Notes: generated by a model not told the origin, from the letters alone. 64,000 nt of DNA from Candidatus Kapaibacterium sp. (GCA_018882585.1 VFFB01000003.1:10359-74358), one strand, 5' to 3'. Counted from the first letter of the stretch, positions 1-64,000 are shown. Program-made: numbers and translations.

Positions 1-59
1 TGTCACGTCCTTCAGTACCTGATGCGTCCGAAACGTTTTATGTAGTGCGTTGACTGTGA

Positions 60-1316
60 TCATGGCTGCATCGTTGAAGGTCGCATGAGTGGTTTGGAGT
101 CCACGAGTGTTTCGGGCGTCATTGTTGGGATGATGCGTTCCGTCAGATCAAGGATCGTGATGAATGCCGTGTGCATTAGGATGACGGCCGATGGCATCTG
201 TTCGACAAGCAAAGCGTACAGGCGTACGGGGTGATATGGCACGTCGCCATATCCATCACGGTCAAGGTCGTAGCCGTCGTATGCGCTCCAGTAGTTCTCA
301 CGGAACAGGTTGTTGGATTCGCGTGTGCCGGTCGTTACATCGAAGGTATTACCGTCGAATGCGTTGTTGGTTATTGTGTTCAGCTCGCATCCACCAAGGA
401 TGCGAAGGCCATAGCCATTGCGAACAAAGGTGTTGTTGTGCATAAGGATCCGACTCGCCTGCTCGCCATGAATGGCCACGCTGTTGTGCACAAATCGGTT
501 GCCGCGCAGATGGCCATCGGTGATGTCCTTGAGCAGCAGGCCGTACGATGTTGGCCCCCAGTTATGCTGGAAGTTGTTGTCGAACATTTCGATCCACTTT
601 GAATACATCACGGCAACGCCGGCACCATTGTACTCGAACGTATTCGTTTTGTACGAGCACGAGTCCGAAAACATGAAGTGCAGACCGTATCGGGCATTAC
701 GCCAGCTGTGGTTGCGCATGACCGTGCCATGCCGCATGAACTCAAAGTAGATGCCGTCCCGATGTCCCGAGACGCTGTTGTCACTCACCAGAATATCTCG
801 ACACGTCCACGCATGGATGCCATTACCGGAATTGGATTCATCGCGCTCGGTTCCAATGATCGTGTTACCTGTGACTCTACAGTTGCTGCTCTTGCTAAGG
901 TAGATCGCGAAGAAGCCATTTTCGATACGACAGTTTGTGATCGCAACGCGCTGACGCTGGATGACCTTGATGGCAGCGTTATCGTCGACGTAGCTGACGG
1001 CGACATTGCGGATCGTGAGGTTGCGTATGGCAACATCATCGGCGTTCACCAACAGGATCGAGCTTCCGGTGGAAGCGGCGTCGATGACTGCACCGGGCTG
1101 GCCTAGCAGTGTGATCGATGTGCGAATGTCAAACGTGTGGCCACGGTGCACTCCGGGCATCACACGAATTGTGTCGCCGTTGGCTGCCACCGAAAGCAGA
1201 TGGCGCAGTGTGTTTTCGCCGCCGGGATATGCCCGGTGCATTTTCGAAGAGGCGCTGTATGGGAGTAGCAGGCCAAGAGTCACAAGAGCGAGCGATATGT
1301 GCAGTGATGCATTCAA
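60..1316 (-). CDS. nosD: NosD, periplasmic right-handed beta-helix accessory protein for N2O reductase maturation
   Basis: 418 aa with a signal peptide and many parallel beta-helix repeats rich in N/G (NxxG...I..N), typical of NosD/CASH-domain proteins. It is co-oriented with nosZ/nosL in the same cluster. The start is a TTG in the ORF track, so the true start is uncertain. The stop of the upstream gene overlaps it by 4 nt. Confidence 0.8.
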   Translation of the reverse strand: MNASLHISLALVTLGLLLPYSASSKMHRAYPGGENTLRHLLSVAANGDTIRVMPGVHRGHTFDIRTSITLLGQPGAVIDAASTGSSILLVNADDVAIRNLTIRNVAVSYVDDNAAIKVIQRQRVAITNCRIENGFFAIYLSKSSNCRVTGNTIIGTERDESNSGNGIHAWTCRDILVSDNSVSGHRDGIYFEFMRHGTVMRNHSWRNARYGLHFMFSDSCSYKTNTFEYNGAGVAVMYSKWIEMFDNNFQHNWGPTSYGLLLKDITDGHLRGNRFVHNSVAIHGEQASRILMHNNTFVRNGYGLRILGGCELNTITNNAFDGNTFDVTTGTRESNNLFRENYWSAYDGYDLDRDGYGDVPYHPVRLYALLVEQMPSAVILMHTAFITILDLTERIIPTMTPETLVDSKPLMRPSTMQP

Positions 1317-3316
1317 AGGTCAATTCGCAGGCCGGCGTGCACGGCTCTGCCTGCAACTGGGATGTTGTTGATGCTGGTGTGCTCGTGGTAGAGCCTGTTG
1401 GTGAGGTTCGTCATGCCACACTGCAGGCGCATGTACCGCAGTACCTGCCATGCCACGAGGACATCGGCGCGCCACCATGACGGAGTGGTGTCTTCCGGCT
1501 GGATGACCTGCGATGCACGTGGCTGGCCAACCGCAGCCGTAAGTGTCATCTCTGCCTGCAGCGACTCTGTTCCCAACACATTCCGCCATGTCATGCTAAC
1601 CGGGGCTATGAACGGCAATGGGTCGCGATAGCGTTCGCTGACACCCCACGTAGCCCTGATGGCGCCCTGCGTGCTCCACCATGAGGCGACGGCTGCGGAG
1701 GAGCTCAGGTCAAAGCCGTAGAAGACCGCTCGACCGATGTTGGCCATGGAGCGTGCCGGCAGACCATTTTCGACAAACAGGTTGGGAGCAGGGTTGGGTG
1801 CGATGTAGTCATCGATCATGCGGACATAACCCGAGCCGGTGATGCGCAAGCCGTTAACGCGATATGTGAACCGTGCCGTGGCACTCAGCGCCGACTCGTT
1901 GCGCAGCCCCGGATTTCCATAGGTGACAATGCCCGATTGTGGATCAAAGACCATGAAGCCGTAGAGCTCAAGGTGCGTCGGCATCCGTTGCGCATAGCCT
2001 GCCGTCAACGAACAGGTCATGTCTTCGGCGACGTCGTACGTACCTCCGATCGTTGCCGATACCGTTCCTTTCGTTCCATCGAGCAATGCCCCGGGGTAGT
2101 AACCGGAAAGCATGCTCCTGAACGATGGGTCTTGAACGGATCGAGATGCAATATCGGCACGCGCTGTTGCCTGCAACGAAAGGTCGCAGTTGACGGCAAC
2201 GTCGTAGGAGCCGGTAAGACCTATCTGCTGAACGCGCACGTCGCCTATGTTCGTCATCTGCATGATAGCCACCGACGTGTCGAACGGAACCATATCCATC
2301 GTTGCGTTCGCAGCCATGCTCGTGGCATCCACGGTCAGCGTTGTTACCGACGTTGATGATGTGATCGTGGACTCAAAGAGTGCCCCAATGACGCTGGTTG
2401 TGCCGTACATGGGCATGTACATGCTTGGCATGAAGGAACGTGAAGCGATCTCGGAGGTTGGACGTTGGTAATCGTCCATCACATGGTTTACGCTGTTCGC
2501 ATACAGTTTCAGCGAGGTGTTGGTGTTTTGTGACCACCGTTCACGCCATGTGACCGAGCCGATCAAGGCATCTGCCCGACGCGTATCCATTAGCAGTGAC
2601 GGATAGCCAACATCGTGGGCATGGTCAGCGATGACGCTTGCCACGAGCTCGCCGCCCTCTCGCAATCGCCATCCTGCCGATACATGCAGGTTCTGCTTTG
2701 CATACCCGCTGAGAGGCAGTTCGACTCCATTGGCCGCAACCATGTTGTCCACCGAGCGCTGCGTATATCCAGCACGGATTGCAACGTCGTCGGAACCCAC
2801 ACCCACATCGACTCGCACTCTGCGTGCAAACGCATTCGACGCCATCGAAAGATCAAGGGTGCTGTGAAGGGGCGAGGCATACCGAGGTTGCTGCGTAAGG
2901 AAGTTGAGCGATCCACCGAGTTGTTGTCCATATCGCAAGTCGGACCCGACAGTATTCACGTGCATCGTTGCAACATTGTCGACCTCGACGTATGCCGTTG
3001 CCGGGTCCATCTTGTCGACACATGCCGCGTGAATCTTCATGCCGTCGATCGTCGTCGAAACCTGGCCGCCGCGAAGGCCCATCATCGTGACTTCGCCAGC
3101 GAAACCATTCGCGCGCTGCACCAGGGAAAGACCGATGAAGCGCATCAGATCATCGATCGAAGCTGTTGTCGAGATCGACCGATCCTGCCGCCAAGGCTGC
3201 GTGAGCGGGTCGGCATGTACGACAACATCGGACGCACGATACGTATGGATGCTGTCCTGAGCCGTCGCGCCTGCAACGCCGAACATCAGAATCGCAACGA
3301 TGACGGCCACATGCAT
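1313..3316 (-). CDS. TonB-dependent outer-membrane receptor (candidate NosA/OprC-like copper importer)
   Basis: 667 aa with a signal peptide (AGATAQD), a TonB-box-like DVVVHAD, a plug region, and a long C-terminus rich in beta-strands ending GRAVHAGLRIDL. It is embedded between nosL and nosD. Confidence 0.75.
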   Translation of the reverse strand: MHVAVIVAILMFGVAGATAQDSIHTYRASDVVVHADPLTQPWRQDRSISTTASIDDLMRFIGLSLVQRANGFAGEVTMMGLRGGQVSTTIDGMKIHAACVDKMDPATAYVEVDNVATMHVNTVGSDLRYGQQLGGSLNFLTQQPRYASPLHSTLDLSMASNAFARRVRVDVGVGSDDVAIRAGYTQRSVDNMVAANGVELPLSGYAKQNLHVSAGWRLREGGELVASVIADHAHDVGYPSLLMDTRRADALIGSVTWRERWSQNTNTSLKLYANSVNHVMDDYQRPTSEIASRSFMPSMYMPMYGTTSVIGALFESTITSSTSVTTLTVDATSMAANATMDMVPFDTSVAIMQMTNIGDVRVQQIGLTGSYDVAVNCDLSLQATARADIASRSVQDPSFRSMLSGYYPGALLDGTKGTVSATIGGTYDVAEDMTCSLTAGYAQRMPTHLELYGFMVFDPQSGIVTYGNPGLRNESALSATARFTYRVNGLRITGSGYVRMIDDYIAPNPAPNLFVENGLPARSMANIGRAVFYGFDLSSSAAVASWWSTQGAIRATWGVSERYRDPLPFIAPVSMTWRNVLGTESLQAEMTLTAAVGQPRASQVIQPEDTTPSWWRADVLVAWQVLRYMRLQCGMTNLTNRLYHEHTSINNIPVAGRAVHAGLRIDL

Positions 3317-3318
3317 GC

Positions 3319-4104
3319 TTACTTCACACTCACTGGATACGAAACACTGAACTGCTGTCCACCGGGAACATCAACCGTTGCATCAATCTGCCAGTCGCCG
3401 GTCATCGTATAATTCACCTGGCCCGAGTACCAGCCATTGCTGCGCGAGACGGGTTGCACATTGCCATGACTGCCATGACCCATGGATGGCATGGAAGGAT
3501 TGAACGATACTGTGGCATCGTTGACGGGAATGAAGTCAAAACCGTCCATCGTCTTGTACAGGCCGAACTTGATATCATTCAGTCCCACCTTTTCTGTTGG
3601 ACATTGCAGGGCAATGACATACTTCATGCCCGAGGCATCCATGCCTGTCCGGACGCGCTCGGCAGCGCCCACAGGCACCACAACGGTCACCTCACCAGAC
3701 GAGTCGTGGTCGTTGTCGTGGAATTTGATCGTGATGGTCCATGCCGTTGTGGACGGCATGGTAAACAGTGCAGCTGTATGGTAGTATCCCTGTTGGTCGG
3801 GACTTGTACCAACCGGTTGATCAACGGGACAGGCGTGATGGTGCATTCCCATGTCCATATCAGAGATGATGGTCACGGTTGCATTCGTTACCACAGATCC
3901 ACTGTGCTTGAGACGCACATACAGGGGCGTGTATCCTACGGTGATCAGCCCTTCTGCAAGAAGGTCAACGGTGTATCCCTGAGTATCCGAAGACGCGATA
4001 AGCGATAATGTTGGCCCATCTACATTCGGAGCTGGTTCCGTGACCTGCGTACAGGCCACCAATCCCATGGCGATCACAATGGCAATAACTAGATGTCGGT
4101 ACAT
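3319..4104 (-). CDS. Met/His-rich lipoprotein, putative Cu(I)-binding periplasmic protein
   Basis: 261 aa with a lipobox (LVAC). It carries the motifs MDMGMHHHACP and MPSMGHGSHGN, which resemble Met/His Cu(I) sites of CopC/CusF/PcoC-type proteins. It sits 2 nt upstream of the TonB receptor inside the nos cluster. Confidence 0.55.
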   Translation of the reverse strand: MYRHLVIAIVIAMGLVACTQVTEPAPNVDGPTLSLIASSDTQGYTVDLLAEGLITVGYTPLYVRLKHSGSVVTNATVTIISDMDMGMHHHACPVDQPVGTSPDQQGYYHTAALFTMPSTTAWTITIKFHDNDHDSSGEVTVVVPVGAAERVRTGMDASGMKYVIALQCPTEKVGLNDIKFGLYKTMDGFDFIPVNDATVSFNPSMPSMGHGSHGNVQPVSRSNGWYSGQVNYTMTGDWQIDATVDVPGGQQFSVSYPVSVK

Positions 4105-4195
4105 GGCGTTATCTGGGTAGTTATGGTGTGTAGAAATCTTGGTCGCCGGCTAACCGGTGCAACGGAAAGAAACGCGGACCAGTCTGCTGCGAGTG

Positions 4196-4642
4196 CTATT
4201 CCATCACCAACTTCACGACGTCGTCATAGCGGTGAATCGTACCGACGTAGTTGATGCGAGCACGTTCGGCATCGTGTTGTGTCGTGAACGCTGCTGCGTT
4301 CAACCCCATCGGAGAGCGTATCATGTCACTTTGGAGATACCAAGCCGAGCGTGCATCAATGAGCGTTCCCGGATTGACAAAATCTGTCACCCACAGCGAA
4401 TGAACATCGTTGCTGTTGATCGCCTTGGACTCAACGAAGTCGATCATGCACTCAGGCGAATCGAACACGTAGGTCTTCCCTGTAGACATCACTGCTTCAG
4501 CGCCAAACTTCGAGTCTGAAACGCCCATCTTGCATGCTGCGCATTGATCCTTGCCATAGCTGATCGCCTTAGGCTCCGGAGCACTGCAACCAAAGGCGCC
4601 CACGATCATAAGCAGCGCGACGAAGATTTGATGACGGCTCAT
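4196..4642 (-). CDS. nosL: NosL copper chaperone lipoprotein
   Basis: About 148 aa from the ATG at 4642, with a lipobox (GCSAPE) and size/composition typical of the NosL family. Its start overlaps the nosB stop as ATGA. Confidence 0.7.
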   Translation of the reverse strand: MSRHQIFVALLMIVGAFGCSAPEPKAISYGKDQCAACKMGVSDSKFGAEAVMSTGKTYVFDSPECMIDFVESKAINSNDVHSLWVTDFVNPGTLIDARSAWYLQSDMIRSPMGLNAAAFTTQHDAERARINYVGTIHRYDDVVKLVME

Positions 4643-5241
4643 GGAGACTGCCTTTCGGTAGCATTCACAGTTGCACGGGCGCTCCACCAAACGAATGCGC
4701 CCAGAGCAAATGCAAGGACGATGAAGCCAAAGCCGATTGACGGATATGAATGGGCTGTGAAGTTCAACAACTGCTTCGAGCCTATAAGGGGCGGCTGATA
4801 CGACATGCCGTCAATCTTAATGATGGCATGCGGGTCAAGGTTGTGACCGTAGTCATACTCCCATTGATAGAAGTCGATCATGCCAACCGTTCCTGCAGCT
4901 ACCAGAAGCATAAGCCAGACGACGATCACCCACCGCCTCCCGAGGGCCGCGGCCAGAAGGCCGAGACCCACGAGAGCGATGACAACCATCGGCATGTACT
5001 GCAGTTCCGGGATCGCATCGGGTTCGATCCGTTTCATGCCGATGTAGTGATTCAGATTGTTGATGTTGTCAAGGTCATTCGGACGAGAACCTTCGACCTT
5101 GTCAACATGAACGAAGATTCCCAGCTCACTCCCTTTCGGGTACTGCGGCGCCTCGAGCCAAATCGACCACATGGGGAATGCGAACAGTCCGAGCAGCGCC
5201 AGGGCAGCAGTTGCCATCAGCATCCGATGAAGAGCTTTCAT
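4639..5241 (-). CDS. nosB: NosB-like integral membrane protein of clade II nos clusters
   Basis: 200 aa with about 4 TM helices, located immediately downstream of nosZ, which is where nosB sits in atypical (clade II) clusters. Confidence 0.6.
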   Translation of the reverse strand: MKALHRMLMATAALALLGLFAFPMWSIWLEAPQYPKGSELGIFVHVDKVEGSRPNDLDNINNLNHYIGMKRIEPDAIPELQYMPMVVIALVGLGLLAAALGRRWVIVVWLMLLVAAGTVGMIDFYQWEYDYGHNLDPHAIIKIDGMSYQPPLIGSKQLLNFTAHSYPSIGFGFIVLAFALGAFVWWSARATVNATERQSP

Positions 5242-5250
5242 GATTGTTCC

Positions 5251-7200
5251 TTACCTCTTGTTCCACGTGAGCTGACCACTGCCGCCGTTGGAAACCCGGA
5301 CATAGCCTTGCATCTCCTGGTGGAGGGCTGAGCAGAAGTCAGAGCAATAGAAGGGATACACGCCAGCCTTCTTCGGCTCCCACACGATGGTACACGTTTC
5401 ACCCGGCATGATGAGCGCCTCGGAATTGTTTGCACCGATCACGGCGAAACCGTGAGGCACGTCCCAATCCTGCTCTAGGTTCGTCACGTGCCAGTACACC
5501 TTATCCCCCACCTTAACACCTTCGATGTTGTCCGGCGCGAAGTGTGAACGGATTGATGTCATGTACACGTGAACTTCGTTCCCCTTACGCTCGACCCGTG
5601 TGTCTGCCTCCTTATGTGTTGCGTACGGATGCTTGTTCTCCGTGATCTGATACATCTTCTTCGAGTTCTTCATGATCATGTCCGCCGGACATGCCACAGC
5701 GTAGTGTGGTTCGCCGATTGTCGGGAAGTCAAGAAGGAGCTTCATCTTGTCGCCCGAGATGTCGAAGAGTTGTGCCGACTGCGTCAGCTCCGGTCCAGTC
5801 GGGAGGTAGCGGTCCTTCGTGATCTTGTTATAAGCGATCACGTACTTGCCCCATGGCTTCGTCGAATTACCTCCGGGGATGCACAGGTGGCCGATCGAGT
5901 AATACGTCGGCACGCGGTCCACAACCTTGAAATCCTTTAGTGACCATTTCACGATCTCGGACGACACAAAGAAGGATGTGTAGGCAAATCCCTTTCCGTC
6001 GAATTCGGTGTGAAGCGGTCCAAGGCCCGGACGCTGCACTTCGCCAGCCAGACACTCCTTGTAGTTCAGAACCGGAATACCGGCGATCATTTTATCGACC
6101 TTACCACCTTCGATCGCCTTCAGCATCTTCGAGAACGACATCACAGGAATCACCGTGGCAAGCTTGCCGCCGCCAACGATGAGTTCACCGGAGGGATCGA
6201 CGTCGCAGCCGTGTGGCGACTTCGGTGTCGGCATGTAGAACAGTGCGCCCTTGATGTCATCGGCCGTAAGTACGCGCACCTGCTTCTTCATCGTATGCGA
6301 TGCGGAATGTGTTTCGTCGTTGTACACATTGTGTGCATAGTCCACGTTCATCATGCTGCCCTTACCCGCCGCAGCTAGCTCAGCGCACTTCTTCCAGTTG
6401 ATGGCAACGATGAAATCCTTGTCGTTCTGCGAGGCATTGATCTCCTTCATCGTGTTTGCCTGCTCGGAGTTGTAGCAGGACATGAACATCCAGTCCTTCG
6501 ACGGACCTTTACCTGCGCGTGCCAAGTCGTAATCGAAGCCAGGCACAAGCAGCTGGAAGTCAAGATTCATGTTGCCGCTCTTGGGGTCGACCTTCACGAA
6601 TGACAATGCCCCCTTGAATTTCTCTGAATACTGCTGGATGGAGACATCCTCCTGCGGAATCGGTACGGAGAAGCGTGTTCCTGCGACAACGTATTCCGAG
6701 TTTTCGGTCGAGAACGGCGATGAGTGGTTACCTGCGGCGTTCGGGATCTCGATGATCTCCTTCGTGCGGAAATCTGTAAGGTCAATACGGGCGATGCGTG
6801 GCGTGTTGTTACCGTTGATGAAGACCCATTTGCCGTCGGCTACACCGCCTGTCTGCGACATATCTGGGTGGTGTGCATCGTCCCACGGTACGAAGCCGTG
6901 CGATGTCATCAGCATCGGTTTTGTTTCTTCGGTGTATCCCCAACCCTTTTCGGGATCAACGGAGAAGACAGGTATCACGCGGAACAAACGACCGCTGGGC
7001 AAACCGTAAACGGCGAGCTGACCGCTGAAGCCGCCTGATACGAAGTTGTAGAATTCGTCCTTCTCGCCGGGAGCTACATAGACACGGGATGCCGCATCTC
7101 CGCTGAGAGCGCCGCCTCCAGCCTCGTTGTTTCCGGAACAAGACATGATCAATGCAGAAACTGCAAGGACCATGAGCCGAAGTAGTGTTTGCGTCGACAT
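5251..7200 (-). CDS. nosZ: Nitrous-oxide reductase NosZ, clade II (Sec-dependent)
   Basis: 649 aa. The C-terminal cupredoxin CuA motif is HGFAV...CSDFCSALHQEMQGY (H-C-C-H-M). It has an N-terminal beta-propeller with DDAHHP. The signal peptide MSTQTLLRLMVLAVSALIMSCSG has no twin-arginine motif and a lipobox-like end, which fits clade II. Confidence 0.95.
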   Translation of the reverse strand: MSTQTLLRLMVLAVSALIMSCSGNNEAGGGALSGDAASRVYVAPGEKDEFYNFVSGGFSGQLAVYGLPSGRLFRVIPVFSVDPEKGWGYTEETKPMLMTSHGFVPWDDAHHPDMSQTGGVADGKWVFINGNNTPRIARIDLTDFRTKEIIEIPNAAGNHSSPFSTENSEYVVAGTRFSVPIPQEDVSIQQYSEKFKGALSFVKVDPKSGNMNLDFQLLVPGFDYDLARAGKGPSKDWMFMSCYNSEQANTMKEINASQNDKDFIVAINWKKCAELAAAGKGSMMNVDYAHNVYNDETHSASHTMKKQVRVLTADDIKGALFYMPTPKSPHGCDVDPSGELIVGGGKLATVIPVMSFSKMLKAIEGGKVDKMIAGIPVLNYKECLAGEVQRPGLGPLHTEFDGKGFAYTSFFVSSEIVKWSLKDFKVVDRVPTYYSIGHLCIPGGNSTKPWGKYVIAYNKITKDRYLPTGPELTQSAQLFDISGDKMKLLLDFPTIGEPHYAVACPADMIMKNSKKMYQITENKHPYATHKEADTRVERKGNEVHVYMTSIRSHFAPDNIEGVKVGDKVYWHVTNLEQDWDVPHGFAVIGANNSEALIMPGETCTIVWEPKKAGVYPFYCSDFCSALHQEMQGYVRVSNGGSGQLTWNKR

Positions 7201-7236
7201 GTGGTTACTCCACGTTAGTTGAAGTTGGTGTTCTTG

Positions 7237-7680
7237 TTACTGCGCGCTTTTTGCGTGATCGCGCAAGTGTTCCAGTACGTTCCGAGCGTCCTTTTCATCG
7301 ACACTCTGATTCGGCATCTTCATCAGGAATTCCTGCATCAAGCACTTGACCGTATCGTCGTTTTCGATCATTGTCTCGGTGTCGAGAATCATGTTCATGA
7401 CGTACTCGGGTGTTCTGCGCTGCGTAACCTTGCCAAGGGCTGGTCCAACGTAGCGTTCATCGTATTTGTGACAGGCATTGCATTTCATGTCAAAGATCTC
7501 CTTGCCCGCCTTGGACATCGTGCCGTCTATTCCTTCGCCAATGTCGACATGCTGGATCTTGCCGTAGGTCTTCTTCGGCTGTTGAGCTTCCATGAACGAT
7601 TTGTTCTCTGCCGACTCTCCGTTGTTACCACTACAGGCAACAAGCCAGAGAGCTGTAAACAGGAGCATGAAGTACTTCAT
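7237..7680 (-). CDS. c-type cytochrome (cy-c) of nos cluster, lipoprotein
   Basis: From the internal ATG MKYFMLLFTALWLVACSG (lipobox), with a single CNACH heme-binding site. It is positioned directly upstream of nosZ, as in clade II clusters. The ORF-track 5' extension lacks a signal peptide and is unlikely. Confidence 0.8.
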   Translation of the reverse strand: MKYFMLLFTALWLVACSGNNGESAENKSFMEAQQPKKTYGKIQHVDIGEGIDGTMSKAGKEIFDMKCNACHKYDERYVGPALGKVTQRRTPEYVMNMILDTETMIENDDTVKCLMQEFLMKMPNQSVDEKDARNVLEHLRDHAKSAQ

Positions 7681-7697
7681 GATTGTCTCCAAGTGAG

Positions 7698-8390
7698 TTA
7701 GTAGGTGATGAGTGTGTCGAGGTTGTTCTGCGTCAGACGAGGAAACAGTATCGAGTTCTCCAGGAACACGTGCTGCATGGTGTCGGTATAGAATTGTTGC
7801 ATGCCAAGGTAGGCTGCCCGGTGCGTCGTACATGCCGAGGCAGGAGGCACAAAGTCGTTTGTGATCGCACGTAGACGTTGCAGCTTCATACCCACCTCAT
7901 CGTGTTCGGATTCATGTCTACGGATGTTCGCAACCGTGTCATTTGTTAACACTGGCATAGTGCCAGCAACAAGGACCTCGGCTTCTTCCTTGTCCATGTG
8001 AATGATCATTGATTGCCGGAGATCCTGAAGCAATTCCAGAATGGATTGAGCTTCGGCAAAACGCTCGCCATGCTTGCTGACCACTTTTGACATTTGCTCG
8101 ATCACTCTATTCAGAGCTACGCGAGCAAAGGCGTGGTGATTCTCGATCAGGAACTTGATCAGAAACTCCGTTGACCATTCTTCCGGGTGGATACTCCGGA
8201 ACACATCTGTCGAATCGGCTGCGTTGATCTCGCCCAGGACTTTCTGCGCATCCAGCGAGCGTTCACGGCATGCTACATCCAGCGGCCGATTACCTCCACA
8301 GCAGAAATCAAGGTTGTATCGATGGAATACGTTTGCTGCTGCCGGAACTTCCCGAAGGATGTTGCTGATAGTTGTCGATGCGTTGTACAT
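7698..8390 (-). CDS. Repair-of-iron-centres di-iron protein (RIC/YtfE/ScdA family)
   Basis: The N-terminal ScdA_N motif is NLDFCCGGNRPL, about 25 aa from the ATG at 8390. The C-terminal part is hemerythrin-like (H...E...H motifs, ENHHAF, HMDKEE). Confidence 0.8.
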   Translation of the reverse strand: MYNASTTISNILREVPAAANVFHRYNLDFCCGGNRPLDVACRERSLDAQKVLGEINAADSTDVFRSIHPEEWSTEFLIKFLIENHHAFARVALNRVIEQMSKVVSKHGERFAEAQSILELLQDLRQSMIIHMDKEEAEVLVAGTMPVLTNDTVANIRRHESEHDEVGMKLQRLRAITNDFVPPASACTTHRAAYLGMQQFYTDTMQHVFLENSILFPRLTQNNLDTLITY

Positions 8391-8433
8391 AGTGATAAGG
8401 GAGTCGCGTATCACCAATCGCAAACAAAAAAAT

Positions 8434-8886
8434 TCACGCGATGCGCGAGCCTTTTATCTGAATGCGCGTGGCAATGTCCGCTAATGTCGTTGAAGAAAAC
8501 ATGAGTTTAAGTCTGTTGCGCTCGGTTGACCAAGCGGTATGCATTGGACAGGGTTTTTCCTCTCCGCAGCCTGGTAATCCTAGAAGACACTCCTTAAAAA
8601 TGTCGTCACCGTCAATCGCCGCCATGATATCAAGAAGCGCGATCTGCCGTGGGTCCTTCGCAAGGGCAACACCTCCACGAGCACTGCGCTGCGAAGCGAT
8701 GATTCCCTGTTGTGCCAGCTCTGCCATCACTTTTTTAAGAAAGTGAAACGGTATCGACAGTGCCGTAGCGATCTCTGAGATCGGCCTGTACAGATCGCCA
8801 TTCGCATGCACAGCCAAGTATGCACATGCTTGAATGGCATACCGTGTTGACTTGGTAAGGAGGGCTGAGTGATGCGAGCGGGTCAT
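8434..8886 (-). CDS. Rrf2-family transcriptional regulator (NsrR/IscR-like, 3-Cys Fe-S)
   Basis: N-terminal wHTH (LTKSTRYAIQACAYLA). There is a C-x6-C-x5-C cluster (KECLLGLPGCGEEKPC) like Fe-S Rrf2 sensors. It is the first gene of the nos/RIC operon. Confidence 0.85.
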   Translation of the reverse strand: MTRSHHSALLTKSTRYAIQACAYLAVHANGDLYRPISEIATALSIPFHFLKKVMAELAQQGIIASQRSARGGVALAKDPRQIALLDIMAAIDGDDIFKECLLGLPGCGEEKPCPMHTAWSTERNRLKLMFSSTTLADIATRIQIKGSRIA

Positions 8887-9157
8887 AACGATTAGGGATA
8901 GGAGAGTCTTGTATCACGAATATAGCACCGGAATACATTCTGAACAAGTAGTAGGCGTCCGATCGCGTCATGCAATGCATCGGCACGACGAACACGGCTT
9001 TTGTTTGGCATAAGCACTCATGACGGCAGCTCGGGTATATACGGGCCTATAGCTACCCATGAGCAAGCGCCCGCAGGTACAAGGTACTGCGAGCGCTTTG
9101 CTTTTCTCAGAGGGTCATTCTCGACACAGGGGCGCAGCCGTACACTGCCGATCTCAA

Positions 9158-10357
9158 TCACTGAAGCACTGCTTTGAAGTCGGTCTGACCGTCGGGATCT
9201 CCAACAACGGGTCCTGCCGAACCAACAGAACCAACCAGCAGAATGCCGGCCACGTGCGGCGCCGCCATGGACGTGCCACTCATAGTGGTAAGGCCGCCGC
9301 CTAATCTTGTCGAGGTGACGTAGACCCCGGGCGCGCAGGCATCTACGGGAGCACCGTAGTTGCTGAAGTAGGCAAAGACGCCCTGACTGTTGTGCGCCGA
9401 TACCGTCCAGATGTCTGCTTGATCCAGGCCGGCGCGCGCCGGCGACATCACAGAACAGTCAGTCGATTCGTTGCCTGCGGCGATGGCGAACATGATGCCG
9501 TACTCGTTGGCTGCCGAGCGAATGGCATCATCGAGGGCGCTATAGGCGGGACCTCCGAGAGACATGTTGCAGACGTCGCCCACAGCGCCATTATCAGCCA
9601 CGTGGTCTACACCGGCAATGATCCACGAATATCGACCCTTTCCGCGTGCGTCAAGACAGCGCACTGCGACAACCGTCGCGCCCGAAGCGACGCCAATGAC
9701 GTCATACCCATCGTCCTTGGCAGCAATGGTGCCGGCTACGTGCGTACCGTGACCGTTCTTATCCTGCCAGGTTGTGGGACTCTGTTTGCCTCCGGTGACG
9801 AAGTTTATTGAGAGTTCGGTGCTGACAGTCAGATCAGGATGGTTCGGATCGATTCCCGTGTCGATGATCCACGCCCGCTTACCGCTGCCGTCGCGATGTC
9901 CGGTGGCCTGAACTCCCCATGGTGTCTGCTGCGGCGACGTACGCGGCGGCGTTCCGCCGCCCGGCTTGGCAAACTCCTCGACCGGCCCCACGCTGATCTC
10001 GTAGTCCTCTTCGATGCGCTCAATACGTTCGTCCTGCTCGAGCTTCTTCAGAATGCCCGGCGGCACCGTCGCGCTGAAACCAAGCAGTGCTGCGTGGTAG
10101 ATATTGCCAACCGTGAGTCCGTGCGCCTTCTGCAGACGTTGCACATTGGCTTGCACTTCGTTGTCTGCAACCTTGCTTGCCTTGAAGACGATGACGTACT
10201 GGTCGGGAATCTTCTGGAATCCCGCTGGCACCGCCAGGATCTTGCCATCCTGTTTGTTAGCCGATGGTTGCTCAGGCGTTGTCAGATCTGTAGAGCAGCT
10301 CGCCAGAATGCACGTGACCGTAGCAGCTGCAAGAAGTTTGATTGGAATTGCACGCAT
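9158..10357 (-). CDS. Subtilisin-like serine protease (peptidase S8) lipoprotein with I9 propeptide
   Basis: Catalytic triad motifs DTGID, HGTHVAGTIAA and GTSMAAPHVAG. The signal/lipobox is MRAIPIKLLAAATVTCILASC from the ATG at 10357. Confidence 0.9.
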   Translation of the reverse strand: MRAIPIKLLAAATVTCILASCSTDLTTPEQPSANKQDGKILAVPAGFQKIPDQYVIVFKASKVADNEVQANVQRLQKAHGLTVGNIYHAALLGFSATVPPGILKKLEQDERIERIEEDYEISVGPVEEFAKPGGGTPPRTSPQQTPWGVQATGHRDGSGKRAWIIDTGIDPNHPDLTVSTELSINFVTGGKQSPTTWQDKNGHGTHVAGTIAAKDDGYDVIGVASGATVVAVRCLDARGKGRYSWIIAGVDHVADNGAVGDVCNMSLGGPAYSALDDAIRSAANEYGIMFAIAAGNESTDCSVMSPARAGLDQADIWTVSAHNSQGVFAYFSNYGAPVDACAPGVYVTSTRLGGGLTTMSGTSMAAPHVAGILLVGSVGSAGPVVGDPDGQTDFKAVLQ

Positions 10358-10575
10358 GACCGTACCCCTCGAATGTGTTCTCAATACACGCTAAACCTAT
10401 CGCTCCCACTACCGCCGTCAAAGCGTGGATGTACTTCGGCAAGTTACCGTGCGTGGAATGTCGGTATCAGCGAACGTGCCAGGGATGACCAGGCATCATA
10501 CCCCTGGATGCATTTGTATCAGATGTCCGCATGCCTATTCTTGCAGCAGGATGTGTGGCCCTCCTGCCTAGAACC

Positions 10576-11823
10576 ATGGCCGAAGGGTTCAGCACACCAT
10601 TCATCAATCGCACCATACGAGGCCATGCTGTGACCCGTACGCTTGGACTACTACTGTTCGTTGCCATAGTCCTGTCATCACTGACAGCTGCACAGCCTTT
10701 CGTTCCTGGCAACACATACTACGGCACCGATAACTTCATGGAATATCAACCTGGCAATATTCCGCTAATCATCTCTGTGCCACATGGCGGACACTTGGAA
10801 CCGGCCGAACTACCCAACCGCGACTGTCAAGACTGCGTCTATGGTATCGATTCCTACACCCAGGAACTTGCTCGAAAGATTCGCGATGCATTCGTTCAGC
10901 AGACCGGTTGCTACCCGCACATCGTATACAACCTGCTTCATCGTAAGAAACTCGATATGAATCGAGACGTGCTTGATGCAACTGATACCAATGACGCCGT
11001 AGCACCGTATTGGAATGATTATCACGATTTCATTGCCGCTGCGAAGAACGATGTCATGACGCACTATGGCAAAGGCTTGTTCATCGACTTGCACGGTCAC
11101 GGCCACACAAAACAGCGCATTGAATATGGTTACATCTTGCGTGGCTCATATCTTCGAGAACCCGACTCTGTCATCAACACTACCAAGCGTGTTGCAGCCA
11201 GTTCGATACGAAACCTGGCTTCGTCGAACCTTAGTGGTTTGACGCACGCACAGCTCGTTCGAGGTGCAACCGCTCTTGGCACGCTGTTCGCCAACCGAGG
11301 TTACCCAGGTGTACCGTCGATGCAGGATCCATACCCCGATACTGCAGACGCGTATTTCAACGGCGGATACAACACATTCACCCACGGTTCATACTCAGGC
11401 GGCGCGATCGACGCAATCCAGATGGAACTATACACGTCGATTCGTCGAGACACAGCAGAACGAGCCGTGTTTGCTGATGCCTTTGCCTCGATTCTTCGCT
11501 CGTATCTGCAGGAACATTACCTAGAGAACTTCGCACAGCAATCGTGTTTGGAAAGCTCCGTTCCGAACCCGACACAGTCCGAAACACTGGTTGCCCCCAA
11601 CCCGGCTGCCGAATTCATCACTGTTGGAACGATAAATGACGCTGGCACTTCGTTTTGGCTTCGCATCATCGACGTGCTTGGTCAGGTACGTAAGACCAAT
11701 CCGTCTGTCGTGCTGCCCACGCAGCTCGACGTCAGTGCGTTAACCCCGGGTACGTACTATCTGCAACTCATTGCCCCCTCGGGATATCCAGTACTCAATC
11801 AATCCGTGGTCATTGTTCGATAA
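10576..11823 (+). CDS. M14-like zinc hydrolase (N-formylglutamate amidohydrolase / AstE-AspA family-like) with T9SS C-terminal sorting domain
   Basis: SVPHGGHLEP and IDLHGHGH motifs resemble the GxHGxE/DLH zinc-site motifs of the family. It has a signal peptide. The C-terminal roughly 80 aa (LVAPNP...IIDVLGQV...GTYYLQL) form a type-A T9SS CTD. Confidence 0.4.
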   Translation: MAEGFSTPFINRTIRGHAVTRTLGLLLFVAIVLSSLTAAQPFVPGNTYYGTDNFMEYQPGNIPLIISVPHGGHLEPAELPNRDCQDCVYGIDSYTQELARKIRDAFVQQTGCYPHIVYNLLHRKKLDMNRDVLDATDTNDAVAPYWNDYHDFIAAAKNDVMTHYGKGLFIDLHGHGHTKQRIEYGYILRGSYLREPDSVINTTKRVAASSIRNLASSNLSGLTHAQLVRGATALGTLFANRGYPGVPSMQDPYPDTADAYFNGGYNTFTHGSYSGGAIDAIQMELYTSIRRDTAERAVFADAFASILRSYLQEHYLENFAQQSCLESSVPNPTQSETLVAPNPAAEFITVGTINDAGTSFWLRIIDVLGQVRKTNPSVVLPTQLDVSALTPGTYYLQLIAPSGYPVLNQSVVIVR

Positions 11824-11958
11824 CAAGGGGCGTCGAGAAACGACGCTGCGGGATTCGCGACGTTGATTCTTTGGATCATGTGTTTGGTTGGTATTCCACA
11901 GTGTAACCAATCCACCCGTTGACGTCTTGTTATGACCGCAACAACTGGTAAAGGTCCT

Positions 11959-13140
11959 ATGTCGTACTCACGCACGATCGGAATGCTCCTGGTGGCTTTG
12001 GTCGCCATTCAGCCTGCAGCCGCACAGTATCAAGGAACCGGTTCGATCACGCAAGGTAGGGGCACCGTCACGATCAAGGATCTGTTTGTCTGTCCGAAGG
12101 GTCGTCCAACGAACCTTGGAACGATCCGCTCGCAAGATGATGCCGTGTGGAACGTACCGGCTGACGTGAATTTCTCGACCGCTGCCTTCCCTGCCTCGCA
12201 TGATCTGCACAATGCATGCAGTGGAGTCATGTATGCCAATGCAACGGAAGCACGTGCGGGCCTGGCTGGCAGCAATGTGGTAACGGTTGATGCGGATGGT
12301 GAGGTGTTGACTGCCTACGTCTTCGCAGACAACTACTTCGAGATGTACGTCAACGGAATTCCCGTCGGCAAAGACAACGTGCCATTTACGCAGTTCAACT
12401 CGTCGGCGGTACGATTCCGTGTGCGACGACCGTTCACGGTTGCGATGCTTGCGGTAGACTGGGAAGAAAACCTTGGTCTCGGCTCCGAAGCAATGGGTAA
12501 TTCGCCCTACCATCCCGGCGATGCCGGTGTTGTAGCGGTGTTCATGGACGAAGGTGGCAATATCATTGCCACAACATCACGTGAGTGGAAGGCGCAGACG
12601 TACTACATCAGTCCGGTGCAGGATCTGACATGTCTGTCAGAGCAGAACGGAATGCGCCTGTCGGGACCATGTAGCACAGCCGACGCCTCGGACGGCTCGC
12701 AGTTCTATGGTGTTCACTGGGCTCGTCCATCAGGCTGGATGAACACGGATTTCGACGACGCTGCGTGGCCATTGGCAAAGGAGTACAGCAACAACCTTGT
12801 TGGTGTTGACAATAAGCCTGCGTACACGAACTTCACAGAGATCTTTGACGCTCCATTGAACGATGCAGCGTTCATCTGGACATCAAATCTTGTTCTTGAT
12901 AACGAAGTTCTGCTGCGCTATCGCGTGCCGGGACCAACCTCGGTCGGAGATAGCGATGATACGGCTGTCGAGGAACCATCAATCATCCGGCTGTATGGCG
13001 TCGACGGTACAGAGATCGCCGTCGCTGCAACCAAGCAGCAGCTCAATGCTATGCTTGATGAGTTACCGTCTGGTTGTTATCTGCAGGTATGCCGGCGGCA
13101 CGGCATTGTTGAAACGAAGCATGTATTACACGTACGCTGA
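11959..13140 (+). CDS. Hypothetical secreted protein, probable T9SS cargo
   Basis: Signal peptide MSYSRTIGMLLVALVAIQPAAAQ. No recognisable catalytic motifs. The C-terminus (IIRLYGVDGTEIA...GCYLQV) is type-A CTD-like. Confidence 0.5.
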   Translation: MSYSRTIGMLLVALVAIQPAAAQYQGTGSITQGRGTVTIKDLFVCPKGRPTNLGTIRSQDDAVWNVPADVNFSTAAFPASHDLHNACSGVMYANATEARAGLAGSNVVTVDADGEVLTAYVFADNYFEMYVNGIPVGKDNVPFTQFNSSAVRFRVRRPFTVAMLAVDWEENLGLGSEAMGNSPYHPGDAGVVAVFMDEGGNIIATTSREWKAQTYYISPVQDLTCLSEQNGMRLSGPCSTADASDGSQFYGVHWARPSGWMNTDFDDAAWPLAKEYSNNLVGVDNKPAYTNFTEIFDAPLNDAAFIWTSNLVLDNEVLLRYRVPGPTSVGDSDDTAVEEPSIIRLYGVDGTEIAVAATKQQLNAMLDELPSGCYLQVCRRHGIVETKHVLHVR

Positions 13141-13283
13141 TTTGTCTGCCGCATGTCATCTTCGCGAGTGAACCAACACATTTGCTGGTCGACCCTTCGA
13201 CGTATGCGAGACGAACTGCGTACCTGTAACGAAACGTACTTGTACGGGGTTACTCGCTCTTTCGCCAACCTTCCCTGTTGAAC

Positions 13284-13700
13284 ATGGATCGCAAAGAATT
13301 CTTCCGCCAATCCTTTATAGGTCTGGCCGTGCTTGGAACAACCGCCGGCATAGCCCAATGCCTTGGTGGCTGCTCGTCATCTACGGCCCCGGCAAATGTC
13401 GACTTCACGTTGGACCTATCTGCATCCGAGAATGCAGTACTACGAACCGTTGGAGGATTCCTTCGCACCAATGGCGTCATCGTAGCCTGCGTTGCACAAG
13501 ACACCTACATTGCTGTCCAAAGCTCCTGCACGCATGAAGGTGCCACCCTTTCGTGGCAGCAGAACAACAATCGGTTTCACTGCCCGGAGCATGGGGCAAC
13601 CTTCTCACGTTCAGGCGCCGTGACAAATGGACCGGCACGGGACAAGCTGGTTTCGTACACGACCACGCTGAACGGTACAATGTTGCGCGTGACGTCTTGA
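13284..13700 (+). CDS. Rieske [2Fe-2S] domain protein with Tat-like signal
   Basis: CTHEG ... CPEHG are the Rieske ligand boxes. The N-terminus DRKEFFRQSFIGLAVLGTTAGIA is Tat-like. The ORF-track start is TTG; the ATG at 13284 is preferred. Confidence 0.7.
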   Translation: MDRKEFFRQSFIGLAVLGTTAGIAQCLGGCSSSTAPANVDFTLDLSASENAVLRTVGGFLRTNGVIVACVAQDTYIAVQSSCTHEGATLSWQQNNNRFHCPEHGATFSRSGAVTNGPARDKLVSYTTTLNGTMLRVTS

Positions 13701-13818
13701 TTGGCTCTACCCCAAGCCGAAGCGCCGGCTAGTGCTGCAAGCACACGCCTTCTATTGCCCTCACCAGGGTATATGCGTTCGTCGTAGACGAACCCTACGC
13801 CTGAGCCCCTGAACGTTA

Positions 13819-14739
13819 CTACATCAGGCTCACCAGAAATGGTAGCGTCATCAGCGACACCAAGGTCGACCCAAGGATTGCCTGAGCCAGAACGTCGGTA
13901 TCCAATCCGTATCGCTCTGCAAACACCATGGTAAGCATCATCGTGGGCATGGCCGTTTCAAGCATGACCGCTGTTTCAAGCATCTTGTCATCAATCAGCC
14001 ACGTCGCGACGAACCAGATGATGACCGGCACGATCATTGTGCGGATCAACACAGCAGGTAAGATGATCGGTACTCTACGCAGTTCCGGAACACGCAACGT
14101 CAGACCAATACTGAACAGCATCAGTTGCGGTACGATCTTGCCCGCAGCCAGACACGATGCTGTGATCCAAGGGGCGATGGGGATATCGATGATATTCACG
14201 AGCATCGCAATGGCGATGGCAATCATGGGTGGCAGCCGAAGGACCTGTCGCACGGCGTCGCCAAGCGATGCCTGTTCGTTGCCGGTGCCAAAGCGTACGC
14301 AGATAAGGCTGCCCACCGAGAACAACAGCGGTGTCATACCAAGGTAGTCGTACTCGATCGGTATGTGCCTTGCCCCCTCACCCAACACTGCTGTGGTGAT
14401 GGGAAGACCCAGATACATGGCATTGCACCACGTACCTGCCAGGATCAGCGCGCCGATGGATGCCGCTGGCAGGCGATGTCGAAGGCCAACGGCGTAGACC
14501 AGCCATGAGAGTGCAAGGCCGACAAGAACCGTGAGTACAGAAACGATTGGAACCGTCCAGATGTGTTCGCCGGAATGAACCCGACTCAGCACACCAAACG
14601 TCAGCAACGGTATAAAGACGTTCAGTACGATAGAACCTATCACGCGCCGAACGTCTGCTACCGCCAGCGTATCCGGCAGGAACCGATACAAGACGCCACA
14701 GGCAAGCGGGATGCTCAGTTGCAAAAAGACATCAATCAT
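13819..14739 (-). CDS. AEC-family (auxin efflux carrier / malate permease-like) membrane transporter
   Basis: 306 aa with about 10 TM helices. The N-terminus MIDVFLQLSIPL is typical of the AEC family. Confidence 0.65.
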   Translation of the reverse strand: MIDVFLQLSIPLACGVLYRFLPDTLAVADVRRVIGSIVLNVFIPLLTFGVLSRVHSGEHIWTVPIVSVLTVLVGLALSWLVYAVGLRHRLPAASIGALILAGTWCNAMYLGLPITTAVLGEGARHIPIEYDYLGMTPLLFSVGSLICVRFGTGNEQASLGDAVRQVLRLPPMIAIAIAMLVNIIDIPIAPWITASCLAAGKIVPQLMLFSIGLTLRVPELRRVPIILPAVLIRTMIVPVIIWFVATWLIDDKMLETAVMLETAMPTMMLTMVFAERYGLDTDVLAQAILGSTLVSLMTLPFLVSLM

Positions 14740-15172
14740 GCAACAAACTACGTGGAATGTGTCTTCCCTGCATGGTGGATGCTGACACCCCGCAAATCAA
14801 CCCAACGGCGCCGACAGTTGCCGTACGCTGCAACCGCACAACATCCACACCTACGCCGATCTCGACGTCGCAACATGTAGTTGCCTCGGCGAATATTCGT
14901 TAGCCAATCATCACGTTAGCGTTCGTGAGACTTGTATGTAGCAATCCATCGCCGTCGGCAAGTGCAACTGGTTGGTAACTCGTAGCCATGTTTACGACGT
15001 ATATTCACGTGTCGACGAACAACGCTATGTGTTTCAACCGAGCACCCAGACTTGTGGGCCGAATCGTGAGCGGTAGCCTTAAGGACGGAACGTCGAGGTC
15101 GATCGAATTCTTGAGAACGTTCTGATAATGCCGGTGATCTTTACACCAATTTACATTTACCAAGGAGGGATC

Positions 15173-15691
15173 ATGTACAGAGTGATCGCAACTATCACAG
15201 CAGCAGTAATGATGATATTGAGCTTGTCATCATGCAGTGACACGACTACTGAACCAACGTCGGATACTGAAATTGTTTCATGCAAGACGTCATTGTCTTC
15301 CATGCCTACATTCGAGGCCTCCAAGTTTATCATTGCTACCACGACAAAGTCTTCGACGCCACAGGCACCGAGTTCCACAGTGATCATGAGCTTTACCAAG
15401 CCAAATCCTGACATCAAGAACGCTGTAGAAGACGGATTTCAGATTGCAATCCTTGGAACAGCACCCGGCACGTATGCGATGCCATTTGAAAGTGGGTGTG
15501 CGCTTGTCGTCAACGGCGTCTCGTACATCTCTATCAGCGGGTCGATCACGATCACGCGTTTCGATGCAGTTGGCGGATGGATCGAAGGAACATTTGAGTG
15601 CAAGGCCAACAAACGAGACGGCGGCTCTTCGATCAACATCACAAACGGCGTGTTCAAGGTGCGACGCGACGTCGATGGCATGTTAGGATAA
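15173..15691 (+). CDS. Hypothetical lipoprotein
   Basis: Start MYRVIATITAAVMMILSLSSC (lipobox) with an AGGAGG RBS 5 nt upstream. No other recognisable motifs. Confidence 0.5.
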   Translation: MYRVIATITAAVMMILSLSSCSDTTTEPTSDTEIVSCKTSLSSMPTFEASKFIIATTTKSSTPQAPSSTVIMSFTKPNPDIKNAVEDGFQIAILGTAPGTYAMPFESGCALVVNGVSYISISGSITITRFDAVGGWIEGTFECKANKRDGGSSINITNGVFKVRRDVDGMLG

Positions 15692-15780
15692 CGCCCCATC
15701 CCCGCATGCATTGCTCCAGCTGTGCGTCCGCTGCCAACGGCACGCCAACACAATAGACGCTGTCAAAGCATGAAACAAAA

Positions 15781-15812
15781 GACCCTCTGAAAACTCGGTG
15801 TTTCAGAGGGTC
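15781..15812 (-). terminator. Intrinsic terminator of tRNA-Phe
   Basis: A perfect 12-bp inverted repeat GACCCTCTGAAA/TTTCAGAGGGTC with an 8-nt loop. It is followed on the minus strand by TTTTGTTTC. Confidence 0.7.
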
Positions 15813-15850
15813 TGTCATCCTTGGTAACCAACCATGTAAATGGTTGGTCA

Positions 15851-15926
15851 TGGTGGTTCGGGAGGGAGTTGAACCCCCGACACATGGATTTTCAGTCCAT
15901 TGCTCTACCAACTGAGCTACCGAACC
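15851..15926 (-). tRNA. tRNA-Phe (GAA)
   Basis: A manually folded 76-nt cloverleaf: acceptor GGTTCGG/CCGAACC, D-arm GCTC...GAGC, anticodon stem ATGGA/TCCAT, loop CTGAAAA (anticodon GAA), T-arm GGGGG-TTCAACT-CCCTC, and an encoded CCA. Confidence 0.95.
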
Positions 15927-16017
15927 AAGGGGACTGCAAATATAAGGTTTATGGCGATTTCCACCGTAGGATTTCCTCAGAGTTGAGCACGTACGGGCGA
16001 AATCCAGGACGGATGCG

Positions 16018-17007
16018 TTAGAACGGCGTCCACGCAAAGGCTACGGCCGGCACCACCGTTGGTCCGGGCGCAAGGGCAATGCCAAAGTCCATACCTATTG
16101 ACGACAACGCCGTGCGCACACCCAGATACAGCAGCGTGTTTGCCGGACGTGTAATGTCCGCATTGGCCAGTTCCATCACTGCATGCAGGTCATGAAACTC
16201 CGGGAACCGCGTGTCGATACTGATCGCCACGCCAAACGCTCCGTTTGCCAATGGCAGGTTGAACGCACCCACCAATGTGCCTAGGTTGACCTGCATCAGT
16301 TCCGGTCCGGCAACCTTTGCAAAGAACGTGGTGGTTGTCTGTGACCGTACGCCCGTGAATGTCGCATTGGCAAAGGCGTGCCCAATGAAGTTCTTGTCGT
16401 TCAGCCACGCACCGTTGAAGCCGACAGCATAGAACTGCTTGCCAGTCTCGACGAGGCCGTTGTCGAGTTCGGCAACTGTGGCCTTGACATTGACAAGACT
16501 GAACTGATCACGTGCAGGAATGCCAGGCACAAATGACCGACCCGCCGTGATGCTCAGAGGCCCAATGCCCCCTCCGGCATAGAGAAAACCGATCTCCCAC
16601 AAGCCAATGAAGGCATCATCACCGATCGGCTGCGCCGTGGGAATAACGTACCCCCGATGACGGTGGCGGTAGGTGTCGTAACGTGGACCGAAGTAGGCTA
16701 TGTCGACAGATTCAAGCTTAAGCGGGCCAGTGATGGCATCGACGGTTACGGTAAAGCCTAAAGCATCCTCCGCGGATACTTCTTCCGCATTCGTTTTATC
16801 CGCCCACGACGAAAGATCAAGCACGCGGCCGGTGACGATATCTCCGTTTATCATCCGGAACAAGTACTCACGGTCGGGCTCGGCGCGGATATCGTCCTCC
16901 CACTGCTCGAACTCGTCGTGCGTCAGGTACGTCTGAGCCGTTGCAGGAAGCCATGCGCACATGCCTACGACCAGCCATGCACAGACGGATAGCAATACGC
17001 TGTTCAT
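16018..17007 (-). CDS. Hypothetical outer-membrane beta-barrel protein
   Basis: Signal peptide, alternating amphipathic strands, and a C-terminal ...AFAWTPF aromatic end. Its ATG overlaps the rlmN stop (ATGA). Confidence 0.45.
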   Translation of the reverse strand: MNSVLLSVCAWLVVGMCAWLPATAQTYLTHDEFEQWEDDIRAEPDREYLFRMINGDIVTGRVLDLSSWADKTNAEEVSAEDALGFTVTVDAITGPLKLESVDIAYFGPRYDTYRHRHRGYVIPTAQPIGDDAFIGLWEIGFLYAGGGIGPLSITAGRSFVPGIPARDQFSLVNVKATVAELDNGLVETGKQFYAVGFNGAWLNDKNFIGHAFANATFTGVRSQTTTTFFAKVAGPELMQVNLGTLVGAFNLPLANGAFGVAISIDTRFPEFHDLHAVMELANADITRPANTLLYLGVRTALSSIGMDFGIALAPGPTVVPAVAFAWTPF

Positions 17008-18104
17008 GATGCCTTGGAAAATGCCAGTTGTCCGCAGGCCGCATCGATATCCTTGCCCGACGATGATCGGACCATCACCTGTACACCCTCGTCACGGAGC
17101 AGCTGCACCACATGTTCAAATTTGTCAGGGGGCGTTGGCTTCAGCTCCGCGGCAAACCCTTCGGGTTGGACGAAGTCGATGTCGTGGAACGGGATGACGT
17201 TGACCTTCGAAGGAACACGACGGGCGATACGGGCCAGACGCTTGACGTCGTCGGCCGAATCGTTGATGCCGTCGAACATGATGTATTCGTAGGTCACCGT
17301 TTTTCGTGTGGTGCGGTAGTAATACTCGATCGCGTCCATCAGACGCGGTAACGGCCACTTGCGTGCAATGGGCATAAGCTCTTCGCGCACGCCCTGCGTT
17401 GTGGCATGCAGGCTTACGGCCAGCTTGATGATGCGGCCCTCGTCGGCCATGCGCTCGATCCCCGGCACGACGCCGGCCGTGCTAAGCGTGGTGCGACGGG
17501 GTGCGACCATCTTGGTGCGCTGGTCGTTCAGGATGAGCGTGCTTTGCATCACGGCGTCGTAGTTATTCATCGGCTCGCCCATGCCCATGAAGACCACGTT
17601 GGTAATGGGGCGCTCGCTGTACTGTTGGGCAACAAGGAACTGGTCGACGATCTCGCCGGCCGACAGGTTACGCGTCAGCTTGAGCGAGGCAGTGGCACAG
17701 AATTGGCACCCCAGGTTGCAGCCTACCTGCGTCGACACGCAGAGCGTACGACGCCGCGGCTGTCCGTCCTCTTCGCGCAATTCGCTCGGAATCAGCACAC
17801 TTTCGATGGCTCTGCCATCGCGCAGCTTGAACAGGAACTTCTTCGTTCCGTCGGCAGAGTCTTGCACGGTGTCGAGCGCCACGCTATGCGTGGCGCAATG
17901 CTCCTGCAAGCGCGCACGCAGTGCGGCCGGCAATGCCGATGCGTCGGCAATGTCGGGCACGCGCTCAACATAAAGTGCATCGTAGATCTGGGCTGCACGG
18001 TACTTCTTCTCGCCGATGTCAAGCATCAGCTGCTCAAGGCCGGGCAGGGTCAGCCCCAGCAGTTCCGGAGGTCCGGCAACGATATCGCGTTTAGGTACGG
18101 CCAT
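17004..18104 (-). CDS. rlmN: 23S rRNA/tRNA (adenine-C2)-methyltransferase RlmN (radical SAM)
   Basis: The CNLGCQFC radical-SAM cluster motif and the GMGEP and HxxxxG...VIPFH family motifs are present. Length matches RlmN/Cfr proteins throughout. ATG at 18104 (the track's GTG at 18107 is an alternative). Confidence 0.9.
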   Translation of the reverse strand: MAVPKRDIVAGPPELLGLTLPGLEQLMLDIGEKKYRAAQIYDALYVERVPDIADASALPAALRARLQEHCATHSVALDTVQDSADGTKKFLFKLRDGRAIESVLIPSELREEDGQPRRRTLCVSTQVGCNLGCQFCATASLKLTRNLSAGEIVDQFLVAQQYSERPITNVVFMGMGEPMNNYDAVMQSTLILNDQRTKMVAPRRTTLSTAGVVPGIERMADEGRIIKLAVSLHATTQGVREELMPIARKWPLPRLMDAIEYYYRTTRKTVTYEYIMFDGINDSADDVKRLARIARRVPSKVNVIPFHDIDFVQPEGFAAELKPTPPDKFEHVVQLLRDEGVQVMVRSSSGKDIDAACGQLAFSKAS

Positions 18105-18269
18105 CACACAAAACTACGGCGGTTTGGCTATGGGCGTGGCATGAGCTTTACCGAAGCAACCGTCGATGACCGTAGTTCCTTCGTGACGCTCACGGACCCG
18201 GCATGGTAGCTGGTGCAACGTCTACACCGTCTTCACGAGCGTATGCCGGGCCGTGACCTGTGATCACGA

Positions 18270-19524
18270 TCAATGCAAAGGGTTTCCTTTGCGATCTGAA
18301 TCAACGAGTTCTTCGAATCGCAATAACGAGGAGACAGCACGGTCAACCGTTGTCGGTCCCAGCTTGATCTCAATGGCTGCCCATGTTCCGTTTGAATGCT
18401 CCGGAACAGCATCAACCTCCATTCCATTTGAATCACGGTGGTACGAGACAGTACAGCCAATATGTTGGGCGTATTCAAGAAGATCCCTCATCACAAGATT
18501 CTCGAACACGATTCCCACGAATCCCGGGTAGCGCAGCAGTTGTGCGTGCCGCAGTGACAGTCCCGCCAAGGTCAAAGAAGGGTCAGCAAAGTCAATGTTA
18601 CTTCGAGTACTCGCCCGCGATCGGATGTGGGTTGACCAAATGGGAATACGTTCGATCAGCATGACCGTATCAAGTGCTTCCAAACACTGGCGCACGGTGT
18701 CATCACTGGTTGATGCTCCATCCTGCGGAAGGTCTTTCGCCAGCGTGTTTGCCGCATGTGGTGCGCCGGTGGATCGGGCAATAGACATGAAGCGTCTACG
18801 GATTCTCATCGGATCACGGCCTCGCCTACGATCCCCTGCCACGACAATATCGGCTCTCGTCATCTCCTCGATGTAGTCAACAACCGACATCTCGAAGGTT
18901 CAAGTGGTACGTCAAGATTCATCGACTATCCTTCTCGGTACATGGCATCCAGAACATGATCCAACCTGTCGTCTCCGTGGACATGCCTGACAGTGCTACG
19001 ACTCATCGGGTCTTGTAACGATACGTTTCCCGATGAGTGCCCTGTTTCCACCATCGACATCGTGCGCATTCGCAGTCGAGATAATCTCCCGGCACCGGAG
19101 TGTCGCGTGGCATGATCAGCCGGCAGCGACGAACCCGTGAATATGAATTGGCCTTTCGCACGCTTCGCATCAACATCATGGCGCACAAGATTCCATGTTT
19201 CAGGCACGTTATGCCACTCGTCTCATAGCCTGGGCGCTCCCCTTCAAAGATTCATGCTGGCGGAAGCATTGCGTGGGCTACGTCGAGTATGATCTCGCTT
19301 GCTGCATGGTGGCGTCCGGCACTCGTCTTTCCACGCGCCTTGGGGCCTTCGATCAATACGGCGCCCATACGCTGTAACCTTGCCTCAAGTTCACTATCAA
19401 CCAGCCGGTGACGATACATGAGAGAATTCACGACGTAGTTTCGATAGAAAAACCAAACCACTCGTTCGCCGATGTACGTACGAAAACGTGGCGTGGTATT
19501 CAGGGAAATGTGGCGTGAGATCAT
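18270..19524 (-). pseudogene. Disrupted AAA+ ATPase with DUF4143 (three frame fragments)
   Basis: Fragment 19252-19524 carries Walker A (VLIEGPKARGKTS). Fragment 18926-19207 carries the FIFTGSS motif. Fragment 18270-18890 carries the DUF4143-like C-terminal region. The three pieces lie in different frames, so at least 2 frameshifts are needed. Confidence 0.6.
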
Positions 19525-19691
19525 GCTACACTTGGTATGTCGTGAAGAACAACATGGAGTAGATACATCACGCGATTTCCCACACCGCTGAGGGCTTACC
19601 GGTCACGATCCTTCGCAGAGGCATACGCATGGGAAAGGTTCGTCAAGAGCTTGCGTGCTGTCCATGCGCCCTCGAAGGTCCGATCCGCAGC

Positions 19692-20801
19692 TCACACAAC
19701 CAGGTCCGCTGCCTGTTGCGCGATCGTGCTGCCGATGGCCACGCCCATGCCGTTGCAACCGAAGGCACGAACTACGTGGGGCGAGTAGCGGTCGACGTGC
19801 GGACGCTTGTCAGACGAAAAGCCCATCATGCCGGCCCAGCGATGTTCAATGCTGAAGGCCTTGCCGGGCAGGATGACGGTATCGAGCAGCTCGCACAGAC
19901 AGTCCTGAATGACGTCGGAACACGCCATCACAAAGGTTTGCTCGCCGGTAATGTCCAGGTTGCGAGCCCCGCCCAGCAGAACCCGTTCGCCAAGCGCACG
20001 GAAGTACACAAAGCCTTCGTCCATGTGATACGAACCACGAAGGGCAAGACCTTCAATGGCCGACGTCACCACGACCTGTCCACGGGCCGGCAGGTACTCG
20101 TCTCGAACCACTCCGTCGACCATGACGGGCCAGGCATTCGTAGCAACAACAACCTGTTCTGCCTTTACGGTGCGGCCACCTTCCGGCGTAACAACATGAA
20201 CCCGGTTGCCCTCGATGGCTTCGACACGGCAGCCCGTCCTGAACTGTGCACCCTTCGCAGCAGCCATGCCCCATAATGCAGCCATCATCTTCCCACTGTC
20301 GATGGTGCCCTCGACGGATGTGTACATCAGGGCATGTGTGTTCCCGAATCCGAAGCGGACGATGTCATCATCGCGCCGTGCAAAGACCGTTGTATTGAAA
20401 AGGGGGCGAAGCAGAACATTGAGGTCGTCCACTGCGTCGAGAGCCGGATGATGGGCCGTAAAAAGCTCGTGGGCACCATGCTCCTGCAGACCCATGGCTG
20501 CATCACCAAGGCGCTGTCGCAGCAGTGCCAGACCCCTTTGGCGCTGTTCGATGATGTCGATGGCGGCCGTTGTGCCAAGCAGTTGCACGTCGTGCAGGAT
20601 CTCGCTGGCCGACCCCACACAGGCAAAACCTGCATTGCGTGTGCTTGCCCCCGACGGAACGATGTCGCGCTCAAGGACCATGACGCGGGCATTCGGCCGG
20701 CGATCCAGAACGTCGATCGCCACGGAAGCGCCGATGATGCCGCCTCCGACGATCACGATGTCAACTTCAAGCCAGGACTGATCCCACCACGACGAATGCA
20801 T
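19692..20801 (-). CDS. FAD-dependent oxidoreductase (DAO/glycine-oxidase-like)
   Basis: N-terminal dinucleotide fold VDIVIVGGGIIGASVA. Length and motifs fit the DAO family. Confidence 0.8.
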   Translation of the reverse strand: MHSSWWDQSWLEVDIVIVGGGIIGASVAIDVLDRRPNARVMVLERDIVPSGASTRNAGFACVGSASEILHDVQLLGTTAAIDIIEQRQRGLALLRQRLGDAAMGLQEHGAHELFTAHHPALDAVDDLNVLLRPLFNTTVFARRDDDIVRFGFGNTHALMYTSVEGTIDSGKMMAALWGMAAAKGAQFRTGCRVEAIEGNRVHVVTPEGGRTVKAEQVVVATNAWPVMVDGVVRDEYLPARGQVVVTSAIEGLALRGSYHMDEGFVYFRALGERVLLGGARNLDITGEQTFVMACSDVIQDCLCELLDTVILPGKAFSIEHRWAGMMGFSSDKRPHVDRYSPHVVRAFGCNGMGVAIGSTIAQQAADLVV

Positions 20802-20907
20802 GCATCACCTATGGGTACATTGTGTAGCCGTAACGCCGACCGAAGATACCACTGTAACCATACCGGTGCCGGGGGATTCTTCCGTCCGTACATTTGACAT
20901 CACAACC

Positions 20908-21459
20908 ATGTCCTACACCTTGTGCACCGATGAAGAGTTGTTCGCGATGGTTCGCGACAACAACGATGAACAGGCCTTCCGGGCCCTGTTCCGTCGGTAC
21001 GACAAACGTCTGTATGCCTACTGCCTGCGGGCGCTTGGCAGCCACGACGAAGCACAGGACATGTTCCAGACAATTGCGATGGCAGTGTACGATAAGCGGT
21101 CGGCATTCACCGACGGAAGTTTCGCGGCCTGGGTCTTCACGATCGCCCGAAACGGTTGCCTGAAGGTACTACGTCAGCGAAAGCAGACCGTGGAACTCAC
21201 CGACGAGACGTATGTGGCCGAACAGGACACATCAATGACGAAAGGTGATTTCCTGCTGAAAGACGCATTGCATCGCGCCATCTCCGAATTGCCGGACGAC
21301 TATCGCGAGGCACTTGAGTTGAAATACTTTGACGACCTGCCCTACGAAGAGATCGCTGCTACGCTGGGCATTACGCTGTCGCTGGCCAAGGTGCGCGTGT
21401 TCCGCGCAAAGAAACTCCTCCAAACCCGACTGTCTCCGATCCTGGGTGAACTACGATGA
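20908..21459 (+). CDS. ECF (sigma-70 family group IV) RNA polymerase sigma factor
   Basis: The sigma-2 and sigma-4 regions are recognisable (DEAQDMFQ..., ...YREALELKYFDDLPYEEIAATLGITLSLAKVRVFRAKKLL). The track's longer 5' extension overlaps the neighbouring divergent gene and is unlikely. Confidence 0.85.
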   Translation: MSYTLCTDEELFAMVRDNNDEQAFRALFRRYDKRLYAYCLRALGSHDEAQDMFQTIAMAVYDKRSAFTDGSFAAWVFTIARNGCLKVLRQRKQTVELTDETYVAEQDTSMTKGDFLLKDALHRAISELPDDYREALELKYFDDLPYEEIAATLGITLSLAKVRVFRAKKLLQTRLSPILGELR

Positions 21460-22319
21460 CAAACGACGAATTGCTTGCAGGCTTCCTTGATCGCTCTTTG
21501 AGCGAGGACGATCTTCTCGAACTCGAAACGCGTCGGTCTGCTGACCCTGCGTTCAACAACGACGTTCGTCAGATGCTGACCGTCGAGGATGCGCTGAAGT
21601 CAGCCGTACCGGTCGTTGCCATTCCGGCCGATTTCCTGGCTCGGGTCGAAGACAAGATCGCTGCAAAGGTTGCTTCATCTGCCACGCCGGCTGCCACCGG
21701 TATGTCGACGTCCATCAAGGTCATGGGCGCAGCCCTTGCAACGGTGGCCACAGCCGTTGGCATCTTCCTTGCCACACAGCAGCGAAGCGAGACTACACCA
21801 GCAGCAGAACGTCCGACGATGTCCAGCCCGACCGCTCCGAGCGCCGCCGTCCCGGCTCCTTCTGCGCCGGCGCAGACCGAACAACCGAACCTACAGATGC
21901 AGCCCATCGCCGCAGCACCGTCGACCGAGGAACAGCCGTCAGCACCCGGATCTGCCAATGCGTATGCATCAGCATCGACGCCGATGATCGAGCGTCTTCT
22001 GCGGCAGTACGAGGGATGCAAGAACAGCAATGAGAGTATTCGCTGTGCACAGCTGGCACTGAATATTGCGGGACAGTATCGTAAACTGGGCGAGTACGCG
22101 TCGGCAACGGTCTACAGTACCGACGCGCTGACATTCGCGCGAACGCTGCGCGTTGTCCAGTACGAGGTTGAAGCACTTGGCATGCTTGGTCGCATCAACA
22201 TCGACCGCGGCAATCTGTCGGCCGCTCGCAACTATCTGCGGTCAGCGGTCGACGCCGGAACGGGTGTCGACGGCATCAACGTCGAACCTTATCGACAGCT
22301 GCTTGGCAGCATCGAGTAA
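21456..22319 (+). CDS. Anti-sigma factor (single-pass membrane, Pro/Ala-rich linker, C-terminal TPR-like region)
   Basis: It overlaps the sigma factor stop by 4 nt (ATGA). It has an N-terminal cytoplasmic anti-sigma domain, a TM helix VMGAALATVATAVGIFLA and a PA-rich low-complexity segment. Confidence 0.7.
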   Translation: MTNDELLAGFLDRSLSEDDLLELETRRSADPAFNNDVRQMLTVEDALKSAVPVVAIPADFLARVEDKIAAKVASSATPAATGMSTSIKVMGAALATVATAVGIFLATQQRSETTPAAERPTMSSPTAPSAAVPAPSAPAQTEQPNLQMQPIAAAPSTEEQPSAPGSANAYASASTPMIERLLRQYEGCKNSNESIRCAQLALNIAGQYRKLGEYASATVYSTDALTFARTLRVVQYEVEALGMLGRINIDRGNLSAARNYLRSAVDAGTGVDGINVEPYRQLLGSIE

Positions 22320-22423
22320 ACATCGTGCTGCGTGATGGCGCAGCCGCTCCGAATACCGAAAAGCCCTACATGGTGTGTAGAGTAGCAACGGCGGTCTGTC
22401 TACCCTGGTGCAGCCGCCGTTGT

Positions 22424-24364
22424 TCATTTATCGGCCGGCGTCACAAAGCGCTTCCATGGCCCCTGCCAAAGGACGCGCTCCTGCGGTGGTACTCCGCGTA
22501 GCCACCACGATTGCCCGTCGGAGTCCAGGCTGACCGTCGAAACGTAGACGGCTGTCGCCGGTACGGTTGGTTGACACAACCGAAACGATGCCGGCAATGC
22601 AGAAGACGTGATCCACTCATGCGAGGTCTGCATGCCTGCAGAAGCATCCATGGTTGCAGCTTCACGCAACAGCACCCGTGCAGGGTCGGTCACAACGCGG
22701 CCACCCTCGGCATCTGCCACCGTCATTCGAACGTCGAACGTCTGCTGTAACGCTTGCGCCGCTTCGACGCTTTCCCGCATCGACCATGTAAGTTGCTCGG
22801 GAACCGGCCCGCTACCTGTCCGCGCAAAGACTGTCTTCCCTTGCGAGGTCACCTCGACCGTCCATGCCACGATCGGTGCGTCTGCAACGACTTCCGGATA
22901 CATCCGCACCGTAGGGAGTGTTGCTTCGACAGTTGTATCTACACGCGTGATCGGGCCGATTACCTCGCACGATGGATCCACGATGACCATCTGCGACGTA
23001 TCGCCGCCAGTGCTCTGATCATGACGAATGCGCTTCGCATCCACGCCAAAGGTTGCACGCAGATACGCACGTACAGCGGCCACCCGTTCGTTGCCCAAGG
23101 CAGTATCACCCGACGTCTGCAGTGTGATCGATATCCGAGCTTTGCGGCGTAGGCGCCAGCCGATGGTGTTCAAAAGGTTGTGCTGCATGTGCGGGGCCGC
23201 GGTGTCGATAACATCACGGTCAGCGAAGGCGGCCGCCTGCGACGGCGTCAAGCGCACGTAACGATCGGGGATTCGAGATCCGGTGTCAAACACAACAACA
23301 GGTATCATCGGCACCGTACGCGCATGCTTCCGCCGCTTCGTCTCGATAACTGCGTCCGTGCGTTCGATACCGTCCGCATCGACGAACACCACGCGAATAG
23401 AGCCGTCAAGGATGGCAGGGGGCTTCGGAAGAACCTTTCGGTATCGCTCGGTGACGGTGATCGTGTTGAGCGTGTCGTTCACGACCACGGCGGAGCCCAC
23501 GATCCTGTCTATGAGTGACGGTGTCGGCTCGGCCATCCCCGGTTGAAGTACCGTGATTGTGTCACGCACATACAGCGTATCGGTACGGATCGTCGGCAAT
23601 GACGGCGGTGGCACTGTCTCCTGCGGACTGAACCGCAAGGCCAGGCCGACGTCGAACGACACGTCTCGCCACGCCACATCGCCATGTATCGACAGCGGCG
23701 TGACCGCCGCGCCAACATGTGGCACGAGCTGCCACGAGTTTCCGACGAGGGATATCGCGTAGTTCAGACGAAGCCGGACCAAGGGAACCATGAATCGTAG
23801 TCCGGGAACGTTGCCCGCTGAAGTTACCTGTTGCGTCGAGCCGTCGCTGAACAGCAGGCCTGCCGGATCAACAAACCGCTCTGTTTGCCGATGCGTTGCC
23901 GAGAGAATTGCCATCAGCGGTATACCGGCATCAAGCCATAAGGAATTTGTTGCCTTCCACCGAAGGAATGGCTCGAGGCCGACCAGCGTGACGTTGGCTG
24001 TCAGGCGATGCTCAATGGTAGCAGCATAGACAGAGTCGGCCACTGCGATTGGCACTCGCTCCAAGGCTTTCCATGCGGCAAATGTGCTGCCGGCCGTCAG
24101 GCGGATGCCGCCAAAGAATCCATTCGAAAGCTTCATATCGACTGCGGCGTAGCCGAATCCCCGCAGATATTGTTCGTCGGAGACGAACGACAGTGGACCC
24201 GGCGCAGGGATGCCTGGAATGGTTGACATCGTTCCCACGGCATCGCGCAGCGATACACCGCCCCCTACCTCATAGCTCAACGCTCCGCGCTGTGAGCGCA
24301 GCGGGACGGCAGCGATGGCAAGGATGCAGGTAAGGAGTCCGGCAAGGCGCAACGGCGTCATCAT
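22424..24364 (-). CDS. Outer-membrane protein with N-terminal beta-barrel-like region and OmpA-like peptidoglycan-binding domain
   Basis: Signal peptide plus an OmpA_C-like core (VFDTGSRIPD...NERVAAVRAYLRATFGVDAKRI). It lies immediately downstream of the T9SS cargo gene 24386-26194. Confidence 0.55.
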   Translation of the reverse strand: MMTPLRLAGLLTCILAIAAVPLRSQRGALSYEVGGGVSLRDAVGTMSTIPGIPAPGPLSFVSDEQYLRGFGYAAVDMKLSNGFFGGIRLTAGSTFAAWKALERVPIAVADSVYAATIEHRLTANVTLVGLEPFLRWKATNSLWLDAGIPLMAILSATHRQTERFVDPAGLLFSDGSTQQVTSAGNVPGLRFMVPLVRLRLNYAISLVGNSWQLVPHVGAAVTPLSIHGDVAWRDVSFDVGLALRFSPQETVPPPSLPTIRTDTLYVRDTITVLQPGMAEPTPSLIDRIVGSAVVVNDTLNTITVTERYRKVLPKPPAILDGSIRVVFVDADGIERTDAVIETKRRKHARTVPMIPVVVFDTGSRIPDRYVRLTPSQAAAFADRDVIDTAAPHMQHNLLNTIGWRLRRKARISITLQTSGDTALGNERVAAVRAYLRATFGVDAKRIRHDQSTGGDTSQMVIVDPSCEVIGPITRVDTTVEATLPTVRMYPEVVADAPIVAWTVEVTSQGKTVFARTGSGPVPEQLTWSMRESVEAAQALQQTFDVRMTVADAEGGRVVTDPARVLLREAATMDASAGMQTSHEWITSSALPASFRLCQPTVPATAVYVSTVSLDSDGQSWWLRGVPPQERVLWQGPWKRFVTPADK

Positions 24365-24385
24365 TGCCGTAAAGATACCGCGGCA

Positions 24386-26194
24386 TTACCGCATGACGAC
24401 AAGGCGGACGACGCTGTTGAGGGTATCGCCGTCGACTCCGCGCACAGCAAGGCGGGCATAGTACGAACCCGGTGTGATCACAACGTCGGCACCCGAGGAA
24501 GCACCAAGCGTGAATGTCGTCGTACCAGCCTGCAGCGCAGCACTCAGGTCAGCAACGATACGGCCCATTGCATCGACGATGACAAGTCTGCCGACATTGG
24601 TCGGAACATTCACCACGCGCAGCGTGGCTTCGACGTCGATGGGATTCGGTTCAACAACGATATCAAGCGGCCCTTGCAGGGTGTTCACCCTGCGCTGACC
24701 GCCGGCATGCTGCCAGGCGTCGCCAAGAATGACCGTCGTCGCCGCACGCGTTGTCATCGAATCGGCAAGATCTTCGGCTGCACCGCTGGCAAGGCGATAC
24801 GCTGCTGCTGCGATGGCGACGTCGCTGCGGTCGTCGTCGCCCAGGACGGCAATAAAGGCAATCGCCATGATGGTGTCGCCGGTTGACACGGCATCACCGG
24901 CAGACCGTTCGACGTTGAACGTCGCAAGCTGCACATCATTGGCAGAGCTTCGGCCCGAGAACGTAGCCAACGGCGAAGATATCGGAACCAGGATGGACGG
25001 ATTGTACGAGACCGTGCATTGCATGGATGTGAGGGCTACCGAAACCGTGGTCGACGAGCTTTGAACATCAGCGACCACAGGCAGGCGAACGGTATCACCG
25101 ATCCGTACTGTTTGGGCGGCATCTGCAAACCCTGCGCGCAGCACAACCTTCGGATCAGGTGGGCGCGTTGCGCGGCCTTGGACCGTTATCAGGGTGGAGT
25201 CAATGGCACGACCTCGGTGCAGCCGTCGCAACGAGAATGTTCGCTGATAGGATCCGGTAACGAGCGGCGAGCAGGAAAACTGGGTCGTGATTCGTGTAGA
25301 CGTGGACGGTACCTTCGGTTGCGTGACCATGCCCTCGACCGGGCCGTTATCCAGGGCCACGAGGGCATACTCGTAGAGTGATCGTGGAGCGATGGGCAGA
25401 TCGATCTCTTCGGTTGCGACCGTCGTAGAGCCAGTCACAACATCATCGGCAGTCACGGTACGACTCTTCGGCATCTGACGACCAACGCCGACGAGCTTGC
25501 ATATCAGCGAATCCAGAATCACGCCGTCTTCTCGTTTTCGCAAAACGGTAACGGTTTCGGAACTCCGCCCTTCTGTCATTGGTCCGAACTCAAAGATCAG
25601 TCCGGCCGAGTCGTTATTGATGCGCCGTGGACCATTTCGCGTGAGTATATCAAACGGCGGCTTCGGTGCAGCGATCTGCCAGATGGTATTGGGCATTTCC
25701 ACGATCTCGCGCGGCATGAGCACTGCTCTTCGGACCGTATCGCCGGTAAGCACTTCGCCGAAGTTCACATCGGCGGTACGCGAAGCACTGACTCCTACGC
25801 CGTACAGACGCACTACGATGCGGTCGAACGGCGTGTATCGCACCATCACGATACTGTCGCGCCACTCGCCTGATCGCGTCGGAGCGAACGAAGCGAACAC
25901 GTCTACGCTGCGGCCATTGATCGGGATCGTATCACCGCGCTGACCCGGTTGGGGGTCAACATGAAAGGGAGGATCCGGATACTGAATGATCACAAACGCT
26001 TCACGGTAGTCGCCGCCCGGTCGCAACTGCACGTCTTCGCGACCATGCTCAACGCTGCCAAGCAGCGTTGGCCGAAAGGACATGCGAGCTTCATAGCGAT
26101 CTTGCGGCAACAGGTCACCGTCGGGTGCGGCAATGCCCCCTGAGACCTGCATCATGCAGATGATGATCGAAACCAGCAGAAAACGGATTGACAT
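24386..26194 (-). CDS. Secreted protein with type-A T9SS C-terminal domain
   Basis: Signal peptide. The C-terminus VVEPNP...LVIVDAMGRIV...GSYYARL is a type-A T9SS CTD. No catalytic motifs were recognised. Confidence 0.6.
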   Translation of the reverse strand: MSIRFLLVSIIICMMQVSGGIAAPDGDLLPQDRYEARMSFRPTLLGSVEHGREDVQLRPGGDYREAFVIIQYPDPPFHVDPQPGQRGDTIPINGRSVDVFASFAPTRSGEWRDSIVMVRYTPFDRIVVRLYGVGVSASRTADVNFGEVLTGDTVRRAVLMPREIVEMPNTIWQIAAPKPPFDILTRNGPRRINNDSAGLIFEFGPMTEGRSSETVTVLRKREDGVILDSLICKLVGVGRQMPKSRTVTADDVVTGSTTVATEEIDLPIAPRSLYEYALVALDNGPVEGMVTQPKVPSTSTRITTQFSCSPLVTGSYQRTFSLRRLHRGRAIDSTLITVQGRATRPPDPKVVLRAGFADAAQTVRIGDTVRLPVVADVQSSSTTVSVALTSMQCTVSYNPSILVPISSPLATFSGRSSANDVQLATFNVERSAGDAVSTGDTIMAIAFIAVLGDDDRSDVAIAAAAYRLASGAAEDLADSMTTRAATTVILGDAWQHAGGQRRVNTLQGPLDIVVEPNPIDVEATLRVVNVPTNVGRLVIVDAMGRIVADLSAALQAGTTTFTLGASSGADVVITPGSYYARLAVRGVDGDTLNSVVRLVVMR

Positions 26195-26314
26195 ACGAGT
26201 GCAAGAATCCGTTCAAGATGCAATTGTTACACGAGAAGGCAGAAACGAAACGGGGTCGCCGATGGCGACCCCGTTGTTCATGTGCGAAGCGATGCGTTTT
26301 TGGTACTCTGGCGA

Positions 26315-28984
26315 TCAGTTGCCGATGTTGTACCACGTACCGGCACCATCGTAGAGCAGACGAACAGTGGACCCGGCGGCAAGATTGACGGTCGGCACGG
26401 CTTCGATCGTATCAGCTCCGCCGGCAGCAATGATCGAGACGCCAGTTGCCGCATTCCGAATCGTGTAAACTCTGCCCGCAGCCGGCGCCGGAGGCAAGTA
26501 GACATCGATGGCCGAATGTGCCGTCACGATCACCACATGGTCCTGCGTTCCCGGAAACAGCGGCGCCGACCCGATTAACGCATGCATATTCTGTGCACCG
26601 TGCACGGACAGTTCACCATTGATTGTAACTGCTCCGGTGAGTGATACCGGACCTGTGACGGATGCGCCCCCCGCGGCCACGCTCAAACCCTCGGATGCAA
26701 TGAGTGTTCCGTTGGTCGAAAGCGAGTGTCCGGTACCCACGTTGATGGCCACGTTTCCTGCACGGCTGAGCGTACCCGAGCCATTGTCATCAATGGAGCC
26801 ATCCACGATGGAGCTATGGGCATTGAAGCGCGTCAAACGATTCGTGGTGCCGACGGAAGGTGCCACGACCACGGTACCCGTTGCATCGGGCAGCGTCCAA
26901 ACGCGCGTAGAGGTTGTTGTTGCTGGGGGCTGAAGAAAACTGATGTACGGAGTTGTCACGTTGCCGTCATGGAACGCCTGCTCATACACCGTGGGAAGAT
27001 TGCCGCTGGGATCCAACACGACAACATTGTTGGGCGTATTGATATCGACATCTCCAGCGAAATAGTCAACACGTACGGCGTCAACGATACGACTTCCCGT
27101 TGTGGCCGACGTGCTGATCGTCGGATTCGGATACGTTCCGGCCAAGTCTCCGCCGGCGGTTCCTCCGGGTGTTACACCTGTGATCGTGGCGCTTGTAAGG
27201 TTGGTGATGCGGCCATCGACGTCGATCGTAACGACCGGTGTGGCTGTGCTCGATCCGATGGGTCCGATCGTGCTGGCATGCAGGTTGGCAAGTTCGGTTG
27301 TCCCAACGACACCGACATTGATCTGCAGGTTTTGTGCGGCAAGGCTGCCGGACGACGTGATGTCGGAGGCGCCAGACGTCACGGGATCGTTCACTCGGGC
27401 CGTATTGATGCGGGCAGCAGTGCCGCCGTTGTTCACGGCGTTGATGATGTTGTTGCCCGACGTCGGGTTGATGGTCGGATTGGGATATGTGCCGGCCAGG
27501 TCTCCACCGGCAGCGCCGACCGGAGGCGCGCCGGTGATGACCGTCGTTGACAGGTTCTGCACACGGCCGTCACCGTCGACCGTGATGACCGGAATCAACG
27601 TGCCTGAACCTTGAGGTCCGGTAGGCAGGCCGGCAATATCCGCGAGTTCGATGGGGCCAACGGCCCCTTGTTTGATCTGAAGGTTGGCTGAGTCAAGTCG
27701 GCCCGACATGCTGACGTCCGACAACTGAATATCTGCCAGTGGTTCGACCTTCATACCGTCGACCCAGAGCAGCGGATTCATGTTATCGTTGATTGCAGCA
27801 ATGATATTCGTACCGGCCACATTGCGATCGATCTGCGGAAACGGATAGATTCCCGTCAGGTCGCCGCTGGCGGGGCCGCCAGGCTGAATTCCTGTGAGCG
27901 TCACGTTGCGCGCCGAGATGATCCGGCCGCCCGTATCCACCGTCATCTGCACCACCTTGTTGTAATCGCCGTATGTGCCCGGCGTCACGCCGGTGGGTTG
28001 CAGTTTTAGTGAAGTCACAGCACCATCGGCAATTCGCGACGTCGTGATGCCGCCTGCCGGGATCTTGGCAGACGTTACGGCTCCGTCAGCGATCTTCCCT
28101 TCGACCACAGCACTGTTTGCCAGTTTGTCGGTGGTGATCGAGCCGGCCCGCACCAAGGGGGAAGGGTATGTACCCGTGAGGTCGCCGTTTGCATTGCCGT
28201 TCGGAGGCAACGACGTCGGGATGACGCCTGCGGCGATCTTGGCCGAAGTGATCACACCATCGGCGATCTTCGATCCAGTGACGGCACCGTCGGCGATCTT
28301 GATACCCGTGACACTGCCACTGGCAAGCTTGGACGATGTTATTCCGCCATCGGCAACGCGGATGATGGCATCCGGTCCGGCCGGATTCGAAATGGAGATC
28401 GAGCCATCGTTCGACGAGATCGTCTCGACGCCCGTCCCATCACCGTTCTGCACCGGTCCCGTGATACGGATGGTATCCTGGATACGGCTGACCGAGATTC
28501 CGTTCGTACCCTTGATGACCATGCTACCCTTGCCGCCATTGAGTGACCTGACAAGATCGTTGAATTCGGGATTGAGTGCGTCGGCAACGAGTGCCCGCTC
28601 CGCGACGATGGCATTGGGAACAACGGCCATGCGTGTTCTTGGCTGGAACGGAGTACTGCCCTCGATCGCAGTCTCGAGCCACAGCGGACGGTTGAAATCG
28701 ACCGCTGCCATTTCCGCGCCTTCAACTTGGCCGATCAGGATCGTGAACAGACCTTTCGTCACGGTCACGTCCTGCGTCTCCGTAAAGACAAGGGTGCCGA
28801 TCGTAGGACTATCGAATAGACGTATCACCATGCGATACTGACCGTCAGGCAGTGGCGTACCGTCGGCCTGCGTGATCAGGCCCTGGTACGATATCACGCG
28901 GTTCACGCTTTGTGCTGACAGTGACGCGATACCGCATACCAGCATGCAGGCTATGGCGCATATGGTGTGGACAACATGTTTCAT
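26315..28984 (-). CDS. Large repetitive secreted protein (fibre-like), no T9SS CTD
   Basis: Signal peptide MKHVVHTICAIACMLVCGIASLSAQS. There are 7 or more tandem IADGAVTxxKI-type 11-mers. Four modules of roughly 110 aa are anchored by GDL(T/A)G(T/I)YP(N/S/F)P. The C-terminal ~150 aa are Gly/Ala/Thr-rich and end WYNIGN. Composition is Gly/Thr/Ala/Val/Ile-rich. Confidence 0.6.
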   Translation of the reverse strand: MKHVVHTICAIACMLVCGIASLSAQSVNRVISYQGLITQADGTPLPDGQYRMVIRLFDSPTIGTLVFTETQDVTVTKGLFTILIGQVEGAEMAAVDFNRPLWLETAIEGSTPFQPRTRMAVVPNAIVAERALVADALNPEFNDLVRSLNGGKGSMVIKGTNGISVSRIQDTIRITGPVQNGDGTGVETISSNDGSISISNPAGPDAIIRVADGGITSSKLASGSVTGIKIADGAVTGSKIADGVITSAKIAAGVIPTSLPPNGNANGDLTGTYPSPLVRAGSITTDKLANSAVVEGKIADGAVTSAKIPAGGITTSRIADGAVTSLKLQPTGVTPGTYGDYNKVVQMTVDTGGRIISARNVTLTGIQPGGPASGDLTGIYPFPQIDRNVAGTNIIAAINDNMNPLLWVDGMKVEPLADIQLSDVSMSGRLDSANLQIKQGAVGPIELADIAGLPTGPQGSGTLIPVITVDGDGRVQNLSTTVITGAPPVGAAGGDLAGTYPNPTINPTSGNNIINAVNNGGTAARINTARVNDPVTSGASDITSSGSLAAQNLQINVGVVGTTELANLHASTIGPIGSSTATPVVTIDVDGRITNLTSATITGVTPGGTAGGDLAGTYPNPTISTSATTGSRIVDAVRVDYFAGDVDINTPNNVVVLDPSGNLPTVYEQAFHDGNVTTPYISFLQPPATTTSTRVWTLPDATGTVVVAPSVGTTNRLTRFNAHSSIVDGSIDDNGSGTLSRAGNVAINVGTGHSLSTNGTLIASEGLSVAAGGASVTGPVSLTGAVTINGELSVHGAQNMHALIGSAPLFPGTQDHVVIVTAHSAIDVYLPPAPAAGRVYTIRNAATGVSIIAAGGADTIEAVPTVNLAAGSTVRLLYDGAGTWYNIGN

Positions 28985-29117
28985 GTGGAAAGACCCCTCA
29001 AGAATGGATTGTAGCATGGTTGTGAGCTCCGACGGCACGTGACAGCCGTCAAGGCGAGTACTGTGGAATCAGGCGCGAGCCCAGCATGACCAGCGGACGT
29101 TACGGTTGGCCGGCGTT

Positions 29118-29693
29118 TCACCTCACAATGTCCATCCGGTTCACAAGTCGCATTCGCTCGCCACTTGCCGACCTTGCGACTACCTCGTAGAAGTACGTTC
29201 CCGATGCCAGCAGAACGCCGGTGTCCGTTGTTCCATCAAACGTGATCATCGCTTGCTCTCCCGTCTGTACGGTCGACGTCAGTGTTCGGACGAGGCCCCC
29301 TACCATATCCCTGATTCGGATGGTAACGGGTCCAGCGACTGGTGCGTCGATCCTGATGGCCGTTGCTGTCGAGAATGGGTTGGGGAAGTTCACGGTGGAC
29401 GATGGTTCGGTACCGGCAGACTCGGGGCGGACGCTTGTCGGGACCTCGATGGGCAGCCAGAATCCTTGGTGCAGCTGCTCTGAAGCCTGGATGCGAACGG
29501 GTCCGGCAATAACCTGACCAATCGTTGTTGACAGATAAGCAGTACCTGCCTGCGCTGCCTGTGTACCTCCGGCTGCAACCACTTGTCGAGATACAGCCTC
29601 TTGCCCGTACAAGGGCACTGCCATCACTGACAGTGCCCCGACGAACCACCGCAGCCACCCCCTTGGCTTTGGTGAATGTTGATTCTTGTTCAT
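29118..29693 (-). CDS. Small secreted protein with type-A T9SS C-terminal domain
   Basis: Signal peptide from the ATG at 29693 (MNKNQ...ALSVMAVPLYGQEA). The C-terminus NFPNPFSTATAIRIDAP...IRIRDMVGGLV...GTYFYEVV is a canonical T9SS CTD. Confidence 0.65.
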   Translation of the reverse strand: MNKNQHSPKPRGWLRWFVGALSVMAVPLYGQEAVSRQVVAAGGTQAAQAGTAYLSTTIGQVIAGPVRIQASEQLHQGFWLPIEVPTSVRPESAGTEPSSTVNFPNPFSTATAIRIDAPVAGPVTIRIRDMVGGLVRTLTSTVQTGEQAMITFDGTTDTGVLLASGTYFYEVVARSASGERMRLVNRMDIVR

Positions 29694-29869
29694 GATACGT
29701 GCCATCTGTTGGATGAAACCGGAACCCCTCCGGGGCCACAAAGATGAGGTAGGGAGGAGCCCGCCGAAGTACGTTAGAACTCGTAATTCACGACGTCTGC
29801 ATTGCAATGCCAAGGCCCGACAGCGTTCATGTATTGCCTATTTTTGAGCCGCTTGCATGGGAGCTTAGC

Positions 29870-32800
29870 ATGGGACGCATTCTGGCTGTAGCCATAGCAC
29901 TGCTGATGGGATCAGTAGTATCGGCACAGCAACTGGTCGATTTATTTGATGTCAGCAACCGTCAAGGTCGGGACTTTGCAGGGGCGGTCGTTCGCCTTGA
30001 CATACGCAACAGCGTTAATGTCAATCAGCTGCAGGTTAGGCGTTGCGATACTGACATTCAGTTGCCGTTTTACGCAGAGCCGTGGACCGTTGGCACGGAC
30101 AGCCTTGTGCTTTGGGTTCGAGTTGACACGCTAAAGCGATCATCAACGATCACGCTCAAGGTGTTGCGCGATCCCGCACAGTTGGTGTCCCGGTCGAGTG
30201 GACCGAACACGTTCGGTGTGTTTCAAGAGCGCATCACGCCAACGAATGCGACGTCAGCAGCGGGGCCGTTCACAACGTGGTCAGGAACTCCGCCTCCATT
30301 CGGAAGTGGTATGATAATCGAGGCTAGTATGCGGGCCACGCGTGCCGGTGGTGGTCTGTTTGCCTTCTTCGGCCAAGATGATACGTGCGGCAATGGCTAT
30401 GTCGTACAACACGATGCTCGTGCAACGTCGAGTGATCCCGACTTGTACAGGCTGACGAACGGAACACCAACCAACCTTGGTGCCGACCAGAATACGTGGA
30501 ACGTCAACGACACCGTGCGGTACACGATTCGTGTCAAATCCGACTCTGTGACAGTTGCTCGATACAGCGTAGGCAACAAGTCAAATCAACACAGCTTGCG
30601 GGCGAAGCGGACCGAGGCTGGAAATCCCTGGGTGACGTTCGGCGTAGCGAATCTTCCTGCGTCCGCCGGCTCATTTGCTGTTGACTGGGTGCGAGCGCGA
30701 CCACTGATCGAACCTGAGCCTGTCGTAACACGAAAGCCCATTGATATCGTGCGGAGTCCGGGCAGTGCAGTGGTGTGCGGCGACATCCCTGTGATCCTGA
30801 CCGCGCCTGGCGGGTGGACTTCATACCAGTGGTCCGACGGGTCGGCAAACCGCAACACGACGGCTCGTCAGGGCGGACTGTACACTGTTACCGTACGAGA
30901 TAACAATGGCTGCGCCATCACGCTTCCGGGTATTCAGGTTCAGTACGAGGATCGCCCGGTTGTAGGAAACGATACAGCCTTCAATCTTTGCCTTGGCCGC
31001 CGTGAGATCTTGCGGGTCAGGCCGGGAATGGCGTCGTATAGATGGTACATCAGCACCGGTCAGAAACAGACCAAACTTGCAAGTGTACTAGATACCGTCA
31101 GCATCGACTCGGCTGATTTCTACACCTGTATTGCTGCAACGCAGCTGGGCTGTACCGACACGGTACTGTTTCGCGTCAATCGAGTGTTCGATAACACAGC
31201 AAAGATCAACGGTGCCAATCAGGAGATATCGATTTGTGACGGCGACTCGGTGGTTTTAGAGGCACAGCCACCGCTAAGTTCATACAGGTGGTTCAGAGAT
31301 TCTGTACAACTTCCCCAGACCACTCAAAAAATCGTCGTACGTGATTCCGGAACCTATAATGTTCGGGTACGTGTCGGCGGAGATTCGAACGCCTGCATCT
31401 CCATTGCGCGCGTTCGCGTGGTGTTTGCAAAGCCAATTCCTTTGGAAATCGACACCGCCGTTCGCATTTGTGAAGGGGATTCGGCAGTGTTCATCATCCC
31501 TAACGGATTTACACGAGTCGAATGGAGTAATGGCGCGAGATCAAATCGACTCGTTGTGCGTGAGAATACGAAACTCCAACTCGTTGCCTCGATCGAGGGA
31601 GCATGTGCAGTACGCCGCCGCATTACTGTCGACGTGTTACCAGCGCCAAAGATCAGCGTGCGAAGCGTTGATGGACGCAAGTCGATTTGCCGTGGCGAAA
31701 CACTCGACATGGAGTTTATCAACGACGCGCCGTCGTACACCTGGACAAGAAACGACACGGTAGTTGGCTCATCGAAGCGCATTACCGTGAATGTTCCGGG
31801 AACATATGTCGGCTTGGTCGTCTACCCTAACGGCTGTGTCAAATCAGACACGATCACCATCGACGATGGACTTGCCGCGCCAGAAGTGATTGCCATTGAC
31901 GGACAGGCGATCTGTGCCGGCGACTCGACGCGTTTGACGACGGCCGGTAAGTTTCAGACCTACCTATGGTCGACCGGTGAAACCACTGATACCATCTGGG
32001 TGGATCAGCCGGGAACGTACTCGGTACGAGTCACACTCTTTGAGTGTTCGGCGAATTCGTCGATTCTTATCGAGCCGGCCGACCCTCGTGGGCCGGCGAT
32101 CTCCATTGGTGATACGGTCTCGTTATGTCCGAACGCGCCCAACTTGTTTGTTGAGGTTACGAATGCCCAAAACGTCCCTCGAAAGTACCGCCTTGAGCCT
32201 CTCAGCAGCGAGTTCGTTGTACCCGAGCCGGACGTGACGATCCCAGCAAGTACAACGGCTAGAATCGCCGTCACCCTAGCAAGTGCAGGCCCGGCACGGA
32301 TGTTGAATTGTCCAATCATCGTCAAGGATGACTGCCGTTGGATCGACACGATAAATGCCGTCGTTGACTACGGGCCCAAGGATGTGGCTGTTGCAATGTC
32401 GATGTCATCGGGCAATGCTCAACTGCGATCCGGCGATAACGCGTCATTCTTGCTTGTCGGAACCGACGCGTCTGGTCTCAGGAGGTTCCGGTGGAATGAT
32501 ACCGTGTGGCTGACGGTTCGGGTGGACCCCGATCTGCTACAGATCCGATCAGCACAAGCCACCTGCTACGTGAGCAACATTGTTGTGAACGACGCCGCGG
32601 GCTTGGTAACCTACGTGCTTTCCGACTGTGCCGATGGCACGGTCGAGCCTTTCCTGCAGCAGGATCTTACGGTACTTACGGGCACGACGCTCACCACGGC
32701 GATCTCAATAGACTCCGTACGCGGATCTAATCCGTGCTTCGCGCTACCCACGCCCTCCAATCTGCTGGACGTGCCCATCGCACCATACGGGTGTGAACTC

Positions 32801-33067
32801 TCCACCATCCAGCGTCCTCTCTCTCCCGTCATCAATGTTCGCGGAGGGGGCGGCGACCTTGTCTTGGTCGATGTCGGAACGTCGGATGTTGATGTCAACG
32901 TACTTGCCGTTGACATGCTTGGTCGAGTTCTATCCTCGCACCTCATAAGTCGGTCAGAGGCCAACCGTACCGTGCAGATCGTGATCGCCGATGGTTCATG
33001 GACCTACATTCATGCTGTTAGCGTGCATGGATCCATGACGGTACCGGTAGCCGGGGGCAGCCAATGA
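29870..33067 (+). CDS. Large surface adhesin-like protein with tandem Ig-like (SprB/CHU-type) repeats and T9SS CTD
   Basis: Signal peptide MGRILAVAIALLMGSVVSAQQ. There are at least 8 repeats of roughly 85 aa with conserved C-x-GD(S/T)-x-L ... Y-x-W ... G-x-Y-x-V ... GC cysteines (e.g. ICEGDSAVF...RVEWSNG, ICDGDSVVL...YRWFRDS). The C-terminus is CTD-like (LAVDMLGRVL...GSWTYIHAVSV). Confidence 0.7.
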   Translation: MGRILAVAIALLMGSVVSAQQLVDLFDVSNRQGRDFAGAVVRLDIRNSVNVNQLQVRRCDTDIQLPFYAEPWTVGTDSLVLWVRVDTLKRSSTITLKVLRDPAQLVSRSSGPNTFGVFQERITPTNATSAAGPFTTWSGTPPPFGSGMIIEASMRATRAGGGLFAFFGQDDTCGNGYVVQHDARATSSDPDLYRLTNGTPTNLGADQNTWNVNDTVRYTIRVKSDSVTVARYSVGNKSNQHSLRAKRTEAGNPWVTFGVANLPASAGSFAVDWVRARPLIEPEPVVTRKPIDIVRSPGSAVVCGDIPVILTAPGGWTSYQWSDGSANRNTTARQGGLYTVTVRDNNGCAITLPGIQVQYEDRPVVGNDTAFNLCLGRREILRVRPGMASYRWYISTGQKQTKLASVLDTVSIDSADFYTCIAATQLGCTDTVLFRVNRVFDNTAKINGANQEISICDGDSVVLEAQPPLSSYRWFRDSVQLPQTTQKIVVRDSGTYNVRVRVGGDSNACISIARVRVVFAKPIPLEIDTAVRICEGDSAVFIIPNGFTRVEWSNGARSNRLVVRENTKLQLVASIEGACAVRRRITVDVLPAPKISVRSVDGRKSICRGETLDMEFINDAPSYTWTRNDTVVGSSKRITVNVPGTYVGLVVYPNGCVKSDTITIDDGLAAPEVIAIDGQAICAGDSTRLTTAGKFQTYLWSTGETTDTIWVDQPGTYSVRVTLFECSANSSILIEPADPRGPAISIGDTVSLCPNAPNLFVEVTNAQNVPRKYRLEPLSSEFVVPEPDVTIPASTTARIAVTLASAGPARMLNCPIIVKDDCRWIDTINAVVDYGPKDVAVAMSMSSGNAQLRSGDNASFLLVGTDASGLRRFRWNDTVWLTVRVDPDLLQIRSAQATCYVSNIVVNDAAGLVTYVLSDCADGTVEPFLQQDLTVLTGTTLTTAISIDSVRGSNPCFALPTPSNLLDVPIAPYGCELSTIQRPLSPVINVRGGGGDLVLVDVGTSDVDVNVLAVDMLGRVLSSHLISRSEANRTVQIVIADGSWTYIHAVSVHGSMTVPVAGGSQ

Positions 33068-35298
33068 GATTTCGTATCACGATCTTCATGCTGTTTCTGT
33101 CTGCATGCGGTTCCCTTGTGGCCCAGACGACCGTTCTGCGTGGCGGCAAGGTTTTTGTGTTTGACACAACGAAACAATCGATCCTCATCGATGCAAGGGG
33201 TGGTCTTGGCCTGCATCTTGCGTCTGACCTTCGGTGTCTGGACGACGGCAACTGCAAGCCGTTTCAAGGTGGCCTAGGTACGTCATTCGGTTTGAGCCTG
33301 GGCTTTGAGCAGGAGATAGACACAACCTATTGGTGGTTAGGAATGGTTGGTCTTGACTTGTGGTCAGGCTCACAAACCGTTACCGACGAGTCGGCCCGTG
33401 TGCGCGATGCAAACAACAATGTTGTTCCTCTCGTCCGGGATCTGACCCTTGAAAGCAAAGGCATGTCGATTGATGTTGCCGGCGGTGTTCAGATGCGAAT
33501 GGAGTACTGGCGTTTCTGGGCCATGCCCTTCGTCTCCATTGCCGCAGAATCACCAACGTGGTCCCAAACGGCAACCATACGCTCTCCGGCCGGTATCACG
33601 TATCCAAACGGAAGCACCGTAGACATCACCGTTCCCGAGGCTCCGATTCCTGATGCTGCCGTCGTTCGTGTCGGACTGCGCGCAGGTGTTGGTCGGGACG
33701 TATCGTTGGAGCCTCTTGGCGTTATCACGCCAGCCTTCAACATCGCATACTCTCCGATGTCGATCCGTGCAGGAACAACCTGGTCTGATCTTCGAGCAAC
33801 CCTTGGAGCGACGCTTCGGATTAACGTCGATGATTTGCCAGACACGGTGGATGAACGACGTGAAGTCTTTAAGATCGACACTATCATGGTACGTCGAACC
33901 GGTCCCACCGACGATGACTACGTTGTGCAAGGTGCAAAACGATTTGTGCTCGATACGACTCGTGAAGGATATTTCCGTACGACCACCGAAACCATGTTTC
34001 GAACGGATACGCTTGTTCGCGAGATCCGTTCTACCGAGATCGTATCGACAATGGGTCGAGGGAACAAAGAAGACAAGATGGTTTGGCGGCGTGTAAGCGG
34101 AAAAGCGAAGCTAGAAGGACCCGTTGTCATCGACACCCTGAACGTCGAGAAACTAGATACATCGAGTCCACTCAGCAAGCTGCGTTTTGACATCAACGTC
34201 AACCGATCTGAGTCGATCTACATGGTGCTGCCCACCATCTTCTTTGACTCGTTATCAGCAACGATTCCGTCACGATATCGTCAGCTTCGCACCAGTGACA
34301 TCAGTTTGTACCGCGAGACCGACGAGGCTACTGCTCAAGACGCAGTGTATCACGACGTACTTAACGTGATCGGTAGCCGCGTCAAGAGCACGAATGCACC
34401 GATTACGATCCGAGGCTACATTGACGCCGTTTCCGACAGTGCAGATTGCGAGCTGTCACTTCGTCGGGCCATTAGCGTTCGCTCGTATCTGGTTTATGTA
34501 TGGGGCATCGATTCCAACCTTGTATCTGTCGAATGGAATCCAACGGATTGTCAGCCGGAGGTCGTCAGTACAAGTCAGTCCCCGAAAGCTCAGGAAGAGC
34601 GTCGCCGGGTAACGATCAGCTCGACGTCGCCCTCGCTCTACCTTCCGATTCTTCGTATGGATCAATCTACCTCGCTCGTTCCCGCCATCAACCAAGTGAA
34701 GCTCGATGGTTTATCACTTACCGACGTAGCCATCAAGCAATGGGCATATAAGTTTGAACGCGAAAACCAGATTCTTTGGAGTCGTGAAGGAACAGGAATA
34801 TTCTCCGACCTTGATCTCTCTCCCGCCGTCGAGGCCACGAGGATCTATCGAAATCGAGATGCACCGGTTGTCGTGACATTGACGTTGATCACTGAACAAC
34901 AGGACACCCTGATCACGGCTATTCAGATGCCGACTGTTCTGAATCAGAATCGGCAGAAGATCAAGCGTCTATCGCTCGCTACGTTTGATATTCGTAGTTC
35001 ATCCATCAGTGACCGTGACCAAGGACTGTTGAAGAACTTCATGGATCGACTTGATAAAGGCGACAAGGTTGAGATCATCGGATATTCCGATGACCTTGGT
35101 GAGCGCGATGCCAACCTCAGGCTTTCACAACGCCGTGCCGAGACGGTCGCCGACATTGCTCGTAAGCTTCGTACAGACGTGTCTGTTACATCGGTGGTCG
35201 GCAAAGGCAGTTCTGAGTTGCCTGTTGGAGTAACGGACTATAATCGTCCCGAGAATCGCTTTCTGAGTCGAATCGTACAGCTCCGCATTCTTGACTAA
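33064..35298 (+). CDS. Outer-membrane protein with two OmpA-like domains
   Basis: Overlaps the upstream gene by 4 nt. Lipobox-like signal (LFLSACGSL). Two OmpA_C-like segments are present (TIFFDSLSATIP...IRGYIDAVSD...LSLRRAISVRSYL and ATFDIRSSSISDRD...IIGYSDDLGERDANLRLSQRRAETV). Confidence 0.6.
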   Translation: MRFRITIFMLFLSACGSLVAQTTVLRGGKVFVFDTTKQSILIDARGGLGLHLASDLRCLDDGNCKPFQGGLGTSFGLSLGFEQEIDTTYWWLGMVGLDLWSGSQTVTDESARVRDANNNVVPLVRDLTLESKGMSIDVAGGVQMRMEYWRFWAMPFVSIAAESPTWSQTATIRSPAGITYPNGSTVDITVPEAPIPDAAVVRVGLRAGVGRDVSLEPLGVITPAFNIAYSPMSIRAGTTWSDLRATLGATLRINVDDLPDTVDERREVFKIDTIMVRRTGPTDDDYVVQGAKRFVLDTTREGYFRTTTETMFRTDTLVREIRSTEIVSTMGRGNKEDKMVWRRVSGKAKLEGPVVIDTLNVEKLDTSSPLSKLRFDINVNRSESIYMVLPTIFFDSLSATIPSRYRQLRTSDISLYRETDEATAQDAVYHDVLNVIGSRVKSTNAPITIRGYIDAVSDSADCELSLRRAISVRSYLVYVWGIDSNLVSVEWNPTDCQPEVVSTSQSPKAQEERRRVTISSTSPSLYLPILRMDQSTSLVPAINQVKLDGLSLTDVAIKQWAYKFERENQILWSREGTGIFSDLDLSPAVEATRIYRNRDAPVVVTLTLITEQQDTLITAIQMPTVLNQNRQKIKRLSLATFDIRSSSISDRDQGLLKNFMDRLDKGDKVEIIGYSDDLGERDANLRLSQRRAETVADIARKLRTDVSVTSVVGKGSSELPVGVTDYNRPENRFLSRIVQLRILD

Positions 35299-35403
35299 TG
35301 TGCTGCCTGTGAGTGGTCTACGGCGTGCAAGCTCTGGATTGCCAGTACTGATTGCGGCGTAGGGTCGACAAAGACATACGTTGTAACACCCTGCGCCGAT
35401 GCT

Positions 35404-37875
35404 TCAGTCTGACGTGGCCGTCGCACGCGCAGAACGGATCGCAGCAGCCGTACGTCGAACCTCGCTTGTGGATGCTGATACGGAAAGAAGGTTCGCCGCA
35501 CCTGCTTCACGTACGATATGGACGTCGCCGGGCATAACCATGCCGGAGAGAACCAAGATGGCCAGCTTATGATCCGTCGTGGTGAACATCGTTCGAAGTT
35601 GACGAATGAGTTCAAGAGCCGTTTCGTCGACTCGATGGATATTGACAACCACTAGGTGTGGATCATCGTCTGGTCGAAGGTTGAGTGCCTCTTCAAAGGA
35701 AGCATACGACCGAACTCCGTGTCCATCTTGCTGCAGCGCCGCCTCCAGGCGCGATCGACGAAGCGTATTGCCGTCGATAAGAATAATTTCAACGGGACGA
35801 CTCGCAACCTCGGTGGCACCATCGTCGTCATCGATGGATGGTACGGGGCGAGAGTTCCTTGGTTCGGGTATCGGCAAACTGATTGTGAATGTTGTGCCAA
35901 CACCAGGGGTGCTATCCACCTCGATCACACCACCGTGCATATCAACAAGATGCTGTGCGATCGACAATCCCAACCCTGTAGACGTGTTTGGATCACGCGG
36001 TGCTGCTGCTTGTTGACCAAACGCGTCAAACATCTCGGGTAATGCCTTTGCCTCGACACCAATTCCAGTATCTCGCACGCGCACGTCGACGCAACTGCCA
36101 TCTGGTGGATAGCAGACGTCAACGCTGATCTCACCCCAGGTTGGGGTGAACCGGATTGCATTTCCTACGATATTCAGGACGATCTGCTTCAAACGCCTCG
36201 GGTCCGCTTGTACCATGGTACCAGACGGGACTGACGACGCGAAGTGCAGCACCTGGTGCTTCGTTTCAGCAAGCGGCCGCAATACCTCGAGCGAATCAGC
36301 AAGTACCGACACGACGTCGCATTGCTGTAACTGAATCGTCAGTTCGTGCTGACGCGCCTTTGTTACATCCAACAGGTCGTCAATCAGTGATGACATGTAC
36401 ATTCCATCATCGTGGATCGCACCAAGATGATTCGTTTGTTCACTCGACAATGGACCATACACACCGGCGGACATGGTTTCGGTGATACTCAACATTGCCG
36501 CCAGTGGCTGTCGAAGGTCATGCGAGATACTTGCCAACGCATTGTTCAGCGCCAGGCCTGAGTGAGTATCTAACTTTGATGTCGGACCCGGCGTCAAACG
36601 AGGATGGGTTGATGTCGCACCATCTTTTCGCCGAGCTACATCAAGCATAGCTGCCATTGTAGCCGATAGGGCCTGCAGACCGATAGTTGCCGGTTCTGGA
36701 GTGTCGTCTTCCTGATACGAGATCAGGATCATTACGCCGACGCATCCCATTGTTCCGAACAAGGGTGTCGACTGAAATGTGCACGCGGTAGATGTGTCAG
36801 ACATCAAACGATGTACGACAAGCGACGTCTCGGCATCGACGTTGTTGACGATACGTTTGTTCGAGTCTTTCTGCAGAAACGATATCGGAAGGTCATACCA
36901 TGCCTCAACGGCGACACTCGTTGCCTGATTATCACACCGTAGACTTCTGACGAGTTCACGATACGTGCATGTGCCTAGGTCTGACGATGTACATTCAAGC
37001 AGTATTCCAACGTCTGCTGCGGTATGTTGCACCGCAGCTCGAAGCAGTCGGCCGACCGATGGTACAATCTCACCTGTTGAAATAAAGGTTGCTTGTGCAT
37101 CTGCGATAAGCTCAAGCAGCCCCTTGGAATCGTCAGTCTGATGCCGGTGTGTTGTAGTTTCATGCCGTACTGCCGTGCCCGCCATTACAGCGGTCTGGCC
37201 GCCATCTTTCCACGCAACAAAGCGACCTTTCACGTCAAAAAGAAGGTAGTGCCCATCATCGTGGCGGAGTCGAACAACCGACTCAAAATACTGTTCTTCG
37301 TTGCGAAGCATTCGCTCGTATGCTGCTTCAGCCGATCGCAGGTCTTCTGTGTCGATACGCTCTACGAATTGCTCCATAGGCAATTCATAGCGGTCGCCGG
37401 GAACTCCAAACTCTTGCAAGAGATCTCCCTCGATATGCAGTCGATCGGTAGTAAGATCCCATCGCCATAGCGCATCGACCGACCCAAGCAGAAGATCCTT
37501 CATGCAAGTCCATTCCTCTGCGTTGGCAAACACAAAACTGTGTGGCCACACATCCGCTGCACGCGATACGGTCATCAGATACTCATGTTCACCAATTCGG
37601 GAGATCGAACAATTCAGCTGTGCCTGACTGGTACCACCTGCTGTTCTGATTCTTCCCGTCCAGTGCGCGCCGCTTGTTGTTAGTTCTTGTAGTACATCAA
37701 CAATTCGTTGTTGGCCAGTAGACGTCGCGATTGATAACCAGGAAGCAGCGGATACGTCCGCGTTATCAAGGCGGTTCAGCTCCTTGAACGCTTCATTCAT
37801 GTACCGGATGTGACCATCGGTAAGATGGGCAATACCTATGGGCACGTTATGTACGTTGTAATCCATGGTGCACAA
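35404..37875 (-). CDS. Hybrid sensor histidine kinase (PAS domains, HisKA, HATPase_c, C-terminal receiver)
   Basis: H-box ISHDLRQPLAAM. G-box GLGLSIAQHLVDMHGGVIEVDSTPGVGTTF. The C-terminal REC carries acidic and K motifs. N-terminal PAS-like repeats are present. Confidence 0.85.
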   Translation of the reverse strand: MCTMDYNVHNVPIGIAHLTDGHIRYMNEAFKELNRLDNADVSAASWLSIATSTGQQRIVDVLQELTTSGAHWTGRIRTAGGTSQAQLNCSISRIGEHEYLMTVSRAADVWPHSFVFANAEEWTCMKDLLLGSVDALWRWDLTTDRLHIEGDLLQEFGVPGDRYELPMEQFVERIDTEDLRSAEAAYERMLRNEEQYFESVVRLRHDDGHYLLFDVKGRFVAWKDGGQTAVMAGTAVRHETTTHRHQTDDSKGLLELIADAQATFISTGEIVPSVGRLLRAAVQHTAADVGILLECTSSDLGTCTYRELVRSLRCDNQATSVAVEAWYDLPISFLQKDSNKRIVNNVDAETSLVVHRLMSDTSTACTFQSTPLFGTMGCVGVMILISYQEDDTPEPATIGLQALSATMAAMLDVARRKDGATSTHPRLTPGPTSKLDTHSGLALNNALASISHDLRQPLAAMLSITETMSAGVYGPLSSEQTNHLGAIHDDGMYMSSLIDDLLDVTKARQHELTIQLQQCDVVSVLADSLEVLRPLAETKHQVLHFASSVPSGTMVQADPRRLKQIVLNIVGNAIRFTPTWGEISVDVCYPPDGSCVDVRVRDTGIGVEAKALPEMFDAFGQQAAAPRDPNTSTGLGLSIAQHLVDMHGGVIEVDSTPGVGTTFTISLPIPEPRNSRPVPSIDDDDGATEVASRPVEIILIDGNTLRRSRLEAALQQDGHGVRSYASFEEALNLRPDDDPHLVVVNIHRVDETALELIRQLRTMFTTTDHKLAILVLSGMVMPGDVHIVREAGAANLLSVSASTSEVRRTAAAIRSARATATSD

Positions 37876-38120
37876 AGGTATCGAACGTCACATGTTCCCG
37901 AGTGCATGGTGAATTGTCCATTGTTGACCATACTATCCACGAACTTGTCCATGGTGAGGGTATCCTTGTGCGCCCAACATCGCGTCATGAAGTTGCGACG
38001 AATATGCCACGCGTTGTCATGCAAATGTAAATGAAATGCCGTACATTTACGCATCAATGTGGATGTATGATCCGCATGTCGATTGATGTACGACCAGTTA
38101 TTCAATAACATGGGCTGCAC

Positions 38121-38846
38121 ATGAGTCAGGACAATCTCCACCGTCCCACTGAGCGAGACTACACGCTGTTGATCATTGAGGACGATGAACGCATGCGACG
38201 CTCGTATGCCGACTACTTTCGTCATCATGGTCATCGAGTGATCGAGGCCGGTTCGGCTGAGGAAGCTGCAGAGGTGGCCGACATCAGTCACTTTGACCTC
38301 GCAATTGTCGACTGGTCACTTCCCGGGACGGATGGAGTTGCATTCTGTACACGGCTACGCGCTCAACGACCCGACGTTCCGATTGTGTTGCTGACAGGTA
38401 GGGCAGACCTCGATTCGCAGCTTGAGGGATACACCTACGGTGTTGATGATTACTGGACGAAACCGTTCCCATTGAGTCTGGCTTTGGTCAAGGTACAGGC
38501 GCTGCTCCGAAGACATAACCATGAGTCGATCCCAAATGACAGGATCTCTTTCGGAGACGTGGTTGTTGATCTGCACACGCGTACGGTCCAGAGGGATGGC
38601 CAGCACATAGAGCTCAGCGACAAGGAATTCGGCATCCTCAGGGCACTGCTCGCCGAAAAAGGTGCACCGGTCCGCCGTCAAGCCCTACTGGCACGAGTTT
38701 GGGGCTACGAGTCTCTCCCTGTCACACGTACAGTCGACAACTATATCGTCGCACTTCGTCGCAAGATCGAAGATGACCCGGCCCATCCCAAGTACGTTCT
38801 TACGGTCAACGGCATCGGATACCGCCTGCACAGAGATGCTAAGTAG
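38121..38846 (+). CDS. OmpR/PhoB-family response regulator
   Basis: The REC domain is LLIIEDDERMRR...IVDWSLPGTDG...LTGR. The winged-helix effector is VRRQALLARVWGY...VDNYIVALRRKI...GIGYRL. Confidence 0.9.
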   Translation: MSQDNLHRPTERDYTLLIIEDDERMRRSYADYFRHHGHRVIEAGSAEEAAEVADISHFDLAIVDWSLPGTDGVAFCTRLRAQRPDVPIVLLTGRADLDSQLEGYTYGVDDYWTKPFPLSLALVKVQALLRRHNHESIPNDRISFGDVVVDLHTRTVQRDGQHIELSDKEFGILRALLAEKGAPVRRQALLARVWGYESLPVTRTVDNYIVALRRKIEDDPAHPKYVLTVNGIGYRLHRDAK

Positions 38847-38906
38847 AACCCGTTAGGGGCACTTAGAGGCTCTATCAAGGCGCAATAGGGTTATGAGCTG
38901 CGAACA

Positions 38907-39287
38907 TCAGCTCGTGCGTTTTGTCGGTTCAGCGACGTATCGCTCCACGATATCGCGCAGCTGACGCAATTCGGAATGCAGCGCCTCCATGTCTACGCTG
39001 GTCATTGCACGCTGCTGAAACATCGTCCCCTTACCGGTCAATAGCCAATCGGACGAAACGGCATGCTCCTTCGATAGAAAGATCAGCAGGTCCAGTCCCA
39101 AGTTGGTCTGGTCATTGACGACACGTGATATGTAGGCACGCGTAAGTCCGCTGCCTCTTGCGATATCGGCGTTCGTAAGTCCGAGAACATCCCGCACTTC
39201 GCGAAGCCGACCATTTACATCAGTTCGTATCACGCCAATTCGTCGCTTCGTAGGTGCATGTAATGTTTTGTCCGACTCGTAGCGCAC
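38907..39287 (-). CDS. XRE/cI-like helix-turn-helix transcriptional regulator
   Basis: The HTH is LTNADIARGSGLTRAYISRVVN. SDWLLTGKG is characteristic of cI/Cro-type HTH proteins. Confidence 0.6.
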   Translation of the reverse strand: MRYESDKTLHAPTKRRIGVIRTDVNGRLREVRDVLGLTNADIARGSGLTRAYISRVVNDQTNLGLDLLIFLSKEHAVSSDWLLTGKGTMFQQRAMTSVDMEALHSELRQLRDIVERYVAEPTKRTS

Positions 39288-39332
39288 GGCGCGTCAACGG
39301 TTAACTATATTTGACGCATCGATTGGCGATAG

Positions 39333-39728
39333 GTGACCAATGCAGTCAGAAACCTAGGAAGGACGGTCATGGTTGCCAGTTGTGCCAAGTTCGATGTGTT
39401 GCATACGATATACGCATGTCAACGGTTTGTCAACGGTTTGTCAACGAAACTACGCACGCACGTGACGTTACCAAACGAGATAGCTTTTGAGGAGTTGTGT
39501 CGGCTGATCGACTCGACGCCATTCAAGCGCGCACCGTTTCGTGGCATCCTTACAAAGGTGGCCGAGCAGTTCAACTACAAAGGAGGACGTCGCTCCGTGT
39601 ACCAGGCTATCAAAGTGAACCGTAACGTGGCCGTGATGATGGCCGTGGCCGAGCAGATCAACGAGGTGAACGCAAGCATCCGGCAGGCATTAGCATCTCA
39701 TGAATCGCGGCAACAATCAAACGAATGA
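39333..39728 (+). CDS. Hypothetical protein (divergent from HTH regulator)
   Basis: 131 aa with no recognisable motifs. A terminator hairpin follows. It may be paired functionally with the HTH gene. Confidence 0.35.
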   Translation: MTNAVRNLGRTVMVASCAKFDVLHTIYACQRFVNGLSTKLRTHVTLPNEIAFEELCRLIDSTPFKRAPFRGILTKVAEQFNYKGGRRSVYQAIKVNRNVAVMMAVAEQINEVNASIRQALASHESRQQSNE

Positions 39729-39770
39729 CTCTGCTGTCGGCCCCACGACTTCCCCGACGGTGGAACAGAC

Positions 39771-39808
39771 AAAGGGGTGCCTGAATGGCACCCCTTTGTT
39801 GTTTGTTC
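39771..39808. terminator. Strong GC hairpin (bidirectional intrinsic terminator), copy 1
   Basis: AAAGGGGTGCC-TGAAT-GGCACCCCTTTG followed by TTGTTTGTT. It lies between the + gene ending at 39728 and the - gene ending at 39824. Confidence 0.6.
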
Positions 39809-39823
39809 GTATGTGTCGTGCCC

Positions 39824-42364
39824 TTATCTGTGAACCACTAGGGCTGTGCGCCGGCCAACGCGGATAGCATACAGGCCCGGCGGCAACTGCGTAAACGGTA
39901 CCATCACCGGAGATATCTCGACCGTGTCGCGCCAGACTGGTATGCCGTTCATGTTGACTACGTCAACGGCAAGGCCATAATCCTCTGGCGATACATCGAT
40001 CTTGAGTACATCTTCAACTGGATTTGGAAACGGAACAAGAGAAGCCGCCGCATCGTCTATATCGCCGACTCCTGTCGTAGATACAATGCGAACGCGGGCA
40101 ATGTTCGACACATTAGTTGAACCTACTCGGGTGAATTCCCCAACGAGCACAATGTCTCGGCTTCCTTGCCATGCCATTGCCGAGATTCCTCTGTTTGTTG
40201 TCACGAGAGTGTCCTTGTCGACACTTCCGTCCGAACGCACACGCATGATCGCTGTGCCACGACTCACATAGAGGTCGCCGTTGTTGGCGCCCAGGAATCT
40301 ATTGCCATACCTCGTGAGGTAAGGAGCATAGCTGGGGTCAACTCTTCCCGAACGCAAAAGCCGTGTGATACTCGTGTTTACCACTGATTTGTAGCGACCG
40401 TTTATCACTTCGCACACTTCCGAAAACTGACCAGCAATAATGACCGACCCATCGGCGAACGTGACGACGTCAGTGATATCCGTACCGCTGGTTCCACGCA
40501 GGAACATGATAGAGTTAAACCTCTCGTCACGCGACCCGTTCGGCTTCAGGCGCACCACGTCATAAACCTGAACGCCATCGTAGCCACTTATACGTCCGGC
40601 GATGATCAGGTCGGCATTCGCCGTCAGCTCCATCGCCTTTATTGGTGCGACTGGGTAATCCGCAGGAGATTTGCTATACGCATTGATTCCCAGGCCAAGC
40701 CGAAAGGTTGTGTCAAGACTTCCATCCGATAGCAATCTGGCCAGGTACTTTTGTTCGACATCGCCAACGGAAGTAAAGTGCCCCGAGATATAGACCCGTC
40801 CATCCGGCAAGGGCCGCGCACGGTGCACCGCTGCGGCAAGACTCTTTGGAATACGGAACGTGGTATCAACAAAGCCGTCTGAGAACAGTCGTACCAGACC
40901 GCCAGTATCCGTGCTGTTAGACGGGTAATACCTCAGGACATAGACTCGCCCAAGACTGTCGTGACCCTGCACATCAGCACGCACACGGCCAAGCCAGTAG
41001 GCAGGAAGTTGATAGCGGTCCTGCACGGAGGACAACGCACCATCCGAGGTCATGATGACCACCGGACCGTATGTTGCATTGTCTATCGAAGAGATCAATC
41101 CCCCAGCGACGACGGAACCGTCATCACGTACTGTCACTGACCCATATGTTCCCGCGTTACCGCACATAGCTGCATACGCGTCATCGAGGGTATAGTCTGG
41201 GTTCAACTTTGCATGGCCATGTCGTCGCGTGCGCCCGATGAATTGGAACGTGCCGGACAGTACAATCGAACCGTCACGCAGTCGTAGGGCAGTGCTGACC
41301 TGACCATAACTCGGTTCGCCCACGGTTTGATCAAGCACAGCCCGCTCTCCAACAACCATCGTTGCATACCATACAACAGGGTCGGGGTAACGCCGCACTC
41401 TACGCGAGCCATATGCAAGGTAACTGTTGCCACCTAACGGCATGATGCCTCGAATGATGCTCTGGGATACGTCCCATACCGGGGCGTCTGCGCGCGCGGT
41501 GCCGTCCGCATTGATCAACACCAGCGTACTCAGGTAGTCACTCGAACTGTTCACGGCTTGATTTGTCGCCACAAGCAATTCGCCGCCACTAACAACGCGG
41601 ACATCGACAACGACGTGTGCCGAGTCAATTGCCGGAATGAACGACGTGTCGACGGATCCATTTTCGCGCACCTTTGCAAGTTTCGACACCGGGATTCCAC
41701 CCAACCCTGTAAACGAACCCCGCAAAAGCATCTCGCCGTCGGCAAGCATCGTGATTCCGGTTACGTAGTAATTTTTGACAGCAGGCGGCGTGAATGTAGT
41801 GTCGATGGCACCTTCGGCAGTCAGGCGCATCGCACCAACCCACGTGGTGCCGTTCGTGCGAGCGTCGCGGAAGCAGCCTGCTACAACAACGCGCCCCTCA
41901 TTATCAACGGCTATGCACGTTGGTTCACCCTTGTAATAATCACCGATGCCAAACTGTATGCTGGAGAAGGTTGGGTCGATCGTACCGTCAACGAAGACGC
42001 GCGCGACATACCATGCATTACCACCATTGGGACGATACAGGATCACAAGAGAGCTATCACTATACCATGCCGCAGCCATGGCGCTACGCCAACCAAGCTC
42101 GTCGGTTGCCCCCCAACTATTGTCAATGGAACCGTCCGGCAAGATCCGTAGCGCTGGCTCTGCTATCTCACCGCGGAAGATGTGAAGAGTTGTACCATCC
42201 GGCAGTGCGAACATCTGCGTCGGAGTTCTACGATATTCATCTTCACACTGATCACGAAACACCTGCGCAAAGGACGTGTCAACCGCCTGTGCATACGTAG
42301 GGATCGTGCAAGCAAGCAGCATGCAACCAATTACAATGCGCAACACCAATGAACAACGGTGCAT
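39824..42364 (-). CDS. Delta-60 repeat beta-propeller protein with type-A T9SS CTD (paralog A)
   Basis: Signal peptide MHRCSLVLRIVIGCMLLACTIPTYAQA. There are about 12 repeats of roughly 60 aa with (V/I)D(T/S/P)(T/S)F...G motifs (GSIDNSW, GTIDPTF, GAIDTTF, GSVDTSF...). The C-terminus is VVNMNGIPVWRDTVEISPV...GLYAIRV. Confidence 0.75.
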   Translation of the reverse strand: MHRCSLVLRIVIGCMLLACTIPTYAQAVDTSFAQVFRDQCEDEYRRTPTQMFALPDGTTLHIFRGEIAEPALRILPDGSIDNSWGATDELGWRSAMAAAWYSDSSLVILYRPNGGNAWYVARVFVDGTIDPTFSSIQFGIGDYYKGEPTCIAVDNEGRVVVAGCFRDARTNGTTWVGAMRLTAEGAIDTTFTPPAVKNYYVTGITMLADGEMLLRGSFTGLGGIPVSKLAKVRENGSVDTSFIPAIDSAHVVVDVRVVSGGELLVATNQAVNSSSDYLSTLVLINADGTARADAPVWDVSQSIIRGIMPLGGNSYLAYGSRRVRRYPDPVVWYATMVVGERAVLDQTVGEPSYGQVSTALRLRDGSIVLSGTFQFIGRTRRHGHAKLNPDYTLDDAYAAMCGNAGTYGSVTVRDDGSVVAGGLISSIDNATYGPVVIMTSDGALSSVQDRYQLPAYWLGRVRADVQGHDSLGRVYVLRYYPSNSTDTGGLVRLFSDGFVDTTFRIPKSLAAAVHRARPLPDGRVYISGHFTSVGDVEQKYLARLLSDGSLDTTFRLGLGINAYSKSPADYPVAPIKAMELTANADLIIAGRISGYDGVQVYDVVRLKPNGSRDERFNSIMFLRGTSGTDITDVVTFADGSVIIAGQFSEVCEVINGRYKSVVNTSITRLLRSGRVDPSYAPYLTRYGNRFLGANNGDLYVSRGTAIMRVRSDGSVDKDTLVTTNRGISAMAWQGSRDIVLVGEFTRVGSTNVSNIARVRIVSTTGVGDIDDAAASLVPFPNPVEDVLKIDVSPEDYGLAVDVVNMNGIPVWRDTVEISPVMVPFTQLPPGLYAIRVGRRTALVVHR

Positions 42365-42490
42365 GGATTCTCCATAGCAGTGCCGTGCATAGTAACACGC
42401 ACGCACGAAAACACCTAACGGATTGCTCTGCGTTACACAACCTTCAGCAATGCACAGGTAGAGTCAGTCGTATCCGACGGTGGAACAGAC

Positions 42491-42528
42491 AAATGGGTGC
42501 CTGAATGGCACCCCTTTGTTGTTTATTC
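42491..42528. terminator. GC hairpin, copy 2 (duplicated with upstream unit)
   Basis: AAATGGGTGCC-TGAAT-GGCACCCCTTTG followed by TTGTTTATT. It has a one-base difference from copy 1. Confidence 0.5.
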
Positions 42529-42543
42529 GTATGTGTCGTGCCC

Positions 42544-45048
42544 TTATCTGTGAACCACCAGGGCTGTGCGCCGGCCAACGCAGATCGCATACAGGCCCGG
42601 CGGCAACTGCGTAAACGGTACCATCACCGGAGATGTCTCGACCGTGTCGCGCCAAACGGACACGCCGTTCATGTTGACAACGTCAATGCCAACGCCGTAG
42701 TCCTCTGGTGCCACATCAAGCCAAAGCTCATCATCAACAGGATTAGGAACGGCAATGAGTGGCAAAGAAACAACATCAGGTTCTTGAACTGAGGTGGCGA
42801 CCGGCACTTGGATACGAGCGATGTGTGAAACTTCTGTTAGACCCACACGGTTGAACAGGCCGACGAACACAATGTTCTTGGCACCCTGCCACGACATGGA
42901 TGTAATGTAGCCGTTCGTTGTCGCAAGAAGCACGTCATCAACTGTTCCGTCTGAGCGCACACGCAATATCCCTTGACCAGCCACAAGAATGTTACCGTCG
43001 GTGTCACAGAGTATGTCCTGAACACCACGCACTGCAGAGACGTCAGGAGCAAAGTCTCGGTCGAGGGTGCCCTGCCGCGACAGACGTATGATGTTCGAGT
43101 ACACGACGTCGTTTACCTGGGAAAACAATCCAGCAATGACAGCGGATCCATCCGGAAGTACGACCAGATGGTTGATATCGTTGGACATGCTCCCAACAAG
43201 CTTTAGGTTGGGGGCAAACATTGAATCTCGCTGACCATTTGGATGCAATCGCACGATGCTGGTAGCGGTAACGCCGTCGTAGCCATTGATCCGGCCCGCG
43301 ACCACAAGATCGCCATCTGGTGTGATCTCCATTGCCCGTACCGGTGATACAACGCCGGAGGCGTCAGGCAATGTGGTGTCGGTCATAATGCCGGAGGCCA
43401 GCTTGAATGTGGTGTCTAAACTTCCGTCCACAAGCAAACGCGCTACGTACTTCTGTTCAACGCCTTCAATCGTTGTGAAGTATCCGGAGACATATGCACG
43501 GCCATCTGGCAGCGGGCGCGCGTGCCTCACTGCCAACTCAAGACCCTTCGGAATCCGGAACGTGCTGTCGATGGAGCCGTCGGGCAATAGTCGTACCAGG
43601 TCGCCATGATCCGTTTCGTTGTTGTTGTGCATGAGAACAGCATACACACGCTCAAGACTGTCGTGTCCCTGCACAATAGCATACACGTTGCCGAACCAAT
43701 AGGCAGGAAGTTGGTAGCGATCCTGTATAGGAGACAACGTACCATCCGAGGCCATCACAACCACCGGGCCGGTGGTCGTTTTGCCTACCGCTGCTATGGT
43801 TCCTCCAGCGACGACAGTACCATCACTGCGTATGATCACTGATTGCAAGGTGCCCTCGATGCCACACGGCTCGGCAAAAGCGTCATCCAGAGCAAACGAC
43901 TGCGTAAGTCGTATGTAGTCTCGACGCGGCGTACGCCCGATGAATCCGAACGTGCCAGACAGTACAATCGCACCGTCATGCTGTCGTAGCGCGGCATTGA
44001 TCTGACCAAGGTTCGGTTCGCCGACTGTTCGATCAAGCACACCCTGCACACCAACTGCCACCGTTGCATACCACACTGCAGGGTCGCGCCGATACGCCAG
44101 CAGACGCGAACCGTATGCAAGGTAGGTGTTGCCACCTAACGGAAGGACACCTTGAATGATGTTCTGGGATACATCCCATGCCGGCGCAGGTGTGCGCGCA
44201 GTGCCGTCAGCATTGATCACAACCAGCGTACTTGTGTAACGGTTCGACGTATTGCTGCTTGTTGTTGCAACAAGCAATCCGCCATCGCCAACAACGTGGA
44301 CGTCAACGACGGAATGTGCCGTGTCGATCGCCGGAATGAACGATGTGTCGACGGTGCCTGCAACGCTCAGCTTGGCAAGTTTCGTTGCCGTTGTTCCGCC
44401 AAGCCCTCTGAAGGAGCCATGGACGAGGAACTCGCCACCAGGAAGCATCGTAATGCCAGTGATAAACAGATCCCGGATGGTCGGAGCAGTGAATGAATCA
44501 TCGACGACACCTGAGGGCGTTAGTCGTAACGCACCAACCATCGCACTCGTACGAGCGTCGCGAAAACGACCAGCAACAACAACGCGCTGCCGGTCATCGA
44601 CGCTAAGGCAGGTTGGATACCCCGACCCAAATGGTTCCGATGCAAAGGCAGAATCGATCGTACCATCTGTAAACACCCTAACTACACGAGACAGGTTGTC
44701 GGTCTCTCGGCGATATAACATGACAAGAGCGTTATCACCGTGCCATGCTGCAGCCGAGGCACTCCAGCCTTGCAGTGTGGTTGCACCCCAGCTACTATCG
44801 ATAGCACCGTCGGGCAAGGTGCGTAACGCCGCGCGAAGCATACCGTCAATGCGAGGGTTACTGCCAACGTGTAGAATAGAACCATCGGCCAAGGCAAACA
44901 TGTCGGTGGTACCTGTTGGATAGCTCCGCGTACAGTGCTCACGAAACGCCGGCGCAAAGGACGGATCGGCCTCCTGTGCATGTACTTGACTTGCGCGGAT
45001 GAACAGCAGACAGCTGAATGCGATGCGCAACAACGACCATCTGGCCAT
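42544..45048 (-). CDS. Delta-60 repeat beta-propeller protein with type-A T9SS CTD (paralog B)
   Basis: Signal peptide MARWSLLRIAFSCLLFIRASQVHAQ. It has the same repeat architecture as paralog A (GAIDSSW, GTIDSAF, GVVDDSF, GTVDTSF...). The C-terminal ~46 aa are nearly identical to paralog A. Confidence 0.75.
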   Translation of the reverse strand: MARWSLLRIAFSCLLFIRASQVHAQEADPSFAPAFREHCTRSYPTGTTDMFALADGSILHVGSNPRIDGMLRAALRTLPDGAIDSSWGATTLQGWSASAAAWHGDNALVMLYRRETDNLSRVVRVFTDGTIDSAFASEPFGSGYPTCLSVDDRQRVVVAGRFRDARTSAMVGALRLTPSGVVDDSFTAPTIRDLFITGITMLPGGEFLVHGSFRGLGGTTATKLAKLSVAGTVDTSFIPAIDTAHSVVDVHVVGDGGLLVATTSSNTSNRYTSTLVVINADGTARTPAPAWDVSQNIIQGVLPLGGNTYLAYGSRLLAYRRDPAVWYATVAVGVQGVLDRTVGEPNLGQINAALRQHDGAIVLSGTFGFIGRTPRRDYIRLTQSFALDDAFAEPCGIEGTLQSVIIRSDGTVVAGGTIAAVGKTTTGPVVVMASDGTLSPIQDRYQLPAYWFGNVYAIVQGHDSLERVYAVLMHNNNETDHGDLVRLLPDGSIDSTFRIPKGLELAVRHARPLPDGRAYVSGYFTTIEGVEQKYVARLLVDGSLDTTFKLASGIMTDTTLPDASGVVSPVRAMEITPDGDLVVAGRINGYDGVTATSIVRLHPNGQRDSMFAPNLKLVGSMSNDINHLVVLPDGSAVIAGLFSQVNDVVYSNIIRLSRQGTLDRDFAPDVSAVRGVQDILCDTDGNILVAGQGILRVRSDGTVDDVLLATTNGYITSMSWQGAKNIVFVGLFNRVGLTEVSHIARIQVPVATSVQEPDVVSLPLIAVPNPVDDELWLDVAPEDYGVGIDVVNMNGVSVWRDTVETSPVMVPFTQLPPGLYAICVGRRTALVVHR

Positions 45049-45160
45049 GATTCCTCCGTAGCGGCAACACAAACCGAAACAGCATGATACGATAAGATAG
45101 CATGCATCCATCCGACCGATGTAGCAACCGTCCGTTACATTCGGCTCGCGAATACGACGG

Positions 45161-45760
45161 TCAGAAACCGCCAGTTCCCACGATAGTTCGAAATGTCAGG
45201 TTGATCCTAGGCTCTGCCACGCCACGCTCTTTCGGCACCCGGTGATACCAGTGTTCCTGCATTGCCCCCTTCATCACCAGTACGCTGGAATGGTGAAGGG
45301 GCAGTGCCAGACGCTGTGAAGGGTCGGACCGGTGTTTGCACTGAAACATGCGCGTCGCGCCAAGACTTATCGATGCGATGACGGGGTTGACGCCAAGCTC
45401 GCGCTCGTTGTCGCGATGCCATCCCATGCTGTCTGCGCCGTTCCTATACAGGTTTAGCAGAACGGTTGTGAATGACGTGTCAGCATGTTGTTCGGCGACA
45501 TCTTTCAACTTGAGGAGCGTCGGCGTCCACGGCAGAGGACGCATGGTCCGGCCTGAATAGCGATACGTAAAGCCATCGTCACCATACAGAGCCGTTCTTC
45601 GTGGTTGCATCACCTGACGTCCGAACATCGTGATGGTTTCGTCGCGCCAGGCAGTATCCTGCAACAACGTTTTGAACCACGATAGTGTCGTGGCATCATC
45701 TACGTTCATATCGTGCATCGTCATGATGCCGTCGCACGGTAACAGGTTCATCGACATCAT
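45161..45760 (-). CDS. alkB: AlkB-like 2OG-Fe(II) dioxygenase (alkylated DNA/RNA repair)
   Basis: The HxD...H facial triad context is present (GWHRDNE, HRVP). It has the NLTFR C-terminal motif. The length of about 199 aa is typical. Confidence 0.7.
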   Translation of the reverse strand: MMSMNLLPCDGIMTMHDMNVDDATTLSWFKTLLQDTAWRDETITMFGRQVMQPRRTALYGDDGFTYRYSGRTMRPLPWTPTLLKLKDVAEQHADTSFTTVLLNLYRNGADSMGWHRDNERELGVNPVIASISLGATRMFQCKHRSDPSQRLALPLHHSSVLVMKGAMQEHWYHRVPKERGVAEPRINLTFRTIVGTGGF

Positions 45761-45772
45761 ACCGATAGTGCT

Positions 45773-46522
45773 TTAGAGCAGTCGATGCGCCAGGATATCC
45801 TCGTGGTCGCGTTGCACGGAAAAGCCATGGCGTTGCAACAGCGACAGAAGGTCGTCAAGGAGGGGTGTGGGAATATGCTTGTACTCAAAAACGACCGTGT
45901 GCGTTTTCCATTCGTCGAAACGAATGCGACTGACCACTTCGTGGTCGTAGCCCTCGACATCGACAACGATGATGTCGACCCTTGGAAGGGCGCTTTCGGA
46001 TACGATCTCGTCGAGTGTTCTACATGGTACATCGATCGACGTTATGCATGATGCTGCATCAGGAAGCTCGGCTGTTGCCTGTACAACCTGGTTTCGATCG
46101 AAGGACCCAACACCTCGTGCCCACGCAGGAAGATGACGTCCCTTTTCGGCATCGATGTAGTACAGCCGCATTGCTCGCTCTTGATGGTGGACGGCAATGT
46201 TAAGCAGCTGTACCGGCAGGCCTGCGTAGTGCGCACGAAGTGCGCGAAAGAACGACGGTACGGGCTCGACGGCGACTCCATGCCATCGGTATCGACTTGC
46301 ATGGTCATAGACGTGGTCGGCCATCACTCCGTCGTTCGCACCGATCAGCATGAATGTCTGCTCACGCCTACGACGCACCACCGACCGGAGGTGGTCGTGC
46401 ACCATGCGCTCGCCACGGATGGACGTCGGAAGGGCGCGGTACAGACGTCGCAGAAACAGATGTAACCGACGAAACCGTCCCGTAACGGCCGTGACAGGTG
46501 CGATGATGGAGTCTAGTGCCAT
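45773..46522 (-). CDS. FkbM-family SAM-dependent methyltransferase
   Basis: MLIGANDG and VEP motifs. The order of the nucleotide fold is typical of the FkbM family. The start is chosen at ATG MALDS, and the upstream extension is possible. Confidence 0.55.
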   Translation of the reverse strand: MALDSIIAPVTAVTGRFRRLHLFLRRLYRALPTSIRGERMVHDHLRSVVRRRREQTFMLIGANDGVMADHVYDHASRYRWHGVAVEPVPSFFRALRAHYAGLPVQLLNIAVHHQERAMRLYYIDAEKGRHLPAWARGVGSFDRNQVVQATAELPDAASCITSIDVPCRTLDEIVSESALPRVDIIVVDVEGYDHEVVSRIRFDEWKTHTVVFEYKHIPTPLLDDLLSLLQRHGFSVQRDHEDILAHRLL

Positions 46523-46635
46523 GACGTGCAAGTTACGCCGACATGTATAACCCTTGCGAATACGCAGGGGGATGCCGTGCACGGTAAACGCCACACGTCG
46601 TGTATCTTGAATGACCATACACGTGCCAAGAACCA

Positions 46636-47550
46636 ATGCAAATTCTCATTCTCGGCGCCGGTAGCCGAACGGCAGCTGCGCTGATTCCGATGATTCTTGA
46701 AGAGACAGAGGCAGATGTGACGCTTGTTTCACGACATGCCATCCTCTCGGACGATCCGCGCATCACGTCTATCGAGGCTGACATCACCGATCGGGCGACG
46801 CTAAAAGACATCGTGATGTCGACGCTTCCTGACGTCGTCGTCAACCTGGCGGCGATGACCCATGTGGATCGCTGCGAGGTCGACCGGAGCGAATGCTGGT
46901 CCCTTAACGTCACACTGGTCGAGAACATCACCCGATTCTGTCGGGCTACAGACGCTCATCTGATTCACTTCTCGACCGACTACATCTTTGATGGTCTGCG
47001 CGGTCCGTATGCAGAGGACGACACGCCCAACCCCATCAGCTACTACGGGAAGGCCAAGCTCGCGGGTGAGAACGTCGTCACCAGCAGCGGGGTTGATGCC
47101 ACGATCATCCGTACGAATGTGGTCTATGGTCCGAGCCCCGACCACCCGGACTTCGTGCTCTACGTTCTGCATTCGATCGACCATGGAAAACCTGTGAACG
47201 CCGCCGGCGATCAGTACTCGAATCCGACCTACGTCGATGACATCGCCGAGGCAACCATACGGATCATCCGAAAGCGGCGGACCGGGGTGTATCACGTTGG
47301 AGGGCGTGACTACCTGAGCAGATATGAGTTTGCCTGCATCGTTGCCGAAACCTTCAAGCTGCCTACCACACTCATCAACAACGTCACGACCGAGTCGCTT
47401 GCGTTACCTGCCCGGCGGCCGCTTCGCGGAGGCTTGATCTGCACCAAGGCCGAAGCTGACCTGGGCATGCAGTTCATGGGGGTATCCTCGGGCCTGATCA
47501 CCCTACGACACAAACTTTTCCAGCGGACCGCCCCACCTGGCAATCGCTGA
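46636..47550 (+). CDS. RmlD-like NAD(P)-dependent sugar-nucleotide reductase/epimerase (dTDP-4-dehydrorhamnose reductase family)
   Basis: N-terminal Rossmann ILILGAGSRTAAAL. Catalytic YYGKAK (YxxxK). There is overall colinearity with RfbD/RmlD. Confidence 0.55.
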   Translation: MQILILGAGSRTAAALIPMILEETEADVTLVSRHAILSDDPRITSIEADITDRATLKDIVMSTLPDVVVNLAAMTHVDRCEVDRSECWSLNVTLVENITRFCRATDAHLIHFSTDYIFDGLRGPYAEDDTPNPISYYGKAKLAGENVVTSSGVDATIIRTNVVYGPSPDHPDFVLYVLHSIDHGKPVNAAGDQYSNPTYVDDIAEATIRIIRKRRTGVYHVGGRDYLSRYEFACIVAETFKLPTTLINNVTTESLALPARRPLRGGLICTKAEADLGMQFMGVSSGLITLRHKLFQRTAPPGNR

Positions 47551-47558
47551 CCAGTTGA

Positions 47559-47599
47559 TAAAAAACTACAAGCCCCGCCTGGAAAGGTTGACGGGGCTT
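47559..47599 (-). terminator. Hairpin with T-tract (terminator for comM, convergent with RmlD-like gene)
   Basis: AAGCCCCG-N14-CGGGGCTT. On the minus strand it is followed by TGTAGTTTTTTATC. Confidence 0.4.
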
Positions 47600-47731
47600 G
47601 GGGGGTGGGACGTGGAAGAACGGGGACACGTTCTTCTACACTATGGAGGGGACTAGCGTGTAGGACGGCATAACGCCTGTCGTAGTGTCGCAGGTTCCCC
47701 GAACATTCTCCGAAAAATGAACTGCATCGGC

Positions 47732-49276
47732 CTACAGGCCCCATGTTGCGCGATCGAGACTCCGGTACTGCACGGCTTCGGCAACGTCCGACGCTGTGAT
47801 ATGGTCGTGCTCTCCAAGGTCGGCGATCGTACGAGCCACCTTGATGATACGGTCGTAGGCCCGTGCCGAGAACCCCATCGACGTCATGGCCCGGCGCAGC
47901 AGTGCCGCCCCCTCGGCGTCGAGCACGCAGTGCATGCGCAGGTCGTTCGACGTCATGTCTGCATTCTTGAACACGCCCGTTGCGCCACGAAACCGCTCGT
48001 GCTGGATCGATCGCGCTGCCTCGACACGGGCGCGGATGCTTGCTGAGTGTTCACCTGTTGGTGCCGTCGAAAGTTCATCAACCTTGACAGCCGGCACCTG
48101 GACGTGGATGTCGATCCGGTCCATCAGGGGGCCACTGATCTTTGCCATGTACTTCTGCACGGCTTCGGGCCTGCACTGACATTGCTGATGCGGATTTCCA
48201 TAGTGGCCGCACGGACATGGATTCATCGAACACACAAGCATGACGTTGGCCGGAAACTCCACCGTCATCTTCGTCCGCGAAATGCATATCCGCTTGTCTT
48301 CCAGCGGTTGCCGTAGCACTTCCAGCACGTTCCGCTGGAACTCTGGTACCTCGTCAAGGAATAACACACCGTGGTGGGCAAGCGACACTTCGCCGGCACG
48401 CACAATGCCAACACCGCCCCCTACCAATGCCGCATCGCTGATGGTGTGATGAGGTGCTCGAAAGGGGCGTTGCGTCACCAGCGGACGTCCCGCCGGCAGT
48501 AAGCCGGCAACGGAGTGGATCTTCGTTGTCTCGAGCGACTCTGCAAGCGTAAGCGGGGGGAGGATTCCTGGCAGACGCTTGGCGATCATCGTTTTGCCCG
48601 AACCCGGCGGACCGATCATGATGATGTTGTGTCCGCCGGCGGCCGCAACTTCCAGTGCCCGCTTGACGGACATCTGTCCCTTGACATCCCGCAGGTCAAG
48701 GTCGGTCCGGTCACGCTCGCGACGGAACAAGGCATCAACGTCAACACGTACAGGCGTGGGGATCAGCATGCCATTCAGCAGAGCGACGGCATCGGCCAAC
48801 GTTTCCATGGGCACCACGTCGATATCGTCGACGATGGCTGCCTCGGCGGCGTTAGGAGCGGGCACCAGCAGGCGTTTACAACCGCGCGCCCTCATGGCCA
48901 TGGCAACCGGCAGCAGTCCATGCACGGGCCGTATGGTACCGTCCAAGGCCAGCTCGCCCATGATCACGGTGTTCGTGTCATCCAAGGGTGGCAGCCGCTG
49001 CAGCGAGATCAGCAGCCCGATGGCAATGGCCATGTCGAATGCACTGCCCTCTTTCCGTACGTCAGCCGGAGCCAGGTTGATGATGAAGCGTCGTGGTGGC
49101 AGATCAAAGCCGGTGTTCTTGAGTGCTGCCTGCACACGCTCCTTGGCTTCCCTGACGGAGTTGTCGGGGAGTCCTACGATGTGCATGCCCGGCAACCCCT
49201 GCTCGGCGTGTATCTCGATCTCGACCGGCACGGCCGTAATGCCGAACACCGATGCTGCATGTGTCTTTGCGTACAT
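47732..49276 (-). CDS. comM: YifB/ComM-family Mg-chelatase-like AAA+ ATPase
   Basis: N-terminal Lon-protease-like domain. Walker A GPPGSGKT, Walker B and arginine finger are present. The C-terminal ChlI-like region is colinear with ComM. The start is chosen at MYAKTHAASVFG, and the track's extension is unlikely. Confidence 0.85.
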   Translation of the reverse strand: MYAKTHAASVFGITAVPVEIEIHAEQGLPGMHIVGLPDNSVREAKERVQAALKNTGFDLPPRRFIINLAPADVRKEGSAFDMAIAIGLLISLQRLPPLDDTNTVIMGELALDGTIRPVHGLLPVAMAMRARGCKRLLVPAPNAAEAAIVDDIDVVPMETLADAVALLNGMLIPTPVRVDVDALFRRERDRTDLDLRDVKGQMSVKRALEVAAAGGHNIIMIGPPGSGKTMIAKRLPGILPPLTLAESLETTKIHSVAGLLPAGRPLVTQRPFRAPHHTISDAALVGGGVGIVRAGEVSLAHHGVLFLDEVPEFQRNVLEVLRQPLEDKRICISRTKMTVEFPANVMLVCSMNPCPCGHYGNPHQQCQCRPEAVQKYMAKISGPLMDRIDIHVQVPAVKVDELSTAPTGEHSASIRARVEAARSIQHERFRGATGVFKNADMTSNDLRMHCVLDAEGAALLRRAMTSMGFSARAYDRIIKVARTIADLGEHDHITASDVAEAVQYRSLDRATWGL

Positions 49277-49351
49277 GCACGATAGTGACACAACGCATGG
49301 AAAGTGTGACGCCGCCGTCACCACGTGCCGTGCGAGCCGTAGATTTGAACC

Positions 49352-49993
49352 ATGGCAGCAGCAAAGAAGTGGTACGTCGTATGGCACGGACATAACCCCG
49401 GCGTGTATGATTCCTGGGATGCTGCCGGCAAACAGGTGCAGGGTGTGCCGGGTGCGAAGTACAAGTCGTTTCCGTCAAAGGCCGAGGCCGAGGCAGCCTT
49501 CGTCGACGGGGCTGCACTGCACATTTCGTCGGCATCAGGCGGTACTTCCAAGCGGCCGAAGGCCGGACCGCGTGCGCTACCGGCTGCTGTGCGCCTTCCA
49601 AGTATTGCCGTCGATGCAGCGTGCGACATGACGACGGGCGTGATGGAGTACCGGGGTGTTGATCTTGCCACGGGCGCCGAGATCTTCCGCATGGGCCCCT
49701 TCCAGGATTCGTCGAACAACCTTGGCGAATTCCTTGCCATCGTCCATGCACTCGGATGGTGTAAGCAGCAGGGATCGGTCGTACCGATCTACTCCGACTC
49801 TCGAACAGCGCTCTCATGGGTGCGCCGGAAGTTTGCCAAAACGACCGTGGTTCGCACTCCGGGTAATGCCGTGGTGTTCGACCTTATCGCCCGTGCCGAA
49901 GACTGGGTGAAAAAGAACGCCTATGCGAATCCTGTTCTGAAGTGGAATACCGAGGACTGGGGCGAAAATCCGGCCGACTTTGGGCGGAAGTAA
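49352..49993 (+). CDS. Ribonuclease H1 with N-terminal RNA/DNA hybrid-binding domain (HBD)
   Basis: The N-terminus is KKWYVVWHGHNPGVYDSWDAAGKQVQGVPGAKYKSFPSKAEAEAAF, matching the HBD consensus (W..V..G...G.Y..W...V.G..GA.YK.F....EA..AF). The RNase H domain has the DEDD residues (VDAACD, NNLGEF, YSDS, ENPAD). Confidence 0.8.
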   Translation: MAAAKKWYVVWHGHNPGVYDSWDAAGKQVQGVPGAKYKSFPSKAEAEAAFVDGAALHISSASGGTSKRPKAGPRALPAAVRLPSIAVDAACDMTTGVMEYRGVDLATGAEIFRMGPFQDSSNNLGEFLAIVHALGWCKQQGSVVPIYSDSRTALSWVRRKFAKTTVVRTPGNAVVFDLIARAEDWVKKNAYANPVLKWNTEDWGENPADFGRK

Positions 49994-50020
49994 CGAATAC
50001 CGATCATCACCAATACAACC

Positions 50021-50473
50021 ATGGACCTTTCGATCGACATCGTCCGCATGCCACATGCAGCCGACCTGCCCCTGCCGGAGTATGCCACGGCCGGTGCAGC
50101 CGGCATGGATGCGCATGCGGCCGTAGATGCCAACGTCACAATGGCTCCGGGAAGCATCGTCCTGGTCCCTACCGGATTACAGGTGGCCATCCCGGCCGGC
50201 TTTGAACTTCAAGTTCGGTCGCGCAGCGGCCTGGCCGCAAAGCACGGCGTGTTTGCGCTGAACGCCCCGGGTACCATTGACAGCGATTACCGTGGCGAGG
50301 TCAAGATCATCCTTGCCAACATGGGTTCGGAGCCCTTCGTGATCGAACGAGGCATGCGCATCGCCCAATTCGTTGTTGCTCGACATGAACACGTTATCTG
50401 GAACGTCGTAGCGGCACTTGACACAACAGCCCGGGGTGAAGGGGGCTTCGGTAGCACAGGAGTACATCCATGA
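50021..50473 (+). CDS. dut: dUTP diphosphatase
   Basis: Motifs [31 protein letters not shown] and ERGMRIAQ match conserved dUTPase motifs I-V. Confidence 0.9.
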
Positions 50474-50919
50474 CGATCAGCATCGGTTCTGACCACGCAG
50501 GCTTCGCCTACAAGGAAGCACTCAAGGCCATGCTCGTGGCCGAAGGCCACGAGGTGATCGACGTTGGCACCCACTCCGAAGAACGCGCCGATTATCCCGA
50601 CTATGGGGTGGCAGCGGCAAGGCTGGTTGCCAACGGTACAGCACGCTACGGCGTGTTGGTCTGCGGTTCCGGCATCGGCATCTCCATCGCAGCGAACAAG
50701 GTACATGGCATCCGCGCGGCCAATTGCGTCACCGTCGAAATGGCCCAGCTTGCCCGACAGCACAATGACGCCAACATGGTTGCTATTGGACAACGCCTGG
50801 TGTCGGAGGTTGACGCAAAGGCCATCGTGAAGGCCTTCCTTACGACCGACTTCGAAGGCGGCCGTCACGCTCAACGCGTCGAAAAGATCCATGCTCTTGG
50901 CGAAGGGGCACCGTCATGA
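50470..50919 (+). CDS. rpiB: Ribose-5-phosphate isomerase B (RpiB/LacAB family)
   Basis: [12 protein letters not shown]...[15 protein letters not shown] are the RpiB hallmarks. It overlaps dut by 4 nt. Confidence 0.85.
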
Positions 50920-51641
50920 ACGTCATGGTTGTGTCGGCCCACCCCGACGATGCTGAACTAGCCTGTTCGGGAACGGTCCGCAGGCTCACGCTGGACGGAC
51001 ATACCGTTGTCTTTGTCGAATGTACCCGCGGCGAACTTGGCACGCGCGGTACTCCCGAGCTGCGCCTTCGCGAAGCCGCCGATGCGGCCGCCATCCTTGG
51101 CGTTACCGTACGCGAATGCCTCGACATGACCGATGGCGCCATCATGCACACCGACGAACACATCATGAAGGTCGTCGGCGCCATCCGAGCACACAGACCG
51201 CATCTGATGCTGATTCCCCCACCGTTCGAACGACATCCCGACCACGAGGCCGTACACAGACTGGCACGCGCCGCTGCGTTCAAAGCGGGCCTGGCCAAGG
51301 TTGCGTCCGTGCGCGACGGCGTCGAGCAACAGCCGCATCGTCCGCACCGCATGTTGTGCTTCTTGCAGCAGTATGATTTTCCGCGGAATCCGGATGTGTA
51401 TGTCGACATCACGGATACATTCGACGCGAAGATGGCGTCGATCAAGGCGTTTTCGTCGCAGTTCTACCTGCCGGATCTGTACGAGAGCGACGAACCTTCG
51501 ACGTTCCTGAGCAGACCGGAGTTTCTGCACGAGATCGAGGCGCGGGCAATGTACTTTGGAAGCCGCATCGGCACGAGATATGCCGAGGCTTTCATGGCCG
51601 TCGAGCCCCTTGCCGTTGCTTCGCTCGACGTGTTGCTGTAA
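50916..51641 (+). CDS. PIG-L/LmbE-family N-acetylglucosaminyl deacetylase (BshB1-like)
   Basis: The N-terminal motif VVSAHPDDAELACSG plus HPDH. It overlaps rpiB by 4 nt. Confidence 0.75.
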   Translation: MNVMVVSAHPDDAELACSGTVRRLTLDGHTVVFVECTRGELGTRGTPELRLREAADAAAILGVTVRECLDMTDGAIMHTDEHIMKVVGAIRAHRPHLMLIPPPFERHPDHEAVHRLARAAAFKAGLAKVASVRDGVEQQPHRPHRMLCFLQQYDFPRNPDVYVDITDTFDAKMASIKAFSSQFYLPDLYESDEPSTFLSRPEFLHEIEARAMYFGSRIGTRYAEAFMAVEPLAVASLDVLL

Positions 51642-51650
51642 CGGAGTCGT

Positions 51651-52103
51651 CTATCGCATGCGCTCAAGCAGGGTCGCCCGATGGCGGTCCTTCACAGCAC
51701 GCACATCGTTTGCGTCAACGTCGATACGACGCCCCTTGAACGTCTCGTACAGATACGACGTCACGGCCGCAATATCTGCATCGCCGTAAGGGATAGGGGG
51801 CATGGTAAGCCGACGGTCATCCAGATAGGAACCGTCTCGGCGAGCTTTCGCGCCGTAGGCCAGTGTTACGATCACCGAATCGATCGGACCGTTCCAGAGA
51901 TGACGGTCGTTGATGCGACGAACTCCGCCAACGCCTTGTCCGGCGTCGCCATGGCAGCGAATGCAGTATTCCTGGTAGACCTCGGCTCCACGTCGCACGG
52001 TCGTATCAGGTCGTGTCGGACACATGGCAATGACGGCAGCGGCGGTGCCGATACCGAGAATTACCAGCGATGCGCGACGTATCAGTGCAGTGATATCCGT
52101 CAT
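51651..52103 (-). CDS. Mono-heme c-type cytochrome (class I)
   Basis: CIRCH heme site with the conserved Met region downstream. There is an N-terminal signal/TM. Confidence 0.7.
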   Translation of the reverse strand: MTDITALIRRASLVILGIGTAAAVIAMCPTRPDTTVRRGAEVYQEYCIRCHGDAGQGVGGVRRINDRHLWNGPIDSVIVTLAYGAKARRDGSYLDDRRLTMPPIPYGDADIAAVTSYLYETFKGRRIDVDANDVRAVKDRHRATLLERMR

Positions 52104-52146
52104 AGCTCCTCGCAGAGTACGGCACAATTTGAGCAATTTGTTCCCA

Positions 52147-53028
52147 ATGGCACGCTTGTCACCCGAAGAATATCACATTCCGGTCATGGCCGATGAATGT
52201 CTGGATCTACTGCACATACGCCCTGACGGTACGTATGCAGACGCAACGCTGGGCGGCGGCGGACATTCGTCGCTGATCCTTGCAGCGCTCGGCCCGGGCG
52301 GACGTCTGTTCAGTTTCGACGCCGACGATGTGGCCATCGAACGATGCCGACAGCGCTTCCATGACGAACCTCGCATCACACTGGTGCATGCCAACTTTGA
52401 TGCCATGCCTGACGCCATGGCAACGGCCGGCCGCGTCGATGGCATCCTGTTCGACCTGGGTGTATCGTCGTACCAGTTCGATTACCATGCTCGCGGGTTT
52501 TCGTTCCGTTTGAACGCGCCGTTGGACATGAGGTTCGGCCAAGAGGGCAGAACGGCCGCCGACATCATGAACACGGCTTCGGAAGACGAGCTTGCACGCA
52601 TCTTCTTCGGGTACGGCGAAGACCCGTCGTCCCGCAAGCTGGCGCGCGCCGCCGCGCAGCGGCGGCGGCTGGCGCCATTCGTCAGCACGGCCGATATGCG
52701 CGACCTTGTCGTGCAACACATCCCGCCGCAGCATCAGCCCAAGACCCTGGCGCGGATCTTTCAGGCGCTCCGCATTGCCGTGAACGACGAGCTTGGCAGG
52801 CTGGAGCGGACGCTTACGAGCATGATCCCATTGATGGCACCCGGCGGACGCATCGTGGTGATGAGCTATCATTCGCTCGAAGACCGAATCGTGAAGAACG
52901 TCTTCCGCGATAACAAGGACACGCTTCGCATCATCACACGGAAGGCCATTGAGGCGGGCGCCGCCGAGGTCGCGACGAATCCCCGCGCGCGAAGCGCGCG
53001 GTTGCGCGCGGCAGAGCGCGTGGCATGA
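52147..53028 (+). CDS. rsmH: 16S rRNA (cytosine1402-N4)-methyltransferase RsmH (MraW)
   Basis: Motifs HIPVMADE, DATLGGGGHS, FDLGVSSYQ and SYHSLEDR. The start is chosen at the ATG MARLSPEEYHIPV. Confidence 0.9.
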   Translation: MARLSPEEYHIPVMADECLDLLHIRPDGTYADATLGGGGHSSLILAALGPGGRLFSFDADDVAIERCRQRFHDEPRITLVHANFDAMPDAMATAGRVDGILFDLGVSSYQFDYHARGFSFRLNAPLDMRFGQEGRTAADIMNTASEDELARIFFGYGEDPSSRKLARAAAQRRRLAPFVSTADMRDLVVQHIPPQHQPKTLARIFQALRIAVNDELGRLERTLTSMIPLMAPGGRIVVMSYHSLEDRIVKNVFRDNKDTLRIITRKAIEAGAAEVATNPRARSARLRAAERVA

Positions 53029-53065
53029 CGATGCCCTATTTTTGTGTCGGACCTTTGAGCACCCT

Positions 53066-54454
53066 GTGACCAACTCGGCAACGTTTACCTATCAAGATCT
53101 GCTGGCCATCGCCGGCAGGGCGGCAGCGTCGCTGCCGCAGGACATCGCCGTCTGCGGCGTAAGCACGGACAGTCGCAGCATTGCCCCTTCCAACATCTTC
53201 ATTGCCCTGCGAGGGGAGCGATTCGACGGACACGATCACGTCGAACAGGCCCTGGCCAACGGCGCAGTGTGTTGTGGTGTGGAGCGCGCATATGCCGAAA
53301 CGGCACCGGCTGATGTTGTGGCACGGTGCATTGTCGTTGACGACACGCTGCACTTGCTTGGAAGCTTCGGTTGGTATCACAGGCAACGTTTCGAGATCCC
53401 GGTGATAGCTATTGGCGGCGCCGCTGGCAAGACGTCGACGAAAGATCTGACGGCACACGTACTGTCGCAGTCGATGAGCGTGCTGAAAACACAGGCCAAC
53501 TACAACAACCGCATCGGCACACCGCATACGCTGCTGCAGTTGACGGCCGACCATGATGTTGCCGTGATCGAGATCGGCACGAATGAGCCTGGCGAGATCG
53601 AAACACTTACCGCGATGGTGCAGCCGACACACGGACTGATCACCAACATCGACAAGGAACATCTCGAAAAACTGATCGACCTTGACGGCGTCGAGCATGA
53701 GGAGTGTACACTGTTTGCCTGGCTAGCCGATGTTGGCGGGCTTGCCCTGATCAACATTGACGACGAGCGGCTGCAGAAGTACGTTGTGTACAATCCGCGG
53801 CACGTGACGTTCGCGCTCGATACGCCGGCCAACCTACGTCCGACCGTCGAGTTCGACGATGCACTACGGCCGACACTGTCGCTCGTGATGAACGACTTCA
53901 CGCTTCGCGCGCGCATGCAGGCAACAGGCCTGGCTGCCGCACGCAATGCCGTCTGTGCCATGGCCGTCGCCTATGCGCTTCGTGTACCGGCACCTGTCGT
54001 AAATCACGGCCTTGAAACCTACGAGCTTTCATCCGGACACGGCTATGCACGGATGGTCGTGCAACACGTGGGTGGGTTCACCGTGCTGAACGACTGTTAC
54101 AACGCCAATCCTGCCTCGATGAAGCTGGCTCTCGAAACCCTGCGGCGATACCCCGCCAGCATGCGCGTTGCCGTCTTGGGCGACATGCGCGAGCTTGGCA
54201 GCGCCGAAGACGTTGAACACCAGGCCATGCTTGATGCGGCAACCCAGTGCGCCGACCTTGTGATCGTCTTGGGCGACGCGTTCCGCCGTGCAGCCATCAT
54301 GCTTGATCGACCCCACGTGGTCGTCTGCGAGACGCATCACGGCTGTGCGCAGGCCCTGAAGGAACATGCAGCCGCTGACGCCGCAGTACTCGTCAAGGGT
54401 TCGCGAGGGATGACGATGGAGCGTATCATAGAGACTTTAGCAACACCGCAGTAA
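53066..54454 (+). CDS. murF: UDP-MurNAc-tripeptide--D-Ala-D-Ala ligase MurF
   Basis: N-terminal colinearity with E. coli MurF (VSTDSR..., IFIALRGERFDGHD). ATP site GGAAGKTSTK. C-terminal domain DCYNANPASM. The GTG start is at 53066, with an alternative TTG at 53042. Confidence 0.85.
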   Translation: MTNSATFTYQDLLAIAGRAAASLPQDIAVCGVSTDSRSIAPSNIFIALRGERFDGHDHVEQALANGAVCCGVERAYAETAPADVVARCIVVDDTLHLLGSFGWYHRQRFEIPVIAIGGAAGKTSTKDLTAHVLSQSMSVLKTQANYNNRIGTPHTLLQLTADHDVAVIEIGTNEPGEIETLTAMVQPTHGLITNIDKEHLEKLIDLDGVEHEECTLFAWLADVGGLALINIDDERLQKYVVYNPRHVTFALDTPANLRPTVEFDDALRPTLSLVMNDFTLRARMQATGLAAARNAVCAMAVAYALRVPAPVVNHGLETYELSSGHGYARMVVQHVGGFTVLNDCYNANPASMKLALETLRRYPASMRVAVLGDMRELGSAEDVEHQAMLDAATQCADLVIVLGDAFRRAAIMLDRPHVVVCETHHGCAQALKEHAAADAAVLVKGSRGMTMERIIETLATPQ

Positions 54455-54475
54455 CGCGACACGAGGAGCAGGATC

Positions 54476-55606
54476 ATGTTCTATCATCTCGCCTGGTGGC
54501 TACGGGAAATCGGAGACATACCCGGTATCAACCTGTTCGGATATGTGACATTCCGTGCAGCCGCGGCAGCCATTTTCGCGTTGCTGATCTCGCTCGTTGT
54601 CGGCCCTCGCATCATCGCTGCCCTCAAGCGCATGCAGATCGGCGAGCAGGCCAAGTCGGAGCTTCAGCAGGTGGGCAATCACTCGCTGAAGGCTGGCACG
54701 CCAACCATGGGAGGTCTGATCGTCCTTGCTGCCGTGCTTATTCCCACGCTGTTGTGGGCCAACGTGCAGAACATGTATGTCATTCTTGCGGTGTTTGTCA
54801 CGGCAGCTCTTGGCGCAGTTGGGTTTCTCGACGACTACCTGAAGGTCGTCAAGAAGATGCGGAAAGGGCTGATTGGACGCTACAAGATCGTTGGCCAGGT
54901 GGCCACGGGCCTGGTGGTTGGCAGCGTGATGTACTTTGCGCCACATTGGTTTTCGCCCGAGTTTTCGTCGGTGGCCACGCTTACGACGGTACCATTTGCC
55001 AAGCACGTCAGTTTTGACTTCGGCGTGTTGTTCATACCTGTCGTCATCTTCATCATAACCGCTACATCGAACGCCGTCAACCTCACCGATGGTCTCGACG
55101 GACTATGCATCGGCACGGTCGGCGTAAGCGCACTGACGCTTGCCGTGATCGCCTACTTCAGCGGCAATGCGTTCTTTGCCGACTACCTGAACATCATGCA
55201 CCTTCGTGGTGCCGACGAGCTGGCCATCTTTTGTGCGGCCATTGTTGGTGCGGCTATGGGCTTCTTATGGTACAATGCCTATCCGGCACAGGTCTTCATG
55301 GGAGACACCGGGTCGCTTGCCCTGGGTGGCGCCATCGGCATCCTTTGCGTTCTTATCAAGAAGGAATTCCTGCTGCCCATCGTCGGCGGAATCTTCTTTG
55401 CCGAGACCGTCTCGGTCATCATCCAGGTCACCTGGTTCAAGCTCACCAAGAAGCGATTCGGCGAGGGCCGCCGAGTGCTCCTCATGGCCCCCTTACACCA
55501 CCACTTCGAAAAGAGTGGTTGGCACGAATCGAAGATCGTTACGCGCTTCTACATCATTGCCATCATGTTGGCCATCATCACGATGGCATCGTTCAAGGTT
55601 CGGTAA
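54476..55606 (+). CDS. mraY: Phospho-N-acetylmuramoyl-pentapeptide transferase MraY
   Basis: 10-TM protein with the motifs NAVNLTDGLDGL, DTGSLALGG and PLHHHFE. There is a GAGGAG RBS. Confidence 0.9.
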   Translation: MFYHLAWWLREIGDIPGINLFGYVTFRAAAAAIFALLISLVVGPRIIAALKRMQIGEQAKSELQQVGNHSLKAGTPTMGGLIVLAAVLIPTLLWANVQNMYVILAVFVTAALGAVGFLDDYLKVVKKMRKGLIGRYKIVGQVATGLVVGSVMYFAPHWFSPEFSSVATLTTVPFAKHVSFDFGVLFIPVVIFIITATSNAVNLTDGLDGLCIGTVGVSALTLAVIAYFSGNAFFADYLNIMHLRGADELAIFCAAIVGAAMGFLWYNAYPAQVFMGDTGSLALGGAIGILCVLIKKEFLLPIVGGIFFAETVSVIIQVTWFKLTKKRFGEGRRVLLMAPLHHHFEKSGWHESKIVTRFYIIAIMLAIITMASFKVR

Positions 55607-55622
55607 GGGGCGGGGCCAACGC

Positions 55623-56234
55623 TCAGGGGCGCAGACCCGCGTAGTCGCTTACGATCTTGGAGAGGGCATCCAGGCCTGTGGTGATCTTCCTGATGAACGA
55701 CGTGTTATGAGGTACGAAGACGAAGTTCGGATGCTGTGACCACAGGTCGCGCAGACGCTTATCGAGCGCTATGGCCTGCTCGATGGTCTCGATGCGGATC
55801 GGATTGCCGCCCTCGATGGAGATACCGCCTACGGCGGCCGTCTCGAAAAAGATGATGGCATCATAGCGCATCAGTTCACGCTCGAGCGTCGTGTTCAGAC
55901 TCGAGAAAAACTCATATGGATCGCCAGGCCAATAGGCAGCACCGTCAACGGTTCCGCGGTCGCAGATAAGCACCCGATGCGGATACTGTGCTGCCTGCGC
56001 AGCTTCGAGGTGGACCTGCACGTGGTAGATGGCATGCTGTGTCGAACGGCGCACATCCGGTTGGCCCACGCGCGGAAAACCGCCGCCGTACAACAGCGTT
56101 GCCGCCTCCGGCACGATCACAACATTCTCGCCAATCTCGCGCCGATACAGGTCGGCAGCGGTCGTTTTACCGCCACCGGGTCCACCGGTCAGCACGACGC
56201 GGCACTGTGTATTACCGTTGTTGATCCGTTGCAT
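55623..56234 (-). CDS. P-loop NTPase (AAA_28/NadR-kinase-like predicted ATPase)
   Basis: Walker A VVLTGGPGGGKTT. It is a small single-domain ATPase of about 200 aa. Confidence 0.5.
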   Translation of the reverse strand: MQRINNGNTQCRVVLTGGPGGGKTTAADLYRREIGENVVIVPEAATLLYGGGFPRVGQPDVRRSTQHAIYHVQVHLEAAQAAQYPHRVLICDRGTVDGAAYWPGDPYEFFSSLNTTLERELMRYDAIIFFETAAVGGISIEGGNPIRIETIEQAIALDKRLRDLWSQHPNFVFVPHNTSFIRKITTGLDALSKIVSDYAGLRP

Positions 56235-56525
56235 GACGGAAAGCTACGGAAAGTTGCGACTGAAGCACGGTCGACCCTCGTTGTGTGCACCGAACACAGA
56301 CAGTATTTACGCCGTGAGGTAGCCCTGATTCGGGGCTGAACGAACACCGTATTACCATGTAATCGTGTGTTGAACGTCAAAAAACATGACAAATGTCGTA
56401 ACGAACGGTGGAAAACGTTGTTATTCTGAGACGTTCTGATACACAGTGTCGCGTTGCAGACGGCTCGCCGAATAACGCAAAGCCCGGCGATCTGTGATCG
56501 TATCCGGAACGAGGAATTCAACCCT

Positions 56526-59500
56526 ATGAACATCAAGATCTTAGTAGCGACCCTTTGTTCGCTTGTGCTGGAATCATGGTCGGCGCAGGCGCAGTCGTCC
56601 TTTTTTCCGGTTTCGTTTTCAACATTCCGGCACCCGGCTCCAGGCTATTACCTTATTGCCCCGAACTCGATTGATTCCCTTGGTTTCATTGACCACGGTG
56701 CCCGAAATGCCCACGCTGTACACGCCCGCCTACCTGCAGCCATTCGATGGCAGGTCGACAACACGGTGACCTACATTGATGCTGGCAGAGGCTGGCTGAA
56801 AATGAATGTTGATTTGGAGGTTGTGGACACGTTAAGGCTTCCCGATTACGATACGGATTTCCACGAATGCAGGACACTATCGAACGGGAACACCATTCTG
56901 TTCGGATTTGACCCAAGGGTGATGGATCTGTCTGGCATAGTTTCCGGTGGAAAGACAAATGCCAGGGTTGAGGGTTCTTTGATTCGTGAGGTTACACCGC
57001 AAGGTAATACAGTCTTTCAGTGGTACATCCTCGACCACACAAACGTTACCGATGCAGTGGATTACTACGACCTTACGCAGGCCTCGATTGATTATGCCCA
57101 CCCGAACAGCATCGCGGAAGATCTCGACGGAAATTTTATTCTGTCTGTCCGACACTTCGATGCAATCCTGAAGATCAATCGTGCCACGGGTGCGGTGATG
57201 TGGTGGCTTGGTGGTGAAAAGGCTCGACGCAATGATTTCAGGTGGATCAACGATGACAATGCAGGGTTTACAGGCTTCTCGCATCAACACTCGGTCGAGG
57301 TCATGTCGAATGGAAACATTGTGATGTTTGACAATGGCAACATGAAAGCGAACAGCTTTTCACGTGCCGTGATGTACCAGCTTGACCAGACGAACATGAC
57401 CGTCACCAAGGTGTGGGAGTATCGACACACACCGGATATCTTTACTGCATCTATGGGGAGCGTTCAGGAATTGCCAAACGGCAACATTCTGATTGGCTGG
57501 GGAACGAACGATACCAAGGTTATAGCCACAGAGGTTGCGCCAGACGGTTCGGTCGAAGCTGAACTTGTTTCTGATCAGCCCCAGCAGATTCGTTCCTATC
57601 GAGTGATGAAGGCCCCCTTCTCGATGACCGGAACACAAAAAGACGTGTCGCAGCCCGGCCACATCGAAATGGATTCCCCTGACTCGACGTCGCACATTTC
57701 GTTTGATGTTACCAACGTGACACAACCCACCAATGTTATTGTTGAGCGACACTGGAATGTGCCCGTCAGCCCCGTCTTCAACGGACCGTTGCCGTGCCGA
57801 ATACTTCCATCACGGTGGTCGGTTCGATCGGATAGAAAGAGCACGATCACGGCGTCGATGGAGTTCACCTTAGGCAATGTTCCGGGAATCGATGATCCTT
57901 CCTCTGTGGTACTGTACCACCGCAACACAGACGGTACAGGTGCTTTTTCGAAGGTGCAGACGACGTACGACGCGAGATCAAAAACGCTCACGGCTGGTGA
58001 ATTCAAGACGGGAGAGTACCTGACCGTCTATGAGTCGTGCCAGATTCCTTATCCGATCCGTCCAGCACACAAGGCAACGCACCTGCCTGCAAACGATATC
58101 ACATTCGCTTGGTCAGTCGCCGTGCAGTCGAACGGATATCAACTGCAGATATCCACGGCAAGTAACTTCAACACCACCGTGCTGGACGCCGTTATTCAGA
58201 ATGCTGAAGCGTATACGTACAGACTCCTGAATTCCTACACAACGTATTACTGGCGCGTACGTACACGGCTTGAAAACGGTCAAACTGGTCAATGGTCGGA
58301 AGTTCGGTCCTTCCGAACGCGACTTGATGCTCCCGGCCCGCTATCTCCAAGGATCAGTGTCGACACGGCCGCCGTGCTTCCTACACAAACATTCTCGTGG
58401 ACGAAGGTTGGTAATGCAAACTCTTATCACGTACGACTCTTCATCCATGGTGCAGCGGACTCGTTGATTACGGAAGATACATTGCAGACCAACGGTTGGT
58501 TGGCACCTGCGCTGCAACCCAACTCGTGGTACGTATGGGATGTTCGAGCCTTGGCTGATACTGCGGCCAGTTTATTCTCAGCAAGAGCAGCGTTTCTTAC
58601 GTCACCCGACAAACCAACATTAGAAATGCCGGATGATTCATTACGTAATGCGCCCTACCGTGATGTTCGACTTGCTTGGAGTGCCGTGGATCAGGCGACG
58701 CGCTATCGCGTACGTGTGACAATAGGCACACACGACTCCGTCACGGTCGACACTATCATTGAATCGACGATCCTTGTGTTGGGGGATCTCACACCCGGAA
58801 TGCGGTATCGATGGTCTGCCTGTGCGATCGGACGGTACGGCGTCGGCCCATGGGCCACGGAACGCGTCCTCTGGACTGCCGAGCTCGGCACTCTGGCTGC
58901 TGCCACGCCTGTGATGCCACGTAACGGTGATACGGTTCTTCGCGACAGCGTGATTCTTTCGTGGAGCCAGCCGGATGCAGTCCAATGGGTCGTCCAGCTT
59001 GGTTCATCGGCGTCGATGGACGATATCCTGTACGAAGTGTCGAACTATCAGGAACGAACCTTGGTCGTTCCGGCGTCTGTTCTTGCGGAAGGTCGCGAGT
59101 ACTTCTGGCGCGTGAAGGGATTTGCCGGCAGCCTTGAAAGCGACTTCTCTGCTGTACGCCGCTTTGTTATCGCCGTGGCACCACCGCCGGTCGTTATCGG
59201 TCTGGTGCCGCTCGAGCCACTCAGTGGCGCTATCGATGTGCCGCGCTCAGGTGTATTCCGTTGGACGTCTGACAGTCGGGTCGATACGTACAGCGTCCTG
59301 CTGTATCGAGGATTGCAGACCTCGCCCGAACGAACGCTGACAACGTCTGATACAGTAGCACCATACGCAGGACTTGAGGCCGGTACAGCCTACCGTTGGT
59401 GCGTACGCGGACGCAAGGACGGTATCACCGTCGACACCGGGGCCATAGCAACGTTCACCACAGAGAAGGTCGAGGTTGTCTCGGTGGTCGATATCGATGT

Positions 59501-59717
59501 TGAAGCTGCATCGTCGGGACTCCTTCGTGGCAAGGTCGCATGCGACGGCAGCACGGTGAACATCACGCTAACCGATCTGCAGGGACGACTCGTCGAACGA
59601 GCTGAGGTAAGCGCCGTGAACGGAGCATGGAGCTATCTGCCGCGCAGGAGCGGTCTGCTGTTTGCAACGGTATCTGCCTGTGGCAACAACTCGACGGTCG
59701 TCTTAATGACGCGATGA
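56526..59717 (+). CDS. Arylsulfotransferase (ASST)-like beta-propeller protein with tandem FN3-like domains and T9SS CTD (paralog 1)
   Basis: Signal peptide MNIKILVATLCSLVLESWSAQAQS. ASST-family hallmarks are AHPNSIAEDLDGNFILSVRHFDAILKINRATGAVMWWLGG and FSHQHS. There are 5 or more FN3-like modules with YYWRVR/YFWRVK/YRWCVR tryptophan motifs. The C-terminus is ITLTDLQGRLV...LLFATV. Confidence 0.65.
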   Translation: MNIKILVATLCSLVLESWSAQAQSSFFPVSFSTFRHPAPGYYLIAPNSIDSLGFIDHGARNAHAVHARLPAAIRWQVDNTVTYIDAGRGWLKMNVDLEVVDTLRLPDYDTDFHECRTLSNGNTILFGFDPRVMDLSGIVSGGKTNARVEGSLIREVTPQGNTVFQWYILDHTNVTDAVDYYDLTQASIDYAHPNSIAEDLDGNFILSVRHFDAILKINRATGAVMWWLGGEKARRNDFRWINDDNAGFTGFSHQHSVEVMSNGNIVMFDNGNMKANSFSRAVMYQLDQTNMTVTKVWEYRHTPDIFTASMGSVQELPNGNILIGWGTNDTKVIATEVAPDGSVEAELVSDQPQQIRSYRVMKAPFSMTGTQKDVSQPGHIEMDSPDSTSHISFDVTNVTQPTNVIVERHWNVPVSPVFNGPLPCRILPSRWSVRSDRKSTITASMEFTLGNVPGIDDPSSVVLYHRNTDGTGAFSKVQTTYDARSKTLTAGEFKTGEYLTVYESCQIPYPIRPAHKATHLPANDITFAWSVAVQSNGYQLQISTASNFNTTVLDAVIQNAEAYTYRLLNSYTTYYWRVRTRLENGQTGQWSEVRSFRTRLDAPGPLSPRISVDTAAVLPTQTFSWTKVGNANSYHVRLFIHGAADSLITEDTLQTNGWLAPALQPNSWYVWDVRALADTAASLFSARAAFLTSPDKPTLEMPDDSLRNAPYRDVRLAWSAVDQATRYRVRVTIGTHDSVTVDTIIESTILVLGDLTPGMRYRWSACAIGRYGVGPWATERVLWTAELGTLAAATPVMPRNGDTVLRDSVILSWSQPDAVQWVVQLGSSASMDDILYEVSNYQERTLVVPASVLAEGREYFWRVKGFAGSLESDFSAVRRFVIAVAPPPVVIGLVPLEPLSGAIDVPRSGVFRWTSDSRVDTYSVLLYRGLQTSPERTLTTSDTVAPYAGLEAGTAYRWCVRGRKDGITVDTGAIATFTTEKVEVVSVVDIDVEAASSGLLRGKVACDGSTVNITLTDLQGRLVERAEVSAVNGAWSYLPRRSGLLFATVSACGNNSTVVLMTR

Positions 59718-59740
59718 GCGTAAACCGAGTCAAGCCCAAA

Positions 59741-61552
59741 TCATAGGTCAGGTAGCGGCGCCGACATGAGTTCACCCTTGTCGGACACAACATAGATGGT
59801 CTTGCCGATCATGGTAACGTACGTGGCGAAAGTCGCTGGGGCAATGTCGATTGGTTTCCACGTGTTACCAGCATCCCTCGATAACAGCACGGCCCCCTTC
59901 GTCCCAAGAACAATTGTCGATCCCTTGATGACGGCGTTGCCAAAACGGTGCTGTGTCTCGGCAGAGAATGGTGTGATGATCCTTACCCATGGACCTTTGG
60001 ACCCTCGCTTCACGTACGAGGCGTTTGCCGTACCAAGCAGTTGAAGGTTCCCTTTAGACGCCGTCCAGCGCAGGATGGATGAGTCTTTCTCGATCATGAA
60101 TCGGCGCCAGGATGCTCCCCGATCAGTGCTTATCCAACTTCGATCGCGTGACGACGCGATGATCGACGTACCGAGTGCGTCCATCCGATCAATGTAGACC
60201 GTACTGTCGGGATAACGCCGCTGCTGCCAGCGGCGGCCTCCATCGACCGACATCCACAGACCAACCCGTCCGACGGACACGAAGAGCGTGCGATCAAGGA
60301 CCACCGACGCATAGCCCTCGCCGATGGGCAGGTCAGACGTCAGCTTGTGTACGGATGTGCCACACGCATCAATGCCAAAGACGCCCAACGTACGTGATGT
60401 CGCAACGTGACCCTTGGGCAACTGATGTATGGTTGCTACAGCCGAACCCTTGATACCCTGAAAGCGCTGTTCGGCGCGGCGCAGCGATGTGTCAAGCACA
60501 TGCAACCCGTTCCTGCTCATACATACGGCAACGGTACCGTCGTGTTCAACGATCCTGCCAACCATAATGTCGGTGTTCTTCGACGTCGAAAGCGAGACGC
60601 TTTGCCAGGTTGGAACATCAAGACGCATGGTATACAATCCGCCACCACCTCGGTCGATGCCTGCAAGTACGGAGATGCCGTTCGTGTACACAGACCCGAT
60701 CCGGTCCTCGGCCGTACCAGGTACAGGTAGCTCGTCGATAGAACCGGTTGCAAGATCCACGCCGATGATACGGCGCGACTTACCAGCAAGAATGGCCTTA
60801 CCAGCCGCGACCGATATGGCAGTCCACTTGTCTGCCGGCAGAATGGTCAACGTGGTAGGCTTCCGACCGGGCTGAGGAGGTACCTCGTACAGGACGGTAT
60901 CAATGGCTGCAAGAATTCTACCTCGGTGTACCGTCACCAGGGCACGTTGGGATGTCGCGAACACTGAAAGCATGGACCAGTGCATCGACTTGTCCAACAG
61001 CAGAACACGACCACTGTCGGCCACGGCAACAACGCTTGGTCCATGGGCCACGATGTCGCGCACGGGCGGCAGCGTGTCGGGGATGATCACCGGCTTCCAT
61101 GCGCCATTGCTACCGTTGCGACGATACATGGCACCACCGGAGATCAGGGCGTAATCGTGAACACCGGTCGTGATAATGCGCAGCACATGCTGCTCACGGT
61201 TTGGCAATGGGTGGGACGACCACCGCAGACCATCGTCCGTTGACCTGAACACCCCACCCGTAGACGTCGCAACGTCCACGATCGATCCGCGATACAGCAC
61301 GTCGGTGACTGAGCGGTGACGAAGTCCCTCCAGAACCGGTACCACACTATCGTTGCGGACCGTATACACGTCCACGCCTGTTGCAAGCAGCAATCCGTCG
61401 CGACACGCTTCGATGCCTTTCACCTGCTCGCGCGATGGCAAGGGCAGGCGTTTCCACGTGGGTTTAAGCGTGTCGGCTGCAACAGCTGCCCCGGTAAGCA
61501 GATATGCAACCAAGGCTGATACGGCAAACCTGCGTATCATGCGATTCCTCAT
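59741..61552 (-). CDS. Secreted BNR/Asp-box beta-propeller protein (Ycf48/sialidase-like fold)
   Basis: Signal peptide. Repeated S-x-D-x-G-x-x-W Asp-boxes (STDDGLRWS, SVDGGRRWQ, STDRGASWR, SRDAGNTWK). No CTD. Confidence 0.6.
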   Translation of the reverse strand: MRNRMIRRFAVSALVAYLLTGAAVAADTLKPTWKRLPLPSREQVKGIEACRDGLLLATGVDVYTVRNDSVVPVLEGLRHRSVTDVLYRGSIVDVATSTGGVFRSTDDGLRWSSHPLPNREQHVLRIITTGVHDYALISGGAMYRRNGSNGAWKPVIIPDTLPPVRDIVAHGPSVVAVADSGRVLLLDKSMHWSMLSVFATSQRALVTVHRGRILAAIDTVLYEVPPQPGRKPTTLTILPADKWTAISVAAGKAILAGKSRRIIGVDLATGSIDELPVPGTAEDRIGSVYTNGISVLAGIDRGGGGLYTMRLDVPTWQSVSLSTSKNTDIMVGRIVEHDGTVAVCMSRNGLHVLDTSLRRAEQRFQGIKGSAVATIHQLPKGHVATSRTLGVFGIDACGTSVHKLTSDLPIGEGYASVVLDRTLFVSVGRVGLWMSVDGGRRWQQRRYPDSTVYIDRMDALGTSIIASSRDRSWISTDRGASWRRFMIEKDSSILRWTASKGNLQLLGTANASYVKRGSKGPWVRIITPFSAETQHRFGNAVIKGSTIVLGTKGAVLLSRDAGNTWKPIDIAPATFATYVTMIGKTIYVVSDKGELMSAPLPDL

Positions 61553-61572
61553 TATCCGTAGTTGTCATCTGC

Positions 61573-64000
61573 ATGATACGCAGTACCACAGGAATAGCGA
61601 TACTCCTCTGCCTACTTGGTCTATCCGCACAACATGCAGTTGGGCAGGATGGCACCGAGACGAGGATCTATGATGTTGTTGTGAGGGGGAATGCTACACC
61701 AGGTTACTACCTGATGGCCCCCACGCTGAACACGAATGTGAATCTGGTGGACCACGGAGGATGGCTGGTGTATCGCATTCCTGCGACCTCTGCAATCAAC
61801 CTGCAACGCCATGCCGACGGAACATTCACGTACTTTGTGCCACGCGTCGGACATATCCGCATGGATTCGACGTTTTCAACACCCATCGATACGATCAACT
61901 CCGTTGCCGGCAGCACCGACTTTCACGAACTTCGCATCCTCCGTAACGGTAACTACCTTGTGCTGGGCGCAAAACCACGAACCGTAGACATGTCTGCCAT
62001 CGTGGAAGGGGGCAAGGTTGGTGCCCTTGTCGGTGATGCACTCCTCGAGGAGCAACGACCCGACGGGACCGTGGTTTGGTCGTGGAATTCGAAGGATCAC
62101 ACGAGCATCCTTGATGCTACCATCGACATTGAGCTCAAGGGCGGTACCGTGGATTACATTCACGTCAATAGTATCGTAGAGGACAACGATGGAAACCTGC
62201 TGATCTCGGCCAGGCACTTCGACGAAGTCATCAAACTCGATCGTTCGTCCGGCGCTATCAAGTGGCGCCTTGGGGGTAAGTCTTCAAAGCACAACCAGTT
62301 TCGCTGGTTGAACGACACGGTGAATGGCTATTGGGGGTTCTCGCACCAGCACTCCATCTCAAGGTTACCCTCCGGAGGCCTGTTGCTGTTCGACAACGGC
62401 AACCTCAAGTCGCCAGAGTATTCACGGGCCGTTGAGTATGAGATTGACGAGGTCAACAAGACCATACGCCGGGTGTGGCAGTACCGTCCAACCAAAGACA
62501 TCGCCGTGCGCAGCATGGGCTCTGTTGAACGCTTGTCGAACAAAGGAACCCTTATCGGTTGGGGCAGGAACTTCGACAGGGTGATCCTTACCGAACTCGA
62601 CAGCAACGACAACGTTGTGTATGAGTTGAAGAATACCGAGACAACGAATACGGCGGCATTCCGTGCGTCCAAGTATCCTGTAAAGATGTTGGCCGAACAA
62701 TTCCGTATGACGGCCCCCGGGGTCTCGCACACGTTTCGTGCAAACGATGTACCCATCGGTGTTTCCGTTACGTCGCACCGGATTGTTGACGCTAGGTCCA
62801 TCACTGTCGAGCGACATAGGTACGCTCCGCTGGGCGCTACCTTCGAAGCTGACACACCTACGATTGTCGATCCGGTACGTTGGACCATACGGCATGACCT
62901 GGGGAGCACCGATTCCGCGACAATGCGAATCGATCTGCGTAGCGTTCCCGAGATACGCGATGCCGGCCGGGCTGTGCTATGGCATCGACCGCTTGATGGA
63001 AGCGGCGTGCTGAAGCGAGTGAAGTCCGCCATCGATACCACGACCGATATTCACACACTCTCGTTTATCCCCGACGGTGAAATTGGTGTCGGATATGACG
63101 TCTCCACCAAACCCTTACCCCTGCGTCCGCTCAACGGTCAGGCGACGCAAGATCAACCTGCATTACTTGTATGGACGGCTGCGTTTCGTGCAACTGGGTA
63201 TGATCTCCAGGTGGCGACCGACTCAACGTTTGCTACGCCGTTGGTCAATCTTCGAACAACTGCCAACAGACGCGCAGCAATCGACTCCGTGTTCGTCAAT
63301 GGTCTGCAGCCCGCCAGGGTCTATCATTGGCGCGTACGTGCTGCAGGTTCCGGCGTAGACTCGGGCTGGTCCGCCATAGCCAGCTTCAGAACATCACTCG
63401 ATAGACCGACGATCGTTGAACCTAGTGCCGGCCGAACAGTTCCTGCCGAGCGACTGCGCGTCGTGTGGACATCCGTAGCCGAGGCTGCAGCGTATCATCT
63501 TCAGATTCGAGATACCGTTGGTGGCACGATCATGGACGTGACGACCTCCGACACGTCGGTCGTGGTCACCACCGACATCGAAGACATCATCGCCGAAATC
63601 GAAGTATCGGCCATGCGGGGCGACCTTCGAAGCTACCGTCCCACGCGTATACGGGCGTCGATCCTGCCACGGGTTCCGCAGTTCTGTCGACCCTTCTCGG
63701 GTACCGGCGACGTAGCGCCAGACTCCGTGGTGCTTGCATGGGTAATGGGCAAGGAAATACGCTCGCATGTTCAGCTGTTGACGTATGATGCCAGCCAGCC
63801 TATCATCGACGATACGGTTACGACCGACCAGCAGTCAACGCCGTCGCTCGACCCCTGCAGGCTCTATCGTTGGCGTGTGCGAAGCATCGGCAGGCAGGGA
63901 TCCAGCGAGTGGACGTCCTTCCTTTGGTTTGCCACACGTGGAGAATCCGGAGCGGAACCGGTAGACCTTCTTACACCTGTCGATGGTGCCACCGTCGATG
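61573..64000 (+). CDS. Arylsulfotransferase (ASST)-like beta-propeller + FN3 protein (paralog 2; 3' end beyond window)
   Basis: This ORF is not in the supplied track because it is open to the window end. It was translated by hand from the ATG at 61573 (MIRSTTGIAILLCLLGLSAQ...) and no stop was seen to 63999. It contains IHVNSIVEDNDGNLLISARHFDEVIKLDRSSGAIKWRLGG and FSHQHS (paralogous to 56526-59717), then FN3-like modules (YHWRVRAAG, YRWRVRSIG). Confidence 0.65.
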   Translation, partial: MIRSTTGIAILLCLLGLSAQHAVGQDGTETRIYDVVVRGNATPGYYLMAPTLNTNVNLVDHGGWLVYRIPATSAINLQRHADGTFTYFVPRVGHIRMDSTFSTPIDTINSVAGSTDFHELRILRNGNYLVLGAKPRTVDMSAIVEGGKVGALVGDALLEEQRPDGTVVWSWNSKDHTSILDATIDIELKGGTVDYIHVNSIVEDNDGNLLISARHFDEVIKLDRSSGAIKWRLGGKSSKHNQFRWLNDTVNGYWGFSHQHSISRLPSGGLLLFDNGNLKSPEYSRAVEYEIDEVNKTIRRVWQYRPTKDIAVRSMGSVERLSNKGTLIGWGRNFDRVILTELDSNDNVVYELKNTETTNTAAFRASKYPVKMLAEQFRMTAPGVSHTFRANDVPIGVSVTSHRIVDARSITVERHRYAPLGATFEADTPTIVDPVRWTIRHDLGSTDSATMRIDLRSVPEIRDAGRAVLWHRPLDGSGVLKRVKSAIDTTTDIHTLSFIPDGEIGVGYDVSTKPLPLRPLNGQATQDQPALLVWTAAFRATGYDLQVATDSTFATPLVNLRTTANRRAAIDSVFVNGLQPARVYHWRVRAAGSGVDSGWSAIASFRTSLDRPTIVEPSAGRTVPAERLRVVWTSVAEAAAYHLQIRDTVGGTIMDVTTSDTSVVVTTDIEDIIAEIEVSAMRGDLRSYRPTRIRASILPRVPQFCRPFSGTGDVAPDSVVLAWVMGKEIRSHVQLLTYDASQPIIDDTVTTDQQSTPSLDPCRLYRWRVRSIGRQGSSEWTSFLWFATRGESGAEPVDLLTPVDGATVD

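Follow-up and report, generated by a model that had tools for sequence, protein, structure and literature searches.

What is a TonB-dependent receptor, together with a Met/His-rich lipoprotein, doing inside an operon for nitrous oxide reduction? The question is raised by a locus in an uncultured Kapabacteria genome, contained in a stretch of 64,000 nucleotides (hereafter the window). N2O reductase (NosZ) breaks down the greenhouse gas N2O and has a high demand for copper, 12 Cu per dimer. The original prediction, made from the sequence alone, was that the two genes provide copper import across the outer membrane, in analogy to NosA/OprC, and a copper-handling lipoprotein, both encoded within the operon. 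Homology and comparative context lend this idea strong support. We consider it fairly probable that, in the window, a module for copper acquisition has been captured by a clade II nos operon. Such an arrangement is rare and undescribed, and suggests that N2O reductase has a copper supply of its own.

A clade II nos operon with two additional genes

All nine genes that had been proposed were found, on the minus strand between positions 60 and 8886 and in the order claimed: Rrf2 regulator, RIC, cytochrome c, nosZ, nosB, nosL, lipoprotein, TonB-dependent receptor and nosD. The gene set was thus correct, but the starts of RIC, cytochrome c and nosL had to be moved inward, as their probable starts lie inside the longest ORFs (at 8390, 7680 and 4642, respectively). 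NosZ (5251-7200) is of the Sec-dependent type of clade II, with 933 bits against TIGR04246 (cut-off 625) and 364 bits, under cut-off, against the Tat-type model TIGR04244. Its signal peptide is lipobox-like. The mono-haem c-type cytochrome encoded upstream (7237-7680; PF00034, CxxCH) is a predicted lipoprotein with lipobox LVAC and likely the electron donor to NosZ; in 77 of 80 loci, nosZ is preceded by a cytochrome c gene. The clade II layout was further confirmed by nosB directly after nosZ, followed by nosL, nosD and the start of nosF. The nosB-like gene (4639-5241) encodes a polytopic membrane protein that has no match in Pfam or NCBIfam, and its position is conserved: wherever a related locus extends that far, a homologue with 38-74% identity separates nosZ from nosL, the lowest identities representing partial matches at contig ends. 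The nosL gene (4196-4642; PF05573, 49 bits) encodes a copper chaperone lipoprotein, and nosD (60-1316) scores 400 bits against TIGR04247 (cut-off 300). The 5' end of nosF, encoding an ABC ATPase, is cut by the window edge (1-63, minus strand), and its translation MITVNALHKTFRTHQVLKDVT is similar to the start of NosF in locus L004. The nosY gene lies outside the window and was found in L001, L004, L167 and L168, and for L166 a single product of 500 aa was called that spans the nosF and nosY regions.

The distances between the successive genes are 43 nt from Rrf2 to RIC, 17 nt from RIC to cytochrome c, 36 nt from cytochrome c to nosZ and 9 nt from nosZ to nosB, after which the nosL ATG overlaps the nosB stop codon (ATGA, -4 nt). 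Junctions of 2-4 nt had been claimed around the two additional genes. This holds on both sides of the receptor gene, which follows the lipoprotein gene after 2 nt and whose stop codon is overlapped by the start of nosD (-4 nt), but not between nosL and the lipoprotein gene, which are 91 nt apart. The nosD and nosF genes again overlap by 4 nt, the nosF start at 63 lying over the nosD stop. The 4-nt overlap of receptor and nosD recurs in L001, L004 and L166, and amounts to 7 nt in L168. Judged by the spacing, the gene overlaps and two conserved operator-like palindromes (see below), co-transcription of the whole unit is plausible.

The gap of 91 nt could leave room for an internal promoter, a point that counts against the explanation we prefer.

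The receptor sides with the copper transporter OprC

The receptor (1313-3316), predicted to be an OprC/NosA-like TonB-dependent copper transporter, consists of a Plug domain (25 bits) and a TonB-dependent receptor beta-barrel (TonB_dep_Rec_b-barrel, 79.5 bits), and carries a TonB-box-like SDVVVHA after its signal peptide (family consensus EVVVxA). Its best NCBIfam model is that of the TonB-copper receptors (TIGR01778), with 102 bits against an equivalog cut-off of 472. In terms of sequence it is a distant subfamily of OprC/NosA and not an equivalog. The receptor in fact falls under every NCBIfam cut-off and the TonB-haemin model comes second with 81 bits, which might suggest that the cargo is haem, a siderophore, B12 or an oligosaccharide instead of ionic copper, and that the linkage to nos reflects some other need. 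We give this reading hardly any credence, considering the structural matches, the ligands and the copper-protein folds and motifs of the partner lipoprotein. In a phmmer search of the PDB, OprC was the sole match to the receptor. With the family profile it was the sole full-length match (E 6e-51), the next being PhuR (8e-28) over the C-terminal half only, so that OprC is some 23 orders of magnitude ahead of any haem, zinc or siderophore receptor.

Although the receptor is only about 22-25% identical to OprC, the HMMER alignment places its residues C99, M103, H278 and M280 on C143, M147, H323 and M325 of OprC, the CxxxM-HxM residues whose roles in the OprC copper site have been described (PMC8610252). 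These ligands were invariant in 23 of 23 relatives and subsequently in all 44 receptors paired with a lipoprotein. Four further methionines (M301, M303, M340 and M342) are likewise invariant in 44 out of 44. The segment FMPSMYMPM aligns, at the level of sequence, with MMPMPM of OprC (M339, M341 and M343). OprC gathers Cu(I) via an extracellular methionine track (PMC8610252). The receptor thus sides with OprC and not with the siderophore, B12 or haem receptors and, because it keeps the full CxxxM-HxM site as well, the expectation of a copper receptor is upheld.

The lipoprotein resembles copper-handling proteins of the envelope

The gene directly upstream of the receptor gene (3319-4104) encodes a lipoprotein with two tandem YtkA/CrdA-like Ig-fold domains. 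PF13115 (YtkA-like) matches residues 192-241 with 51.3 bits (gathering score 25.9), and its two halves, N-terminal and C-terminal, are homologous to one another (hhalign, probability 96.7%), which reveals an internal duplication. Each domain carries an invariant Met/His/Trp motif. The richness in Met and His that had been noted is real and conserved, with M83, M85, H90, M116 and M205-P-S-M-G-H210 as invariant residues. The only match in the PDB profile search was CrdA, whose Met-rich Cu(I) loop aligns with the loop MPSMGHGS. CrdA is a copper-resistance determinant (PMC9182242), and the YtkA domain has been implicated in CuA assembly in B. subtilis (PMC13344008). The motifs are probably of a kind that binds Cu(I), and a copper-handling function, as proposed, agrees with a YtkA/CtaK- and CrdA-type fold by homology. 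Taken together with the receptor, a role of the pair in copper import and delivery appears well supported by homology and context.

The side of the membrane on which the lipoprotein acts is a separate matter. It might be exposed at the surface and capture Cu(I) there, as a lid on a copper-importing receptor or as its hemophore-like partner, as in the models BtuG-BtuB, SusD-SusC and HmuY-HmuR, without a periplasmic relay to NosL or NosZ. Such an arrangement would fit the gathering of Cu(I) on the extracellular methionine track of OprC (PMC8610252) and the gene order, as the lipoprotein gene lies directly upstream of the receptor gene wherever enough downstream sequence is available (apparent exceptions are L135, L157 and L165). 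The window lipoprotein has a canonical lipobox (LVAC), and a hydrophobic signal stretch ending in Cys is found in nearly all of the approximately 85 homologues (the fragmentary L115 and L117/L120 are ambiguous). Many of the stand-alone homologues in Bacteroidota begin with C-K-K-(D/E) or C-x-K-(D/E)2 and thus look like the surface-export signal (PMC5080379). The C-x-K-(D/E)2 signal is, however, absent from all 10 nos-embedded lipoproteins, each of which begins with C-[TS]-[TSQ]-x-T-[ED]-P and so has no Lys and a single acidic residue; the topology is deduced here by a motif rule set up in Bacteroidota, not in Kapabacteria. Moreover, the characterised YtkA/CtaK and CrdA proteins act in the periplasm or otherwise outside the cytoplasm (PMC13344008, PMC9182242), and the adjacency of nosL suggests a hand-over within the envelope. 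All in all, we consider a surface-exposed lipoprotein rather unlikely, and a periplasmic one the better reading.

The pair is a widespread module that is mostly found away from nos

The original prediction held that canonical clade II clusters do not contain the two genes, and a comparative neighbourhood survey bore this out: the pair was found between nosL and nosD in none of the 73 related clade II nos clusters that possess nosL as well as nosD. In 71 of the 73 there is nothing between nosL and nosD, and the module is therefore accessory and not required. The embedded order recurs in about a dozen loci, all from metagenome-assembled genomes (L001, L004/L005, L086, L088, L089, L090, L103, L118, L166/L167 and L168). 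In L168 and L089, three additional genes are present between nosL and nosD. The embedded receptors are monophyletic and represent one lineage. Across these loci the receptors are 37-52% identical, as compared to 76-88% for nosZ where measured, and since the order is the same throughout, it has been maintained over a long divergence.

The survey also brought to light something that had not been foreseen. The pair is widespread in Bacteroidota, Ignavibacteria and Kapabacteria, where it forms an uncharacterised module that usually comes with a third gene for a small Cys-motif protein, and it represents a pre-existing mobile module that occurs mostly away from nos: some 70 of the best 80 metagenome loci with family members are not near nos. 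In 13 loci, stand-alone copies adjoin CusB/RND efflux genes, and in 4 loci Cu/Zn superoxide dismutase. One could thus argue that the pair serves copper or silver homeostasis or resistance in general and came to lie in the nos operon by chance, with no dedicated role in NosZ maturation, the more so as the nearest structure to the lipoprotein, CrdA, belongs to a resistance determinant. TonB-dependent transporters import rather than export, however, and the insertion with its overlapping junctions was kept while the receptors diverged to the extent given above. In addition, nos and the module are at most 10 kb apart in L029, L074, L116, L141 and L147, where the receptors belong to at least three other lineages. 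Since the target measures approximately 27 kb and a genome several Mb, independent juxtapositions in at least three lineages are far above chance proximity. A fortuitous insertion therefore strikes us as improbable, and the capture of the module for the benefit of NosZ as the better account.

The regulatory head is common among clade II nos clusters

The first gene of the unit (8434-8886) encodes an Rrf2-family regulator (PF02082, 102 bits; TIGR00738, 97 bits). It has the three cysteines that had been noticed, in the form CX6CX5C followed by X2H, and this CX6CX5CX2H motif aligns to the cluster-ligand positions of IscR. It fits a cluster-binding Rrf2 protein and is not specific for NsrR. The label NsrR could not be maintained: the NsrR model NF008240 scores 32 bits (cut-off 182), about 60 bits are reached with the IscR and SUF-regulator models, and in the PDB the nearest protein is IscR (E 1.7e-8; NsrR 7e-6). 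The regulator is equally close or closer to IscR, RsrR and CymR. Likewise, the proposed sensing of NO finds no support in the sequence and is suggested only by the neighbouring RIC gene. The assignment of the latter as RIC/YtfE/ScdA-type di-iron protein (7698-8390) was sound, in view of the ScdA_N (PF04405, 68 bits) and hemerythrin-like (PF01814, 54 bits) architecture and a score of 186 bits against TIGR03652, slightly below the cut-off of 205. Near clade II nos clusters, Rrf2 was found in 27 and RIC in 35 of 80 loci. The association is common and the regulatory head is accordingly not new; an Rrf2 regulator beside nos has already been recorded for Melioribacter (PMC3534657).

Two operator-like palindromes of 19 bp were identified. 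One, GATACAAGACTCTCCTATC on the minus strand (8897-8915), ends 10 nt before the rrf2 ATG, and the other, GATACGCGACTCCCTTATC on the minus strand (8394-8412), ends 3 nt before the RIC ATG. The window contains two occurrences of the pattern GATANNNGANTCNNNTATC, where 0.11 are expected. In 2.3 Mb of related loci the pattern has 10 exact matches, every one of them either before rrf2 or in the interval from rrf2 to RIC. L166/L167 and L086 carry the second palindrome at the corresponding position without mismatch, L168 and L089 with 1 mismatch. On these grounds the palindrome is a likely Rrf2 operator. Directly 5' of it, CTTGCA and TAnnTT(T/C)G separated by about 19-20 nt were observed in L001, L004, L090 and L166. 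The corresponding stretch of the window (8917-8948, minus strand), in which CTTG occupies 8945-8948 and TATATTCG, the -7 box, 8917-8924, constitutes a candidate rrf2 promoter of the Bacteroidota type. A consensus scan further indicated a weak terminator-like hairpin that spans the stop codon of rrf2 and leads into a T-run (8424-8448, minus strand). The region contains 7 hairpin sites whereas 7.4 are expected from shuffling, and the rrf2 hairpin by itself is therefore not significant.

A proposed route for copper

Given these data the following route can be envisaged. A cluster-binding Rrf2 protein would repress via the two palindromes, before rrf2 and before RIC, and its signal could be NO, O2 or the Fe-S status. 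With the operon on, the receptor would bring ionic copper across the outer membrane at the expense of TonB energy. The lipoprotein, whose nos-embedded forms lack the Bacteroidota surface-export signal, would take Cu(I) on the periplasmic side and hand it to NosL, to the NosDFY machinery or straight to the CuA site of NosZ, which would parallel the way in which CtaK/YtkA of B. subtilis supports CuA assembly in cytochrome caa3. As the pair sits between nosL and nosD, with one junction of 2 nt and an overlapping one, the copper supply would be co-regulated with NosZ and not set by the cellular copper status. Two further points weigh against this route. The link between NosA and NosZ in Pseudomonas is contested, one strain without nosA showing no NosZ defect (PMC8610252), and because CrdA is a resistance determinant, the lipoprotein domain could buffer rather than deliver copper.

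Comparison with known systems

The locus shares all genes and their order with the canonical Bacteroidota-type clade II nos cluster (cyt c-nosZ-nosB-nosL-nosD-nosF-nosY), including the Sec-type NosZ and nosB, and differs from it by the two additional genes between nosL and nosD.

The closest relatives of the receptor are OprC of P. aeruginosa and NosA of P. stutzeri (TIGR01778; PDB 6FOK). They are TonB-dependent transporters of the same plug-plus-barrel build, whose copper site (CxxxM in the plug, HxM in the barrel wall) is fully kept here and whose methionine track, in OprC, aligns in sequence with the Met cluster, and NosA has historically been tied to N2O reductase. OprC has been described as conserved in Proteobacteria, whereas the present receptor comes from Kapabacteria, Ignavibacteria and Bacteroidota. 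It is always paired with a dedicated lipoprotein, usually together with the small Cys-motif protein. In the present locus its gene forms part of the nos operon, in contrast to nosA and oprC, which are copper-repressed and unlinked to nos. CrtA offers a precedent in that it is a TonB-dependent transporter importing copper for a respiratory cuproenzyme, to which it is dedicated, and is encoded together with the copper chaperones ScoI and PCuAC. CrtA belongs to another transporter sequence cluster, however, imports chelated Cu(II) by a His-based site and not by CxxxM-HxM, and serves oxidases instead of NosZ.

For the lipoprotein the best counterparts are CtaK (YtkA) and the YtkA domain of YcnJ in Bacillus subtilis (PF13115). 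CtaK is likewise a membrane-anchored lipoprotein with a YtkA-like domain and has been implicated in the metallation of a CuA centre, which NosZ also has. It has one domain where the present protein has two in tandem, and its target is cytochrome caa3 where the proposed target here is NosZ, in a Gram-negative envelope and with an outer-membrane transporter as partner. CrdA of Helicobacter pylori (PDB 9LL2/9LL4) has the Met-rich loop that matches MPSMGHGS, but consists of one secreted domain without His and confers resistance together with an efflux system, whereas the protein described here is a two-domain lipoprotein with invariant His and an importer as its partner.

Gene content and order of the nos cluster

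The first 8.9 kb of the window contain nine co-oriented genes in the order given by the original prediction, with three start codons slightly corrected, and the gene content and order of the nos cluster can be considered established. All genes lie on the minus strand. From the 5' end they encode an Rrf2 regulator (8434-8886, recognized by Rrf2 family models), a RIC/YtfE-type di-iron protein (7698-8390, with ScdA_N and hemerythrin domains), a mono-haem cytochrome c (7237-7680, domain model), NosZ (5251-7200; TIGR04246, 933 bits versus a cut-off of 625 bits), a NosB-like protein that has no model and is conserved in synteny (4639-5241), NosL (4196-4642; PF05573), a lipoprotein with a YtkA-like domain (3319-4104; PF13115), a TonB-dependent receptor with plug and barrel (1313-3316) and NosD (60-1316; TIGR04247, 400 bits). 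The 5' start of nosF (1-63, same strand) overlaps the nosD stop. From rrf2 to nosD the spacings are 43, 17, 36, 9, -4, 91, 2 and -4 nt; the proposed junctions of 2-4 nt were thus found between lipoprotein and receptor (2) and between receptor and nosD (-4), but not between nosL and the lipoprotein gene, which are 91 nt apart. Lipobox-like signal peptides were observed in NosZ (LIMSC), cytochrome c (LVAC), NosL (AFGC) and the YtkA-like protein (LVAC), and the four proteins may therefore be tethered to the membrane together. A Candidatus Kapabacteria MAG encodes proteins 100% identical to the lipoprotein and the receptor.

Scanned against Pfam, the 20 largest remaining ORFs of the window yielded no other denitrification, copper or TonB/ExbBD genes. 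Three consecutive large ORFs on the minus strand (22424-29038; 646, 602 and 907 aa) lacked a Pfam match at E<=1e-4, and at 39824-45111, also on the minus strand, lie genes for two DUF5122 beta-propeller proteins, paralogues in tandem of 860 and 855 aa. In the Ignavibacteria MAGs the nos locus is likewise flanked by DUF5122 proteins, there carrying a T9SS sorting tail (L166/L167:1-2988; L numbers denote related loci fetched for comparison).

The receptor resembles the copper transporter OprC

The best NCBIfam model for the receptor was TonB-copper, with a score (102 bits) above those of the haemin, transferrin, B12 and siderophore models and far under the equivalog cut-off of 472 bits. Among all PDB sequences the only phmmer match was OprC of Pseudomonas aeruginosa (E 5e-11), and a profile of 23 family members matched OprC over its full length (E 6e-51), whereas the next matches, PhuR (8e-28) and ZnuD (4e-19), covered the C-terminal half only. 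The predicted grouping with copper receptors was thereby borne out: OprC was the best match, and no placement among siderophore, B12 or sugar receptors was found.

The copper site of OprC is conserved. In the HMMER alignment C99, M103, H278 and M280 of the receptor correspond to C143, M147, H323 and M325 of OprC, the residues that bind copper in its crystal structures (PMC8610252). These four residues are invariant in all 23 diverse relatives, with identity down to 24%, and in all 44 distinct receptors that adjoin a lipoprotein homologue. The same holds for M301, M303, M340 and M342, the first two of which align with the MMPMPM segment of the OprC methionine track.

The lipoprotein is a tandem YtkA/CrdA-type protein

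The canonical lipobox LVAC of the lipoprotein has its counterpart in nearly all of the approximately 85 homologues examined, whose signal stretch is comparable and likewise ends in Cys. Pfam places the YtkA-like domain in the C-terminal half, and the N-terminal half proved homologous to it (hhalign, probability 96.7%, E 3.4e-10), with the motifs MDMGxxxH...M...W and MPSMGH...M...W in register. M83, M85, H90, M116 and W122 in the first half and M205, M208, H210, M234 and W238 in the second are invariant. The AlphaFold2 model consists of two Ig-like beta-sandwiches (pLDDT 86), and the sole PDB match of the family profile was CrdA (E 9.4e-7), whose Met-rich Cu(I) loop aligns with MPSMGHGS of the lipoprotein (PMC9182242). 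The protein clearly has a CrdA/YtkA fold with conserved Met/His motifs.

In surface lipoproteins of the Bacteroidota the lipid-modified Cys is followed by C-x-K-(D/E)2 residues -x-K-(D/E)2 (motif C-x-K-(D/E)2; PMC5080379), and many stand-alone homologues, encoded away from nos genes, start with CKK(D/E)..., CxKDD or CSDDD. In contrast, all 10 nos-embedded lipoproteins, encoded between nosL and nosD, start with C-[TS]-[TSQ]-x-T-[ED]-P, which favours a periplasmic orientation in this lineage insofar as a signal rule from Bacteroidota, which may not hold in Kapabacteria, can be applied. Since that rule was derived elsewhere and the difference in start motif may simply be phylogenetic, we retain a surface-exposed lid on the receptor as the main rival to a protein facing the periplasm.

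A mobile module probably captured once by a nos operon

Among the 80 closest nosZ loci in GTDB species representatives, 73 contained both nosL and nosD, and in 71 of these the gap between them was below 400 nt. The gap was occupied in the other two, by a fasciclin lipoprotein (L050) and a haem-binding-like protein (L041). The claim that canonical clusters lack the pair at this position therefore stands (0/73); in two surveyed loci, of Flavobacterium cucumis (L029) and Chitinophaga (L074), it lies a few kb downstream of nosY.

Starting from the lipoprotein, a word-indexed homologue search returned 12 proteins only and badly underestimated the size of the family. An exhaustive profile search yielded 407 clusters (50% identity, E<=1e-30), almost all of 250-285 aa, and 306 relatives were found in metagenome contigs. 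Among the best 80 of these 306 loci, six were nos-embedded (L086, L088, L089, L090, L103, L118) and three nos-adjacent (L116, directly after nosY; L141; L147), and no nos genes were in range at the remaining ones. Further embedded cases are L001, L004, L166/L167 (Ignavibacteria MAGs; GCA_016704805.1 and GCA_016719845.1) and L168. The receptor gene follows 3' of the lipoprotein gene wherever the downstream sequence suffices, with L135, L157 and L165 as apparent exceptions. The embedded arrangement is conserved, and the linkage to nos is recurrent.

Neighbour joining of 44 receptors placed all embedded copies in one clade, with L091 and L116 as sisters, whereas the nos-adjacent L141 and L147 fall in distant clades. 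This topology indicates one capture into a nos operon and, independently of it, no fewer than two other juxtapositions. The pair, a mobile module, is nos-embedded in one lineage only. Neighbours of the stand-alone modules include a CusB-type adaptor (13 loci), RND pump genes (5) and Cu/Zn superoxide dismutase (4).

The stand-alone module normally comprises three genes: in 53 of 65 such loci the lipoprotein gene has, directly upstream, a gene for a protein of approximately 122 aa. Copies of this gene lie at L029:19309-19683 and L116:2954-3310. The protein combines a single TM helix at the N terminus with the conserved motif LCENKxKPxxxCxGKCxL and, at the C terminus, FHPP; it matches no Pfam family and may be a third component of the module that handles copper through Cys. 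A diverged copy is located between nosL and the lipoprotein gene in two embedded loci (L168:8794-9156; L089:9343-9711); the window has lost this gene.

Accessory genes seem to have been inserted repeatedly at the nosL-nosD junction. One locus (L041:2194-3303 and 3384-3863) combines a NosB-NosL fusion (369 aa) with a 159-aa CYDCH protein between nosL and nosD. A FAS1 (fasciclin) protein of approximately 183 aa recurs beside nos (L004:15573-16124; L167:14779-15327; L050:11285-11893; L029:16749-17303), after nosY in embedded loci, in the nosL-nosD gap of a Saprospiraceae MAG and, in F. cucumis, close to nosY; the window stops short of this position. In F. cucumis, genes for a globin-like and a CopD-like membrane protein directly follow nosY (L029:15866-16680; the CopD-like match, 29 bits, is slightly under the Pfam cut-off), and a Crp/Fnr-family regulator is encoded upstream of the three-gene module. 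This strain, F. cucumis DSM 18830, was the sole cultured one encountered in which the three-gene module lies some 4 kb from nosY. Many Chitinophagaceae/Sphingobacteriales clusters have some 800 nt extra, presumably one gene, between nosZ and nosB (L011:2942-3735, L013:11902-12717, L014, L016, L019, L020), a stretch absent from the window.

Regulation of the cluster

The CX6CX5CX2H motif of the Rrf2 protein aligns with the cluster ligands of IscR. The original prediction named the protein NsrR; model scores speak against this, and the name is unsupported because the protein is about equidistant from IscR, RsrR, CymR and NsrR. That it senses NO is a guess from the neighbouring RIC gene.

The operator-like palindrome GATANNNGANTCNNNTATC occurs exactly twice in the 64 kb (0.11 expected). 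One copy (8897-8915) directly follows a Bacteroidota-type TATATTCG -7 box and is separated from the rrf2 ATG by 10 nt; the other (8394-8412) is 3 nt from the ATG of RIC, on its upstream side. All 10 exact matches in 2.3 Mb of fetched loci are at the same two positions in relatives. This placement suggests that rrf2 is autoregulated and that a second Rrf2-controlled start serves RIC, cytochrome c, nosZ and the downstream genes. Such a regulatory head is ordinary for the group, considering that, of the 80 surveyed loci, 27 have an Rrf2 gene and 35 a RIC gene within 10 kb of nosZ, variously arranged, and that an Rrf2 regulator beside nos was noted in Melioribacter in 2013 (PMC3534657).

A scan for sigma-70 promoters (1 match, 6.7 expected) was uninformative, since promoters in these phyla are of other types. 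The terminator scan yielded 7 sites, equal to the shuffle expectation. The only one of positional interest is a short GC hairpin over the rrf2 stop codon, followed by ATTTTTTTGT (8424-8448) and located shortly upstream of the second palindrome. Termination or attenuation of the rrf2 transcript could occur there, but in the scan statistics the hairpin is not above chance.

Copper supply to N2O reductase

To our knowledge, N2O reductase is the sole biological sink known for N2O, and copper often limits the enzyme's activity in nature. The path of copper to NosZ across the outer membrane has been in doubt since the conflicting results on NosA of Pseudomonas. Bacteroidota and relatives dominate the clade II nosZ populations of soils and wastewater plants, and the carriers of the module, from Bacteroidota, Ignavibacteria and Kapabacteria, are common in wastewater and sediment.

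We propose, at slightly less than an even chance, that these three groups share a three-gene uptake system for ionic copper, composed of the small Cys-motif membrane protein, the tandem YtkA/CrdA lipoprotein and the OprC-like transporter, and that the nos operon of one lineage captured it as a dedicated copper line, with the lipoprotein metallating NosZ either itself or through NosL. Copper acquisition would then be a hard-wired genetic determinant of N2O-sink capacity in these bacteria. In the most likely mechanism, the receptor would import ionic copper, and the lipoprotein would bind Cu(I) at two sites and relay it to NosL, NosDFY or the CuA site of NosZ. The pair would be co-transcribed with nos, so that the copper supply would rise with NosZ synthesis.

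In the open-access literature we found no report of a clade II nos operon that includes an OprC-type or other TonB receptor, none of OprC homologues from Bacteroidota or their relatives, and none of a tandem-YtkA lipoprotein family. The analysis exposes a large unannotated, probable copper-uptake module in these phyla, extends the OprC copper site beyond the Proteobacteria and adds two candidate players, receptor and lipoprotein, to the copper supply of NosZ. An OprC-type transporter and a CtaK/CrdA-type protein encoded between nosL and nosD are an independent line of genomic evidence that copper import across the outer membrane can be dedicated to NosZ.

Against this mechanism count the absence of the module from most nos clusters and the contested link between NosA and NosZ in Pseudomonas (PMC8610252); against a relay by the lipoprotein counts that CrdA is a resistance protein. 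The known copper-importing TonB transporters are OprC/NosA, MbnT, FyuA and CrtA, and the operons of the last contain ScoI and PCuAC for oxidases (PMC12914433). The YtkA domain of B. subtilis (CtaK; the C-terminal domain of YcnJ) supports CuA assembly in cytochrome caa3 (PMC13344008), and the CuA centre is shared by this oxidase and NosZ.
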